Source: Ylistrum balloti (taxonomy: Eukaryota). From it: a stretch of 64,000 nucleotides of DNA. The translations under genes and the position numbers were made by a program. The notes under the pieces are model-generated. The model had not been told where the DNA came from. It searched no databases and saw only the letters and a list, made by a program, of their open reading frames with translations. Position 1 is the first letter of the stretch. Each line of letters begins with the position of its first letter. This document shows positions 1 to 64,000 of the stretch, piece after piece. The stretch spans positions 1,054,001 through 1,118,000 of the forward strand of contig NW_026782036.1 in the NCBI RefSeq assembly GCF_031769215.1, in the 5' to 3' direction.

Positions 1-3000
1 ATATTGTTCTATTGTAGGATATAACACGGATAATTGTAGGATATAACACGGATAATAGTTCTATTGTAGGATATAACACGGATAATTGTTCTATTGTAGG
101 ATATAACATGGATAATTGTATGTTCTATTGTAGGATATAACACTGATAATTGTTCTATTGTAGGATATAACACGGATAATTGTTCTATTGTAGGATATAA
201 CACGGATAATTGTTCTATTGTAGGATATAACACGGATAATTGTATGTTCTATTGTAGGATATAACACGGTATGTTCTATTGTAGGATATAACACGGATAA
301 TTGTTCTATTGTAGGATATAACACGGATATTTGTTGTATTGTAGGATATAACACGGATAATAGTATGTTCTATTGTAGGATATAACACGGATAATTGTAT
401 GTTCTATTGTAGGATATAACACGGATAATTGTTCTATTGTAGGATATAACACGGATAATTGTTCTATTGTAGGATATAACACGGATAATTGTATGTTCTA
501 TTGTAGGATATAACACGGATAATTGTTCTATTGTAGGGTATAACACGGATAATTGTTCTATTGTAGGATATAACACGGATAATTGTTCTATTGTAGGATA
601 TAACACGGATAATTGTTCTATTGTAGGATATAAATAATTGTTCTATTGTAGGATATAACACGGATAATTGTTCTATTGGATATTGTTGTTCTATTGTTCT
701 TGTTCTATTGTAGGATATAACACGGATAATTGTTCTATTGTAGGATATAACACGGATAACGGATAATTGTTCTATTGTAGGATATAACACGGATATAACA
801 CGGATAATTGTTGTTCTATTGTAGGATATAACACGGATAATTGTTCTATTGTAGGATATAACACGGTTCTATAATATAACACGGATAATTGTTCTATTGT
901 AGGATATAACACGGATAATTGTTCTATTGTAGGATATAACACGGATAATTGTTCTATTGTAGGATATAACACGGATAATTGTTCTATTGTAGGATATAAC
1001 ACGGATAATTGTTCTATTGTAGGATATAACACGGATAATTGTTCTATTGTAGGATATAACACAGATAATTGTATGTTCTATTGTAGGATATAACACGGAT
1101 AATTGTTCTATTGTAGGATATAACACGGATAATTGTATGTTCTATTGTAGGATATAACACGGATAATTGTATGTTCTATTATAGGATATAACACGGATAC
1201 TTGTTCTATTGTAGGATATAACACGGATAATTGTATGTTCTATTGTAGGATATAACACGGATAATTGTTCTATTGTAGGATATAACACGGATATTGTAGG
1301 ATATAACACGGATAATTGTTCTATTGTAGGATATAACACGGATAATTGTATGTTCTATTGTAGCATATAACACGGATAATTGTTCTATTGTAGGATATAA
1401 CACGGATAATTGTTCTATTGTAGAATATAACACGGATAATTGTTCTATTGAAGGATATAACACGGATAATTGTATGTTCTATTGTAGGATATAACACGGA
1501 TAATTGTTCTATTGTAGGATATAACACGGATAATTGTATGTTCTATTGTAGGATATAACACGGATAATTGTATGTTCTATTGTATAGGATATAACACGGA
1601 TAATTGTTCTATTGTAGGATATAACACGGATAATTGTTCTATTGTAGGATATAACACGGATAATTGTTCTATTGTAGGATATAACACGGATAATTGTTCT
1701 ATTGTAGGATATAACACGGATAATTGTTCTATTGTAGGATATAACACGGATAATTGTATGTTCTATTGTAGGATATAACACGGATAACTGTATGTTCTAT
1801 TGTAGGATATAACACGGATAATTGTTCTATTGTAGGATATAACACGGATAATTGTATGTTCTATTGTAGGATATAACACGGATAATTGTTGTTCTATTGT
1901 AGGATATAACACGGATAATTGTTGTTCTATTGTAGGATATAACACGATAATTGATAATTGTTCTATTGTAGGATATAACACGGATAATTGTTCTATTGTA
2001 GGATATAACACGGATAATTGTTCTATTGTAGGATATAACACGGATATTTGTTCTATTGTAGGATATAACACGGATAATTGTTCTATTGTAGGATATAACA
2101 CGGATAATTGTATGTTCTATTGTAGGATATAACACGGATAATTGTTCTATTGTAGGATATAACACGGATAATTGTTCTATTGTAGGATATAACACGGATA
2201 ATTGTATGTTCGGATAATTGTGTTCTATTGTAGGATATAACACGGATAATTGTTCTATTGTAGGATATAACACGGATAATTGTTCTATTGTAGGGTATAG
2301 AACGGATAATTGTATATTCTATTGTAGGATATAACACGTATAATTGTATGTTCTATTGTAGGATATAACACGTATAATTGTATGTTCTATTGTAGGATAT
2401 AACACGGATATTTGTTCTATTGTAGGATATAACACGGATAATTGTTCTATTGTAGGATATAACACGGATAATATTGTAGGATATAACACGGATAATTGTT
2501 CTATTGTAGGATATAACACGGATAATTGTTCTATTGTAGGATATGATAGGATATAACACGGATAATTGTTCTATATGATATTGTTCTATTGTAGGATATA
2601 ACACAGATAATTGTATGTTCTATTGAAGGATATAACACGGATAATTGTTTTATTGTAGGATATAACACGGATAATTGTTCTCTTGCAGGATATAACACGG
2701 ATAACTCTTCTATTGTAGGATATAACACGGATAATTGTATGTTCTATTGTAGGATATAACACGGATAATTGTTCTATTGTAGGATATAACACGGATAATT
2801 GTTCTATTGTAGGATATAACACGGATAATTGTTCTATTGTAGGATATAACACGGATAATTGTATGTTCTATTGTAGGATATAACACGGATAATTGTATGT
2901 TCTATTGTAGGATATAACACGGATAATTGTATGTTCTATTGAAGGATATAACACGGATAATTGTTTTATTGTAGGATATAACACGGATGATTGTTCTATT

Positions 3001-3375
3001 GTAGGATATAACACGGATACTTGTTCTATTGTAGGATATAACACGTATAATTGTATGTTCTATTGTAGAATATAACACGGATAATTGTTCTATTGTAGGA
3101 TATAACACGGATAATTGTTCTATTGTAGGATATAACACGTATAATTGTTCTATTGTAGAATATAACACGGATAATTGTTCTATTGTTCTATTGTAGGGAT
3201 ATAACACGGATAATTGTTCTATTGTGATATAACACGGATAATTGTTCTATTGTAGGATATAACACGGATAATTGTTCTATTGTAGGATATAACACGGATA
3301 ATTGTTCTATTGTAGGATATAACACGGATAATTGTATGTTCTATTGTAGGATATAACACGGATAATTGTATGTTC
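1..3375. repeat. Tandem satellite, 30-bp unit (TTGTTCTATTGTAGGATATAACACGGATAA) with interspersed 34-bp variant (+TATG), roughly 105-110 copies, truncated by the window edge; lies in intron 7 of the SLC5 gene
   Basis: Unit read directly. Units are contiguous with no spacers. All ORFs at 9..3207 are translations of this repeat. Confidence 0.98.
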
Positions 3376-3390
3376 ATAAAGTTGTAATGA

Positions 3391-3429
3391 GATTCCAGGA
3401 CTCACCAGTGGTGCTAAGGGCCTAAAATT
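3391..3429 (-). repeat. Truncated, degenerate copy of the hammerhead-bearing repeat (stem I 5' arm, core CTGGTGA, 5' half of stem II only)
   Basis: Minus strand reads AATTTTAGGCCCTTAGCACCA-CTGGTGA-GTCC, near-identical to 36423-36454. The 3' half is missing. Confidence 0.7.
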
Positions 3430-3758
3430 GTAATTAATGGAAATAACACGGAAAATTTGATGATTAAAACTACAAATATGATTTTAAATTATATTGGTAA
3501 CTGTATGCTTATTTTTGTCCTAATAGATTGTTAAAACAATGCTATTATGTTAGTATCCATACTTATTATGTGTTATATTGTGTTATATCATATGTTATAT
3601 GATATTTTGTTACATAGAAAAAAAATATATATACTCGATCATGAGTGGAGATTGTCATGAACTTATATCGCTTTTAACACGATAACATGAACATCAATAT
3701 TATTTGCCGTGTTTTATTAAGTAAAAGGATGTCAACTTAGCGGCACCATCAAGCTTAC

Positions 3759-6700
3759 TTAGCACCATTAAGACAAGAGATCCAGCCACCATTATAACCG
3801 TCTGTAATGTGTCCGTATACATCACAGCCTTCAATCCTCCTGTAAAATAATAGTAGTTATAGCATCAGGGTATCTTAGGCAAGGGAAACAATGCAAGACC
3901 TTAGACAAACATCAATGTATGACAAAATTGTTTATTAATATAACAACAATATAATTAGTATTATGTTGACTTTATTTCCCTTCTTTGATAAATCATCAAG
4001 AATCTTGTTACCGGGGTAATCAATACTATTGTAATAGTTTAAGATTATTATAATAAACAAGTATATAGATGACGTTGAGTAGTTTGATTTATGTTTTCAG
4101 CAAATGCAACTGACGGCGTTATCAAAAATAAAATCAGAATTCATGCTATTTCCTAGTTCCTAATTAGTGTACATTGCATTTGTAAAGATGTACATTTTTG
4201 TTATGACGACATTGAAATTACTTCACATTGTTTATATGCCGTCGGCACTGGTTGGTTTATTTTCGTAATTTTCGATATGTTGTATCTGTGAAGAGTTGTT
4301 TGTAATGAAAAAGTTATCACTAACATTCAATACCAAACGTAGATGTAATTTTAACATGAACGATCGAACATACCGTAAATCAGCTACAAAACATAAAGTG
4401 AAAAATCCAAGTAATATCAATGTTGATGAAACGGTGTCTTTGGAAAGAAGGAAGTTAACGCCCACGTGTTTACAAGATGTATTGCTTCTCATTGTAATAC
4501 ATCGAGCGGGATACTGATGTACCAACCTGAGACAGTATACAGAGCAGATATTCCTAACAACAGGAAAACTCCCGCGTATAGGTCCCATCCTACAGCCTGC
4601 TGTATGAATATTGTTCCCGCAAACATGTCAACCTAAAGATACAACTGACTAGGCTGGATACAAATGCGACATCAAATGTTCAAGGTCCAAAGAGAATGCA
4701 ACGAATCAAGCAAGCTATTTCTTACATGTTTTGTCTATTACACACAGCTCCGGTTCTGTTTGTTTGCCAAAGGGAAGATATTTTAAAACAGTTTTAACTA
4801 TTCACATTATACTTCAACAATTGGCCAACACGAAAGGTAACATTAACACTTCGTAGTCTATGATAACATAAATCTTTACTCAATCCTTCCCATGTTAACA
4901 CTCAATCCTTCCCATGTTAACACTCAATCCTTCCCATGTTAACACTCAATCCTTCCCATGTTAACACTCAATCCTTCCCATGTTAACACTCAATCCTTCA
5001 CATGTTAACACTCAATCCTTCCCATGTTAACACTCAATCCTTCCCATGTTAACACTCAATCCTTCCCATGTTAACACTCAATCCTTCACATGTTAACACT
5101 CAATCCTTCCCATGTTAACACTCAATCCTTCACATGTTAACACTCAATCCTTCACATGTTAACACTCAATCCTTCACATGTTAACACTCAATCCTTCCCA
5201 TGTTAACACTCAATCCTTCCCATGTTAACACTCAATCCTTCACATGTTAACACTCAATCCTTCCCATGTTAACACTCAATCCTTCACATGTTAACATACA
5301 TGTTTCATGTATTAAATAAAGACGTCTCTTTTATTTGAATACGGGTGATCGTTCATTAGACAATTTTTTAACGAAAAAATATACAGTATGGTTCAAGGTT
5401 CCTTACTTACGGATATTTTAGTGAAGACATATATGAGAAGCGATAATACTGCCATGTAGATCTGGAGACGTTGACCACCAAACCTTCTCATGAGGTACTC
5501 CGGTAAGGTGTATACCTGCAAACAGATATACATATATCTATAAATGGTATCTTTAGCATACAGCATATAAATAATTATCATTTACTTACAGAAATGAAGC
5601 TTTATAACGAGAAACAAAAAGTGCATCTCCCGTTTCTATCAGTGCCACACCTTTGGCAGTCCAATGCATGATCACATAAAGACAATACAACTGTAGAATA
5701 CAACTTAAGTTATCATCTGACATATACTTGCTATTCGAAAAAAAGTGTTTCGTCAGGAAACTTCTAACAGCAATGGTGTCCAGACATACCCCGCTTGAAA
5801 TGTAGATGGGTACAAAAAGCCATCCCAACAGCAGTAGACAGAACAATCCCTACAAATAGACACATATATCAATGGTTCATTTAGTTATTGATTTACTATC
5901 ATGACCTTTCGGCAGATGAAAAAAGGGAAATTAGAAGGAATTAAGTGAAATTGAAAGCAGAGTAGAGAACATGAGAAGAAATGGAGTCGTATATCTCGCC
6001 AGTGAGTACTAACAAAATAAGTTCACAACAAGGCCACTATAATACAGTTATGAATACAAATGACGACCAAATTGGTGACATTTTATTTTATTAAATTAGA
6101 TAGTGTCATGATATTAACACAAAAATTTAAGACTCAAATACAACATTACTTGATATAGATTTCAGTAAACTGTAGTTGTCATCTTAAGGGTACAAGAGCG
6201 GCTACTGCCTAATAGTCTAATCAGGTTGAAAAACATCGCCACAAAGACACTTCTAAATGAAGACAAAATGTCCTTCCCATTCAGAATACAGAAGAGGTTG
6301 AGAAGAGAAATCGGAAAGAGGTGAAGACGTTACTTGAATACCAACTATGTTTTACAAGGTGACCGTTACAATGTATAACTAAGCAGCACAAAATAAACTA
6401 TGACAGTAAACCAGCCTAGTCATTGGATATCGGCTGAAGCAAAATAGTCATCAATGACAAAGTCCTTTTATGTACTCTAATATATGTAAATTCTAGCGTT
6501 ATCTGTTGTTGATACAGTCCTTATAGTAACAAGGTTATGTCACTTACATGGCAACCATAGATTGGTACCTATATAAACATGATCTAAGATAGAAATAGGA
6601 CGCGTGATTTACTAACATATAATTCTTTAGGCGGCGACGAAAGATACAAATGTATATATTTGCTGATAGAACGTATTTACGTAATTACAACACAAACTCA

Positions 6701-8777
6701 AATTTAATCAATAGACATACAGAAGAGGTAATACATGAAAAGCGAGCGAACAAATTAATACAAATTGAGCGAAATATGTGAGGGAGTAAATAAATGTGTG
6801 GTCGAGAATAGCAGATCATGTCAATATACTTAGAATTAAAATATTTCAAGTTTTTTAGGCATAGATTTCAAGAAAAAGATGCAAGGAATTGTGTTACTTA
6901 CATTTAATTCATAACTAGCCACCGCAATTCCGTTTGCCGCTCCTGTTCCAGCAAGACCAACAAAGCTTCCGCTGCCAATGTTACTGGAGAACAGTGATGC
7001 ACCTATCTATAAAGTAACAAAAGTGTACAGTTTTACTGCTTGAACTAGAAACTTATCAATAAATAATCCACCATTATTCATTAATATTAAACACTCTTAT
7101 ATTTACACGTTTTCGCTGAAATAACCGTTTTTAGGTAACCTAGATGTGAATCTATAGCGGTAACTTTCAATAAACATGGCGGTTTTGTTAGATGACAGAC
7201 TTTGATATTTGATAATTACGGATGATTTTCAGTTCAAGATTTCCTAGAATAATTGCATGAAAATGCAAGTAAAATACCGTGTTTGGTTACATTAAGGGTA
7301 TGTTTAATACCAATGTTGAAATGCTATCATTTTGTGTTTGTTTAATCTTTAATGATCATTGAACTGTCCCGGATTTTATTGTAGATACCGATGTTTCCAG
7401 TGGTGTAATTGTCATAGTGTTATTACAAATGTATACACATTGGTATCTTTACAACAGTAGAGCGAGACTACGCAGAACCCAATAAACGTTATAAAAATCA
7501 AATAATTATCGTGTCTTTTATGTCATTTACAAGTGTTTTTTTTTTTATCTATTTGCAACTTTGGGTAAACTGATATAATTGTGCTTAGTTCTTAGTTATT
7601 CTACATTAGGAATTTCCATAATATATTCATTAGATAAAAGATCTGTGTATATTTATGCTGTCAGGACCAAGTGTGTGTTTTTTTTTATAAAGTAAGGACA
7701 GGGAACATTGTGTTTACAGTGTACTACATTTTGTCTTACCGCAAACCACAGCATATCCCTGCCTGCTAGGAAATAACCGCTGACACTGCCTCGCTCTGTT
7801 CTGACGGTTGCCTACACAGGTAATATAAACATACTGAGACTCCAGGGTAATGTCGGATTACACTTCACGAATAGAAATGAGGAATTAAGTAAATAAAGAA
7901 GGCGTGTCAGAACATACTTTGAAATAAATTAACTTTGAATAAATAATTGTGTGAAAGCCAGTGGGTACGCCAGGTAAACAAAATGGTACTGACAAAGTTG
8001 CTAATATTAAAGAGTACTATACATAAATATCTTATTAAAAGAACAATAAGAAAAATCCCATTTCCCAGTTTCTTAGAATATCAAACTCATCAATACGCCA
8101 TTTTTCAAAACTTAAACAATGAAAATTTAAACCGTCGAAATAATCCCTTAATGGATAATTCTGAAATTACGAAAAAAAAAACAAAAAAAACCGAAAACAT
8201 TTATGATATAACGTATCTGATAATACGTTAGATAAATTATTAACAACCAACCAACTTGTTAAGCCATTAGTAATATAGCTTCGTATATTCCTCTACCTAC
8301 ACCTATTTATCAGGTATTGTCTGTGAATATCATTGAGTGAAATAAGTGTAAGTAAAAAAAGAAATATATATAGATGTATGTGCATATAAAATGTTCACCT
8401 TTTTAAACATCTATCTACAGGGCACATATCTATATAAATACCTTCATAACCAGTGACCTATATCAGTTCACAGTGTGACATGAACATTGTATTTTTGCCG
8501 TAGGAAATGTTAGGATAAAATTTTTTTCATTTTTTAAAAACAAAATCAGCCAAATATCCAAAAAGTAACGGAAACAAAAACCAATATTAAGAAGAATAAA
8601 ACAACAAAATTAATTATCATGAGTTAATATACAGAAAATGACAAGAACTTTAAAAGTCTTGAAACTTACCCATATTCCTGTTGCTAGACAGAAGACGAGA
8701 TATATAACGATCACAACGATATCGACGGTACCCAAAGTTGCTGATGAGAAAGCCGAGCCTGTTGCATTAGATGACAT
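3759..8777 (-). CDS. Sodium:glucose/myo-inositol cotransporter (SLC5/SSS family, SGLT-like), 5' part. Coding exons 8670-8777, 7740-7811, 6902-7006, 5790-5849, 5411-5515, 4527-4632, 3759-3839; remaining exons lie beyond the left edge
   Basis: Hand splicing with GT-AG at every junction and consistent phases gives [212 protein letters not shown]. These are hallmark SGLT motifs (GYFLAGR, SNIGSG, PEYL..RFGG, GGL.AV.YTD). Confidence 0.96.
4878..5295. repeat. Minisatellite, 22-bp unit ACTCAATCCTTC(C/A)CATGTTAAC x19, in SLC5 intron 5
   Basis: 418 bp = 19 x 22 bp, with a single C/A variable site. Confidence 0.97.
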
Positions 8778-10590
8778 TGTTGTAATTGCTGTTTTTGTCG
8801 TTGTTGTTGATGATGTTACTACAGCTGTCAGTACCGTGTCGCCATGTTCTTGTTATCTGTCACTGCTGTGACAGTCGCATTCCTCGTATCGTAATAAAGG
8901 TTGTGTTGCTACAGAGTTATCAGTAAGGTCCCGAACGATTTACAATATATCAAAACGAAACATTGTTAATCCGTCCTACGTGAAATATACACAACGGAGG
9001 GCACTAACAGTTGTCGTCTACTTCAGTGGTGTACAGGTAACTGCTGCCTTCCTTTAAGGACGCCACTATTCACATCACGTGTCTATGTACCTAGGATCGT
9101 CCGCCATATAAACCACCAGTGTGTTTACACTAACTCGCCTATTACAAACACACACCATCACATCTTAATTCAGTGATAATATCCGATACATCTTCATCAT
9201 ACCCTTAAATATACTAGAAAGTTTGTCTACTGCTAGGCGCAATCTTTGAAAAGTAAAGGTGTCTAATAACCGCTACTTCCCTTAGATGTACGCTGACGGA
9301 TACGGTGTTAATGTATGGAGCAAAAATAACGAAACCTTGTTATATGGCCTTTCTAAGGGTATGTTCATTTTAGCGTGACGAGAGACTTTGTCGATGACTC
9401 ATTACTTAAGATTTTAATGATATGGTTTTTACAGCATCACATCCCACCTCTCATCGTTTAACTTTGGATCTATTGGTCCCATATTCCTATATACGACTGT
9501 TCAACTAAATCTGGCTCTCTATAGCTCGGTGAAGACTATTGGGTTCTGTTTTCTTCATGGTGATGTATCAGTATACTTTCCCGTTGACTTTGACGTTTGA
9601 TCTGGTCCTTCTTTTAAAAGAATTATAGCATATTTGTCCATTTAAATTACAGCCTATTGGACAGCTCTTTTTTTTTGGAAGGTTGTATATTTTGCTCACT
9701 TTCACACTGATTTATATATTGGCCACGTGTCTTATTTGTCACGTTCTTTCGCATTCTATTTATCTACATGCACTTCTATCTAAAGTTACCCGAGGTGCAA
9801 AATTTGTTTATCTATTTTACTTAAATTTAAGGGCGGTTTGTAAACATACTTGTAGACATCTAATACATTGAAACGTTTACTTACAATCTATACGTTTACC
9901 TGTATATTGCCCTCTGGTTTAAAGTTTGTTTAGCATTTGATTTATACTTCTTAGTATCCCTTTCTAATTCATCCGAATAAAACCAGTTTGCATAACGTCA
10001 TATATAAACGGATTATTAATCTTATTAACATTAATGATATTACTGAATACTAACACGAAACATCAATGATACTGTGATGATACTGCAATTCACTTAAGGA
10101 AGGAGTTGTCAATAGTTTAAATACTGTAATTCATTACAAATTACTTGTCAGTGTCATTTCTTGCATTTTTTCATAGATATCTCGGCTGCAACAATGTTAT
10201 ATTTACTAATGAAGGAAGGTCGCGTTAGAGGAAGCAATTAACTACAATATTTCACGGATTTCGAAGAAAACTGTACCAGAGAGCGGGTAAATCGACTGCA
10301 TGATATGTTGGATTTACTTTCAGAATGAGCTAAACCCATTTGGTTTCTCATTATAAAAATAGAGATTGATATCTAGAATGAAAATAAAACACAATTATTT
10401 TGTCACAATTTTTAATCTTCTATTAACGATTTACAAAATAGATATTTCATTGTGACTGTAGATAAGTCATTAAGTACCTTGATCCTTGACTGCAGATAAA
10501 GATAACGAAGGAAACCCCATTTTTTTTATTTTATTAATTTTTTTCTAAGAAATGCTGCCTTACCATGCCAAATTATAAAAAAAATAAATA

Positions 10591-11700
10591 TTGTCTAGTG
10601 ATGGTAGCCTCCTGTATTTATATCGATCTCCTTGTCTAGTGATGGTAGTCTCCTAAATTTATACTGGACTCCTTGTCTAGTGACGGTAGCCTCCTATATT
10701 TATATTGAACTCCTTGTCTAGTGATGGTAGTCTCCTGTATTTATATTGGACTCCTTGTCTAGTGACGGTAGCCTCCTGTATTTATATCTAACTCCTTGTC
10801 TAGTGATGGTAGCCTCCTGTATTTATATCGAACTCCTTGTCTAGTGATGGTAGTCTCCTGTATTTATATTGGACTCCTTGTCTAGTGACGGTAGCCTCCT
10901 GTATTTATATCTAACTCCTTGTCTAGTGATGGTAGCCTCCTGTATTTATATCGAACTCCTTGTCTAGTGATGGTAGTCTCCTGTATTTATATTGGACTCC
11001 TTGTCTAGTGACGGTAGCCTCCTGTATTTATATCGAACTCCTTGTCTAGTGATGGTAGCCTCTTGTATTTATATCGAAATGCTTGTTTAGTGATGGTAGC
11101 CTCCTGTATTTATATCGAACTCCTTGTCTAGTGATGGTAGCCTCCTGTATTTATATCGAACTCCTTGTCTAGTGATGGTAGCCTCCTGTATTTATATCGA
11201 ACTCCTTGTCTAGTGATGGTAGCCTCCTGTATTTATATCGAACTCCTTGTCTAGTGATGGTAGCCTCCTGTATGTATATTGGACTCCTTGTCTAGTGACG
11301 GTAGCCTCTTGTATTTACCTTGAACTCCTTGTCTAGTGATGGTAGCCTCCTGTATTTATACTGGACTCCTTGTCTAGTGATGGTAGCCTCCTGTATTTAT
11401 ATCGAACTCCTTGTCTAGTGATGGTAGTCTCCTGTATTTATATTGAACTCCTTGTCTAGTGACGGTAGTCTCCTGTATTTATATCGAACTCCTTGTCTAG
11501 TGACGGTAGCCTCCTATATTTATATTGATCTCCTTGTCTAGTGATGGTAGCCTCCTGTATTTATACTGGACTCCTTGTCTAGTGACGGTAGCCTCCTGTA
11601 TTTATATCGAACTCCTTGTCTAGTGATGGTAGCCTCCTGTATTTATATTGAACTCCTTGTCTAGTGATGGTAGTCTATTGTATTTATATTGGACTCCTAG
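10591..11700. repeat. Satellite, 41-bp unit TTGTCTAGTGATGGTAGCCTCCTGTATTTATATCGAACTCC x~27, directly abutting a PLE RT remnant
   Basis: Period 41 read from starts at 10591 and 10632. The last unit continues in frame into PLE RT sequence. Confidence 0.97.
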
Positions 11701-12800
11701 ACTGCTCCAGAATCCCTTTCAACGGTGTTTTTAATTTTCGGTCGTCTTGTTGTTTCACAAAACCTTTTGTCGGATCTTCTTACTATCATTCTTAGTTCTA
11801 TCAAACAAGGGTTACAGTCTTACTATGATTCTGTCTTCTCTAGAAAAAGGAAATAATGACAGATGGCTTTAGAGAACTCGAAAGGGCATATGACCAATAT
11901 TTTAACATCCCCCTCTTCCTTAGAACTTTTGATTTTTAACTCTGTTCACCCCTGTAAACCATTCCAAACTAAAGGAAAACCTCCTTGTTATGCGAGCTTT
12001 CTTTTCCAAGAAGATTAATCTACTAGAGCGTAACTTTTGAAAAGTACGTCAAATCAAACGAAATCTACCAAGGATGGAATAAAAAAGTGATCGGATTTCT
12101 TGTTGACAATCTTTCGTTGAGTTTTGCAGTAAGATCATCAAACAGATTATAAGCCTACCTTTTCTTGACTGACTTGTTTTCGTTTTCAAAGGAGTGTTGA
12201 TTTAACGAGGAGCTGATCAAAAGAGGTTATGAAGACCTTGCGAAGGCACTCAATTTCACTTTTAAATATATTGATGATGCATTGTATATAAATAACAAGA
12301 TATTTTGATGACAATGGTCATCGTTTGTACCCACCAGAATTGGAAATCTAGGACACGACAGACTCTTCTACATCAGTCGTTTATCTTTTCCCACAACGAA
12401 CCCGACAGTGACAACTTTCCAACAAGCTATATGAGAAGCCTGGGGATTTTCAATTTCCATATTGTGATTTTTTCATTTCTAAAAATAACAACGTTCATGC
12501 ACCCACAACCAATAGCATTTACATGTCGCAATTGATTTGATATTTTAAGGCTTTTAGTCCAGTACTATTAATTTCGTGGAAGGTGTCAGCAAGTGTCATA
12601 CAAAGTCATAATACAGGGCTTCGAGAGATTCAGGTTGGTGATAGTTACAGGGGAGTTTTCGGTAGTTGCAGAAACCTCATTGGGAAATTAACTATAGGCT
12701 AAAACTTACATACCGGACGTCATCGATGAAGCATAAGACGCTTTCTCTTCCTGAACACTTGAACTTATTCCTTTTCATGAGTCTCTGAGTATTCTTTCTT
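11660..12800 (+). mobile_element. Decayed Penelope-like retroelement, RT-terminal (Naiad-like) type, 5'-truncated
   Basis: Frameshifted and stop-interrupted translation shows LLYLYWTPRLLQNPF, TKP.SDLLTIILSSIKQGLQSYYD, an FDF.TL-like motif, GFLVDN, LNFTFKYIDDAL (YIDD catalytic motif) and DFQFPYCDF, followed by the conserved 3' tail. No endonuclease follows the RT. The Naiad assignment is from recalled motif similarity. Confidence 0.85.
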
Positions 12801-13329
12801 CTGTTTATTTTAAACGAATTAAGATTATCCACATACCAGGCTTCTAGTATCAGATAAATGTAAACTGTATAATGGATTTATATTGGTTTGGTATAAACGT
12901 TTTGTGAAATGTTATTATGTGTTTAAAAATGCTATTTCATAATGTTTTGTCTTTCGTTCTATTTCAGCCGCTTAATTTGACGGCTCTTAACATAGAAATT
13001 AATAAAAAGAGTGTTAACCACAACCGAATCTGCATGTACTAATGTTAAAGTGTGAAATGGAAATGTCACTGATGTTAAGAACAGGAGATTTCGTCCGACA
13101 TTAGATTATAAATAAGAACTTCACTGAAATTATAATATCTAAGGAAAATCCATCTAATCTTTTATCTCATAATTAAGTAAATAACACCAAGAAGAATGAG
13201 AACAAGTGTTCTGGTTAATATACATTTTCTTATTCAAAATGTTAAAATTCCAATTTGTTTTTAAGTTGACATGCTGGGTTACTTCAAATATATAAAGACA
13301 AAAAAGAATTAAAGCAAATGCTTTGAGTT

Positions 13330-14616
13330 CTAATCAGCTTTAATAAGGTGGCCAGTGAATGATGGGAAGTACTGCCCGCGGATATAGTCACCACTTGACG
13401 ATCTATGGCGAACCCATACATCACTACCGATGTTTAAGTGCACATTGGAAGCACAGGTTCCCATAGCGTTGTATGTCTGGGACGCCCGGGCCCGACAGAG
13501 CAATGTACCGTCACGAACAAGCTCAATTTCAATGTAGTGTGTTTGATAAGACATAATAGTGACGACGAAATGATAGTATCCAGCCACTGGAGCCATGAAA
13601 CGGCCAATGAACGGGTCGTATCCTCCGCCTACTTTTGTGATGACATTGTCGAAGATGATGACTTCGTTGGAAGCTATTGGCGTCATGTCACTGTAAATAG
13701 TTGCTGCGAATGCCACGAAAGGAGTAGTGGCTCTTGTCTCTGTAATACATAGAATCTGTACATAGACTTGAATATTCCATATTTTAATTTCATACATATG
13801 GGCGAGATATATATATACGAGTCTGCAGCAAATATTGAAAGCCAGTGTAACATAAGGGTAAAACGAAAGGCAGTTGCATGCGGTAAATAGCCATCAAAAA
13901 TCATTATAAATTTATAGGTGTTAAAATTGTAGCTTGAGCACAATTCTGTGGACGACAGAGGTGTTAGGATATATGAGGTCTGCAGTTTACATTTTCATAA
14001 ATATTATAAATATGATAAATGTCTTATATTTATTCAACGAAAAACGAAGCTAATTTGCAATAATATAAAGTTTGTTCTGAAGCATGTAATCCGAACATGG
14101 TTACACCTTTTACTTGATAAATGTGGGATACACTCGTTATAACATAATGTAGATTGAAGTACGCATGATAAAACGGGTTAAAGTGTCTAGTAACAGGATT
14201 TTACTTCTTCTGAACACGGTTTCTATCAGTCGGAACTTTTGAAATATTAACCGTATTCTAGGTTCATATCAATATGTATTAAACGAAATGCATTGTTTGA
14301 CAAATATATCTGTATTTCTTGTCATATATTGTATATTATTGAATTGTAGAATTTCACATCATAGAAACATTCATTTATCGCAACATATTAACAAATGATT
14401 AAATACATTACCACGAAACCTTCCTACATCTGTGTGAGACGAGTTGTCTCCCTGAGAACATGGACATTGCGCCTTGATCTCATTCAGCTCTGCAGTAACC
14501 TTCTCCAGCTGAGCTTCAAGTTTGCTAAGTCGATCTTCATTTGAAAGTCTACCAAAGACACTTGTCAACGTAACCAGTACAATTAAAACCTTAACACAAA
14601 GACTATAAGTTGCCAT
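13330..14616 (-). CDS. C1q-domain-containing secreted protein A (signal peptide + coiled coil + gC1q). Exons 14412-14616 and 13330-13739
   Basis: Exon 1 MATYSLCVKVLIVLVTLTSVFG..DRLSKLEAQLEKVTAELNEIK; phase-1 donor G|GTAATG and acceptor TACAG|AG. Exon 2 has VAFAATI, IIFDNVITKVGGGYDPFIGRFMAPVAGYYHF, SDVWV and PSFTGHLI, the gC1q signature. Confidence 0.95.
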
Positions 14617-14794
14617 GTCTCCCTGCTGTCAACAAAGTTCTCAGTGAAGTTACATCAAGCACTAATGAGTCGAGCAGGTGACGCTGACACCACGGCCTCG
14701 ATCTGAAGTAGGCGTATGCAGAGATAAGGTTTAAGTCTGGACTAAACCAGAGGTCAATATACATATGTGTTACATTTCAATAATACCTATCAAC
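14617..14794. promoter_or_regulatory. Putative bidirectional promoter between C1qDC A and B, with AGATAAG (14722-14728) and AGGTCA (14751-14756)
   Basis: Only 178 nt separate the divergent ATGs. The block CCTCGATCTGAA..AGATAAGGTT.AAGTC.GGAC.AAACC.GAGGTCAATAT is conserved in the duplicate at 19730-19800. Confidence 0.7.
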
Positions 14795-15687
14795 ATGGCT
14801 TCCTATACAGCGATTTGGTGCTGTGTCGCAGTTTTAGTGGTAGTAGGAGTAAACTGTATGGAAAATGAAGAAAACTTAATTAGAGAGAGAATAGAAAAGT
14901 TGGAAGCATTAAATGATAATCTCAAACAACAACTTAATGGTCAAAAAATCGTTTATAATGATCTTCTAAATGAGTTGGCAACGTCATCGGATTTTACAGT
15001 AAGGGACAATGATCATCAAAAGAGACAGTCATTGAGTAAGTACATCTTCTTTTTTTTTTTTTTTTTTACTTATCTTTTGTTTACCATCTGCATGGAAAAT
15101 AGGATATAACATCGATAATAATGATCAACAATAATGATGATCAGTTGATAATGATAAACTGCATAAAAGCTTGCTTTTCAGAGATTCAGGGGGGGGGAGG
15201 GGTGGTTCTTGTTTTTGGCTTCCATTTTTAATATCTTCAAATATATCAACTGTGTTTGAATTTCCAAATTTGTTTTTCATTTTATTCGACAGCATGTGAT
15301 GGTCCTGTGGTGTTCCATGCCAGACTTCAGAATTCCATTTACCCTATTGGAACCAATCAGATTATTGCCTATGAAGACGTTGTCACCAATGTTGGTAATG
15401 GGTATGATTCATTTACTGGTCTCTTCCGGGCGCCAGTAGGGGGAGCTTACGAATTCGTCGCTACCATGTGGTCGTCCGACGGCAATTATCTGGAATTTGA
15501 AATGGTTCGAAATGGTGTGGACTTGTGCTACGGAAGGGCTAGTCAATCAAACCAGACCATGGGAACGTGTGTTAGTATGGTGGAATTGTCAGCTGGAGAC
15601 AGGGTATGGGTCAGGCATCTCAGTGGCAGGGGTACCTATGCCAACGGTGCGGACTATCCATCTTTCGTTGGTCATCTTATCGTATAA
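14795..15687 (+). CDS. C1q-domain-containing secreted protein B. Exons 14795-15035 and 15293-15687
   Basis: Exon 1 MASYTAIWCCVAVLVVVGVNC..ERIEKLEALNDNLKQQL..QKRQSL; donor A|GTAAGT and acceptor CGACAG|CA. Exon 2 has VVFHARL, YEDVVTNVGNGYDSFTGLFRAPVGGAYEF, GDRVWV and PSFVGHLI. Confidence 0.95.
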
Positions 15688-16309
15688 ATTATTTACGTAA
15701 ACAAAATAAACAAACTGTCTTTCCACTTATTGTTCTATAATTTGTTGGTAGTGTAAATGAAAGCGATATTAAAAGTGTTGAAAAAATGAAATAGCAAGAC
15801 GATATATCTGTAATTATTGATCAGCATTGTATGTTCATCATTTTGATAATCAAGACTGTCATAGTTTATTTTCTGTTTAAACATATATCCTTTTATGTAA
15901 GTGTGATGGCCACAAAGATAAATGAAGAGTTAATGAAATTAATTCCAATGCTGTATAGGAACCAACCAACATGAATCAAAGCATGTGTTATTCACCGAAA
16001 ATAACTTCTCATCCATGGCGCTACATAGGTAGCAGGAAACAGTCAATTTGCATTTTTTTTCTGAAATCATTGGTCATGTTTGAGGTATACAGGTATAGCA
16101 GTTTGGTTATGAAAATACATCCTTACATGACTGATTTCTGTGATTGCCATGGTTACCATCTCTAAAAATGCTACAAATGAAAAAATACTGCTAATTTCAA
16201 CCTAACACCACAACTTTATAGAAGAAATTTATTTCTGTAGACCTGTTTTAAAATCAAGAACAATGGGGTAACCTAATGAACAAATATATCACCTTTGGCC
16301 ACACCGAGA

Positions 16310-16450
16310 AACAGTGTACTGCTTCCATAGTATTATTCTCGTTGCACTGTTTCCGAGATTCACCTTTAAGTCTTTCTTTTGTGCATATTTTGCCATAGTT
16401 TCATCGACTTTTAGTTCGAATTCAGAACAATACTGATGTTTCCAGTAATG
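16310..16450 (+). mobile_element. Highly decayed 3'-tail fragment of the Naiad-like PLE
   Basis: Partial match (TTTCC.AGATTCA..TTTGT.CATATTTTGC.TAG..GA.TTT.AGTT.G.ATT) to the tails at 18690-18780 and 38450-38540. Confidence 0.45.
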
Positions 16451-18464
16451 GTACTCAGATGATATATACAAATATCTCTTGAACACTAGGAGACGGTTTT
16501 TCTAAACTCACCAGTATCACACTCATAACTCGTGTTTCGTTAGAAAAAAAACGACGCAGAGTACCTCAAACTCGCTGTCGTATAAGAGTACTTTTAGTAC
16601 TAAACTGCCTCGTTACAGTTTGAAAGCTGAGTGTACACTTTCGTCCATTCGCCGTATTATGAGCGGTCGTCAAGGCTCGCTTGCTGTTGGATTAAGAACT
16701 GCTTGACTAATTATTGTCGCTGATCCTAATGATCCTGATACAACATGTAAGATGTCGCTGAGGTTGGCTAGGTTATCGTGTGTAAATAACCATTCAGGGA
16801 ATCCTTTTGGCACCAAAGACACCACCAAGATGGAAATCCATCCTATAGTCTTAAATCGGACACAATATGTTTAGAAAAAGACGTTTTGATCAGATGGTTT
16901 AACATTTCTTTCAGCCCGAAGTTCAAAACGTGTAAAAGAAATTCAACAATGTTTCATATATTTACTTACATTTCTTAGCATTTGGTTAATTTTGATATTT
17001 CTATTCAATGAAAGGCAGTTTTGATGATGTATTTGCCAATTCCAGGCAAATTAGTAGAAAGCAGTATTATTTTGAATAACCTATGCATAAACGGAATGCT
17101 TTTCTGAAAGTTGGTGAGGAAATGACATTAGAAAAGTATTTCTTTACCTTTATTTTCTAAATTGTGTTAACAACATTTAAACATAAAGTTCAAATTTAAA
17201 GATCATTTTAATTTGAGTATATATTTACAATAATGATTGAGAATAATTGTATCGATCTTGATAATTACCATCTACTAACAACCAAAATAAGAGGGAGTTT
17301 TACCACAATCGTTATATAACAGATACAGAAAGATTGTTTCCTTAACGTTTATGTGTATCGACCTTACGATTTGTTTTTGAAAAATCTTAAAATCATATAG
17401 GTATCCGACACTGAAAATGGACTTTGGTAACAGGCTCAAATATTCTGAGCAGTCGCCTATTCACGATCAGCTATCTACTGCTTTTGTATATTAATTCCAA
17501 GAAATATCAGAAATGCTAGAAATATACCTGGAAGAATAGTTGTTTGTTGTTGAATTACTTCACACTCGCTTCACGTCCTATGCGAATTGCATTATAAGCA
17601 TGCCTTAGCTTAGAAGTGAGATTCCCGATATCAAATGCTTTCGATTAATTACTATTGTTGATTCACTTGAATCATTTTACTATTTTTACTCAGTACCTGC
17701 CCGTTTATGGAAACGTTAAAGAGTGTTGTCAATTTTATTTTCATAATAAATTAAATTTCCTTCATAGATGTATGTGATTTTAATTTCATTTCACCTCATA
17801 TTTATTTTCGGAGAACTTTCACAAATAATGAGTATCATTACAAGCAAGGATAAAGTTCTTGAGATTTGCCACAAACCTGCATGCTTATTTTGCGTTGTTT
17901 TAAAAATCAATTAGCAGAAATAGGTCATTTACTTTAAAACAATGTAAAGCAGTTGGATGTTAAAACTCAGATATGCTATTGATCATAACGGAAGTACAGC
18001 TTACATTCTGTTTATCAATATTTAAGGCGAATTTCGATTTTTACAATTTACAGATATTTCCACACTTTTGATTACCCTGTACAATCACTGATGGATTTTA
18101 GCTGACTAAGAACACATGGATAACGCATTCATATTTATTGACGTGGTACATGCACTCCATTTAACATTTCTTACATTTTTGAAAATGTCTTTTATATTCG
18201 CATGTTTTTTCTAGTATATCTAGATAATCCGGTCATACCAAGGATTTCAATTAGTGAAACCCAAACTGACCTGAGTTTCTATCTAATCTAACTTATGTTT
18301 ACAAACAGAAGTGCTAAAATATGATGAAAGTGATATTTTACAAGGACGGAAAAATAAGACTAGATGTATTTGTATATCGAGCTTATCGCTGGCCATTCAG
18401 GTGATATACAATTTACAGAAAATGCCTAGTAATAACCTTCATGAAAAGGTTGATAAAAATTAAA

Positions 18465-18790
18465 GGGAAGTTTTATGGTCGCCATAGTAATCTCATTGAG
18501 AAATATTTTATTTCTTTGTGTGACAAGAAGCTGGATGCTTGTTAGTTTGTTCCGTTGTTGTATACCTTGTTCTCAATTGAGAACGTGACATTACTAACTT
18601 GGATTGACCAATCTTAACATTGCGGGTGACGTCGATGGAGCAGAAGACGCTTATTCTTCCTGAATACCTGGAATCATTCACCTGTACTTTTTCAGGAGTC
18701 TCCGTGTAAATCTGTCTTTTGTACATATTTTGCCTTAGTGTTATGGAATTTGAATTTGAATTATGAAAATGTTGCCATGTTGGTATTTTC
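18465..18790 (+). mobile_element. 5'-truncated 3' end of Naiad-like PLE
   Basis: Begins with KFYGRHSNLIEKY-coding sequence, then the conserved tail GCGGGTGACGTCGATGGAGCAGAAGACGCTTATTCTTCCTGAATACCTGG. Confidence 0.8.
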
Positions 18791-18848
18791 CTTCACCAGA
18801 TATGATCATTAAGTCCAAAAAAAATTACGAAAACAAACTAATGAAGGT

Positions 18849-19654
18849 TTAATCAGCCTTTATAAGATGACCAGTGAAGGACGGGAAGTATTGCCCGTGA
18901 ACATAGTCACCACTTGAAGACTTATGGCGGACCCATACATCACTACCAACTCTCAGGTACACATTGGAAGAACATGCACCCATACCGTTGTATGTCTGGG
19001 ACGCCCGAGCCCGACAGAGCAGTGTACCATCACGAACAAGCTCAATTTCAATGTAGTGTGTTTGATAAGACAAAATAGTGACGACGAAATGATAGTATCC
19101 GGCCACTGGAGTCTGAAAACGGCCAATGAACGGGTCGTATCCTCCACCTACTTGTGTAATGACGTTGTCGAAGATGATGACCTCGTTGGAAGCTATTGGT
19201 GTCATGTCTCTGTAGATAGTTGCTGCGAATGCCACGAAAGGAGTAGTGGCTCTTGTCTCTGTAATATGAAATTGATATAAAGACTTTTTGTTAACTATGT
19301 AATCATCGGCAGGAAACTTGCTTGTAAAGATAAATACAAATTTATCTTTGATTTTGCATACACTTGTACATTTACAATAGTTGGTTATTGAACTTTGTTG
19401 TGTTCGCAATCTTATCAAAAGCATTGACGATGATATGTGAACAAAAGTTTGAATATATTACCGTAGAACTTTCCCTCGCCTGTATATGAAGAGTTGAGAT
19501 ACCATGGACATTGCGTCTTTATCTCCTTCAACTCTGTAGTAACCTTCTCAAGCTGGGCTTCAAGTTTGCTCAACCGATCTTCATTTGATCTACCAAAGGC
19601 GATAGACACTGTTACCAATAAAAGGATAGTAAGACAAAGACTAAAATTCAGCAT
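18849..19654 (-). CDS. C1q-domain-containing secreted protein A' (paralog of A). Exons 19462-19654 and 18849-19258
   Basis: Same exon phases as A and the same exon-2 length (410 nt). MLNFSLCLTILLLVTVSIAFGRSNEDRLSKLEAQLEKV.., intact gC1q domain. Confidence 0.95.
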
Positions 19655-19829
19655 GTTACCCTACTGTCTTGTCTACAGAGCTGTAAGTAAACTTTTTTGG
19701 AGTTCCAAGTACTCCATACTTAAAACATGACCTCGATCTGAAATAGAGGTTTGTAGACAAAGATAAGGTTCAAGTCAGGACAAAACCTGAGGTCAATATA
19801 TGTTTTTGTGTCAATGATATTAATCAAAC
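19655..19829. promoter_or_regulatory. Duplicate bidirectional promoter between A' and B', with AGATAAG (19761-19767) and AGGTCA (19790-19795)
   Basis: 175 nt between the divergent ATGs. Motif block is conserved with 14695-14760. Confidence 0.7.
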
Positions 19830-20799
19830 ATGGCTTCCAAGACAGCAGCATGGTGTTTGGCCGCCCTTTTAACAACAGTAGTGGGGAACTGGAAAGAAAA
19901 TGAGGAATACGTTATAAGAGAAAGAATAGAAAAGTTGGAAGCATTAAATGATAATCTCAAACAACAACTTAATGGTCAAAAAATCATTTATAATGATCTT
20001 CTAAATGAGTTGGCAACGTCATCAGATTTTACAGTAAGAGGCAATGATCATCAAAGGAGACAGGCATTGAGTAAGTAGGCCTTGTCTCAATTTCACTTAA
20101 AATTTGACTGTTGATTTATCGTATGATGTATGTTTAGATATATATTAAATGAAACCTGAATACTACAATGGTTTCATATTCTGATGCTTTGTTATGCCAT
20201 TACACTAAAACGGGTTTAAAAAGTCATGCATTTTAAAAATACATCTTTGAAAACGCTGATTTGATTTGCGAGTATAACCTTTTGGCACAGTTATGTAAAA
20301 TACAGCAAAGCCACACAATGAATTAAACTGCATCATACTGTCATTATTTTTAACCTATGAAACAACTTATTTTTAACAGAATTCCTTTTTATTTTATTCG
20401 ACAGCATGTGATGGTCCTGTGGTGTTCCATGCCAGACTTCAGAATTCCATTTACCCTATTGGAACCAATCAGATTATAGCCTATGAAGACGTTATCACCA
20501 ATGTTGGTAATGGGTATGATTCATTTACTGGTCTCTTCCGGGCGCCAGTAGGAGGTGCTTACGAATTCATCGCTACCATGTGGTCGTCCGACGGCAATTA
20601 TCTGGAATTTGAAATGGTTCGAAATGGTGTGGACTTGTGCTACGGAAGGGCTAGTCAATCAAACCAGACCATGGGAACGTGTGTTAGTATGGTGGAATTG
20701 TCAGCTGGAGACAGGGTATGGGTCAGGCATCTCAGTGGCAAAGGTGCCTATGCCAATGGTGCGGACTATCCATCTTTCGTTGGTCATCTTATCGTGTAG
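19830..20799 (+). CDS. C1q-domain-containing secreted protein B' (paralog of B). Exons 19830-20070 and 20405-20799
   Basis: Exon lengths 241 and 395 nt are identical to B. Donor A|GTAAGT, acceptor CGACAG|CA. gC1q domain nearly identical to B. Confidence 0.95.
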
Positions 20800-21309
20800 A
20801 TTGTTTACGTAAATAAAATAAACTATTTCTCTGTATTGTTCTGAATTTTGTTGTCCGTGTAAATGCATGTGATTTTAAATATGAAAATCTTAACAAAGCA
20901 GTATCAATAGTTTTCATTTACATACAATCTACCTGTAAATATATTTGACGTTTACTGTTGATAATCAAGGCTGTCATAGTTTATTTTATTTTAAACACAT
21001 ATCCTGGTATGAAGATATGAATGATACATCATGAAAACCTAATTATTGCACATCCTTGGTCATAAAAGAACGTTTTTGTGTGGTTTAAAGACGTCCCTGA
21101 CCCGCCTCTGTTCAACTATCCCCTTCGCTCGATTTTTGGATTGCACTTTCCATATAATCCATCAGATTCCCATAAAGCATGCGAAGAAAAATACAACATG
21201 TTTTGTTACTTTGTCACATATATTATATAATCTTCGCTCAGTACAAAAGTTTTCTTACGACTCCTCAGTGATTCCGACGGCCTATATAGTTAAACCTAGG
21301 AGACGACGA

Positions 21310-22140
21310 TATACATATAACGATAAACAAATTCCATTTTAGATATACATGTGAAAAAGCAAAATGACAAAATTGTTATTGACATCTATCATAAACCAAC
21401 GGACACTCTTCAATATTTACTTTTTGGATCTTGCCATCCAGGACACATGGCACGTGCAATCCCGTACAGCTAGACACGAAGGATCATTACCATTGTCAGC
21501 GAACAAGTCAAAGGGGAACGTCTCAACGAACTCTAAACGTTTTTGAATCTACAACATTACCCAAAAAAATAATAGAAGATGGCATAAAAAGAGCTGAAGA
21601 ACTTAACAGGACAGCATTATTACAACCCAGAGAAAACGAAAAAGATAGCTCACTAATAATTCCATTCGTTTCGAGACATAACCCAAGAAATAAAAACTTA
21701 AGTCGAACAGTAAACAGTTTAAATGAGATACTGAAACAGGATGAACAAATTAAGGATGTATTTGCAGAGGCCGAACTTATCAATAGTAAAAGACAACCAA
21801 AATGTTTGAAGCGGATCTTGTACAAATCAAAGTATTAAGAACAGCAAGAATATAAAGTGGTTAAGTGTAAAAATCCACGCGCTATGGTACATGCGAGTAT
21901 ATAATGGAAGGGAAGTCCTTTAAATTCGGAACAAAGGAGTTCAACATAACCTGTAATATGTTATGTTATACAAAAAATGTAATTGATGTGATAACATGCC
22001 CTGGTTGCAAGGAATTTTACATTGGGGAAACGAGCAACACCTTGTAAGCTCGCGTACGTGTACATAAACAACATATAAATGCACCACAATATCGTCAAAT
22101 TAAGTTAAACGAACATTTAGATATATGTGAAAAACAAGAA
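21310..22140 (+). mobile_element. Decayed Penelope-like retroelement with C-terminal GIY-YIG endonuclease (Penelope/Neptune-type architecture), 5'-truncated
   Basis: Translates as IPF(LD)IHVKK..DIYHKPTDTLQYLLFGSCHPGH..AIPYS (RT palm/thumb), then a linker (ORF 21431-21838, PFVSRHNP), then NVIDVITCPGCKEFYIGETSNTL*ARVRVHKQHI (GIY-YIG). Contains stops and frameshifts. Confidence 0.9.
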
Positions 22141-23479
22141 CTTTCTATGTAAATATGTAAAACATCTGTGTTTTCCAGTGTTTTAACTTATATTTAAATA
22201 TATATATATATATATTGTGTATGTATTTGGGAGAACCCATCGTACTTGATAATTTGTGTGTTTGTGTCCGACGTGTAGTGAAAACAAAATATATGAAATC
22301 GACAACTGCATCCCGCTTTCAAAATTGTAATGTTTTGCCTTAGTAATGCGTGTAAAGAGAAAAAAAATAGTATCTCATTCTAGCAAGAACTGACGACAAC
22401 TGACGATGTCAAAAGTGCTGTGCCATACAGTTAAGTCAATCATATGGTCATGCTACATCTAATTAATTGTATTAAAACATATTATTAGGTGTGTTGTCTT
22501 AAGAACAATCTTTTGCAAGTGGACATTAATGGAGAGATTTACCGTTACCCAGAATGCAATGTTCACATCATTCTTGCAATCATCTAATATTGAAAGTTTG
22601 GAAGTCCATTATATAAAAGTGTACCTCCTCATCTATTAATTCATTAATTATGACATAGGTTTCCAACATTTTAAGTCTCTAGCATTACAACAAGTCATTT
22701 TCTCTGCCATGTAGACATACTTATCTAAAATGTGCTATCTGAATTAAAGGATTCTGGTGTCAGTGCCAAACGCAAAATTTTGCCCGTGAGTCAGGGAAAT
22801 ATTGTCATTGCACAGGACTATTTCACTTGCCTTCCAAGCATAGGTTTTTTTCTGGATAAATTAGATAAAATGAAAGAGATTAAATGCCATGTATCTCGTG
22901 TAAATTCAGGATTACATCGTTAATTATTACGTATGACCATAACTTGAATGCAATACTAACACTTGAGTATAGATGATTAATTAATTAATAATTAATTCAA
23001 CATTTCATAATATCTTCTATATTTACGTTAAATATATATATAGTGCATTGTTTTATAATGATGTTTGGTTCAACGTTTTCTTTTATTTTGCTAATTTATG
23101 TCTGCAAAAACAAGGTTATATTCAACCTGCAACTTGTCATTATCATTACTGCTCATGTTATTGATATCTTATGTAGTATATGTTGTTGATCTCTTTGCTA
23201 GTTGTAGTAAAATGTTCTGTCACCCAAAGCTTGATGCATAAGGGATATATTATTCGATAAACCATGTAAGGGACTATTGCTTTCTCTAGTGATTTTATTT
23301 CTGCAATATATAATCTGCAGTCTTATTCCGACTTCGAAATTAACCGAATTGCAGTATAATGCAGAAAACAGAATATCATAAACAGTGCATGCTGATATAT
23401 ATATAATCGGATAAAAACTGATAAACTTGTTTTCGTATCAAAGAAATACATGTTGATATATTGGACAAAAGTAGGTACA

Positions 23480-23715
23480 TCTCCTTGTCCTACTTCAAAA
23501 TAACGATGCTTAAACTGATCGAAGAAAGCGGAGTCGATGGAACACAAGTAGAAACCTTATCCTGTCAGCAATCAGTAGGATGATGTCTTATCGATGTTAA
23601 GTATGTTGTGTAGGTCGAAAGACACAAGTGGGTTCACTTCCTTGTCCTAAATCAGTTTGGTGATGCCTTATCTGTTTAGAGTAAGCGTGGGTCGAAACCA
23701 TATGTGCAGACAACT
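23480..23715. repeat. Degenerate ~79-bp tandem triplicate of unknown origin
   Basis: Recurring anchors: C(T/C)TGTC at 23484/23561/23641, GATG.CTTA at ~23505/23582/23665, GTCGA at ~23533/23614/23691, ACACAAGT at 23542/23622. Confidence 0.6.
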
Positions 23716-24269
23716 AGCAAATGGACAGATTCAGATTCAAACAACCAATCAGGTGATTTCATTTTGCAGAGGTCAAACATTTCCGTAATACGAGAAACAC
23801 GAACAGGGAAGAAAACCTTTTGTCCTCATCAGTCTGTGTCACAGTACCAGCTGTTCGGTCACATATTTCTTCACCGACTTTCAACTTAGGTCAAATAGTA
23901 TATGAAGGTCATATAAGTGATTAGCACCTTTAATTATAGATAAAGTATTACATACAACGTCTTATTGATATCAGATGTGCATGTAAAACGGCGCTCTATT
24001 GTCATTTTGTTTCACTTATTATTTGAAGCTGACGAATCATCAATAACTTTAACATGCCAAGCTCTTCTAAATGTTACATTACCAAATATAGATCGGATTA
24101 GTATTTATGTTGTACTTTACTATATAATTAATAAGATATTGTGTGACTTTAAAATGGGTTAATTACTTTCATAATAAATGTATGTACTATAAACATTGTA
24201 TAGAAGACATACATGTGAAAATCACCTTTCAATTCAGTAATGTAGAGCTAAATGATAAATTATAATTAG

Positions 24270-24750
24270 TTGAATTAAATGTACACATGTCGCAGTTGAT
24301 TCGACAGTCAATGTCCTGTTCACGTTATCACAATTTGCGTGCAAATAGTTGTCAGCTGTCGAACAAACTCGTAACGAAGTTTCAAATGACGCAGGTTGAT
24401 AATGATTATGGGAATGTTTTATGGTCGCCATGGTGATCTCATTGGAAAATATTCTATTTCTTTATGTGATGTGAAGCTAAGCGTGCTTGGTACTTGTTAG
24501 TTTGTCTGTTGGTTCCGTTTTTATATACCTTGCTCTCATTTGAAATAACGTACTCGTATTGACCATGATTAACATGGTGGGGGTCGTCGATAAAGAAGAA
24601 AAGGCTTTCTCTTACGAAACAACTGGTCTTATTCCTCTTGTAGCTTTTCATGAGTATCCGTATAAATCTTTCATTTATTTATATTTTGTCCTAATTTGAT
24701 TGAATTTGGGTTTGGATTATGATTGTGTTGGCATGTTGGTATTTTCTTGT
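24270..24750 (+). mobile_element. 5'-truncated 3' end of Naiad-like PLE
   Basis: Codes YMSQLIR..SCSRY and TTTTATGGTCGCCATGGTGATCTCATTG (FYGRHGDLI), followed by the same conserved tail. Confidence 0.8.
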
Positions 24751-25964
24751 CAGTTGTTTTCTTAACTGCAATAGTTCTAAGTTCTAAAGGGCTTCATTGT
24801 TAAAACCGTGGAGGTAACTATCAAGAAATTAACCGATTTCATATTTCTTTATATTGACTGATTTTAAATGTATGTATATTCTGAGCAGTAATATATGTAC
24901 ACTGGTACACATACTTTTAGCTTTTATCATCTGGTGTATGGTGTCTTGTTAATAAAATTCCGTAGATAACGCCTACCTGATTCAGACACAGCCATCTTAA
25001 TTCTATTAGAACTTTCTGAGAATTTAACATAGATATGTGGAATATATTGATACCAGCAGTATCTCTTTAAACGTTATTGACGTGACTTAAAGAAAAAGTG
25101 CGCTGACATGTTGAAACATACAATGGCCTTTTGCAGATGTACGTTGACCAAAGTTCTCACGCCAAGTACGCTGACTCACACAATCGTCAACGTAGAGGTT
25201 CAAGTCATTATCGTACTTATCATTTTCAAAGCAAAACACAATTTTTTTTATGTTTTTTTTTTTTTTTTTTGGCTTTTTGGAGGTGGGTTTTGTTTGTTTG
25301 GTTTTTATTTTTGTTATGCAACATGACGAATATATGACAGATTATTTCTACGTGGTGAAATAATGAAACTGTAACAAGCCTTCTTTGTAAGAGATAAGGC
25401 CTTATCATTATTTGTGGCTCTCCCAAGAATTTTACCAGACACACCACATGTGAATAACACTTTTCAATAGAAAATTGGTAAATTTAACTGCATTTTAGAA
25501 ATGTTTAGTTTTTCCATGCTCTTGATCACATATATTAAGGGGTGTCAATTCTTATCATGTTCTGAAGGAATATTGCTTTAAATTGCCTGCAATTATATTG
25601 TGGTGTGAGACTTATTTGGATGGCATTTCAGAACATTACTACATTGATCAAATTGGTATCCTCTGTAAAATAGTTTGATGAAACTAAATAAAATTTAAGA
25701 TGTATTTCTATTATTTTAAAGAGTCAATGCATATGATTCGAAATGTGAAGGTATTCAGTGAATAAACAGTTTTAATACAATGCTAAGAAATCAGTATATG
25801 TTGTAATTCAACCAGTTTCCCATGTTTAACTTGCAATGTATATTGACATAAATCTATTCTGAAATGAAATAATGCGTTTGATCATATTCTGTCAAAAATA
25901 TAATTCACTCATATAAAATATGGTATCTGATGCCCCACATCATGTACTTGATTAATAGCAACGT

Positions 25965-27815
25965 ATTTCTAGTGACATTGGATTAAAAGTTTGTTTTTTC
26001 TAGTGGTACTGGATTAACAGTTTGTTTTTCTAGTGTTACTGGATTAACAGATTGTATTTCTAGTGTTACTGGATTAACAGATTGTATTTCTAGTGGTACT
26101 GAATTAACAGTTTGTTTTTCTAGTGGTATTGAATTAACAGTTTGTATTTCTAGTGGTATCGGATTAACAGATTGTATTTCTAGTGGTATTGAATTAACAG
26201 ATTGTATTTCTAGTGGTACTGGATTAACAGATTGTTTTTCTAGTGGTACTGGATTAACAGATTGTATTTCTAGTGGTACTGGATTAACAGTTTGTTTTTC
26301 TAGTGTTACTGGATTAACAGATTGTATTTCTAGTGGTACTGGATTAACAGTTTGTATTTCTAGTGGTACTGGATTAACAGTTTGTTTTTCTAGTGTTACT
26401 GGACTAACAGATTGTATTTCTAGTGGTACTGGATTAACAGATTGTATTTCTAGTGGTACTGGATTAACAGATTGTATTTCTAGTGGTACTGGATTAACAG
26501 TTTGTTTTTCTAGTGGTACTGGATTAACAGATTGTATTTCTAGTGGTACTGGATTAACATATTGTATTTCTAGTGGTACTGGATTAACAGTTTGTTTTTC
26601 TAGTGTTACTGGATTAACATATTGTATTTCTAGTGGTACTGGATTAACAGTTTGTTTTTCTAGTGGTACTGGATTAACAGATTGTATTTCTAGTGGTACT
26701 GGATTAACAGTTTGTTTTTCTAGTGTTACTGGATTAACAGATTGTATTTCTAGTGGTACTGGATTAACAGTTTGTTTTTCTAGTGGTACTGGATTAACAG
26801 TTTGTATTTCTAGTGGTACTGGATTAACATATTGTATTTCTAGTGGTACTGGATTAACAGTTTGTATTTTTAGTGGTACAGGATTAACAGTTTGTTTTTC
26901 TAGTGGTACTGGATTAACAGATTGTATTTTTAGTGGTACAGGATTAACAGATTGTATTTCTAGTGGTATCGGATTAACAGTGTCGTATTTCTAGTGGTAC
27001 TGGATTAACAGTTTGTATTTCTAGTGGTACTGGATTAACAGTTTGTTTTTCTAGTGGTACTGGATTAACAGCTTGTATTTTTAGTGGTACAGGATTAACA
27101 GATTGTATTTCTAGTGGTACTGGATTAACAGATTGTATTTCTAGTGGTACAGGATTAACAGATTGTATTTCTAGTGGTACTGGATTAACAGATTGTATTT
27201 CTAGTGGTACAGGATTAACAGATTGTATTTTTAGTGGTACAGGATTAACAGATTGTATTTTTAGTGGTACAGGATTAACAGATTGTATTTCTAGTGGTAC
27301 TGGATTAACAGTGTCGTATTTCTAGTGGTACTGGATTAACAGATTGTATTTCTAGTGGTACTGGATTAACAGATTGTATTTCTAGTGGTACTGGATTAAC
27401 AGATTGTATTTTTAGTGGTACTGGATTAACAGATTGTATTTCTAGTGGTACTGGATTAACATATTGTATTTCTAGTGGTACTGGATTAACAGATTGTATT
27501 TCTAGTGGTACTGGATTAACAGTTTGTTTTTCTAGTGTTACTGGATTAACAGATTGTATTTTTAGTGGTACAGGATTAACAGATTGTATTTCTAGTGGTA
27601 TCGGATTAACAGTGACGTATTTCTAGTGGTACTGGATTAACAGTTTGTTTTTCTAGTGTTACTGGATTAACAGATTGTATTTCTAGTGGTACTGGATTAA
27701 CAGATTGTATTTCTAGTGGTACTGTATTAACAGTTTGTTTTTCTAGTGGTACTGGATCAATAGTTTGTTTTTCTAGTGGTACTGGATTAACATTTGTATT
27801 TCTAGTGGTATTGGA
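25965..27815. repeat. Satellite, 30-bp unit TTTCTAGTGGTACTGGATTAACAGATTGTA, ~61 copies
   Basis: Two units per 60-nt line over long stretches. Occasional 31-bp variants (GTGTCGTA) shift the register. Confidence 0.98.
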
Positions 27816-28484
27816 TTTACATTAATGTACATAAAGCGGTATTAACAGTAACAGACTTTTATATGGATTTAAATAACAGTAACGTATCAACGTGTCAGTT
27901 AATTAACGTTTTGCCATTTTTTACCTCTAAATGAATTATAGGACGTCACGCAAATAAGCCATTTCTGTTTTACACAGAAAAAAAAATCATTAAACATCCT
28001 TATTTTATGTAGATTAACACAAAAAATATCTCGAGTAGCATTTCATATTCTCAAGACTCAATCTATATTTTCCAGTAGGATCCAAACAAATTATACAATG
28101 ACGTAATCACCAAAGTGGGTAAAGCATTTGTCAAGTTCGCAGTGATATTCTAGGCTCTCACGAGAGGAATTTACGTATTCATAGCAACCATGTGAACCCG
28201 CGAATACTCCCATAGGGGCCGCCAGATGTTTTATAACTGACGTACACTAATGAAAAGCTGGCACTCCCAACAAAACAATATTGGTTGGCGTCAGTGTTCT
28301 TAAGACGTTGTTAAGAGATCAGGTATGGTTATAAAACCGCGGCTTCGGATCCGTTTACATAAATGGACGTATTTTCTGGTCATTTCATAATTTGATTTTA
28401 AAAGTTGGTATTAACATATTTCAATGAATTTATTTCAATATTCAGTAATTTATTTCTTTAATTTGTTTTTGTTTTCATACAAGG

Positions 28485-29100
28485 CTGAACTAATCACAGT
28501 GCTCATCAAAACAAGTCACAATGACCTTGCAAAGTCTTTCAATTTCACTCTCATATATATTGATGACGCATTGTCTTTATATAACAAGAAATTTATTGAT
28601 CATGTCGATCGTATATACTCACCAGGGTTGGAAACCAAAGACACAACATCAGTCGTTTATCTCGATCTTTTCGCACAACCAAACCAGCATGGGCAGCTTT
28701 CCACTGGGATGTGTGATAAGCGGGATAATTGAAATTTCCCTATTGTGAATTTTACATTTCTTCATGGCAACACCCCTGGATCTCCAACCTGGTGTTGACA
28801 TATCGCAGTTGATCCGATATTCAACGACCTGTCCCCATTATCACGATCTTTATGCAAGAAGTAATCAACTGTCGGTTGATCAAAATTACTGAGAAGTTTA
28901 ACGGTCGTTATAGTGATCTCAATATAAAATATTTTATTTCTTTGTGTGATATGAAGTAGGACGTGTTTCAAGCCTGTTGGTTTGCCTGTTGGTAACCTTC
29001 TATCCTTTGAGAACATGACATAACTTACTTGGATTGACTAAGTTACTCGGCGGGTGTCTTCGATGAAGCAGAGGACACTGACTCTTCTGGAACAACTTGT
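28485..29100 (+). mobile_element. Decayed Naiad-like PLE RT C-terminus plus 3' tail
   Basis: ORF 28424-28732 gives DLAKSFNFTLIYIDDALSLYNKKFIDHVDRIYSPGLETKDTT.SVVYLDL..GQLSTGMCDKRDN, then FPIVNF-like and ISQLIR motifs and the conserved tail. Confidence 0.88.
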
Positions 29101-29836
29101 TTTACACACCAATGAAAAGCATCTGTCAATACGAATTTAGAATTATATACAGTAGATCCAATATTAACTAAATTACAGCATACCGCTGATCAATCCTTCT
29201 AGAACTTGTCAGTATTACTGAAGATCAAACGGAGGCCATCCAGGAAAACCAAAACTCATCGAAATGTCATATTCTTTATAGATCATTAAGACATCCACTT
29301 TTCCTGATACAATTACAAATTCAGCTATTCTTATTTTAATCAGGGAAATCATACACCTCCCTATCAATATGTAATCGTATTTTTCAACCAATTTTGATGA
29401 TTTTATAAGTCGCTTTGGCCACATGGTGTTTTGAATTCTAAATTTGTATTGTTTTGATGATAGTTACTATTTACTTTTGTGTCTCTTGTACAAATCTTAA
29501 ACACAATGCTTGATTTACAACTTATATGCATAAAAGACTACTTTGAGTTACCCGATTATTTGGATTGATTTATATAAACATCGGCGACATACCATAAGCC
29601 AGTGTCATTACTTGAGTTCTGTATTTCTATTAATATGTTTACTTCCTGTGGTGTAACCATATATAAATCCATTTATACCCCTTGTATTGTTTTTGTTATT
29701 GGAAATTATTAAATGTCAAGAAAATCGTCAAATGAGTATGTATGTGACGTGTACACAATTTTGGCTGATAAGGTCGCTCTTGACGTGACATTTGTCACCT
29801 GCTTGGACACATATTATGATATTGACAACTTAAAGT

Positions 29837-31398
29837 ATGGAACCGTTTAAAATAACAGCATGGTGCTTTGTAGTAATATCATTTTGTGGTCATAATGTGT
29901 TCGCAAATCACAATGATCCTATAGCTACTTTAGAATATCTGGAATACTGTTTTGATTCTATGGAGAGGGACCTTCTGGAGATTGGGGAGTACATAGAGGT
30001 CATTTCCCATGCATACACGGAAGTATTTCACAGTAAAATGAAAGGTCAACGTGAAGGTAGATAATATTCTAGCACTTTTGCAAAATGTGTCAAATCTTTT
30101 GTAATTTTATTGCTATATGTACTTATAGGTTTCAAAACAAATTAATGTTGTTCATCAGTTAGCTTATACAACGAAAATGTCTTTACGAAGACATAATTGA
30201 GTTTGACATTATCGAAAAATACATATTATTATTAATAACCTATAAAGTCATCGTGCTTTTATTTATTTTAGAGATTTCTACAAACTCGTTGTTTTGTGTT
30301 TTACAATAAATAAATATCCATTGATTTACAGATAAAAGAAACAAAATTCTAACGAATGAAGACTATTCACAAACAAAAGAGCGTAATGGACGTGTGCCCG
30401 CCAATGTCAACGTTTCAATATTGTTTTCTCCAACAATGCGAACCCCGACAACTACAGCAACACCGACCAATCCTCTGACAACGATATCATCAACACCGAC
30501 AACTACACAAATAACAAATACAAAGACAACAATAACTACAACACCAACAACGACAACTACAATACTATCAACTGCAACAACACCGACTACATCTACAACA
30601 AGACCAATTACAGATACAACAACACCAACTACAACTACAACACCAACTACAACAACAACACCAAGTACAACAACAACTACAACAACACAAACTACAACGC
30701 CAACTACAACAACACCAACTACAACAACAACTACAACAACAACACCAACTACAACAACACCAACTACAACAACTTCAACAAAAACAACTACAACACCAAC
30801 TACAACAACAACACCAACTACAACTACAACACCACCTACAACAACACCAACTACCTCAACAACCCCAACTACAACAACAACACCAACAACAACAACACCA
30901 ACTACCACAACAACACCGACTACAACAACAACACCAACAACAACTACAACACCAACTACTACCACATTACCCACTACCACTGAACGCATCATCCCACCGG
31001 TTGTGTTCCAAGCGTCGCTTACAAATGTATATCCTATAATGAGTTCCAAACAGGTTATAGTGTTCGACCGGGTGATCACCAATGTCGGTCACGCATACGA
31101 CAGTAATTTTGGACTGTTCAAGGTACCGTACAATGGTGTATACGAATTCATAGTGACTGTGGCTGCAGCTAAAAACCACTTTGTAGATGTGATGTTGGTG
31201 CAGAATGCTGCCATCCTTTGTAAGGCTCATGCAGCATTATCTGATCAGGGTATTGGCATTTGTGTGGCAATTGTGCATGCTACAAAAGATGATGATATAT
31301 TTGTTCGTCACTTCAATGGGAAAGGGTCACATTTGACTGGACAGAATGGCTATTCGCCCTTTTCAGGACATTTGATCAGTGCAGATGTTATCAACTAA
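29837..31398 (+). CDS. Mucin-stalked C1q-domain protein C (signal peptide, helical segment, ~185-aa Thr/Pro-rich region, gC1q). Exons 29837-30056 and 30332-31398
   Basis: Exon 1 MEPFKITAWCFVVISFCGHNVFA..; phase-1 donor G|GTAGAT and acceptor TTTACAG|AT keep frame into ORF 30394-31398. That ORF has (PTTTT)n, then VVFQASL, VFDRVITNVGHAYDSNFGLFKVPYNGVYEF and SPFSGHLI. Confidence 0.92.
30430..30985 (+). repeat. Coding ACA/ACT-rich tandem repeat encoding the PTTTT mucin-like stalk
   Basis: Imperfect ACACCAACTACAACA units, frame preserved throughout. Confidence 0.9.
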
Positions 31399-31881
31399 TA
31401 TCCAATAAAATATTTTATTCACTCATCAAACTTGTGTTCAATTATTATACTCTGAATTCGTGTCATATCGTCTATCGGCACAGTCATCATATAATCAAAT
31501 ATCACATATCATGATTACATGATGACTTCATAGCTATATTGCTTCAAAATTAATCTTCTTGCCATAAGGAATTTATTCTGTTTAGAAAAAACGTACCAGT
31601 TTCGTCACTGAAAACGTAATGAATTTGAAAAAGCATATTTTTAATCTACAGGTTTGTTTAGTCACAACGATGAATGACGGTGATCTATCACATGATGTAA
31701 GTGACATAGAATGGAAACATTTGTTATCGACTCGCCATAATTATGTTAGAAGGGAAAGTTTAGCACTTGCCGGCACTTGCTGTGGTCTTATCTCTGAAAG
31801 ATAGTGACACCGACGAGGTCACAAAGATTCCTTACATGAACATTTAGCCTTACAATTTCAATTCTGCTTTATGATTTCAAA

Positions 31882-33163
31882 ATGGTGGTCGTAAAAGTTT
31901 TGTTGGTAATCACTCTGTATATGCTAAGTGCATGTAACTGTTCCTTTTTAAACAGTGAATTAGCGGAGAGGTTAGATAAACTCGAGGCTCTGTATGAAAG
32001 ATATGAGAATCTGATTAGTAAGAACAGTAATGAGCTACAAGGACTGCTCGAAAAAGCAAGGGCGAAAGCGCAGCCAATGAAAACTGAAGATGAAAACCAG
32101 GATGAACAGGAAGTCAACACTGACGTGCAGCCGGCAAACAATGTCAACAAAAGACGTGAGATCAATTAATTCATTTTTTTTATTTTTATTTTTATTTCTT
32201 ATTTATTTTTTTCTCTTATATTTGAGTTACAGTTTTGTTGTCTTAAACGACTTTAAGTAAAAGAGAGAAAAAAGTGAAAATGAATCTAGTAACTGATCGG
32301 TCCACGTAATAATTTTCTCGTGAACCGTTAAACAGCGATTCTTTTACTTATATGATATCAGACATTGACAGATATTGTGTTTTTAAGTTCAAACTAAACT
32401 TTCTGACATAGTCAGATAAAATGAGAATGGTTATTAGGGCCTTTAGTAGAAATACATATTTTGAACAGATACATGTATACAAAAATATGCAACTTTTCGA
32501 TAATAATGGCCTCAATGTCAAGAGACTTTATAATCAAGTCAGAAACTACATACCCTATTGTTTTCTGTTGGTTTTCCTCTAGTTGACAACCCATGTATCT
32601 AAGCAATGCACTCAGTTATAATATCAACTTTGCTGTATATTTTGCGTTTCATACCTTAAACAATATTTTTTACAGCATTGAGCGAGTGGATATATTTTTA
32701 CCTACACGCTTTTTCATTATCTTATATAGAGATACTGACCACCGCCTCCCCGTTGTCCCATCCATCCACCCCATTGGTGTTCCATGCAACCCTAACTAAC
32801 TCATACAGCATCATGAGCCCTAAACAGACCATCGTGTACAACACTGTCATCACCAACGTCGGTAATGCGTATGATTCTAACTTTGGTGTGTTTAAGGCGC
32901 CCTTTTCTGGACTCTATGAGTTCATAGCAACCATTTCTGCTTACACTAATTATTATGTCGACGTTGAAATGGTTCTCAACAACCGGATGTTATGCCGTGC
33001 GCATGCCGGAGCTCCCAACATGGATATCGGCATGTGTGTTTCCATGGTTCATCTCAATACCGGAGATGACGTATTTGTACGTCATTACAACGGAAGAGGA
33101 ACGTATATCTACGGAGGGTACAGATACCCTTCATTTTCTGGGCATTTAATAGTGAAAGATTAA
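31882..33163 (+). CDS. C1q-domain-containing secreted protein D. Exons 31882-32155 and 32730-33163
   Basis: Exon 1 MVVVKVLLVITLYMLSACNC..ERLDKLEALYERYE..NVNKR; phase-1 donor C|GTGAGA and acceptor TATATAG|AG give KRQILTT. gC1q has LVFHATL, VITNVGNAYDSNFGVFKAPFSGLYEF and PSFSGHLI. Confidence 0.93.
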
Positions 33164-34700
33164 TTGTATTTCGCAAAACAATAAATGAATTAACAGCTAA
33201 AAGCATAGTGATGTCATTGTCTTTTTAATTTTCTTTTCAATGTTTGGCATCATGCTGACTTGAGTGTCTTTCAAACATCAGACTCTGAATATTTCTGGTA
33301 TTCCTTTGAAGTGGCAAGAAAATATATATTGTATACATAATGTATGTTGTTTCGATGACTACGACATTACATTTCATCTTCATCACAAACGAAGATATGT
33401 GCTGATGATTGAAGGTATGGCCAAATCGACATAATTTAATGTTGATACAGAAACGCCATATTCTGGCTAATTCCATTGTCTAGAACAGAGTGAATAGCAT
33501 TCCGTATACAAAACAACTAGTTAGAAAACAGTTTGGTTAATTTCTAATGGGTTAGCTGTGTTAACTTACTAATTGTACTCTTTATGAACGCTGTATGCTC
33601 TGCTCTAGATTATGGAATTCAGACAGTCTCAGTATCACAGCGTGACTAGGTATTTAGATACGTCACTCTACACTTACATTCACAAACCATGTGGGAAAAG
33701 GTATCAACATAACAACTGCAATATATGGCGAATGAAACGTGTACACTTCAAATCATAAACGGATTTTCAGATGCAGGCTCTTTTTCTTTTAATATTAATA
33801 TTGACAACGAAGCTTACGTGATTCAGTTTTCATAGCATTTTAGATCTAGAGTGATCGATCGTGATAAAATTCAACCATAAGACCATTCAGGTCGACATTG
33901 AAATTGATGAATGTAGGTGACATTTTGTATTATCTCACACGAAAGTGTTGCTTTTGCTCTACAGACATCGTCTCCTTCAAGAATTTATGTATGATAGAAT
34001 TCAGCACATTTTGGGATTTTGGATTTCTAGAACATCTACCTTAGAGTCATGGCTTTCAACAGTGATAATCTAGAGTCTATATGTGGATGACTTGACTGAA
34101 AATTCCAACACCGACACTTATAGAAACCTGCCTACGGCATGTCTGTCATACTATACCTACCTGTGTTAAATTTGGTACCAAAAATGTTCCACCGTCTGTG
34201 TAATTTTTCCGAATAGATATGAATTAGATTTTATAAATACGTATGTAACCTGTGGAAACTTTCTTTCAAATGTTTTATCTAGTTGGCTTTACTATCAACA
34301 ATATACCAGATCTTTTCTTTATTAATTGTAAATAATTTTGAACTCTAACGCATCCACAGTGCTTTATTCCATGACTATATTTTCATATTAAGTCCCAAGC
34401 AACACTGACTAGTGTTAAAAACCGAAAATGAAAAGTGCGTGTATTTTCTTGTCTTTTGCACCATCCTTCAAGTCTGTTTTTATTTATTAATTTTTTTATT
34501 CAATTTCCAAGTGGGTTTTTTTTATCATTTATTCATTTTAAAAGTGGCACGGTTCAGAATATATACGTGCACTTGACATTCTTCTGAAATTTTATTGAAA
34601 ATTATTATGTTGATTGAATTTCGGCTGTTAGTATATCTCCTCTGGTTTTGGACATTCATTTTGATCAACTTGGTTCCTCTTTGTCTCCTAGACATTAACA

Positions 34701-34758
34701 AGTTAGGCCTTAAGCATCACCGATTATGACCTAGAAGGACGAAACAGCTCTATGGTGC
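34701..34758 (+). ncRNA. Degenerate minimal type I hammerhead ribozyme copy (core mutated, probably inactive)
   Basis: GCATCA-CCGATTA-TGACC-TAGAA-GGAC-GAAA-CAGCTC-TA-TGGTGC, homologous to 36431-36481. Confidence 0.65.
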
Positions 34759-35637
34759 CGATTCCTAAACTTTATTTTGCAGAATGTATAGTTGAACAAG
34801 CTAAAACCATCGTTGGTTCCATGATTAAAATCAAAAAAGAAAAATTTTACAAGGATATTTCTCGCAAACACAGAACAAACATATGTGTTCCAGGAGGCAT
34901 TATCAGTGGCACCAGTCATGAATGACTGTGGTTAGCGGAAAAGAGGACATATTTCCGCTCGTCTTCTTTTGCTTTAATCAAGAATTTGATATTAAAAGTA
35001 GTAAACAAAGAATAAAGACTTTTCTAAGTCCTTCAGTTCCATCTTTTGTAAAGAAACGTTGTGATATTATTTCGACCACAACAAATATATCAGTTATATC
35101 ACGGTTTATGTACCAGTGTGGAGCTTTGTGCGAGATATTATTACTTTTCACTATATCTATGGATTTGTTGTTACTACATTGTGCCTCGCTTCTTATTTCG
35201 AAAACATAACATTTCATATGATTGCCTGGCTTTGAATTACTCTTATATCTATATTTCATATTCATCCTCCTATCCATAAGTCGTCCTTGTTTACTTGATT
35301 TGGAGTCTGGATTTTTGCTTACACATAGATTTTTTTCTTTTGTACAAAATAATGACAAAAATAATCAGCTCATTTTTCATTCCTTTGATAAGTCATTATA
35401 CACGATGAAATAGTGATGCACTTAAGATTTTTTTATTCCCATAAAAATATCTCTCATAATATAGTCTGAATATGGGAGAATTGGAACAATGTTTAAGACT
35501 ATCGTATATGGGGGTTGTTTTTCCCTACCATGTAACTGGAGGTCATCAACACACAGAAGGGAAACAAAAAAAACAATCAGGTTCGCTCTTTATTCGACTG
35601 TAATAATACATATGAATTCCTATATTTTATTTTTTCA

Positions 35638-37204
35638 TTAATTATTTATGAGGTGTCCAGAAAAAGATGAATATTTTCCACCAGCCAGTACCTGGTGGGT
35701 ACGACGGTTATGTCTGACCCGAACGGATTCGTTTTCTTCTAAAGTAACAAACGCAACACAAAGTCCCATGGACGAATGAGATGTGCCCGCGCGAGAATTA
35801 CAGATTGTATAGGGGTAGTGGGAGGATCGGACCATTTCTACGTCCGTGGAGTTTCCGTCGGTCGCCATCACGGTAGCCATAAGTTGATAGTTTCCCTGAC
35901 GAGGAGCGGTGAATATTCCGGTAGAACTGTTGTAACCGTTCCCTATATTAGTGTGTACCACGTCAAAGGTAATGACTTCGTCAACCGAGCTAAATTCCCT
36001 CTGATTTTGCATCCTTGCGTGGAAGGCGATCTGGGCAGCTGCTGTATCACAAGCTGTGTTTTATAGAAATATGATTATGAGTGAATGATTTTGGAAAATA
36101 ATATAAAACAGTAAATATTTTTACAACGTTAATAATGAATAGTTTCTTTAATTACACTGGGGCTAACTTGCTTCCACTTTCTACCTTACAATAGTGACAA
36201 TAGCGAAACGCTGTTGTTGGTGCCTCGATATCTCCCATAAACTCGCGTTAATATTGAATCATCCTAAGAATCATGACCTGTAGTGTTTGATTGCGATGTT
36301 ATGATATTATCAGATATATGAAAATTGCGAAATTCCATTATGGGGCTAGTGATCTTTCCCATCTTGATTTTTAAATTTCTTTCTATCGGATCTTATTTTC
36401 CTTTGTCACCTCCTAGGCTCCAAATTTTAGGCCCTTATCATCACTGATGAGTCCTAGACGGACGAAATAACTGTATGATGCAGTTTCATTCGTTGTTTGG
36501 CTCTACTGTATATTACCCTAAATTTGTATGAAGAAGTACGTTTGACTGGTGTGTCTTTTGTACAATTTTAACATGCTCATGACACCTTCAAGTAGTGGCT
36601 CGGTGTAGTTGACTCTTTTTAAATCATTCAATACCGAGAATTTTATAGATTTAAAGCGCATTCTCCCATATTTTCTCATCTATTTCGATCAGTTTTAATT
36701 TTCCGAACTTGCCTTCTCGAATTTCACATTCGAACTCACAGCATCACTGACTAGCCATAAAATAGGGACCCTTACAATGAGAAGTATCGTACATTTGGTT
36801 GAACAAACCTTTGGGATACTAAAGACGTTGAGGTATATACGATATAATATTGTAGCTATAACATTATGATGGTTACATGTTACATTTATCCTAATCTTAG
36901 ACATAATAATTGTAGGATTCGAATGTATCAATATTACAGAAATTTAAACACCGATATTTATGGCATTACCCAATTGTCTCTTTCTCATTGACTGATCCGA
37001 AGAATTATCCTCATCTTCGTGTAGAACGTCCCGGAAGATCTCAAGTAGATGTTTGGCCTTTTTTCTGTAAATATTGATCTCTGCCTCAAGTTTGGCACGT
37101 TCGTCTTCAAGGGCCTTCAATCTATCAGCTAGATCTGTGTTACTGTTCTCAGCAGCAACATAACACCCTAACATACACACCAACACTACACCGAAAGTTT
37201 TCAT
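35638..37204 (-). CDS. C1q-domain-containing secreted protein E. Exons 36970-37204 and 35638-36053
   Basis: Exon 1 MKTFGVVLVCMLGCYVAA..DRLKALEDERAKLEAEI..MRKRQL; donor G|GTAATG and acceptor ACACAG|CT give ACDTAAAQIAFHARMQ. gC1q has TFDVVHTNIGNGYNSSTGIFTAPRQGNYQL and SSFSGHLI. Confidence 0.93.
36439..36480 (+). ncRNA. Minimal type I hammerhead ribozyme with intact catalytic core, antisense within the intron of C1qDC E
   Basis: Stem I CATCA (36439-43) / TGATG (36476-80); core CTGATGA (36444-50); stem II GTCC-TAGAC-GGAC; GAAA (36464-67); short stem III TAACTG; cleavage triplet GUA ending at 36475. Confidence 0.8.
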
Positions 37205-37929
37205 TGTGAAAAATGTTGAAGTTGTGATACGAACGAGATATAAAGAGGCTCTAACGCTATCGAAGTTGACGACGATCAAATACTCTTATCAAAACGAATA
37301 CATCGGGTTAAAGATAACGTGTGTAGTGTCTTAACGTTAGTGTCAATCACACGGGTCATTTACAGGACTGTACAATCGACACGCACCTTTACAAGAATTA
37401 GGTGCAGTAGAGTCAAACAATAATAACGTCTCTTGAAAACAGGTACCTACATATAATTAATGCTTAACCTGCAATAGACTATATTTTCTCTCTATCTTTT
37501 TATTTATTGTTATTGTGATAATTGATAATTTTGATTATAAAGGAAGAATTACACAAAGTCATTTTAATAAGCCATATTGTTTACAAGTTTAGGTAATATA
37601 TTATTATCCCAATATGATGAATCTATCCACATAAATTTAATTCCGCGGCGCCATCGGAGAACTTGTTATTACGACATGTGATAAAGAAAAAAAGAATTCA
37701 TGATAAATCGCTTTAAGATTTGTTGCAAACCTAGTTATGGCATATATAGCACAATATGTCGACACAGTTATCGATCTTGTAACATGGAATCAATTAATTC
37801 TCGTCAAGATCGCGTTAAAAAACGAAAATAATGACATATCGAAACATTAATTTAAAAAAAATAGAAATCATTGAAACCAGTGCTAAGTATGAAAAATATG
37901 AGATATGTGGAGACCTTCGACAAAATACA

Positions 37930-37985
37930 AAGAAAACAAGAAAGCGTTCCGGGAGGGTGAGCGTCTTCTGATTATTGGTGAAATA
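37930..37985 (-). mobile_element. Short Naiad-like PLE tail fragment, minus strand
   Basis: Reverse complement reads CAGAAGACGCTCACCCTCCCGGAAC, matching the conserved tail core. Confidence 0.55.
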
Positions 37986-38289
37986 ATGCCACGTTCAAAA
38001 TTAATGAGAACCAGGTCTATAACAACACAGCCACAATGGTTATCATTGAGTCTCTAGCAAATTAACTTCATACCACATAATCTATTAGAATATCCCCGAT
38101 AAAATAATGTTTCATCAACATGTATCTCCGTCATCAACATCAATCGCGGAAAGCGTGATGCTGAGAACAAACGTTGAAATATTGAATCAACTGCAGATTG
38201 TATGCGAACATGTCAATTACAGTTTTTTAACAAACATTATTGACTGTATGTATCAAAATACCAACCCTCAACCAAATTTACTGCCATAT

Positions 38290-38560
38290 CCTGGCAGTTA
38301 GTTTGCCTGTTTGCCCCGTTGTTGTAAACCTTGTGTCATTTGAGATCGTGACATTACGTACTTCAATTGGCCAAGATTTGTATGGCGGATCTCGTCGATG
38401 AAACAGAAGACGTTTACTCTTCCAGAACATTTGGTCTTATTATCTTTCTTCTTTTTCCAGGAGACTCAGTGCATTTCTATTGTTCACATTTTGCTTTAGT
38501 TTCAAGAGATTTGAGTTTGGGTTATGATTTAGTTGACACGTTGGTGTTTCAAATTTTCAG
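38290..38560 (+). mobile_element. Naiad-like PLE 3'-tail fragment
   Basis: GGCGGATCTCGTCGATGAAACAGAAGACGTTTACTCTTCCAGAACATTTGGTCTTATT plus flanks shared with the other copies. Confidence 0.8.
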
Positions 38561-40204
38561 AATATATGAAATATCTACGTGATCTGATACATAACTGATG
38601 ACATGTCCTTATCACATTTCAGGTCATTTGACTCCAGTTAAATTTATTTATTTATTTATTTATTTTTTTTTTTTTTTTGTTCAAATTCAATGAAAATATT
38701 ATTTTGGCAAATGCACAATTTATTTAATCTTAGTCTACGTCATGTGTTTCTCATATACATGTTTTCTATCATATGTCATTGTTGGTGCTTGAGTTTCATG
38801 AAAAATATCAAACAATAATTTAAGAGGGCTGTTCCTGTATGAAAACACTACCAGCCTCTGACACTGCCGGACTGCCACGTCGGATTTTCGACCGTTTAGA
38901 TCTGAGCTGAAATTTGCCATGGAGTAAGATAACTTAGTGTACCAAATGTGAAATCAACAAGTGAAATCAACATTATGATGATAAATCACTAAATGTTCTA
39001 TTGATAACGATCGAAATGGAGGAAGTAGCATTTTCCTTTTATATTTCAATCCGATGTTTTACGGTAAGATTTTTTTCATCTGCGTATCGTTATTATTTCT
39101 CGGCAAAATGTCAACACCAAATTTCTGGCACTTAGCTTATGAGCTTTTGTAACAAGACGAAGAATAAGCCTGTGCAAAGTTTTCATGGTTTGACATTTAC
39201 AAGTTTAAAGGTTAAACGAGAAAGAAATATCCACTAGGTAAATATTTACACAGAGGCCCTTGTAAAGTGCTAGAGAACAATGTATTCCATAAGGGTGAGG
39301 TATCTCATGCTTTATCGACAATTACTATGTCAATCATGGTTCATTTCATGTTCTCAAAATGAGAACCATTTATATAAAAATGAAACTAATTCTGAATTTA
39401 ATCAGGGCGTACTATTGGACATGGACAATAGGGTTTCATCAATCTGCGTCTCTTAAGTCACAGTGCGTAAATTTATCTGCCATCTGCCGACGTCTATCAC
39501 AGACAACGTGATATCAACTAGCGACATGCCAGTTGCAGTTTTACAACAAAGACAAGCTGTCAATATCATATAAACCACACAATTTATTTAGATAAATTTG
39601 CTAACATCAACCATATCAGCTAAAGTTTTCAGAAGTTAACACAATATGCAAAATACTATACAGTTTTCATTTGCTACGATAAATACTTAACATTACAAGT
39701 ACATGTACAACTCTCAAATCAGAGTTAAGAAATACGGCATTCTATACTAATTCAGATCAGATTACTTGTTGAGTAAACAAGGACACATCACAGACCAAAT
39801 GCGAATCATTTCAAAGACAATATCCATTGATTCCTAAATCAACACATACCAATACTAACCGCCCCTGATGTCAATAGATCATCCAATTTCAAAACATACA
39901 AAATATACGTAATATCACACATAGTTTCTGATATGGATGGACAGTTTTATGTCACGAAACCATATTCTTCATTGTTTCCTAATAAAAAAAAACAAAAAAA
40001 CATAGACTGCATCATCTCTGAAAGAAGTCCAAATCGTACATCACATATATAAATCACTTACCCGTTCAGTAGAAGTTTACCAAATATATAACTCATTTGT
40101 AGAGCCTTCATACAGCAATGAAAAATTCACATTTACAACTGAAAATTTACAAACGTTAGTCGGAATGATATTATTTGATAATTAACACACGATACTGGAT
40201 GTCC

Positions 40205-41500
40205 CTATTCCAACGTTAGTTGTTGAGATGATGCATGTAACGCTATTTCCTCTGGCGTTTGTGCCGGTCGGGGTTGGTCGACCGCTGGATTCATAAAGTT
40301 AGCAGGGTTAACGTGTACGGTAGACCCTGTCTCAGCATGGCAACATCTTGTACATCTCAACACGGACATACATCGACCTCGGAAACTCTTACTACATATT
40401 ACGTACAAAAAGAAATTAATTGCATAGTTAAGCTGTTCCATCACTTGCGAAGCTTCCCTGAAAATGACAACTTCAGAATCCTTTGATTCGAAGATGTTTT
40501 CTCCCCGGAAAAAAGCTACCGCGTGAGCGATTGTAATGGGCCCAACGAGCAAAACATACGCTATGCTTACCCCCAGCAACATAATCGTTGTCTTGCCGGT
40601 TTCATTTCGTGTATGGGACGATTGGGCTAAAGCTTGTCGTGTCTTTTGTTGTTTGTATAGCTTCAGAATCGTCATTGGTGTGAGGATAAGAAGTAGAAAT
40701 GTCGGAATTATGGAATAGATGGTTGTCCCGGCGAGCAGAAATCCTTCCGTCATCTTCTCATTGCCTGCAGTGGACAGATTCGGAATACAAACACCATTTT
40801 TCAAAATGGAAGAAAAAGTCCAAACTCCGTTTAATGTGTATATTGTTATATAAACACAACTAATAGCGATGTATGCATTTCTCTTTGTTGATATGACTTT
40901 AATCTTTAAAGGAAACCAAACTGCAAAGAATCGTTCAAAACTGATGAATACCACAAACCATGATGATGTCATTTTTGCAGACCGGAAAAAGCAAAAGAAT
41001 GCCTTACAGCCCCAATCTGAGAGAGCACGAACATCTACACCAAGACGTGTCCGTACAAACGCCTTGTTAAATGGAAGGAGAAGGATTAGAGTTGTGTCTG
41101 ATATTGACAAGGCCGTGAGGATGACGCTTACCGTCATATACCGGAAACTCTTACTGCGCATGACTATGATAGTCATCGTGTTGCCGCATATACCAAGAAG
41201 CAAGAACAATGGCACTACAACATAACCAACGTAGTCAATCAGCGACGGCAAAGTCGTCTCGTCCACGATTTGTGAGTGTTCCGTATCGTTTGAAAATACG
41301 CAATCAACGTTATTTACTGTATCAGTTTGGGTCGAGTTGACTTGTCCAGATGCGATCGAAACGTTGAATTGCTCCGTTACGGGATACGGCGTTGAAGAGC
41401 CAGCAGAGTTATCGTATAAAGTGGCGTTGTCAACTGTCTCTGTGTCACAAGATAAACAAACTAAAACCAGAATCACACACAATATGAGCGGAAAATGCAT
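40205..41500 (-). CDS. Intronless class A (rhodopsin-like) GPCR, FMRFamide-receptor-like orphan peptide-receptor group, with predicted signal peptide
   Basis: Seven hydrophobic segments. TM1 GN, TM2 LSISD, TM3 C..ERF (DRY variant), TM7 NYAINFFLY. Probable start MHFPLILCVILVLVCLSC at 41500 (the ORF track start at 41569 is non-ATG). N-terminal sequons NAT, NVS, NST, NDT. Confidence 0.93.
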   Translation of the reverse strand: MHFPLILCVILVLVCLSCDTETVDNATLYDNSAGSSTPYPVTEQFNVSIASGQVNSTQTDTVNNVDCVFSNDTEHSQIVDETTLPSLIDYVGYVVVPLFLLLGICGNTMTIIVMRSKSFRYMTVSVILTALSISDTTLILLLPFNKAFVRTRLGVDVRALSDWGCKAFFCFFRSAKMTSSWFVVFISFERFFAVWFPLKIKVISTKRNAYIAISCVYITIYTLNGVWTFSSILKNGVCIPNLSTAGNEKMTEGFLLAGTTIYSIIPTFLLLILTPMTILKLYKQQKTRQALAQSSHTRNETGKTTIMLLGVSIAYVLLVGPITIAHAVAFFRGENIFESKDSEVVIFREASQVMEQLNYAINFFLYVICSKSFRGRCMSVLRCTRCCHAETGSTVHVNPANFMNPAVDQPRPAQTPEEIALHASSQQLTLE

Positions 41501-42945
41501 TGTTTCCAAAGAATTAAAGGAGACTGGATTTTTTGTGATATTTAGCTTTATCCTGTAGATTATATCCAATCACGACGTGCCTGTTGACACTGAATTTATT
41601 GATGTCAATCAGTCTTGTCTCTGTCAGTCAACCTGAATTCCTCTTCTACGCGCAACGTTACTTCATTAGACGGGATAATGTCTTATACTGATATCACTTA
41701 ACATTAAAAGTCTAGAAATATATCATGGTATAATAAAGTCAAACTCAAAACGTTATTGCCATAGCAACTTGCCTTGCTTCATACACACTATGTTCATGAC
41801 AATCACTAATAACACCTGGTATAATGACTGTTTTAAGGTACGGAGGATCCGGGTGCCTTGATGGACAGGTTATTAATTTCGTGGTCTGAAATTGATTACA
41901 TTAAGGATAACTTTGATGATATCTTGTGAGGCCTTCATTAAATAAGACACAGGAAATTAACGCTATTATCTGCACGAAAAACAAAACGGTAGGTTCAATA
42001 TCATTATTAAATACAGACTAATTAAGTTGGCAACGTCCTACATATCTTTGCTTTATTTTATTGCTTAGCCTGACACAAACAGAATATCTATAACTATACT
42101 GTGGAATGTTATTTCTGTAATGGTGACATAAAACAAAATATCAACTTGCTAAAGTTTTCTTTCCTTATCTATACCGTGTGCTGTGTTAACATTCGGATTG
42201 TTCCTATACGAAAACCATTTTAATAATATCATACTTACTTCAGAAGAAAACAGTTGAAACCAAAATAAAAACAAAAAGTTAAAATCTTCATATCGCTATT
42301 GAATATTGCAACTACAAAATATCTTACTCTCAGCACTATTTTTCTGATCATTAATAACTTATCGGTCAATGCTCAAAAATATTATCATTGTATTTAGAAA
42401 ATAACATCTCACATTTCATGATTTTTTTAATCGTTATTTCTGTTTTCGAAATCACACGAAATACCGTTAAAACCGACAACAGGATTAAATTAAGAACGGT
42501 ATGATTTTTAATTAAATTGAGCCTTATCACAAAGCCCTATAATTGTATAAAGGATGAGAAATGAGACATTGAACTGTACTAATATCGTTCTATCCACATC
42601 TAACACTTCTCGATTAATGATTATCTAAACACTCCGTTGTGCTTAACACTAATCATCCTTTTCACATTGACGCTTTATAAATATTCCAAGAGCCGATAGG
42701 ACCATGCATGAGTGCTAATGTTACATGCAATATCAGTCGGGTATAGTTCTGACCAGAATTACAGGATCAAGTCGACCTTACGTATGCAATAGAGATATAA
42801 CCATTCAGTGGGAGACAGGAGATTTTACCAGTAGATAAAATCAATGCATTGGTTGAACGGTGAGGTATAAATTGTGACGCAAAACGAATCCCCCAAAACG
42901 AGGCAATACATTCGCATAAACCAATCATACAAACGGTTCTTTACC

Positions 42946-44811
42946 ATGAAAACCGTTGTGTTAATATCAAAGTATCTGATGTTGTTACACGTTATTGTTG
43001 TTAAGACGTATGGCTCTAATAACGTAATAACAGCCAACGAACAACAGAAATATAGAAATTTTGTGGTTGGGGGAAATCAGCTGATCTCTATGGTAGTTGT
43101 CTCCCTTGGAATGTGTTCATATCACTGTCTCTGGTCACGTGACTGTGTTTCGTTCTTCTTCAACAAGGAGAGAAGAGTTTGCAAGCTCCACTCAGTGTTG
43201 TTTCCAGCCTCCGCCTTCTGGGTTCCTGACAAGGCCTGGGTCTACTACCAAGTAAATGGAGGTAGGTAACACGTGCATGATATTTACATATCAGCTATTA
43301 ACTTACTCCTGTGACTTGCATGGAAGCGTACTAATGTTTGAGAAAACTTTTGAATACCCTTCGGAAACCCACTTGGATGATGATCCCATTTCGTTTAGAT
43401 GAAAGGCAAGCTTTAGGCACTGTGCTAACCGATCTCGTGTTGGAAAACAGTCAATAGGAAAGGAAATTTAAACGTTTATGAATATGTCAGAAAGCCTTAC
43501 CTTCGTTTTTACGATTTTACGTTTTTATATAAGCAGTCTTCCTGACCCCGCGACTTTCTTTGTAGGTGTATGTGATCCTCTATCTGGATACATTCACCAG
43601 CGCCACCTGTCGTTATGTTACAAGCTTCATACTGGGACTAATATTAACTCGGTGTCAGAAGCAGCTCTTGTGTGTCAAAAGGAGGACGCTGAGTTAACTA
43701 GGGTAGACTCGGACAACAAACAGCGACATCTAGCTCAGTATCTGGGTAACTAATGAATATAATCAAAACGAAATAACGTGTATACTACAATTGTTACATA
43801 AGCTTTTATAAGGCAACTTTGCATTAATTACTAAGAATCGAGTCAAAATATTTTACTTATAATTTTAAATCATGATAAAGTTTTATGGTCATCAAATATT
43901 CTTTTTCTTTGTGTATTATAAAACTGAAATTTTTGATGCTCGTTAGTTTGCAGGTTTGTTCTGTTGCTATATACCTTGTTCTCATTTAAAAACCTGATAC
44001 TACTTATTTGGATTGATCAAGTTAACATGGCAGGTGTCGTCGATAAGGCAGAAGACGCTTACCCTTCCGGAACATCTGGTCTTATTCTGCTTCTACTTTT
44101 TCAGGAGTTTCTGTGTAAATTTTTCTTTTGTTCATTTTCCTTCTATTTTTTCGGAACTTGAGTTCGGATTATGAGTACTTTGCCGTGTTGGTATTTTCTT
44201 GATGTTTTTAGTAATGGAGATACAACAATTCACACTGAACTATGTCGTAGAGTTATATATATATATATAGTGTAACCGATATCTCCCAGAAAGCATTAGT
44301 GCATATACATGTATATCACGGTAAAACGAGAACAATGATAAATCAACATATATTTTATGTAAACTTGCTTGAAACTAGTTAATAATCGGGTGTTAGTATA
44401 TAGGTTACTTGACAGGAAAGCACCAACATGTCAACATAATCATATTTACAAATGTTTCTGAACGCTGTCGTCACTTCAAAGAAAAAAGTTCCGGAAAAAT
44501 ACTCTGTTACAGCCCCAATTAAGGCCAATTTATACTTACTTAGTATGTGCTCTTTTACTTTACTATTTTCAGACATGTTCCGGGAGGAAAAGACTTACAT
44601 ACAAGGAAGTGACGTCACACAGAAAGGAACATGGCGATTCAACGATGGAGAAAAGATGATATATTTCCACTGGAGCTCGAGATCTAACCAAAATGTGCAT
44701 GACGTTCATGTGCTTAATTATTTGGTAATGTCAAGACAAGCACGTTTTGGATGGGAAAGAGTAAGCGGAAATGAAAGTTTTGCATTTATTTGCGAGAAAC
44801 GTCCAATCTAA
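42946..44811 (+). CDS. Secreted PAN/apple-domain + C-type lectin domain protein. Exons 42946-43261, 43566-43745, 44573-44811
   Basis: Hydrophobic leader, then PAN-like C...C.....C.SF.F......C.L. Phase-1 GT-AG junctions join LCYKL..AALVCQKEDAELTRVDS..QYL to YIQGSD..GTWRFNDG..YFHW..FAFICE (CTLD). Confidence 0.88.
43870..44200 (+). mobile_element. Naiad-like PLE 3'-end fragment in lectin intron 2
   Basis: AAGTTTTATGGTCATC (KFYGH), then GGCAGGTGTCGTCGATAAGGCAGAAGACGCTTACCCTTCCGGAACATCTGGTC. Confidence 0.82.
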
Positions 44812-46668
44812 CGTTGTGTTTTGTCTAACATTTGTGGTAGATTTAATATCTGCCGGTTTTTCGTTGTTTAAACTCAAAGACGTTTTTAAAGCGGTATTGG
44901 GACATTTCAAAGTGAATAAAAGTTGTATGGATTACGAAAATATTACGATAGATATATGAGTGTATCAGGGCGACGGTTGTATCTAATACACTTTTGATTT
45001 TCACTCCGGAAGTCGCAAGACATATACTTCATCCCAGTATATCCTACGTCAAGCAATTAAGGCATTCTAAAATCATTAAGTGGTGTAATTTTACGTAATG
45101 AAAAACATTTCCTAATCATTAATATTCATATGCCCTTTTCTTTGTTTATTTGGTCTGTACATATTAACCGGAAATGCTTATCAATTACCAAATAATATGC
45201 ACAGTAAAATGCATTTATGATTAGACTAGATAGGATTGCAATCAGAATGTTTTAAGGAAATTACAAACATTCAATGTTCTTATCACAATTCAATTAAAAT
45301 TGTATAGAAAACAAATAACATAGACATCCCTTATCATTGTTATACAAATAATGTCGAAATTTTTTTTTTTTTTTTTTCTGAAAAAAAAATGTATCATTCC
45401 CATTTATATTTAACTGATATCTCAAAATTGGTAAATTTGATCAATGTATTTTTAATATCAATTTTAAATCTAGTAAGTACATTAAAAATGGCAATGACAA
45501 ATTGAAACAAAGTATCTTATTTATTTGATTGACAACATCAATTCATTAGTTTTAAACCGGTGACATACAGATTTAATTTCACTTGTACTTGAAGGGAGGT
45601 AACTCGTATTAAATATTCTCTTTTTTTTTTTTTTTTTTACATCACATTGAAATCCTTACAGTATATATTTACTGATTGGTTCATGTAACGATATCGTAAG
45701 CACCCAAAACAGTAAACACCATCTCTGTGGCGTGTTCGATTTGATCAATTAAGGCTACACAAGTGTTGATTGGTGATCGCACCTTGGAGAGACGCTATCA
45801 TCGCATACTCTCACGCCAACAGATTTATATTGATTTTAAATTGCAACAGAAAACATTTCAAGTGTTCCAAACTTAACGTGGCTTGGCAATTAAGATCGTC
45901 CTACAGATTAAGTAAATTGAAGGCACTTAAGTTGAGACATAGCTATGCTTTACGGAAGGGAAACATTTATCTATAAAAATTCTTACACTACGTCAATTTC
46001 CTCATCCATTATCGAAATGTCATTTTGATTTTATAACTAGCCCGATTAAACATAATTAATTCTCTTACACGGTTGTCTAATATTAGAAACATGATGTGAC
46101 TGGAGTTTGTCTGGCGGGGTGAGAAAAAAATCCCGTATTATGGACATCATTTTCCCCTACACTCGTGTTTTTCTCTCTTTTTCTCTCTCTCTTTCTTTGT
46201 AGAAATACGGTTTATATCTGAACACATTATCGTTAAGTTAAATATATAAGACTGAAGCAACATAAATATTCCCGTTTGAGAAATTCAATTTAACTAACGT
46301 CGTCATAACGTTTCAAACGAATGCAATAAAGTAAGGGAAATAACTCGAATAGTCATACACCTTATAACTTAATTCCCGTAGTTAGCAATAATATCAATAT
46401 ACAGTCATTAAATGGCCGTAGCGTTATTTTTCATATTTAATATTATTTCCAAATATAACACAAGCAACAATATATAACAAAATGAGTGTTTATTAAATAG
46501 CTATCAAATGGTTACATTAGTAAATATCTCCTTCAAAAACTTCAGCCTTTGATCTTCATAATAAATTAAGTGACTTAATGTTGAAATCCATATATGTGAA
46601 ACAAAGATAAAATCGCAAATTTTGTGTCAAATGTGTCCAATTTAAGTCATGCTGTAAACTTTGCAACT

Positions 46669-47451
46669 TCAAAATTTTGGTTGAAATCCGTCCACATTTA
46701 CTTTCACTTTAACACTTACGGAAGTGGTATCCGTTACAGCATTGCCGGAGGTGATCGCTCTGTTTCCGGTAAATGTTTGAAGATTGGGAAGGATGTCTTT
46801 ATCTGGCCAAAGAAATCTATTGGTGTAATGTACATTTTTGACATGTCCTCCCTTATTAAGAATAGGTTCTGTTCCAAACATAGATGTCAGAAATCCAGTG
46901 CTCACGGAAGTGCTACTCATGGGCACGTAACCGGAGTACATCTGTGTAGGTGAAGGTTGTGGTATAAGCGTGGGATCACTTGATAAATAACACGGTTCAC
47001 ACAACGTTTTCAACTCGTTATCACATTTCCGGACGCGCTGCCTTGCCTGACGTCGCCGGAAGTCCCCATTTCCAAAGTCCTCCATGTTTGCCGGATGGAT
47101 GGACCAATAACTGCCCTTTCCACTCTCACTTCGACCTGACTTGATAAAGCACTCGTTCAAGGAAAGATTGTGACGGATACTATTTCTCCAACTTTTGTCC
47201 TCCATTTTGTAGTATGGATAATTCTCTGAAATCCATTCATATATTTCCGACAACAGCATTTGTTTTGAAGGTACACTTTGTATTGCCATCGATATCATAG
47301 CTATATAGGACAGATTAGGTTTTCTATGAGAAACCAGTTCCTCCACTGATTCATCACAATCTACCTGTGTTTTATATTTTGCAATTTTGCTACGTAATTT
47401 TGTTTCGAACTCGTTGTCACGAGTTTTATCTAAAGCTTTGCCATGGTTCAT
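46669..47451 (-). CDS. FoxQ2: Forkhead-box transcription factor, FoxQ2 subfamily-like, single coding exon
   Basis: KPNLSYIAMISMAI..LSEIYEWI..WRNSIRHNLSLNECFIKSGRSESGKGSYWSIHPANMEDFGNGDFRRRQARQRVRK. The GR..GKG.YW.IHPA..DF..GDFRRR motif is characteristic of FoxQ2 proteins. An additional 5' exon cannot be excluded. Confidence 0.88.
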   Translation of the reverse strand: MNHGKALDKTRDNEFETKLRSKIAKYKTQVDCDESVEELVSHRKPNLSYIAMISMAIQSVPSKQMLLSEIYEWISENYPYYKMEDKSWRNSIRHNLSLNECFIKSGRSESGKGSYWSIHPANMEDFGNGDFRRRQARQRVRKCDNELKTLCEPCYLSSDPTLIPQPSPTQMYSGYVPMSSTSVSTGFLTSMFGTEPILNKGGHVKNVHYTNRFLWPDKDILPNLQTFTGNRAITSGNAVTDTTSVSVKVKVNVDGFQPKF

Positions 47452-50188
47452 GATTTTGCTCCTTAAGCTACCACATCCGCTACCTTAACCACCAAGTGAT
47501 ATTTTGAGCAGTCGAAGGTAAGTCCATTGTATTACATTTATTCGTCCACATGTGTACCGCACATTCTACAAACTGTTGTCATCGGACCGAAAACTCCGGT
47601 GTAATATTACAACGATTTTAGGTGTTATTGGGTTGTTATTAAATGTCCATGAAAGCGACATAATACAGTTTTTATAACTGCCATCTTAATCTAATAATGA
47701 TATCAATTAAACAATTAATGTTGAACTTTTCACTCGGGGAAACTGACAATAACCAATAATGACTATGACTGTTTGTTTGGCGTGTTATCAACATCTATAG
47801 GCCTTGGTCTGGAGTTACATCACATAGAGTACGGTACCCGTATCTTAGTGCAAACATCTCCACACAACTTCTTTTGTTCCCACCAGGGCAACAGGGCAAG
47901 CACTACTAAAAAAAATTAAGTAAAAACAAAAAATAATAAAAGGGGAAAATGTGAAAAAAATTCCGTCTTGAAAAACAGGACACCTTAAAGGTACATCATC
48001 CTTGTTTACGCGACGCTACGGCTATTTGCAAATATTTGAAATTATCATTTTTTAATCGTGATTATGATATTGTTCGATCTTGAACCTGGACTTATCTCTA
48101 ACCAAATCCAAGTAAGTGTGAATCCGAACTTTTGAAGAAAATAACATCAATGTGCATGATAGAATTTATACAGAATACGGGATTAAGAAAAACCACACAA
48201 ACAAACAAAACAACACAAAAACACAAATAAAGATAAATAACAACCGAATTCGGTCAGTCAAGCTCATGTAGCATTCATCAAGAATGCAGAATGTTTTCTT
48301 GGATTACAATGTTCGACACATTGCATAATGCGCATGCGTGATATTATTAAGCACGTAACCTTTACTGGTACATTCCGATCACTATGGACAAACACGTGGC
48401 TTGGATGAGATTCCGAGCGAATCAATGTGTACATAATGCATAATGATTACATTCAATCTTTTACATCACTGAACTGGATATCACATCATTATGGTAGTCC
48501 GGTGGGAGTTATACGTGTACATCCACACGTGCCAACTGCCCGGGCCCATTGATTCGACTATACAATATAGCATGTACACGTACATGTCGCCAAATGGTAA
48601 ATATCCCAGTCAAAATGGTTTATGATATAGTACTAAATCATTTTTACACTTCATATGACCACATGGCTTTAACACGCAGATTTGTGTTATCGATCGGATC
48701 AAACCGACCAGATTATAGGTGAGAAACAAGACAACGTTCGAGAGACCATTTAGCCATGTGAGACGTTAGCTGTCATTTTGAGGAGGAACCTGATTAAAAA
48801 ATTAATGTCATCATATAGATTTTAGAAAGCGCACTTTCTACGCGCCTGTCGTTCTGTTGAAAGAGCTAACACAAATTTAGGTCACGATATAGGTTCTAAT
48901 CAGAGTAAAACATAATCAATTGATGATATTTCTATCCTGATGATCAGTGCTACCGAATCTACCTAATCTCGTGTAGAATGACATTGTTTATTGAAAAACT
49001 GTATACACTGGTCATCGGTGACTAGCAGAGGCGATATATGTGTATACCAAAATATATAGTTTTTTTTGTAAGTAGAATGACCAGGACAATGGAATAGGCC
49101 TCAAATCCGAGATCTTTTAACTAAAATCTAAAATATTACTACTATTATCTTTACCATTGATAAAATCGGAAATTTGCTGACTTTCAGGAAATAGATTTGC
49201 AAAATTTTGGCTCAATATCTTGTGAAACTTGAGTATACATTTTACGGATCATCTAAAGTTTTTTACTGCGGTCTAATACTGTTCTATATTTTGATATCCC
49301 AACTGAAATAAAATATAGCTATCACAATTTAAATGTATTTGGTGATCACATTAAGTATTATTTCATGACGTGATTGCTAGCAGACTCTTTATTTTGTTGT
49401 TTATGTTACCTTATACATGTCTCTATCCACATCTATTCATGTAGTTACCATTATACATCGTGGTCATTTTGCTGAACTGGAATTATGTGTGCCCTTTTTC
49501 TCGACGTTCGGTAGAACTGTTTTGCAGATCTGTTTAAGATCGTTTTGGGATTTCCTCTGTGAATTTGGGGTCATTTCACTTCTGAGTGCAGACTGAGTTA
49601 GAATTGAGTCTCTCATTGCTTAATAATGCAATTTACACAAACGTGAATTAGGTTATAGATGCAGATTGGGTTTAGCAGCGTTATCTCAATGTCATATATA
49701 TTCATGTGATTACGGCCACATATAATCATCTAACGTAATTCTAATTAAAATTACAAGGTTTCAGTAAAATTCGAAATTTCCACGAGAGGTTAAAATTGTA
49801 TATATTATATAAACTCTTCCTTTGGACATTTGTAATTTTTGACAGAAGGTTACCCTGGTGCTATAAACTATTCGACACACCTGACTTAAGCTCATAATTC
49901 AGGATAGACCTGTGGTTTTATCAGATTCTAACAATGTAAGTTGTGTTGGTGGAACATTATAGCTGTACCTACACAACTGTCGTAAAATTCATTACATGTA
50001 CCGGGTATGGCTATTTTGTTATATTTTCTTTAATTTTGTGGTTTTGTGTCGACACATTGCTTATTTTTGTCTCGTTTTATTGACGCACGAACGTCCCTGC
50101 TTTTCGAAGTCTTTTTAATGTTTGGTCCCTTCATATCGACTCATCTACAAATGTAATTAACCATGCATGTTGTGTAAAATATTCCAAC

Positions 50189-51083
50189 GTGTTGACGCTT
50201 TGCTGAACATTTTCCCAGTGTTGATGTTTTGCTGAACATTTCCCAGTGTTGACGCTTTGCTGAACATTTCCCAGTGTTGACGCTTTGCTGAACATTTCCC
50301 AGTGTTGACGCTTTGCTGAACATTTTCCCTGTGTTGATGTTTTGCTGAACATTTCCCTGTGTTGAAACTTAGCTGAACATTTCCCAGTGTTGACGCTTTG
50401 CTGAACATTTTTCCAGTGTTGAAACTTAGCTGAATATTTCCCTGTGTTGACGCTTTGCTGAACATTTTCCTGTGTTGAAACTTAGCTGAACATTTCCCTG
50501 TGTTGATGTTTTGCTGAACATTTCCCAGTGTTGACGCTTTGCTGAACATTTTTCCAGTGTTGAAACTTAGCTGAACATTTCCCTGTGTTGACGCTTTGCT
50601 GAACATTTTCCAGTGTTGAAACTTAGCTGAACATTTCCCTGTGTTGATGTTTTGCTGAACATTTCCCAGTGTTGACGCTTGGCTGAACATTTCCCTGTGT
50701 TGACGCTTTGCTGAACATTTCCCTGTGTTGACGCTTTGCTGAACATTTTCCCAGTTTTGATGTTTTGCTGAACATTTCCCTGTGTTGACGCTTTGCTGAA
50801 CATTTCCCTGTGTTGACGCTTTGCTGAACATTTCCCTGTGTTGAAACTTAGCTGAACATTTCCCTGTGTTGAAACTTAGCTGAACATTTCCCAGTGTTGA
50901 CGCTTTGCTGAACATTTCCCTGTGTTGAAACTTAGCTGAACATTTCTCAGTGTTGAAACTTAGCTGAACATTTCTCTGTGTTGACGCTTTGCTGAACATT
51001 TCCCTGTGTTGACGCTTTGCTGAACATTTCCCAGTGTTGCCGCTTTGCTGAACTTTTCCCAGTGTTGACGCATTGCTGAATAT
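50189..51083. repeat. Satellite, 28-29-bp unit GTGTTGACGCTTTGCTGAACATTTCCC(A/T), ~31 copies, with GAAACTTA and GATGTTT variants
   Basis: Period read from 50246 and 50274. ORFs 50131-50999 are repeat translations. Confidence 0.97.
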
Positions 51084-51159
51084 TAGCTGTCCTGTGTGTT
51101 AACGTCATATTAATTTTCGTCATTACGGACTGTCTGCTTGCTAAAAATTGAGTTCACAC

Positions 51160-52140
51160 TGCACTGTTTATCGTCCTGTCAGTTAACAAGGTCCCTCAGT
51201 GTTTACACTGTATTGTTTATTGTCCTGTGAATTAACAAGGTCCCTCTGTGTTTATACTGTACTGTTTATCGTCCTGTCAGTTAACAAGGTCCCTAAGTGT
51301 TTATACTGTACTGTGTATTGTCCTCTCAGTTAACAAGGTCCCTCTGTGTTGATGCTGTACTGTTTATTGTCCTGTGAATTAACAAGGTCCCTCAGTGTTT
51401 ACACTATACTGTTTATTGTTCTGTGAATTAACAAGGTCCCTCTGTGTTTATACTGTACTGTTTATTGTCCTGTGAATTAACAGGGTCCCTCAGTGTTTAT
51501 ACTGTACTGTTTATTGTCTTGTGAATTAACAAGGTCCCTCTGTGTTGACGCTGTACTGTTTATTGTCCTATGAATTAACAAGGTCCCTCTGTGTTGATGC
51601 TGTACTGTGTATTGTCCGGTGTATTAAAAAGGCCCCTGTATTTATACTGTCCTGTTTATTGTCCTGTGAATTAACAAGGTCCCTCTGTGTTTATACTGTA
51701 CTGTTTATTGTCCTGTGAATTAACAAGGTCCCTCAGTGTTTATACTGTACTGTTTATTGTCCTGTGAATTAACAGGGTCCCTCTGTGTTTATACTGTACT
51801 GTTTATTGTCCTGTGAATTAACAGGGTCCCTCAGTGTTTATACTGTACTGTTTATTGTCCTGTGAATTAACAAGGTCCCTCAGTGTGTATACTGTACTGT
51901 TTATTGTCCTGTGAATTAACAAGGTCCCTCTGTGTTTACACTATACTGTTTATTATCCTGTGAATTAACAAGGTCCCTCTGTGTTTACACTATACTGTTT
52001 ATTGTCCTGTGAATTAACAAGGTCCCTGTGTGTTGATACTGTACTGTTTATTGTCCTGTGAATTAACAGGGTCCCTCAGTGTTTATACTGTACTGTTTAT
52101 TGTCCTGTGAATTAACAAGGTCCCTCTGTGTTGACACTGT
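51160..52140. repeat. Satellite, 49-bp unit GTCCTGTGAATTAACAAGGTCCCTCTGTGTTTATACTGTACTGTTTATT, ~20 copies
   Basis: Period read from 51661 and 51710. Confidence 0.97.
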
Positions 52141-52239
52141 AGGTTATTTTCCCTATATGCTGCTGCTGTGTTAAGAATGTCTTTCTCCCTTTGTTTGGAT
52201 ACTGCGTCTCCGTTGTATTGATTTTCCTCTATATATTAA

Positions 52240-55200
52240 TATTGTGGTAGATTTTGTCCCTGTGTGTTGATATTGTGGTAGATTTTGTCTCTGTGTGTTG
52301 ATATTGTGGTAGATTTTGTCTCTGTGTGTTGATATTGTGGTAGGTTTTGTCCCTGTGTATTGATATTGTGGTAGATGTTATCTCAACGTGAGGATATGGT
52401 GGTCTCTTTTATCTCAATGTGACGATATTGTGGTATATTTTGTCTCGGTGTGTTGATATTGTGGTATATTTTGTCTCTCAATGTGATGATATTGTGGTAT
52501 ATTTTGTCTCTGTGTGTTGATATTGTGGTATATTTTGTCTCTGTGTGTTGATATTGTGGTATATTGTGTCTCAATGTGTTGATATTGTGGTATATTTTGT
52601 CTCTGTGTGTTGATATTTTGGTATATTTTGTCTCGGTGTGTTGATATTGTGGTATATTGTGTCTCAATGTGTTGATATTGTGGTATATTGTGTCTCAATG
52701 TGTTGATATTGTGGTATATTTTGTCTCAATGTGTTGATATTGTGGTATATTTTGTCACTGTGTTTTGATATTGTGGTATATTTTGTCTCTGTGTATTGAT
52801 ATTGAGGTATATTTTGTCTCTGTGTGTTGATATTGTGGTATATTTTGTCACTCTGTGTTGATATTTTGGTAGATTTTGTCTCTGTTTGTTGATATTGTGG
52901 TAGATTTTGTCTCTGTGTATTGATATTGTGGTAGATTTTGTCTCTGTGTGTTGATATTGTGGTAGATTTTGTCTCTGTGTATTGATATTGTGGTAGATTT
53001 TGTCTCTGTGTATTGATATTGTGGTAGATTTTGTCTCTGTGTGTTGATATTGTGGTAGGTTTTGTCACTGTGTTGATATTGTGGTATATGTTATCTCTGT
53101 GTGTTGATATTGTGGTAGATTTTGTCTGTGTGTGTTGATATTGTGGTATATTTTGTCTCTGTGTGTTGATATTGTGGTATATTTTGTCTCTCAATGTGAT
53201 GATATTGTGGTATATTTTGTCTCTCAATGTGTTGATATTGTGGTATATTTTGTCTCCGTTTGATGATATTGTGGTATATTTTGTCTCTGTTTGATGATAT
53301 TGTGGTATATTTTGTCTCAATGTGTTGATATTGTGGTATATTTTGTCTCAATGTGTTGATATTGTGGTATATTTTGTCTCAATGTGTTGATATTGTGGTA
53401 TATTTTGTCTCAATGTGTTGATATTGTGGTATATTTTGTCTCAATGTGTTGATATTGTGGTATATTTTGTCTCAATGTGTTGATATTGTGGTATATTTTG
53501 TCTCAATGTGTTGATATTGTGGTATATTGTGTCTCAATGAGATGATATTGTGGTATATTGTGTCTCAATGTGTTGATATTGTGGTATATTTTGTCTCTCT
53601 GTGTTGATATTGTGGAATATATTGTCTCTGTGTGTTGATATTGCGGTATATTTTGTCACTCTGTGTTGATATTGTGGTATATTTTGTCTCTGTTTGATGA
53701 TATTGTGGTATATTTTGTCTGTGTGTGTTGATATTGTGGTATATTTTGTCTTCGTCTGATGATATTGTGGTATATTTTGTCTCTATGTGTTGATATTGTG
53801 GTATATTTTGTCCATGTGTATTCATATTGTGGTATATTTTGTCTCTCTGTGTTGATATTGTGGTATATTTTGTCTCTGTGTGTTGATATTGCGGTATATT
53901 TTGTCTCTGTGTATTGATATTGTGGTATATTTTGTCTCTGTGTTTTGATATTGTGGTATATTGTGTCTCAATGTGTTGATATTGTGGTATATTTTGTCTC
54001 TGTGTATTGATATTGTGGTATATTTTGTCTCAATGTGTTGATGATATTGTGGTATATTTTGTCTCAATATGTTGATATTGTGGTGTATTTTTTCCCTGTG
54101 TGTTGATATTGTTGTATATTTTGTCTCTGTGTATTGATATTGTGGTATATTTTGTCTCAATGTGTTGATGATATTGTGGTATATTTTATCTCAATTTGTT
54201 GATGTTGTGGTATATTTTGTCCATGTGTATTGATATTGTAGTATATTTTGTTTGTGTTATTGATATTGTGGTATTTTTTGTCTCAATGTGTTGATGATAT
54301 GGTGGTCACTTTTATCTCAAAGTGATGATATTGTGGTATTTTTTGTCTCAATGTGTTGATGATATGGTGGTCTCTGTTATCTCAAAGTGATGATATTGTG
54401 GTATTTTTTGTCCCTGTGTGTTGATATTGTGATATATTTTGTCTCTGTGTTTTGATATTGTGGTATATTGTGTCTCTATTTGACGATATTGTGGTATATG
54501 TTGTCTCTGTGTGTTGATATTGTGGTATATATTGTCTCTGTTTGACGATATTGTGGTAGATGTTGTCTCACTGTGTTGATATTGTGGTATATGTTATCTC
54601 TGTGTGTTGATATTGTGGTATATTTTGTCTCTCAATGTGATGATATTGTGGTATATTTTGTCTCTGTGTGTTGATATTGTGGTATTTTTTGTCCCTGTGT
54701 GTTGATATTGTGATATATTTTGTCTCTGTCTGATGATATTGTGGTAGATTTTGTCTGTGTGTGTTGATATTGTGGTATATTTTGTCTCTGTGTGTTGATA
54801 TTGTGGTATATTTTGTCTCTCAATGTGATGATATTGTGGTATATTTTGTCTCTGTGTGTTGATATTGTGGTATTTTTTGTCCCTGTGTGTTGATATTGTG
54901 ATATATTTTGTCTCTGTCTGATGATATTGTGGTATATTTTGTCTCTGTGTGTTGATATTGTGGTATTTTTTGTCCCTGTGTGTTGATATTGTGGTATATT
55001 TTGTCCCCGTCTGATGATATTGTGGTATATTTTGTCTCTGTGTGTTGATATTGTGGTATATTTTGTCCCCGTCTGATGATATTGTGGTATATGTTGTCTC
55101 TTTGTGTTGATATTGTGGTATATTTTGTCACTGTGTGTTGATATTGTTGTATATTTTGTCTCTGTGTGTTGATATTGTGGTATATTTTGTCCCCGTCTGA

Positions 55201-55878
55201 TGATATTGTGGTATATTTTGTCTCTGTGTGTTGATATTGTGGTATTTTTGTCCCTGTGTGTTGATATTGTGATATATTTTGTCTCTGTCTGATGATATTG
55301 TGGTATATTTTGTCTCTGTGTGTTGATATTGTGGTATATGTTGTCTCTGTGTGTTGATATTGTGGTATATTTTGTCCCCGTCTGATGATATTGTGGTATA
55401 TTTTGTCTCTGTGTGTTGATATTGTGGTATATTTTGTCCCCGTCTGATGATATTGTGGTATATTTTGTCTCTGTCTGATGATATTGTGGTATATTTTGTC
55501 AACGTGTGTTGATATTGTGGTATATTTTGTCCATTTGTATTGGTATTGTAGTATATTTTATCTCAATGTGTTGATATTGTTGTATTTTTTGTTTCGATGT
55601 GTTGATATTGTGGTATATTTTGTCTCCGTCTGATGATATTGTGGTATATTTTGTCTCTGTGTTGATATTGTGGTATATTTTGTCAACGTGTGTTGATATT
55701 GTGGTATATTTTATCTCAATGTGTTGATGTTGCGGTATATTTTGTCCATGTGTATTCATATTGTGGTATATTTTGTCTCTGTGTATTGATATTGTGGTGT
55801 ATTTTGTCTTTGTCTGATGATACTGTGGTATATTTCGTCACTGTGTGTTGATATTGTGGTATATTTTGTCTCTGTGTC
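52240..55878. repeat. Satellite, ~31-bp unit GTGTGTTGATATTGTGGTATATTTTGTCTCT, ~115 copies
   Basis: Read directly. ORFs 52383-55971 are repeat translations. Confidence 0.97.
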
Positions 55879-58800
55879 CATTTGTCCCCATCTACTGATG
55901 TTTTGGCACAAATTGTACCTTTCTACTGATGTTTTGACATATTTTGTCCCTCTCTGCTGATGTTTTGGCACAATTTGTCAATATCTACTGTTGTTTGTAT
56001 ATTTTGGCACAATTTGTCCATATTGTGTTTTATATTTTGCACAATTTGATATCTGCTGGTATATTATGTTTTGGCACTATTTGTTCCTATCTACTGATGT
56101 TGTGACATATTTTGTCCCTATCTATTGATGTTTTGGCACAATTTACCCATATCTACTTATGTTTGGCACAGTTTCTCCCTTTCTACTGATGTTTTGGCAC
56201 AATTTGTCCCTATCTACTGATGCACAATTTATTTTGGCATATTTTGACATATTTTGTCTCCTATTGGCACAATTTGACTGATGTTTTGGCATATTTTTCT
56301 CCCTATCTACTGATGTTTTGGCACAATTTGTCCCTCTCTGATGTTGTGATTTGTCAATATCTAATGTTTTGGAACAATTTGTATTTTTGCACAATTTTGT
56401 ATCCTATTGTTTTGCTATATGTTACTTGGCACAATTTGTCCTATCTACTGATGTTTGACATATTTTGTCTTATGTTTTGGCACAATTTGTCCATATCTAT
56501 TGATATTTTTGGCACAATTTGCCCATATCTACTGATGTTTTGGCACAATTTTTCCCTATCTACTGATGTTTTGGCACAATTTGTCTCTATCTACTGATGT
56601 TTTGGCATATTTTCTCCCTTTCTACTGATGTTTTGGCACAATTTGTCCATATACTGATGTGATTTGCACAAATTCTCCCTTTCTACTGATGTTTTGGCAC
56701 AATTTGTCCATATCTACTGATGTTGTGATATTTTGTCAATATCTACTGATGTTTTGGAACAATTTGTCCCTATCTACTGATTTTTTTGCACAATTTGTCC
56801 ATATCTCTATGATTTTGGCATATTTGTCCCATATCTGTCTGATGTTTTATATGATCATATTTGTCCCATATCTACTGATGTTTTGGAACAATTTGTCTAC
56901 TGATGTTTTGGCACAATTTGTCAATATCTACTGATGTTTTGGCACTGACTGTATATTTTTTTTGTCCCATATACTGATGTTTTGACACAAATTGTACCTT
57001 TCTACTGATGTTGTGACATATTTTGTCCCTCTCTGCTGATGATGTGGCACAATTTGTCAATATCTTCTGATGTTTTGGCATATTTTCTCCCTTTCTACTG
57101 ATGTTTTGGCACAATTTGCCCATATCTACTGATGTTTTGGCACAAATTGTACCTTTCTACTGATGTTGTGACATATTTTGTCCCTCTCTGCTGATGTTTT
57201 GGCACAATTTGTCAATATCTACTGTTGTTTTGGCACAATTTGTCCATATCTATTGATATTTTTGGCACAATTTGTCCCTATCTGCTTATTTTTTTGGCAC
57301 AATTTGTCCCTATCTACTGATGTTGTGATATATTTTGTCAATATCTACTGATGTTTTGGAACAATTTGTCCCTATCTACTGATTTTTTTGCACAATTTGT
57401 CCATATCTACTGATGTTCTGACATATTTTGTCCCTATCTGCTGATGTTTTCGCACAATTTGTCCCATATACTGATGTTTTGGCACAAATTGTACCTTTCT
57501 ACTGATGTTTTGGCACCATTTGTCCCTATCTACTGATGTTTTGGCACCATTTGTCCCTATCTACTGATGTTCTGACATATTTTGTCCCTATCTGCTGATG
57601 TTTTGGCACAATTTGTCCATATCTACTGATTTTTTGGCACAATTTGTCCCTATCTACTGATGTTCTGACATATTTTGTCCCTATCTGCTTATGTTTTGGC
57701 ACAATTTGTCCCTATCTACTGATGTTGTGACATATTTTGTCCCAATCTACTGATGTCTTGGCACAATTTGCCCATATCTACTGATGTTTTGGTACAAATT
57801 GTCCCTATCTGCTAATGTTTTATTTGTCCCTATCTGTTGATTTTTTTGGCACAATTTGTCCCTATCTACTGATGTGACATATTTTGTCCTTCTCTGCTGA
57901 TGTTTTGGCACAATTTGTCCCCTTTCTACTGATATCTACTGATGTTTTGGCACAATTTGTGTATCCTATCTTTTGATGTTTATCTGTTGATGTTTTGGCA
58001 CAATTTGTCCATATCTACTGATGTTTTGGCACCATTTGTCCCTATCTACTGATGTTTTGGCACCATTTGTCCCTATCTACTGATGTTTTGGCACTATTTG
58101 TCCCTATCTACTGATGTTTTGGCACAATTTGTCCCATATCCTGATGTTATCTACAATTTGTCCCATATCTACTGATGTTTTGGCATATTTGTCCCTTTCT
58201 ACTGATGTTTTGGCACAATTTGTCCCTATCTACCGATGTTGTGATATATTTTGTCCCTATCTACTGATGTTTTTGCACAATTTGTCCATATCTACTGATG
58301 TTTTGGCACCATTTGTCCCTATCTACTGATGTTTTGGCACCATTTGTCCCTATCTACTGATGTTTTGGCACCATTTGTCCCTATCTACTGATGTTTTGGC
58401 ACCATTTGTCCCTATCTACTGATGTTTTGGCACCATTTTTCCCTATCTACTGATGTTTTGGAACAATTTGTCCCTATCTACTGATTTTTCGGCACAATTT
58501 GTCCATATCTACTGATGTTCTGACATATTTTGTCCCTATCTGTTGATGTTTTGGCACAATTTGCCCATATCTACTGATGTTTTGGCACAATTTGTCCCTA
58601 TCTGCTGATGTTTTGGCACAATTTGTCCCTATCTACTGATGTTGTGACATATTTTGTCCCTATCTATTGATGTTTTGGCACAATTTACCCATATCTACTG
58701 ATTTTTTGGCACAATGTTACTGATGTTGTGACATATTTTGTCCCAATCTACTGATGTCTTGGCACAATTTGCCCATATCTACTGATGTTTTGGTACAAAT

Positions 58801-60695
58801 TGTCCCTATCTGCTAATGTTTTTGCACATTTTGTCCATATCTACTGATGTTGGTGACATATTTTGTCCATATCTACTGATGTTTTGGCACAATTTGGCCC
58901 CATGTGCTAATGTTTTGGCACAATTTCTCCCTATCTACTGATGTTGTGACATATTTTTTGTCCATATCTGCTGATGTTTTGGCACAATTTGTCCCATATA
59001 CTGATGTTTTGCCACAAATTGTACCTTTCTACTGTTGTTGTGACATATTTTGTCCCTCTCTGCTGATGTTTTGGCACAATATGTCAATATCTGCTAATGT
59101 TTTGGCACAATTTGTCCATATCTATTGATATTTTTGGCACAATTTGTCCCTATCTGCTTATATTTTGGCACCATTTGTCCCTATCTACTGATGTTGTGAC
59201 ATATTTTGTCCCTATCTGTTGATGTTTTGGCACAATTTGCCCATATCTACTGATGTTTTGGCACAATTTGTCCATATCTACTGATTTTTGGCACAATTTG
59301 TCCCTATCTGCTTATATTTTGGCACCATTTGTCCCTATCTACTGATGTTGTGACATATTTTGTCCATATCTACTGATGTTTTGGCACAATTTGTCCCTAT
59401 CTACTGATGTTGTGACATATTTTGTCCCTATCTACTGATGTTTTGGCACAATTTGCCCATATCTACTGATGTTTTGGCACAATTTGTCCATATCTACTGA
59501 TGTTTTGGTACAATTTGTCCCTATCTACTGATGTTCTGACATATTTTGTCCCTATCTGCTTATGTTTTGGCACAATTTGTCCCTATCTACCGATGTTGTG
59601 ATATATTTTGTCCCTATCTACTGATGTTTTTGCACAATTTGTCCCTATGTACTGATGTTGTGATATATTTTGTCCCTATCTACTGATGTTTTTGCACAAT
59701 TTGTCCCTATCTACTGATGTTTTGGCACTATTTGTCCCTATCTACTGATGTTTTTGCACCATTTGTCCCTATCTACTGATGTTTTGGCACCGTTTGTCCA
59801 TATCTACTGATGTTTTGGCACCATTTGTCCATATCTACTGATGTTTTGGCACCATTTGTCCCTATCTACTGATGTTTTGGCACCATTTGTCCATATCTAC
59901 TGATGTTTTGGCACCATTTGTCCCTATCTACTGATGTTTTGGCACCATTTGTCCCTATCTACTGATGTTTTGGCACCATTTGTCCCTATCTACTGATGTT
60001 TTGACACCATTTGTCCATATCTACTGATGTTTTGGCACCATTTGTCCCTATCTACTGATGTTTTGGCACCATTTGTCCCTATCTACTGATGTTTTGGCAC
60101 CATTTGTCCCTATCTACTGATGTTTTGGCACCATTTGTCCCTATCTACTGATGTTTTGGCACCATTTGTCCCTATATACTGATGTTTTGGCACCATTTGT
60201 CCCTATATACTGATGTTTTGGCACCATTTGTCCATATCTACTGATGTTTTGGCACCATTTGTCCCTTTCTACTGATGTTTTGGCACCATTTGTCCCAATC
60301 TACTGATGTTTTGGCACCATTTGTCCCTATCTACTGATGTTTTGGCACCATTTGTCCCTATATACTGATGTTTTGGCACCATTTGTCCATATCTACTGAT
60401 GTTTTGGCACCATTTGTCCCTATCTACTGATGTTTTGGCACCATTTGTCCCTATCTACTGATGTTTTGGCACCATTTGTCCCTATATACTGATGTTTTGG
60501 CACCATTTGTCCATATCTACTGATGTTTTGGCACCATTTGTCCCTATCTACTGATGTTTTGGCACCATTTGTCCCTATATACTGATGTTTTGGCACCATT
60601 TGTCCCTATATACTGATGTTTTGGCACCATTTGTCCATATCTACTGATGTTTTGGCACCATTTGTCCCTATCTACTGATGTTGTGGCATATTTTG
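55879..60695. repeat. Satellite, 31-bp unit TATCTACTGATGTTTTGGCAC(A/C)ATTTGTCCC, ~150 copies, heterogeneous on the left and homogenised on the right
   Basis: Period read from 60061 and 60092. The variant TGATGTTGTGACATATTTTGTCCC is interspersed. Confidence 0.97.
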
Positions 60696-61244
60696 TTAGT
60701 GCTGTATTAATGTGTATTTTGATTCTATTCTCCCCCTAAACATTTGTTTGTGTCTTCACCAATGCCTTGGTAACTGATACCAGGAAGCACAAGCAGAAGT
60801 TCGCGTACAGAACTAACTAGAACCTCACACAGTTGATTAATTAATCAGTTCAAATGCTTGCCAAACACATAATTACGTTAATCGTTCTCATTCCGGTATC
60901 GATCCCGTGTTTAAAATTCACGATAATCACCGGTACTTAAATACACAATTAGATCCTGGTTTAACAAGATATATCATAATCATTTTTTTCCCGGAATAGT
61001 TAATTTGGCAGTGTGTCTTCGGTAATTAACACGGGTTTAGACAGATCGAACAAAGCTGGTAACCTTAACAAATTTCCATAGTAACCAAACTGAATTAAAT
61101 CTTCGCGGTAAAACACTGTGATTAATATCAAACTTTATTTCACTTTCAGTGTAAGATTCGATCAATGGAAATGTTTTATTTTCTAAAGCTACTATTGAAC
61201 AAACCCTGCTAATACATTGTCTGGGCGTTTTACAAGGCACGTTG

Positions 61245-62430
61245 TCCCGTCCTAGGACTAATACAAGCAAAACAAACAGAGTAACCAGTCCTAGGACAAG
61301 CACGAGCAATACAAACTGTGTACCCTGTCCTAGGACAAGAACGAGCAATACAAACTGTGTACCCTGTCCTAGGACAAGAACGAGCAATACAAACTGTGTA
61401 CCCTGTCCTAGGACAAGAACGAACAATACAAACTGTGTACCCTGTCCTAGGACAAGAACGAACAATACAAACTGTGTACCCTGTCCTAGGACTAATACAA
61501 GCAATACACAGTGTGTACCCTGCCCTAGGACAAGCACGAGCAATACAAACTGTGTACCCTGTCCTAGGACAAGAACGAGCAATACAAACTGTGTAATCTG
61601 TCCTAGGACAAGAACGAACAATACAAACTGTGTACCCTGTCCTAGGACTAATACAAGCAATACACAGTGTGTACCCTGCCCTAGGACAAGCACGAGCAAT
61701 ACAAACTGTGTACCCTGTCCTAGGACAAGCACGAGCAATACAAACTGTGTACCCTGTCCTAGGACAAGCACGAGCAATACAAACTGTGTACCCTGTCCTA
61801 GGACAAGCACGACCAAAACAAACTGTGTACCCTGTCCTAGGACAGGCAAGAGCAATACAAACTGTGTACCCTGCCCTAGGACAAACACGAGCAATACAAA
61901 CTGTGTACCCTGTCCTAGGACAAACACGAGCAATACAAACTGTGTACCCTGTCCTAGGACAGGCAAGAGCAATACAAACTGTGTACCCTGTCCTAGGACA
62001 GGCAAGAGCAATACAAACTGTGTACCCTGCCCTAGGACAAACACGAGCAATACAAACTGTGTACCCTGCCCTAGGACAAACACGAGCAATACAAACTGTG
62101 TACCCTGCCCTAGGACAAACACGAGCAATACAAACTGTGTACCCTGTCCTAGGACAAACACGAGCAATACAAACCGTGTACCCTGTCCTAGGACAAGCAC
62201 GAGCAATACAAACTGTGTACCCTGTCCTAGGATACAAACGAGCAATACAAACTGTGTACCCTGTCCTAGGACAAGAACGAGCAATACAAACTGTGTACCC
62301 TGTCCTAGGACAAGCACGACCAAAACAAACAGTGTACCCTGTCCTAAGACTAGATCAGATGACAAGAAGAGTAAACCCAGTTATGGTCGTGAAAAAAGAC
62401 AGTTCAAACAGTATGCCCAGTCCTAGGACA
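61245..62430. repeat. Satellite, 39-bp unit TGTGTACCCTGTCCTAGGACAAG(A/C)ACGAGCAATACAAAC, ~30 copies, containing the palindrome GTCCTAGGAC
   Basis: Period read from 61321 and 61360. The 39-bp (13-codon) period explains the long stop-free ORFs on both strands. Confidence 0.97.
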
Positions 62431-63200
62431 TGAAAAAACAGTTCAAACATTACACCCTGTCCTTAGTCGTGAAAAAGACAGTACAAACAGTATACCCAGC
62501 CATATATCATAAAAAGGCGGTTCAAACAGTATACCCAGCCATAAATCATTAAAAGACAGTGCAAACAGTATACCCAGTTCTAGGTCGGAGACAGGCAATA
62601 CAAACAGTATGCCCAGTCCTAGGTCGGAGACAGGCAATACAAACAGTATACCTAGTCATAGGTCGGACACAGGCAATACAAACAGTATGCCCAGTCCTAG
62701 GTCGGACACAGGCAATACAAACAGTATACCCAGCCATATGACGGCGACAGGCAATACAAACAGTATACCCAGCCATAGGTCGGTGACAGGCAATACAAAC
62801 AGTATACCCAGCCATATGACGGCGACAGGCAATACAAAAAAGATACCCAGTCATAGGTCGGTGACAGGCAATACAAACAGTATACCCAGCCATAGGTCGG
62901 ACACAGGCAATACAAAAAGTATACCCAGCCATAGGTCGGTGACAGGCAATACAAACAGTATACCCAGCCATATGTCGGAGACAGGCAATACAAACAGTAT
63001 ACCCAGTCATAGGTCGGACACAAGCAATACAAACAGTATACCCAGTCATAGGTCGGACACAGGCAATACAAACAGTATGCCCAGCCATAGGTCGGACACA
63101 GGCAATACAAACAGTATACCCAGTCATAGGTCGGACACAAGCAATACAAACAGTATACCCAGTCATAGGTCGGACACAGGCAATACAAACAGTATGCCCA
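62431..63200. repeat. Satellite, 39-bp unit ACAGTATACCCAGTCATAGGTCGGACACAGGCAATACAA, with degenerate transitional units at 62431-62560
   Basis: 13-aa periodicity in ORF 62609-63274. Shares CAATACAAAC.GT..ACCC.G.C.TAGG with the preceding array. Confidence 0.95.
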
Positions 63201-64000
63201 ATGATACGTTGGGAGGATTGGAACGGGCAACACTAAGTCCTTTAGGACGATTTCAAACAATACAAACAGCATAGCCATCCCTAGATAACACGTGATACAA
63301 ACACCATATCCCGTCATAGAATACAAGTGCGAAATCGCAATGAATGTCTAGCGTTAGTTTATAAATAGAAATTCACAATGAACATTGTCAACAGTTAGTT
63401 ACAAAAAGATGACTTAGGTTTGCTAGACGTTTTCTGTATATTTCAATGACTTTCGTCAGGTGTTTCCCTTTTAAATACCTAATAATTTTCATTTATACAA
63501 AAAGTTGACGATTAATCATTTTAAATTCCTACACCCGATTTTATTCTATACTAAATATGCTTGTAACAGATGATGTGTATCTTCTACATGTATTTTCTAA
63601 AATTCCTAGGAGATCGTGTATTTGTGAATACTACATGAAGCATGTGTTGTTGTTGTTTTGTGTAAACGTCCAACTTAAACAAACCAAATACCAAGTTGTT
63701 GTTGTTTTGTAATCCAAGTTTACTCTTCTCACATTCATTTTCATTATTTATACAAAGATTGCGACAGTGCATTAAACTATCTCAGTATACTTATTTCTGT
63801 CTAGGGACTTGTCGACAAAATACCCAAGGAGTACTCGATGTGATACTTGACCTTTATTGTCTAATTCTCTATAAAAGCTGACGCCTCTAGTCATTTTTGC
63901 TCTTGTTAAAATATTGCTATAAATAATCATCGAACTTCAACTGTCGTATTTCTCCTCTTACCAGATCACTTTTAAACATTTAAACTCCTGTGACAATATG

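What the first reader, a model, noticed from the sequence alone, without database searches (positions are those of the whole stretch)
10591..11760. A 41-bp satellite apparently born from a retroelement reverse-transcriptase coding motif
The final satellite unit reads without a junction into the decayed PLE: AGT GAT GGT AGT CTA TTG TAT TTA TAT TGG ACT CCT AGA CTG CTC CAG AAT CCC TTT = SDGSLLYLYWTPRLLQNPF. This matches the conserved PLE RT motif L(P)YLYW(T/I)PK(L/M)HKNP(Y/F), and the YLYWTP part lies inside the repeat unit. The ~27-copy array thus looks like tandem amplification of 41 bp of RT ORF, with the parent element still attached. Many units retain the TGG (W) codon and others carry CGA, recording post-amplification variants. 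This would be a locally preserved TE-to-satellite transition.
Basis: partly seen in the sequence, partly recalled or inferred. Interest (0 to 1): 0.7.

Follow-up and report, generated by a model that had tools for sequence, protein, structure and literature searches.

The report
Minisatellite born inside dead retroelement copy
A 41-base piece of the coding sequence of a long-dead Penelope-like (Naiad-type) retrotransposon copy in a scallop genome was copied head-to-tail 27 times where it sat, which is a clear but ordinary example of a tandem repeat arising from a transposon.

Summary
A 41-bp x 27.0 array with no indels lies at 10591-11698 and runs without a break into a decayed reverse-transcriptase ORF.

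The same retroelement also continues on the left of the array, detectable from about 10256. When left flank plus first unit and last unit plus right flank are aligned to other genomic copies of the family, the two alignments overlap by about one unit (50 nt = 41 + 9). The 9 nt are a stretch that the window copy lacks. Other copies and intact relatives carry this segment once.

[quoted passage not shown] That makes the family a Naiad-type Penelope-like element.

- The array is a single-locus minisatellite, not a satellite family.
- The amplification happened in an already decayed copy.

A second copy of the family (L013) carries an independent 48-bp x 6 internal array. Arrays cover 6.2% of the 185 kb of loci sampled.

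TE-derived minisatellites are well known, so this is a new member of a known kind.

The parts
10256..10590 (+). Left remnant of the retroelement copy, covering the pre-RT part of the ORF. It includes a decayed DK(A) motif that reads V-D-K-S at 10458-10469. The copy is 5'-truncated or undetectable upstream of about 10256.
   Evidence: blastn hits to the region upstream of the YWIPK motif in L067, L063, L060, L005, L041 and L062 at 65-77% identity, colinear. Alignments shown. The 61 nt next to the array match best at the same 9-nt shift as the unit.
10591..11697 (+). 27 head-to-tail units of 41 bp: the minisatellite. No reading frame survives, because 41 is not a multiple of 3.
   Evidence: TRF. 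Register print-out. Mean pairwise difference between units 8%, with 47 transitions against 10 transversions relative to the majority unit.
10714..11082 (+). Higher-order repeat of three units (123 bp) present 3 times. The first two copies are identical at 123/123 and the third matches at 119/123.
   Evidence: Unit-type string ABCDEFDEFDGHIFFFJKLFMNOLGPQ. HOR identities.
11124..11246 (+). Run of three identical units of the majority type (type F). The unit before them differs by one base.
11657..11697 (+). Last unit, reading LSSDGSLLYLYWT(P). It keeps the TGG codon of the family's YW(I)PK motif and joins the right remnant in frame.
   Evidence: tblastn of the intact relative P0057 runs through it. 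blastn alignments to other copies begin at unit positions 25-29.
11696..11716 (+). Decayed RT motif 1, reading P R L L Q N P where the family has P K L H K N P.
11698..12790 (+). Right remnant of the retroelement: an RT domain with several frameshifts and in-frame stops. FKYIDD (YIDD at 12267-12278) is the catalytic motif. Homology to other copies ends near 12790.
   Evidence: More than 2236 first-look candidates in the genome, and the scored ones are about 65-75% identical. Coverage map. tblastn of P0026, P0057 and P0011 aligns to 11642-12639 in three frames.

Best explanation
A copy of a Naiad-type Penelope-like retrotransposon inserted here and decayed. It is 5'-truncated, or at least undetectable upstream of about 10256. 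Later, a 41-bp stretch of its dead ORF was duplicated in tandem where it sat. This stretch holds the codons just before RT motif 1, which read ...L-P-x-L-Y-W-I-P in working relatives.

The first duplication probably arose by replication slippage or imprecise break repair (inferred). The array then grew to 27 units by unequal sister-chromatid exchange, slippage or gene conversion. Some of these events involved three-unit blocks. During this growth a derived variant (TGG -> TGA -> CGA) spread to become the commonest unit type.

The array is a neutral, single-locus minisatellite with no coding capacity. It is one product of a process that is frequent in this scallop genome.

Shown: homology of the unit to the element, colinear flanks on both sides, a single unit in other copies, a single locus, and a multi-unit duplication.
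Inferred: the molecular mechanism of the first duplication, and neutrality.
For: Both flanks belong to the same element and overlap by one unit.
- Left flank plus first unit and last unit plus right flank map onto the same copy with 50 nt of overlap in L062, L060, L041 and L005.
- The overlap is 45-53 nt in L063, L056, L022, L013 and L055.
- 50 nt = 41 + a 9-nt stretch (GGATACGGA in most copies) that the window copy lacks.

Unit homology is given.

Other copies and intact proteins carry the segment once.

The array occurs at one locus only. The positive control, a dispersed 31-bp satellite from this window, gave 181 candidates on many contigs.

Growth by multi-unit events: the 123-bp block is duplicated at 123/123 identity, there are three identical consecutive units, and most edge units are among the more divergent from the majority unit.

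Amplification came after decay.
- All 27 units share the 9-nt deletion (0 indels).
- All 27 lack the proline codon of the LP dipeptide that is kept in all the distant relatives listed (positions 22-24 read CTG, CTA or TTG).
- Unit-to-copy identity of 61-73% is about the same as flank-to-copy identity of about 68%.

The process recurs. L013 has a 48-bp x 6 array at 97% identity inside another copy of the family, at a different position, and it passes the same two-flank overlap test under strict scoring.

The array and both junctions are present in contigs of 4 independent samples.
Against: - The 70 nt just left of the array are AT-rich and so decayed that strict local alignments stop 90-125 nt short of the array. 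Colinearity there rests on matching distances (72 nt in the window and 72 nt in L062), on permissive alignments, and on a best-shift test with z of about 3.6.
- The homology of the unit's 5' 17 nt needs a 9-nt gap. A gapped-alignment shuffle test with a heavy gap penalty was not significant (z = 0.63).
- No flanking direct repeats or microhomology longer than 1 nt are visible at the unit boundaries, so the mechanism of the first duplication is not shown.
- Homogenisation within arrays can make an old array look young, so the timing is an inference.
Confidence: 0.9

Rival explanations
1. The array was made at the moment of insertion. The element's reverse transcriptase, a sister of telomerase RT, copied a 41-nt stretch of its own RNA again and again during target-primed reverse transcription.
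For: [quoted passage not shown] Two copies of the same family carry internal arrays.
Against: All units share changes that a working template should not have: a 9-nt in-frame deletion, and loss of the conserved LP proline and of the I in YWIPK. The unit is as diverged from other copies as the flanks are. The L013 array is 97% identical inside an old decayed copy. A 123-bp block duplicated at 100% identity shows recent DNA-level growth.
Confidence: 0.04
2. The 41-bp repeat is an independent satellite that merely abuts the retroelement, or the retroelement inserted into it.
For: The window is packed with unrelated arrays, so a chance neighbour is conceivable.
Against: The unit itself is homologous to the element. 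Element sequence lies on both sides and overlaps by one unit on reference copies. No other locus of the array was found in the genome.
Confidence: 0.02
3. The array is an assembly artefact, that is, an over-expanded repeat in this assembly.
For: Short-read contigs cannot span it, so its length was not verified independently.
Against: Both junctions and several interior unit variants are present in contigs of 4 samples from 2 studies. The array has an ordered variant structure and a 123-bp higher-order repeat.
Confidence: 0.02
4. The array is carried by a mobile composite element, like the tandem-repeat-containing MITEs or Helentrons known in bivalves.
For: Such elements are known in bivalves (PMC3879986, listed).
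Against: The array is at a single locus. Its flanks are ordinary colinear ORF sequence of the retroelement.
Confidence: 0.01

Closest known systems
TE-derived minisatellites and satellites (review: Paco et al. 2019, PMC6947457; first-duplication model of Haber and Louis 1998 as cited there)
   Same: A short internal piece of a transposable element is duplicated in tandem and then expanded by slippage, unequal crossing-over or gene conversion. The parent element remains recognisable.
   Different: The source here is RT-coding sequence of a Penelope-like element. The examples I saw in the review's text and table involve SINE, LINE, LTR, MITE and Helitron sources. No 5-10 bp flanking direct repeats are visible. 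The array stayed at one locus.
Naiad clade of Penelope-like elements (Craig et al. 2021, PMC8557442)
   Same: [quoted passage not shown] The copy number is high and copies are often 5'-truncated. No hammerhead ribozyme was found in the window.
   Different: The window copy is a dead fragment without the endonuclease part. That paper mentions tandem repeats lengthening some Chlamys families, but not an array born from the RT ORF.
Tandem-repeat-containing MITEs and Helentron-borne repeats of bivalves (e.g. DTC84, PMC3879986)
   Same: Short arrays associated with mobile elements in bivalve genomes.
   Different: Those arrays are part of the mobile unit and are spread to many loci. This one is private to one dead copy.
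LINE-derived minisatellite in the same genome
   Same: A minisatellite born inside a dead retrotransposon, in the same genome.
   Different: The parent family is different (LINE tail) and so is the locus. I did not re-test it.

Membership tests
In-situ TE-derived minisatellite | Head-to-tail units of constant length | tested here: met
   27.0 x 41 bp with 0 indels.
In-situ TE-derived minisatellite | The unit is homologous to a segment that is single-copy in other copies of the element | tested here: met
   Identity is 25-30 of 41 to in-register copies with a 9-nt gap. Intact relatives have the motif once.
In-situ TE-derived minisatellite | Both flanks are colinear with the element, and on a reference copy they overlap by one unit | tested here: met
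   50-nt overlap (41 + 9) on L062, L060, L041 and L005, and 45-53 nt on five more copies. Left-flank hits. Shift test.
Satellite DNA family (abundant, multi-locus) | Many arrays or long arrays at several loci | tested here: not met
   Only G000:C179 was found, with 1 first-look candidate. The positive control, the 31-bp satellite of 52239-55877, gave 181 candidates on many contigs.
Penelope-like element, Naiad clade | GIY-YIG endonuclease N-terminal to the RT | tested here: met
   Met in full-length relatives only. P0022, P0026, P0117, P0144 and P0032 have PF01541 within about residues 77-203, and the match to the family's pre-RT region lies at about 400-690. The window copy lacks this part because it is 5'-truncated.
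Penelope-like element, Naiad clade | CxC motif between the endonuclease and the RT | tested here: met
   A C.C motif (PCECS, CSCSSSP, CLCDS and similar) at residues 114-474 in 9 of the 10 relatives inspected. This was a regex look, not a profile search.
Penelope-like element, Naiad clade | The DKG motif is changed to DKA | tested here: met
   DKA in 52 of 58 motif occurrences among the 150 relatives. The window copy reads V-D-K-S at 10458-10469, which is a decayed form.
Penelope-like element, Naiad clade | Reverse-transcriptase domain | tested here: inconclusive
   Pfam RVT_1 hits in relatives score 18.6-27.4 bits, below the 29.6-bit cut-off. There were no Pfam hits on decayed ORF pieces. The PK.HK, RFIAGS and YIDD motifs are present by eye.
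Penelope-like element, Naiad clade | No canonical hammerhead ribozyme | tested here: met
   No Rfam family reaches its gathering score anywhere in the window. This is weak evidence, because the copy is a fragment without pseudo-LTRs.
Penelope-like element, Naiad clade | Insertion-in-fingers domain between RT3 and RT4 | not tested
   It would need an alignment with reference PLE and TERT sequences that I did not have.

The most novel reading that the evidence does not exclude
The array was not made by the host's DNA replication or repair. It was made by the element's own telomerase-related reverse transcriptase copying a 41-nt stretch of template again and again at integration. On this reading, Penelope-like RTs keep a telomerase-like ability to add repeats, and that seeds minisatellites.
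Probability: 0.04. Interest if true: 0.75.

Novelty: new member of a known kind. Interest (0 to 1): 0.3.

Why it matters
This locus catches minisatellite birth with its 'before' state still available. Thousands of sister copies of the same retroelement show what the sequence looked like before amplification, so the unit boundaries can be read to the base.

Arrays cover about 6% of the loci I sampled. Multi-copy transposon families could therefore serve as built-in references for cataloguing how and where short tandem arrays arise genome-wide.

By itself the locus is an ordinary and probably neutral by-product of transposon decay.

Tried and rejected
- Pfam scans of ORF pieces from the window and of 79-202-aa ORFs from other copies gave nothing meaningful. 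I therefore ran the one large profile-free protein search.
- An ungapped comparison of the unit's 5' 17 nt with other copies is at chance level (5.3/17 against 4.4 +/- 1.8). A gapped-alignment shuffle test with a heavy gap penalty was not significant (z = 0.63). Only the fixed-shift scan showed the 9-nt offset.
- Under permissive scoring, the arrays next to the element in L063, L026 and L057 looked element-derived. Under strict scoring the homology stops before those arrays, so I dropped them. Only L013 stands.
- I looked for flanking direct repeats or microhomology at the unit boundaries and found 1 nt only.
The best 5' relative (G000:C52:1376274-1376611) could not be fetched, and no genome-wide census was possible.
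- No copy of the family in the 57 loci sampled has an intact ORF.

Full report
**Observation.** Tandem Repeats Finder reports an array at 10591-11698 with period 41, 27.0 copies, 91% matches and no indels. Printed in register, it is 27 full units followed by T at 11698. The last unit reads LSSDGSLLYLYWT(P) and continues in the same frame as RLLQNPFQR. At unit positions 34-36, 8 units have TGG, 12 have CGA, 5 have TGA and 2 have CTA.

**What lies to the right.** The stretch 11699-12760 has more than 2236 first-look candidates in the 648.5-Mb genome, and the scored ones are about 65-75% identical. Every copy I fetched is decayed. Translated, these copies read ...NLSKDEILANHASVLQSFRLPINDKDTDLPRLYWIPKLHKNPYKQRFIAGSS.CSTKPLSKLLTTILSTIKSGLQSYCDTVY. 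The window's YLYWTPRLLQNPFQR is therefore a decayed form of LYWIPKLHKNPYKQR.

**Is the unit itself element sequence?** I anchored 18 copies on the W codon.
- The 3' 24 nt of the unit match 14.6/24 on average, against 6.3 +/- 2.2 at random offsets.
- The 5' 17 nt are at chance level without a gap. They match 54% when shifted by 9 nt, against 16-41% at the 27 other shifts.
- In-register copies then match 25-30 of 41. That is the same level as the roughly 68% identity of the flanks.
- The window copy thus lacks 9 nt (GGATACGGA, three codons) that most copies have. This linker varies in length in other copies too.
- A gapped-alignment shuffle test with a heavy gap penalty was not significant. The 5' third of the unit therefore rests on the shift scan and on the flank test below.

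**The decisive test.** The left flank of the array is also element sequence. blastn aligns window 10256-10520 to the region upstream of the YWIPK motif in L067, L063, L060, L005, L041 and L062 at 65-77% identity, in the right order. I then aligned two pieces separately to each copy: left flank plus first unit (10200-10631), and last unit plus right flank (11657-12100). Both land on the same copy and overlap by 50 nt in L062, L060, L041 and L005, and by 45-53 nt in five more copies. 50 nt is the 41-nt unit plus the 9 missing nt.

Two further points support the left side. The distance from the last strong left-flank match to the first unit is 72 nt in the window and also 72 nt in L062. The 61 nt next to the array match other copies best at the same 9-nt shift (0.381 against 0.301 +/- 0.022). 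The weak point is that these last 70 nt or so are AT-rich and very decayed, so strict local alignments stop short of the array.

**One locus only.** Four units used as a query find only this place in the genome. A second query gives the same result. The method can see dispersed satellites: the 31-bp array at 52239-55877 of the same window gives 181 candidates on many contigs. The 30-bp and 39-bp arrays of the window are private, like the 41-mer. So this is a private minisatellite, not a satellite family.

**What the element is.** Pfam found nothing in the decayed pieces. A profile-free search with a 188-aa ORF from copy L005, which covers the region just upstream of the RT, found 753 relatives.
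- Full-length relatives of 937-1279 aa have a GIY-YIG domain near the N-terminus and weak RVT_1 matches towards the C-terminus.
- They carry a CxC motif between the two domains, and DKA in 52 of 58 DK-motif occurrences.
- These are the features that Craig et al. 2021 give for the Naiad clade of Penelope-like elements, which they first found in oysters (PMC8557442).
- In these intact proteins the segment before PK(L/M)HK reads LPxxYW(I/L) and occurs once.
- tblastn of P0057 and P0026 on the window runs from 11642 to 12639 in three frames with stops, and passes through the last unit.
- No Rfam family, hammerheads included, reaches threshold in the window.

**How the array grew.** The unit-type string is ABCDEFDEFDGHIFFFJKLFMNOLGPQ.
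- A three-unit block of 123 bp is duplicated at 123/123 identity, with a third copy at 119/123.
- Three consecutive units are identical.
- Several edge units (B, O, Q) are among the most divergent from the majority.
- Differences from the majority unit are mostly transitions, 47 against 10.

This is the usual picture for growth by unequal exchange, slippage or conversion. TGG is the ancestral state, because it is the family's W codon. TGA is the intermediate and CGA is the commonest derived form.

**Timing (inference).** All 27 units share the 9-nt deletion. All 27 lack the proline codon of the LP dipeptide, which is kept even in distant relatives, and all have T in place of the I of YWIPK. 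The unit is as far from other copies as the flanks are, while units differ from each other by only 8%. The amplification therefore happened in an already decayed copy. This argues against synthesis of the array by the element's RT at integration, although homogenisation within arrays makes such dating soft.

**Independent support from reads.** Contigs from 4 samples (2 studies, 2 organism labels) cover the left flank up to 10620 and the right flank from 11644-11647. Small contigs carry interior unit variants. Both junctions therefore exist outside this assembly. No contig spans the array, so the count of 27 units is not independently verified.

**The process recurs.** In the roughly 185 kb of loci fetched around other copies, arrays with period >=10 and length >=150 bp cover 6.2%. 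In the window they cover about 30%. One of them, a 48-bp x 6 array at 97% identity in L013 (G000:C147), lies inside another copy of the same family, at a different position in the element. It passes the two-flank test under strict scoring, with 36-39 nt of overlap on L063 and L047. Three other arrays that looked similar under permissive scoring failed the strict test. Another note (s1-254268) says the genome is a scallop's.

**Comparison with what is known.** Minisatellites and satellites derived from parts of transposable elements are well documented, and so is the two-step model of a first duplication followed by expansion (PMC6947457). The expected short flanking direct repeats are not visible here. 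The case is a clean new example of a known kind, from an unusual source: the RT-coding sequence of a Naiad-type Penelope-like element.

I built no consensus of the element family and compared copies one by one instead.

Noticed in passing
L013 (G000:C147:782636-786078), array at 2395-2682 of the locus: A 48-bp x 6.0 array at 97% identity inside another decayed copy of the same retroelement family, at a different position in the element. Flank plus first unit and last unit plus flank overlap by 36-39 nt on copies L063 and L047. This is an independent in-situ amplification.
   Followed up: yes
window 33-3369, 4878-5296, 25944-27821, 50189-52141, 52239-60696, 61249-63200: About 30% of the window is tandem arrays with units of 22-49 bp. 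The 30-bp array (25944-27821) and the 39-bp array (61249-62350) are single-locus. The 31-bp array (52239-55877) belongs to a dispersed satellite family with at least 181 candidate places on many contigs.
   Followed up: partly
Loci L002-L067 (about 185 kb around other copies of the element): Arrays with period >=10 and length >=150 bp cover 6.2% of this sample, with more than 20 different unit sequences of 19-126 bp. Minisatellites are very common in this genome.
   Followed up: partly
window 10626-11335, in run X5 (organism B): The sample labelled as a second organism holds both array junctions. It has no contigs for the left two-thirds of the array interior, so its array may be shorter or made of different unit variants.
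   Followed up: no
window 10391-10501: In all four runs one contig joins 10391 to 10501, skipping 109 bp, with only 20 nt on the shorter side. It could be a deletion allele or a contig from another copy of the element.
   Followed up: no
L062:1-855 (-), L017:2098-3006 (-), L056:2412-3113 (-): There are open frames next to other copies of the element. By eye they look like a LINE-type endonuclease/RT N-terminus (285 aa), a Tc1/mariner-like transposase, and a seven-helix receptor-like ORF (234 aa).
   Followed up: no

What the first reader, a model, noticed from the sequence alone, without database searches (positions are those of the whole stretch)
13330..20799. Tandemly duplicated head-to-head pair of dissimilar C1qDC genes: candidate co-regulated heteromeric recognition module
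Two divergent gC1q genes (A type and B type) are transcribed back-to-back with only 178 nt between ATGs. The whole A<->B cassette is repeated about 5 kb away (A'<->B', 175 nt) with all four ORFs intact. gC1q domains are obligate trimers and vertebrate C1q is an A/B/C heterotrimer. Collagen IV partner chains are encoded by head-to-head pairs. By analogy (inference), A and B may be stoichiometric partners, and two cassettes would allow combinatorial heads. Both carry coiled coils and linker cysteines (A: QCPC, A': QCP; B/B': TCDGP) outside the two gC1q cysteines, which could form inter-chain disulfides.
Basis: partly seen in the sequence, partly recalled or inferred. Interest (0 to 1): 0.7.

Follow-up and report, generated by a model that had tools for sequence, protein, structure and literature searches.

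The report
Conserved back-to-back C1q gene pair
Two different secreted C1q-type genes sit back-to-back on one short shared control region in this scallop and the pair has been copied once; the same pair exists in other scallops and in pearl oysters, so a working partnership between the two proteins is plausible but unproven.

Summary
Confirmed and extended. In this scallop (Ylistrum balloti) window, two different two-exon genes for secreted coiled-coil + gC1q proteins (A, B; heads 50% identical) are transcribed back-to-back, with 178 nt between ATGs. The unit is repeated 5 kb on (A', B'; 175 nt). All frames and splice sites are intact.

The unit is old. Single A<->B pairs with 176-188 nt gaps occur in Pecten, Mizuhopecten and Argopecten. 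A-clade/B-clade pairs with 92-114 nt gaps occur in Pinctada and a relative. Oysters hold the genes in tandem.

The heads are under strong purifying selection (dN/dS 0.015-0.17, dS mostly saturated). The spacer aligns between genera (z 13-40) where introns and 3' flanks do not, and it has an invariant AGATAAGG.

The duplication is Ylistrum-specific (dS 0.35). B/B' exons were homogenised (dS 0.07). A' evolves faster and lost one linker cysteine.

A conserved two-gene unit with a constrained shared spacer is well supported; co-regulation is inferred from it. Mixed A/B assembly is untested (no RNA runs, no multimer modelling); I put it near 0.3. 'Combinatorial heads' is weakened because B and B' are almost the same protein.

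The parts
13330..13740 (-). Gene A exon 2: last 2 bases of the split codon, gC1q head and stop codon
   Evidence: Pfam C1q E 2.7e-17 over profile 1-127/127. Acceptor ...attacag|AG read. Equals P0001 residues 69-204.
13741..14411 (-). Gene A intron (671 nt, phase 1)
   Evidence: GT..AG read. Only about 63% identity to the 202-nt A' intron, with 469 gap columns (boundaries there approximate).
14412..14616 (-). Gene A exon 1 coding part: hydrophobic N-terminus, helix 26-50, then QCPC and a low-confidence linker
   Evidence: AlphaFold model: helices 4-20 and 26-50, residues 51-73 pLDDT <50. C-x-C is conserved in four scallop genera.
14617..14794 (.). Shared 178-nt spacer between the two ATGs: candidate bidirectional promoter plus both 5' UTRs. 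Conserved blocks are CAGGTGAC, CACCACGGCCTCGATCTG, AGATAAGG and GGTCAAT.TACATATGTGT.
   Evidence: Five-cassette alignment. Between-genus alignment z 13-40 against z below 4 for intron and 3' flank controls. AGATAA lies 59-75 nt from the B ATG in all seven spacers.
14795..15035 (+). Gene B exon 1 coding part: hydrophobic N-terminus and long helix (to residue 63)
   Evidence: Model helix 2-63 (low confidence).
15036..15292 (+). Gene B intron (257 nt, phase 1, with a poly-T run)
   Evidence: GTAAGT..cag read. About 50% identity to the B' intron.
15293..15687 (+). Gene B exon 2: T-C-D-G-P, gC1q head and stop codon
   Evidence: Pfam C1q E 5e-19. Equals P0008.
18849..19259 (-). Gene A' exon 2 (gC1q head)
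   Evidence: Pfam C1q E 3.9e-17. 89.7% aa identity to A. dS 0.354 and dN/dS 0.15 against A.
19462..19654 (-). Gene A' exon 1 coding part: QCPW (second cysteine lost) and a 2-residue shorter linker
   Evidence: P0002. Donor G|GTAATA read.
19655..19829 (.). Second spacer (175 nt). It keeps AGATAAGG and the B-proximal blocks. The CAGGTGAC..CACCACGG block is degraded.
   Evidence: Weaker alignment to other genera than cassette 1 (z 4-16 against 16-36).
19830..20070 (+). Gene B' exon 1 coding part
   Evidence: The signal-peptide part is strongly diverged from B and the coil part nearly identical.
20405..20799 (+). Gene B' exon 2 (gC1q head)
   Evidence: Pfam C1q E 3e-19. Acceptor read. 96.9% aa and 97.4% nt identity to B, dS 0.071.
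3740..8770 (-). Exons of a sodium:solute symporter (SSF) gene, downstream neighbour of A. This is a synteny anchor, not part of the unit.
   Evidence: tblastx against the SSF genes that follow gene A in Argopecten and Pecten.

Best explanation
The locus holds an ancient two-gene unit. An A-type and a B-type gene are transcribed in opposite directions from one spacer of about 180 bp. Each encodes a secreted protein with a signal peptide, an alpha-helical coiled-coil stalk, a short cysteine-bearing linker and a gC1q head. The spacer is itself conserved.

Shown here:
- The unit predates the split of scallops (Pectinida) and pearl oysters (Pterioida).
- Both heads evolve under strong purifying selection.
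- The spacer is conserved between genera where neutral DNA is not.
- In the Ylistrum lineage the whole unit was copied once in tandem. Afterwards the B/B' exons were kept nearly identical, most simply by exon-limited gene conversion. A' drifted about five times faster than A, lost one linker cysteine and lost one conserved spacer block.

Inferred:
- The spacer is a shared bidirectional promoter, with a candidate GATA-factor site at AGATAAGG. It delivers both chains to the same secretory cells at the same time.
- The products are trimeric, lectin-like recognition proteins, as described for other bivalve C1qDC proteins.

It is open whether the two chains co-assemble (mixed trimers, or disulfide-linked A3/B3 assemblies) or act as two co-secreted homotrimers. 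I put co-assembly near 0.3.
For: Gene models and C1q heads. Fold: (jelly roll; best matches are trimeric gC1q heads of C1QL, CTRP5, adiponectin, C1q and Cbln).

Conservation of the pair:
- Pecten maximus, ATG gap 182 nt; Mizuhopecten yessoensis, 188 nt; Argopecten irradians, 176 nt.
- Pinctada imbricata, 92 nt.
- Unidentified Pinctada relative L007, 114 nt, although the B-like intron has grown to about 6 kb.
- The same SSF neighbour follows A in Pecten, Argopecten and the window.

Phylogeny: A-clade 98/97, A- and B-superclades 100/99 each. AU tests reject an independent local origin of the pair in pteriids (p 5e-5) and in scallops (p 4e-10).

Selection: between genera dS is 0.66 to above 2. 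dN/dS is 0.04-0.17 for A and 0.015-0.047 for B.

Spacer: between-genus alignment scores lie 13-40 sd above shuffles, while 180-nt intron and 3' flank controls lie at -2 to +4. AGATAAGG is invariant in five scallop cassettes, and AGATAA on the other strand sits at a similar distance in both pteriid spacers.

Duplication history: A/A' dS 0.354 against B/B' dS 0.071 (27/96 against 6/89 synonymous differences, Fisher p 2e-4). Introns are 50-63% identical. A' branch 0.089 against A 0.018.

General knowledge: head-to-head pairs 100-400 bp apart tend to be conserved and transcriptionally correlated (PMC1487180).
Against: - There is no expression evidence. The only public run holding the locus is DNA, so co-expression and the transcription start sites are unknown.
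- A conserved 180-nt spacer could equally be two abutting independent promoters plus two 5' UTRs.
- Head-to-head partners can be expressed differently, as reported for COL4A5/COL4A6 (abstract of PMC2120565, listed).
- Within the B-superclade, the orthology of the pteriid partner to scallop B is unresolved (polytomy).
- With long-branch rows included, the A-clade had only 80/42 support.
- Oysters keep both gene types but in tandem, so tight divergent linkage can be given up.
- The GATA motif is not significantly enriched in any single scallop spacer (p 0.08-0.49).
- Signal peptides and coiled coils are inferred from sequence and single-chain models (B model mean pLDDT 61).
Confidence: 0.65

Rival explanations
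1. A and B are regular partners in one hetero-oligomer. The assembly could be mixed A/B trimers held by the coiled coils and heads, or A3 and B3 trimers cross-linked through the linker cysteines. The bidirectional promoter would exist to keep the chains in proportion, as in collagen IV pairs.
For: - The pair and its spacer have been conserved across two bivalve orders.
- The scallop genes are 1:1 orthologues under unusually strong purifying selection for this family.
- The distance from the end of the helix to the first head strand is similar in both chains: 27 residues in A and 23 in B. The stalks could therefore run in register.
- Both chains carry unpaired-looking linker cysteines that are conserved in orthologues.
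- Head identity of 50% is, to my knowledge (not checked here), within the range of C1q-family paralogues known to mix. Cbln1/Cbln3 is one such pair (PMC9829651); CTRP combinations are from my own knowledge.
Against: - Nothing tested here addresses physical association.
- The helices differ in length: about 25 residues in A and about 36 or more in B.
- The cysteines lie at different distances from the head.
- A C-x-C at the coil end fits a self-closing homotrimer (inference).
- A' lost one of the two cysteines yet stays under purifying selection (dN/dS 0.15).
- Oysters separated the divergent layout.
Confidence: 0.3
2. The linkage is passive. An old inverted duplication happened to leave two paralogues 180 bp apart. 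The layout persists because so short a spacer offers almost no room for a harmless breakpoint. The two genes are otherwise independent recognition proteins, and the Ylistrum copy is one more segmental duplication in an expanding family.
For: - C1qDC families grow by local duplication (PMC6835236).
- The window holds seven C1qDC genes in all orientations.
- Mya arenaria also shows tandem head-to-head pairs of dissimilar C1qDC genes.
- Oysters rearranged the genes without losing them.
Against: - The spacer is conserved block by block between genera whose synonymous sites are saturated, unlike introns and flanks. It is therefore functional DNA, not a mere gap.
- Both genes are retained 1:1 with dN/dS 0.015-0.17. 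This is unlike the fast turnover and episodic positive selection described for the family in oysters (PMC6835236).
- In L007 a 6-kb intron expansion left the 114-nt spacer intact.
Confidence: 0.2
3. The second cassette is an assembly artefact: two haplotypes, or a collapsed or expanded repeat, placed in tandem.
For: - Bivalve genomes are highly heterozygous.
- One contig of run X1 joins B' exon 1 to a B-like exon 2 (record 2).
Against: - The cassettes differ by dS 0.35 in A, have unalignable introns of different length (671 against 202 nt), and are separated by 2.9 kb of unique and repeated DNA.
- Contigs of a separate DNA run cover both spacers and the DNA between the cassettes at even depth of about 10.
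- NCBI annotates separate proteins for A and A'.
Confidence: 0.02

Closest known systems
Bivalve C1qDC gene clusters (secreted coiled-coil 'C1q-like type II' proteins; Gerdol, Greco & Pallavicini 2019, PMC6835236)
   Same: - Same protein architecture: signal peptide, coiled coil instead of collagen, one gC1q head.
- Same clustered, locally duplicated genes.
- The same presumed lectin-like recognition role.
   Different: - The oyster clusters are described as mostly same-strand tandem copies with ongoing turnover and episodic positive selection.
- Here two old paralogues (about 50% identical) form a fixed divergent pair with a conserved 92-188 nt spacer.
- The scallop genes are 1:1 orthologues with dN/dS of 0.015-0.17.
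- No paper found in three searches links C1qDC genes with a head-to-head or bidirectional layout.
Collagen IV head-to-head pairs (COL4A1/A2, A3/A4, A5/A6) with bidirectional promoters
   Same: - Two paralogous chains of a trimer-forming secreted protein are encoded divergently from a very short shared promoter.
- The pair was duplicated as a unit.
- The linkage is conserved over long times (PMC1487180).
   Different: - For collagen IV the chains are known to enter the same heterotrimer. Here association is untested.
- There is no collagen sequence here.
- COL4A5/A6 also show that such pairs can be differentially expressed (PMC2120565).
Vertebrate complement C1q (C1QA-C1QC-C1QB cluster, A/B/C heterotrimer)
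   Same: - gC1q heads (best sequence match of A in the PDB is the C1q A/C/B single-chain head, E 2e-20).
- Clustered paralogous chains.
- Cysteines in the stalk region.
   Different: - Vertebrate chains have collagen stalks and, to my knowledge, lie in the same orientation.
- Here there are two chain types, coiled-coil stalks and a divergent layout.
- The NCBI names ('C1q subunit A-like', 'cerebellin-3-like', 'C1q-related factor-like') are best-hit labels, not orthology.
Cerebellin and CTRP hetero-oligomers (e.g. Cbln1/Cbln3)
   Same: - Non-collagen or short-stalk gC1q proteins in which paralogues of moderate identity mix.
- N-terminal cysteines join trimers into hexamers (PMC9829651; structures listed).
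   Different: - To my knowledge those partner genes are not linked head-to-head.
- There is no evidence of orthology to A or B.

Membership tests
gC1q domain proteins (C1q/TNF superfamily, Pfam PF00386) | Full-length match to the C1q domain profile above the curated cut-off | tested here: met
   All four heads, and three further genes of the window, score 63-70 bits against a cut-off of 23.7 and cover profile positions 1-2 to 127 of 127.
gC1q domain proteins (C1q/TNF superfamily, Pfam PF00386) | Ten-strand jelly-roll fold like solved gC1q heads | tested here: met
   The model of A has strands over residues 78-203, with most 10-residue blocks of the head at pLDDT 84-94. Foldseek top 50 are all gC1q heads, E down to 7e-11, TM (target) 0.72-0.83. 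The B model has the same strand order but low confidence.
gC1q domain proteins (C1q/TNF superfamily, Pfam PF00386) | Assembly of the heads into trimers | not testable with these tools
No multimer prediction was possible.
Bivalve secreted coiled-coil C1qDC ('C1q-like type II') | N-terminal signal peptide | tested here: inconclusive
   Hydrophobic N-termini of about 20 residues in A, A', B, B' and all orthologues. They are modelled as a helix. No signal-peptide predictor was on hand.
Bivalve secreted coiled-coil C1qDC ('C1q-like type II') | Alpha-helical coiled-coil stalk in place of a collagen Gly-X-Y stalk | tested here: met
   No Gly-X-Y repeats in any of the four proteins. Predicted helix 26-50 in A, with hydrophobic residues at 3-4 spacing (L30, L33, L37, V40, L44, I47), and a helix to residue 63 in B. 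Oligomeric state was not tested.
Head-to-head (bidirectional) gene pair with shared promoter, collagen IV type | Divergent orientation with starts less than 1 kb apart | tested here: met
   ATG-to-ATG gaps are 178 and 175 nt. Transcription start sites are not mapped, so the true promoter distance is at most this.
Head-to-head (bidirectional) gene pair with shared promoter, collagen IV type | Linkage and spacer conserved in evolution | tested here: met
   Four scallop genera, Pinctada and a relative. Spacer z 13-40 against controls below 4. Not conserved in oysters, where the genes lie in tandem.
Head-to-head (bidirectional) gene pair with shared promoter, collagen IV type | Correlated transcription of the two genes | not testable with these tools
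   No RNA run holds the locus. The single holder is DNA kept as contigs.
Head-to-head (bidirectional) gene pair with shared promoter, collagen IV type | The two products enter the same protomer | not tested
   Needs multimer modelling or biochemistry.
Vertebrate-type complement C1q | Collagen-like stalk that binds the C1r/C1s proteases | tested here: not met
   No collagen repeats; the stalk is a predicted helix. The genes are not filed as C1q orthologues.

The most novel reading that the evidence does not exclude
A and B are obligate partner chains of one heteromeric C1q-type complex. Its stoichiometry would be set by a bidirectional promoter kept since before scallops and pearl oysters split. 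This would be an invertebrate, coiled-coil counterpart of the vertebrate C1q A/B/C heterotrimer, encoded in the collagen IV manner. It would have a conserved, non-diversifying function, since its 1:1 orthology and low dN/dS set it apart from the fast-evolving immune C1qDC repertoire.
Probability: 0.3. Interest if true: 0.7.

Novelty: new variant of a known kind. Interest (0 to 1): 0.5.

Why it matters
Bivalves carry hundreds of C1qDC genes. These are usually treated as interchangeable, fast-evolving, single-chain lectins. To my knowledge no native invertebrate C1qDC has been shown to be a heteromer, and the 2023 review read here notes that no invertebrate C1qDC crystal structure exists and that few have been isolated in native form (PMC10672478).

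A pair that is fixed back-to-back on a conserved 180-bp spacer in two orders, under strong purifying selection, gives a concrete and small test case: two cDNAs and one short promoter. It addresses two open questions: whether invertebrate C1q proteins form defined mixed assemblies, and how members of these huge families are co-regulated. It also separates an old, conserved core of the family from the lineage-specific expansions.

If A and B turn out to be independent homotrimers, the locus is still a clean example of a conserved bidirectional promoter in a mollusc.

Tried and rejected
- **Expression.** Laying it confirmed the layout but cannot speak to expression.
- **Multimer modelling.** Models of A3, B3, A2B and AB2 were not possible. 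The structure tool takes single natural chains, and I did not build fusion constructs.
- **Spliced models.** Joined spliced models were not sent to any search. Exons were searched by reference, and the database's own full-length proteins (P0001, P0002, P0008), which equal my splice models, were used for alignments and folds.
- **The search for related loci.** Not used, because its collections are viral contigs, metagenomes and bacterial or archaeal genomes, not molluscs.
- **Mya arenaria.** Two tandem head-to-head pairs were found. The minus-strand partners are only 22-28% identical to A/B and sit on a very long branch. I do not count them as the same unit.
- **GATA motif.** Enrichment per spacer is significant only in Pinctada (p 0.004) and not in any scallop spacer. 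The case for the site rests on invariance and position, not on counts.
- **Repeat-mediated duplication.** A repeat fragment at 16343-16422 resembles 18683-18762, but no copy lies outside the cassettes. Unequal crossing-over between flanking repeats is not supported.
- **Characterised scallop C1qDC.** I could not establish whether A or B equals CfC1qDC or AiC1qDC; the paper gives only an accession.
- **Literature.** Searches for a described head-to-head or bidirectional C1qDC pair found nothing relevant.

Full report
**What is there**

The window has no N and 30-41% G+C. Protein matches identify it as Ylistrum balloti, a scallop.

Between 13330 and 20799 lie four two-exon genes. My splice models use phase-1 introns with these donors and acceptors:
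- A: donor G|GTAATG.
- A': donor G|GTAATA.
- B and B': donor A|GTAAGT.
- All four: acceptors ending in cag.

The models reproduce the NCBI proteins exactly: P0001 (A, 204 aa), P0002 (A', 200 aa) and P0008 (B, 211 aa; its 90% cluster has two members).

A and A' are on the minus strand, B and B' on the plus strand. There are 178 and 175 bases strictly between the start codons.

Every second exon is a complete gC1q domain by Pfam. The model of A has a signal-like helix, a helix at 26-50, a low-confidence linker at 51-73 that carries C51-P-C53, and a jelly roll at 78-203. Its best structural matches are all solved trimeric gC1q heads. The B model is weaker but has the same plan: a helix to residue 63, a linker with C82, then the head. 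The A and B heads are 49.6% identical.

**The duplication**

The two cassettes align only over exons, spacer and short flanks (13292-15897 against 18808-21011). Identity by part is as follows (feature limits were a few bases off my final splice sites):

| Part | Identity |
|---|---|
| A exon 2 | 89% |
| A exon 1 | 77% |
| Spacer | 70% |
| B exon 1 | 85% |
| B exon 2 | 97% |
| Introns | 50-63%, with different lengths |

A/A' exon 2 has dS 0.354 and dN/dS 0.15. B/B' exon 2 has dS 0.071. That is 27 of 96 against 6 of 89 synonymous differences, Fisher p 2e-4.

The B signal-peptide codons are as diverged as A, while the coil codons and exon 2 are nearly identical. One duplication cannot have two ages. 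The B exons were therefore homogenised after the duplication, most simply by gene conversion confined to the parts that selection had kept similar. This is an inference.

A contig of DNA run X1 joins B' exon 1 and intron to a B-type exon 2 and 3' flank. It would fit ongoing exchange, but it may be an assembly path switch, so I leave it unexplained. The same run's contigs span both spacers and the DNA between the cassettes at even depth. This argues against an assembly artefact.

**The pair is old**

Looking up the A orthologues in other genomes shows a single A<->B pair in three scallop genera:
- Pecten maximus, ATG gap 182 nt.
- Mizuhopecten yessoensis, ATG gap 188 nt.
- Argopecten irradians, ATG gap 176 nt.

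A sodium:solute symporter gene follows A in Pecten and Argopecten, as it does in the window at about 8770-3740. Cassette 1 therefore sits in the ancestral position, and cassette 2 is the Ylistrum-lineage addition. Its dS of 0.35 compares with 1.0-1.3 to Pecten and Mizuhopecten.

Outside scallops:
- Pinctada imbricata has a B-type gene (minus) and an A-type gene (plus) whose first exons start 92 nt apart.
- An unidentified relative of Pinctada (ENA contig, L007) has the same pair 114 nt apart, although the B-type intron there is about 6 kb.
- In two Saccostrea species, and in Logan contigs with the same layout, the A orthologue lies in tandem behind a B-type gene. Another A-superclade gene faces that B-type gene at 1.3-2.7 kb.

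A maximum-likelihood tree of 26 heads splits into an A-superclade and a B-superclade, each at 100/99. The A-clade proper has 98/97 support and holds scallop A, the pteriid plus-strand genes and oyster A. I left out three Mya rows, the window gene at 36 kb and Pinctada 3057, all on long branches.

AU tests reject trees in which the pteriid pair (p 5e-5) or the scallop pair (p 4e-10) arose by local duplication. With the long rows included, the A-clade had only 80/42 support. Inside the B-superclade the relation of the pteriid partner to scallop B is a polytomy. 'Same ancestral pair' is therefore the simplest reading, not a proven one.

Pectinida and Pterioida are different orders. To my knowledge their split is Palaeozoic; I did not test this.

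**Selection on genes and spacer**

Between scallop genera, synonymous sites are saturated or nearly so (dS 0.66 to above 2). The heads nevertheless differ by only 7-13% in protein. dN/dS is 0.04-0.17 for A and 0.015-0.047 for B. This differs from the turnover and episodic positive selection reported for oyster C1qDC clusters, which are also described as mostly same-strand (PMC6835236).

The spacer aligns between genera at 69-80% identity, 13-40 standard deviations above shuffled sequence. Pairs that involve cassette 2 score lower: z 13-16 to Pecten and Mizuhopecten and 4.4 to Argopecten. Equal lengths of B intron, B 3' flank and A 3' flank score like shuffles, at -2 to +4.

The conserved blocks are CAGGTGAC, CACCACGGCCTCGATCTG, an invariant AGATAAGG 67-75 nt before the B start codon, and GGTCAAT.TACATATGTGT. 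Both pteriid spacers carry AGATAA on the other strand, 59-68 nt from the B-type start. Counts of GATA motifs are not significant in single scallop spacers, so the site is a candidate only.

Cassette 2 has lost the CAGGTGAC/CACCACGG block and aligns less well to other genera. A' has a fivefold longer branch than A, has lost the second cysteine of the C-x-C, and has a shorter linker.

**How it most likely works**

- Shown: a two-gene unit with a constrained common spacer, retained across two orders and duplicated as a unit in Ylistrum.
- Inferred: the spacer acts as a bidirectional promoter, so both chains are made in the same cells. Head-to-head pairs 100-400 bp apart are typically conserved and correlated in expression (PMC1487180), but exceptions such as COL4A5/A6 exist (PMC2120565).
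- Inferred from family knowledge: the products are secreted trimers with lectin-like recognition functions, as reported for scallop CfC1qDC (PMC3419688).

Co-assembly is open.
- For it: the long co-retention, the strong constraint, similar helix-to-head distances (27 and 23 residues), conserved linker cysteines, and the fact that C1q-family paralogues such as Cbln1/Cbln3 do mix (PMC9829651).
- Against it: the helices differ in length, the cysteines lie at different positions, a C-x-C at a coil end would suit a closed homotrimer, and oysters gave up the divergent layout.

I put co-assembly at about 0.3 and two co-secreted homotrimers at about 0.4-0.45. The remainder goes to passive linkage.

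B and B' differ at 4 of 130 head residues and are being kept alike, so diversity comes only from A against A' (14 of 136).

**Comparison and novelty**

The proteins are ordinary members of the bivalve coiled-coil C1qDC class and are already annotated. What I could not find described is the fixed divergent A/B pair with a conserved spacer. No paper found in three full-text searches links C1qDC genes with a head-to-head or bidirectional layout.

The layout resembles collagen IV gene pairs. The chemistry resembles cerebellin/CTRP-type short-stalk C1q proteins. It is not a vertebrate C1q orthologue, because it has no collagen stalk. I rate it a new variant of a known kind, of moderate interest. 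It makes the long-open question of heteromeric invertebrate C1q proteins directly testable with two cDNAs and a 178-bp promoter.

**Limits**

- There are no RNA data and no multimer modelling.
- Paralogue sampling is limited to the fetched loci.
- Transcription start sites are unknown.
- Signal peptides and coiled coils are inferred.
- The read-laying run used 6000 letters, as required.
- Earlier scan notes did not cover this locus.

Noticed in passing
window 29837-30064 and 30394-31398 (+): A C1qDC gene whose second exon encodes about 200 residues of Thr/Pro-rich, mucin-like repeats fused in frame to a complete gC1q head. This is a mucin-stalk variant, unlike the coiled-coil neighbours.
   Followed up: partly
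window 31882-32169 + 32678-33163 (+); 37279-36944 + 36051-35638 (-); 28094-28276: Two further coiled-coil C1qDC genes and a weak C1q fragment, so the window holds at least seven C1qDC genes. The gene at 33 kb groups with the one at 31 kb and with an oyster gene that faces a B-type gene.
   Followed up: partly
window 15274-16056 and 19923-20299 (run X1, record 2): One contig of a public DNA run joins B' exon 1 and intron to a cassette-1-type B exon 2 and 3' flank. It is either a recombinant or converted haplotype, or an assembly path switch.
   Followed up: no
window 15900-16500 and 18300-18900: Highly repeated DNA lies just outside both cassettes, with summed contig depth in the thousands against about 10 elsewhere. 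A short fragment at 16343-16422 resembles 18683-18762.
   Followed up: no
window 10591-11698: Tandem array with self-matches at multiples of about 41 nt and 90-94% identity.
   Followed up: no
window about 3740-8770 (-): Exons of a sodium:solute symporter gene. It is the conserved downstream neighbour of gene A in Pecten and Argopecten.
   Followed up: partly
L008 (Mya arenaria) 2160-3008(-)/3498-4928(+) and 8685-9536(-)/10001-12990(+): Two tandem head-to-head pairs of dissimilar C1qDC genes with gaps of about 490 nt, in a distant clam. The plus-strand genes are weakly A-like (42%) and also carry a C-x-C. The partners are very divergent. Duplication of divergent C1qDC pairs as units may be more general.
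   Followed up: partly
L001 (Pecten maximus) 10193-17069: The intron of the Pecten A orthologue is about 6.9 kb, against 0.2-0.9 kb in the other scallops. In L007 the B-type intron is about 6 kb. Introns expanded while the spacers stayed short.
   Followed up: no
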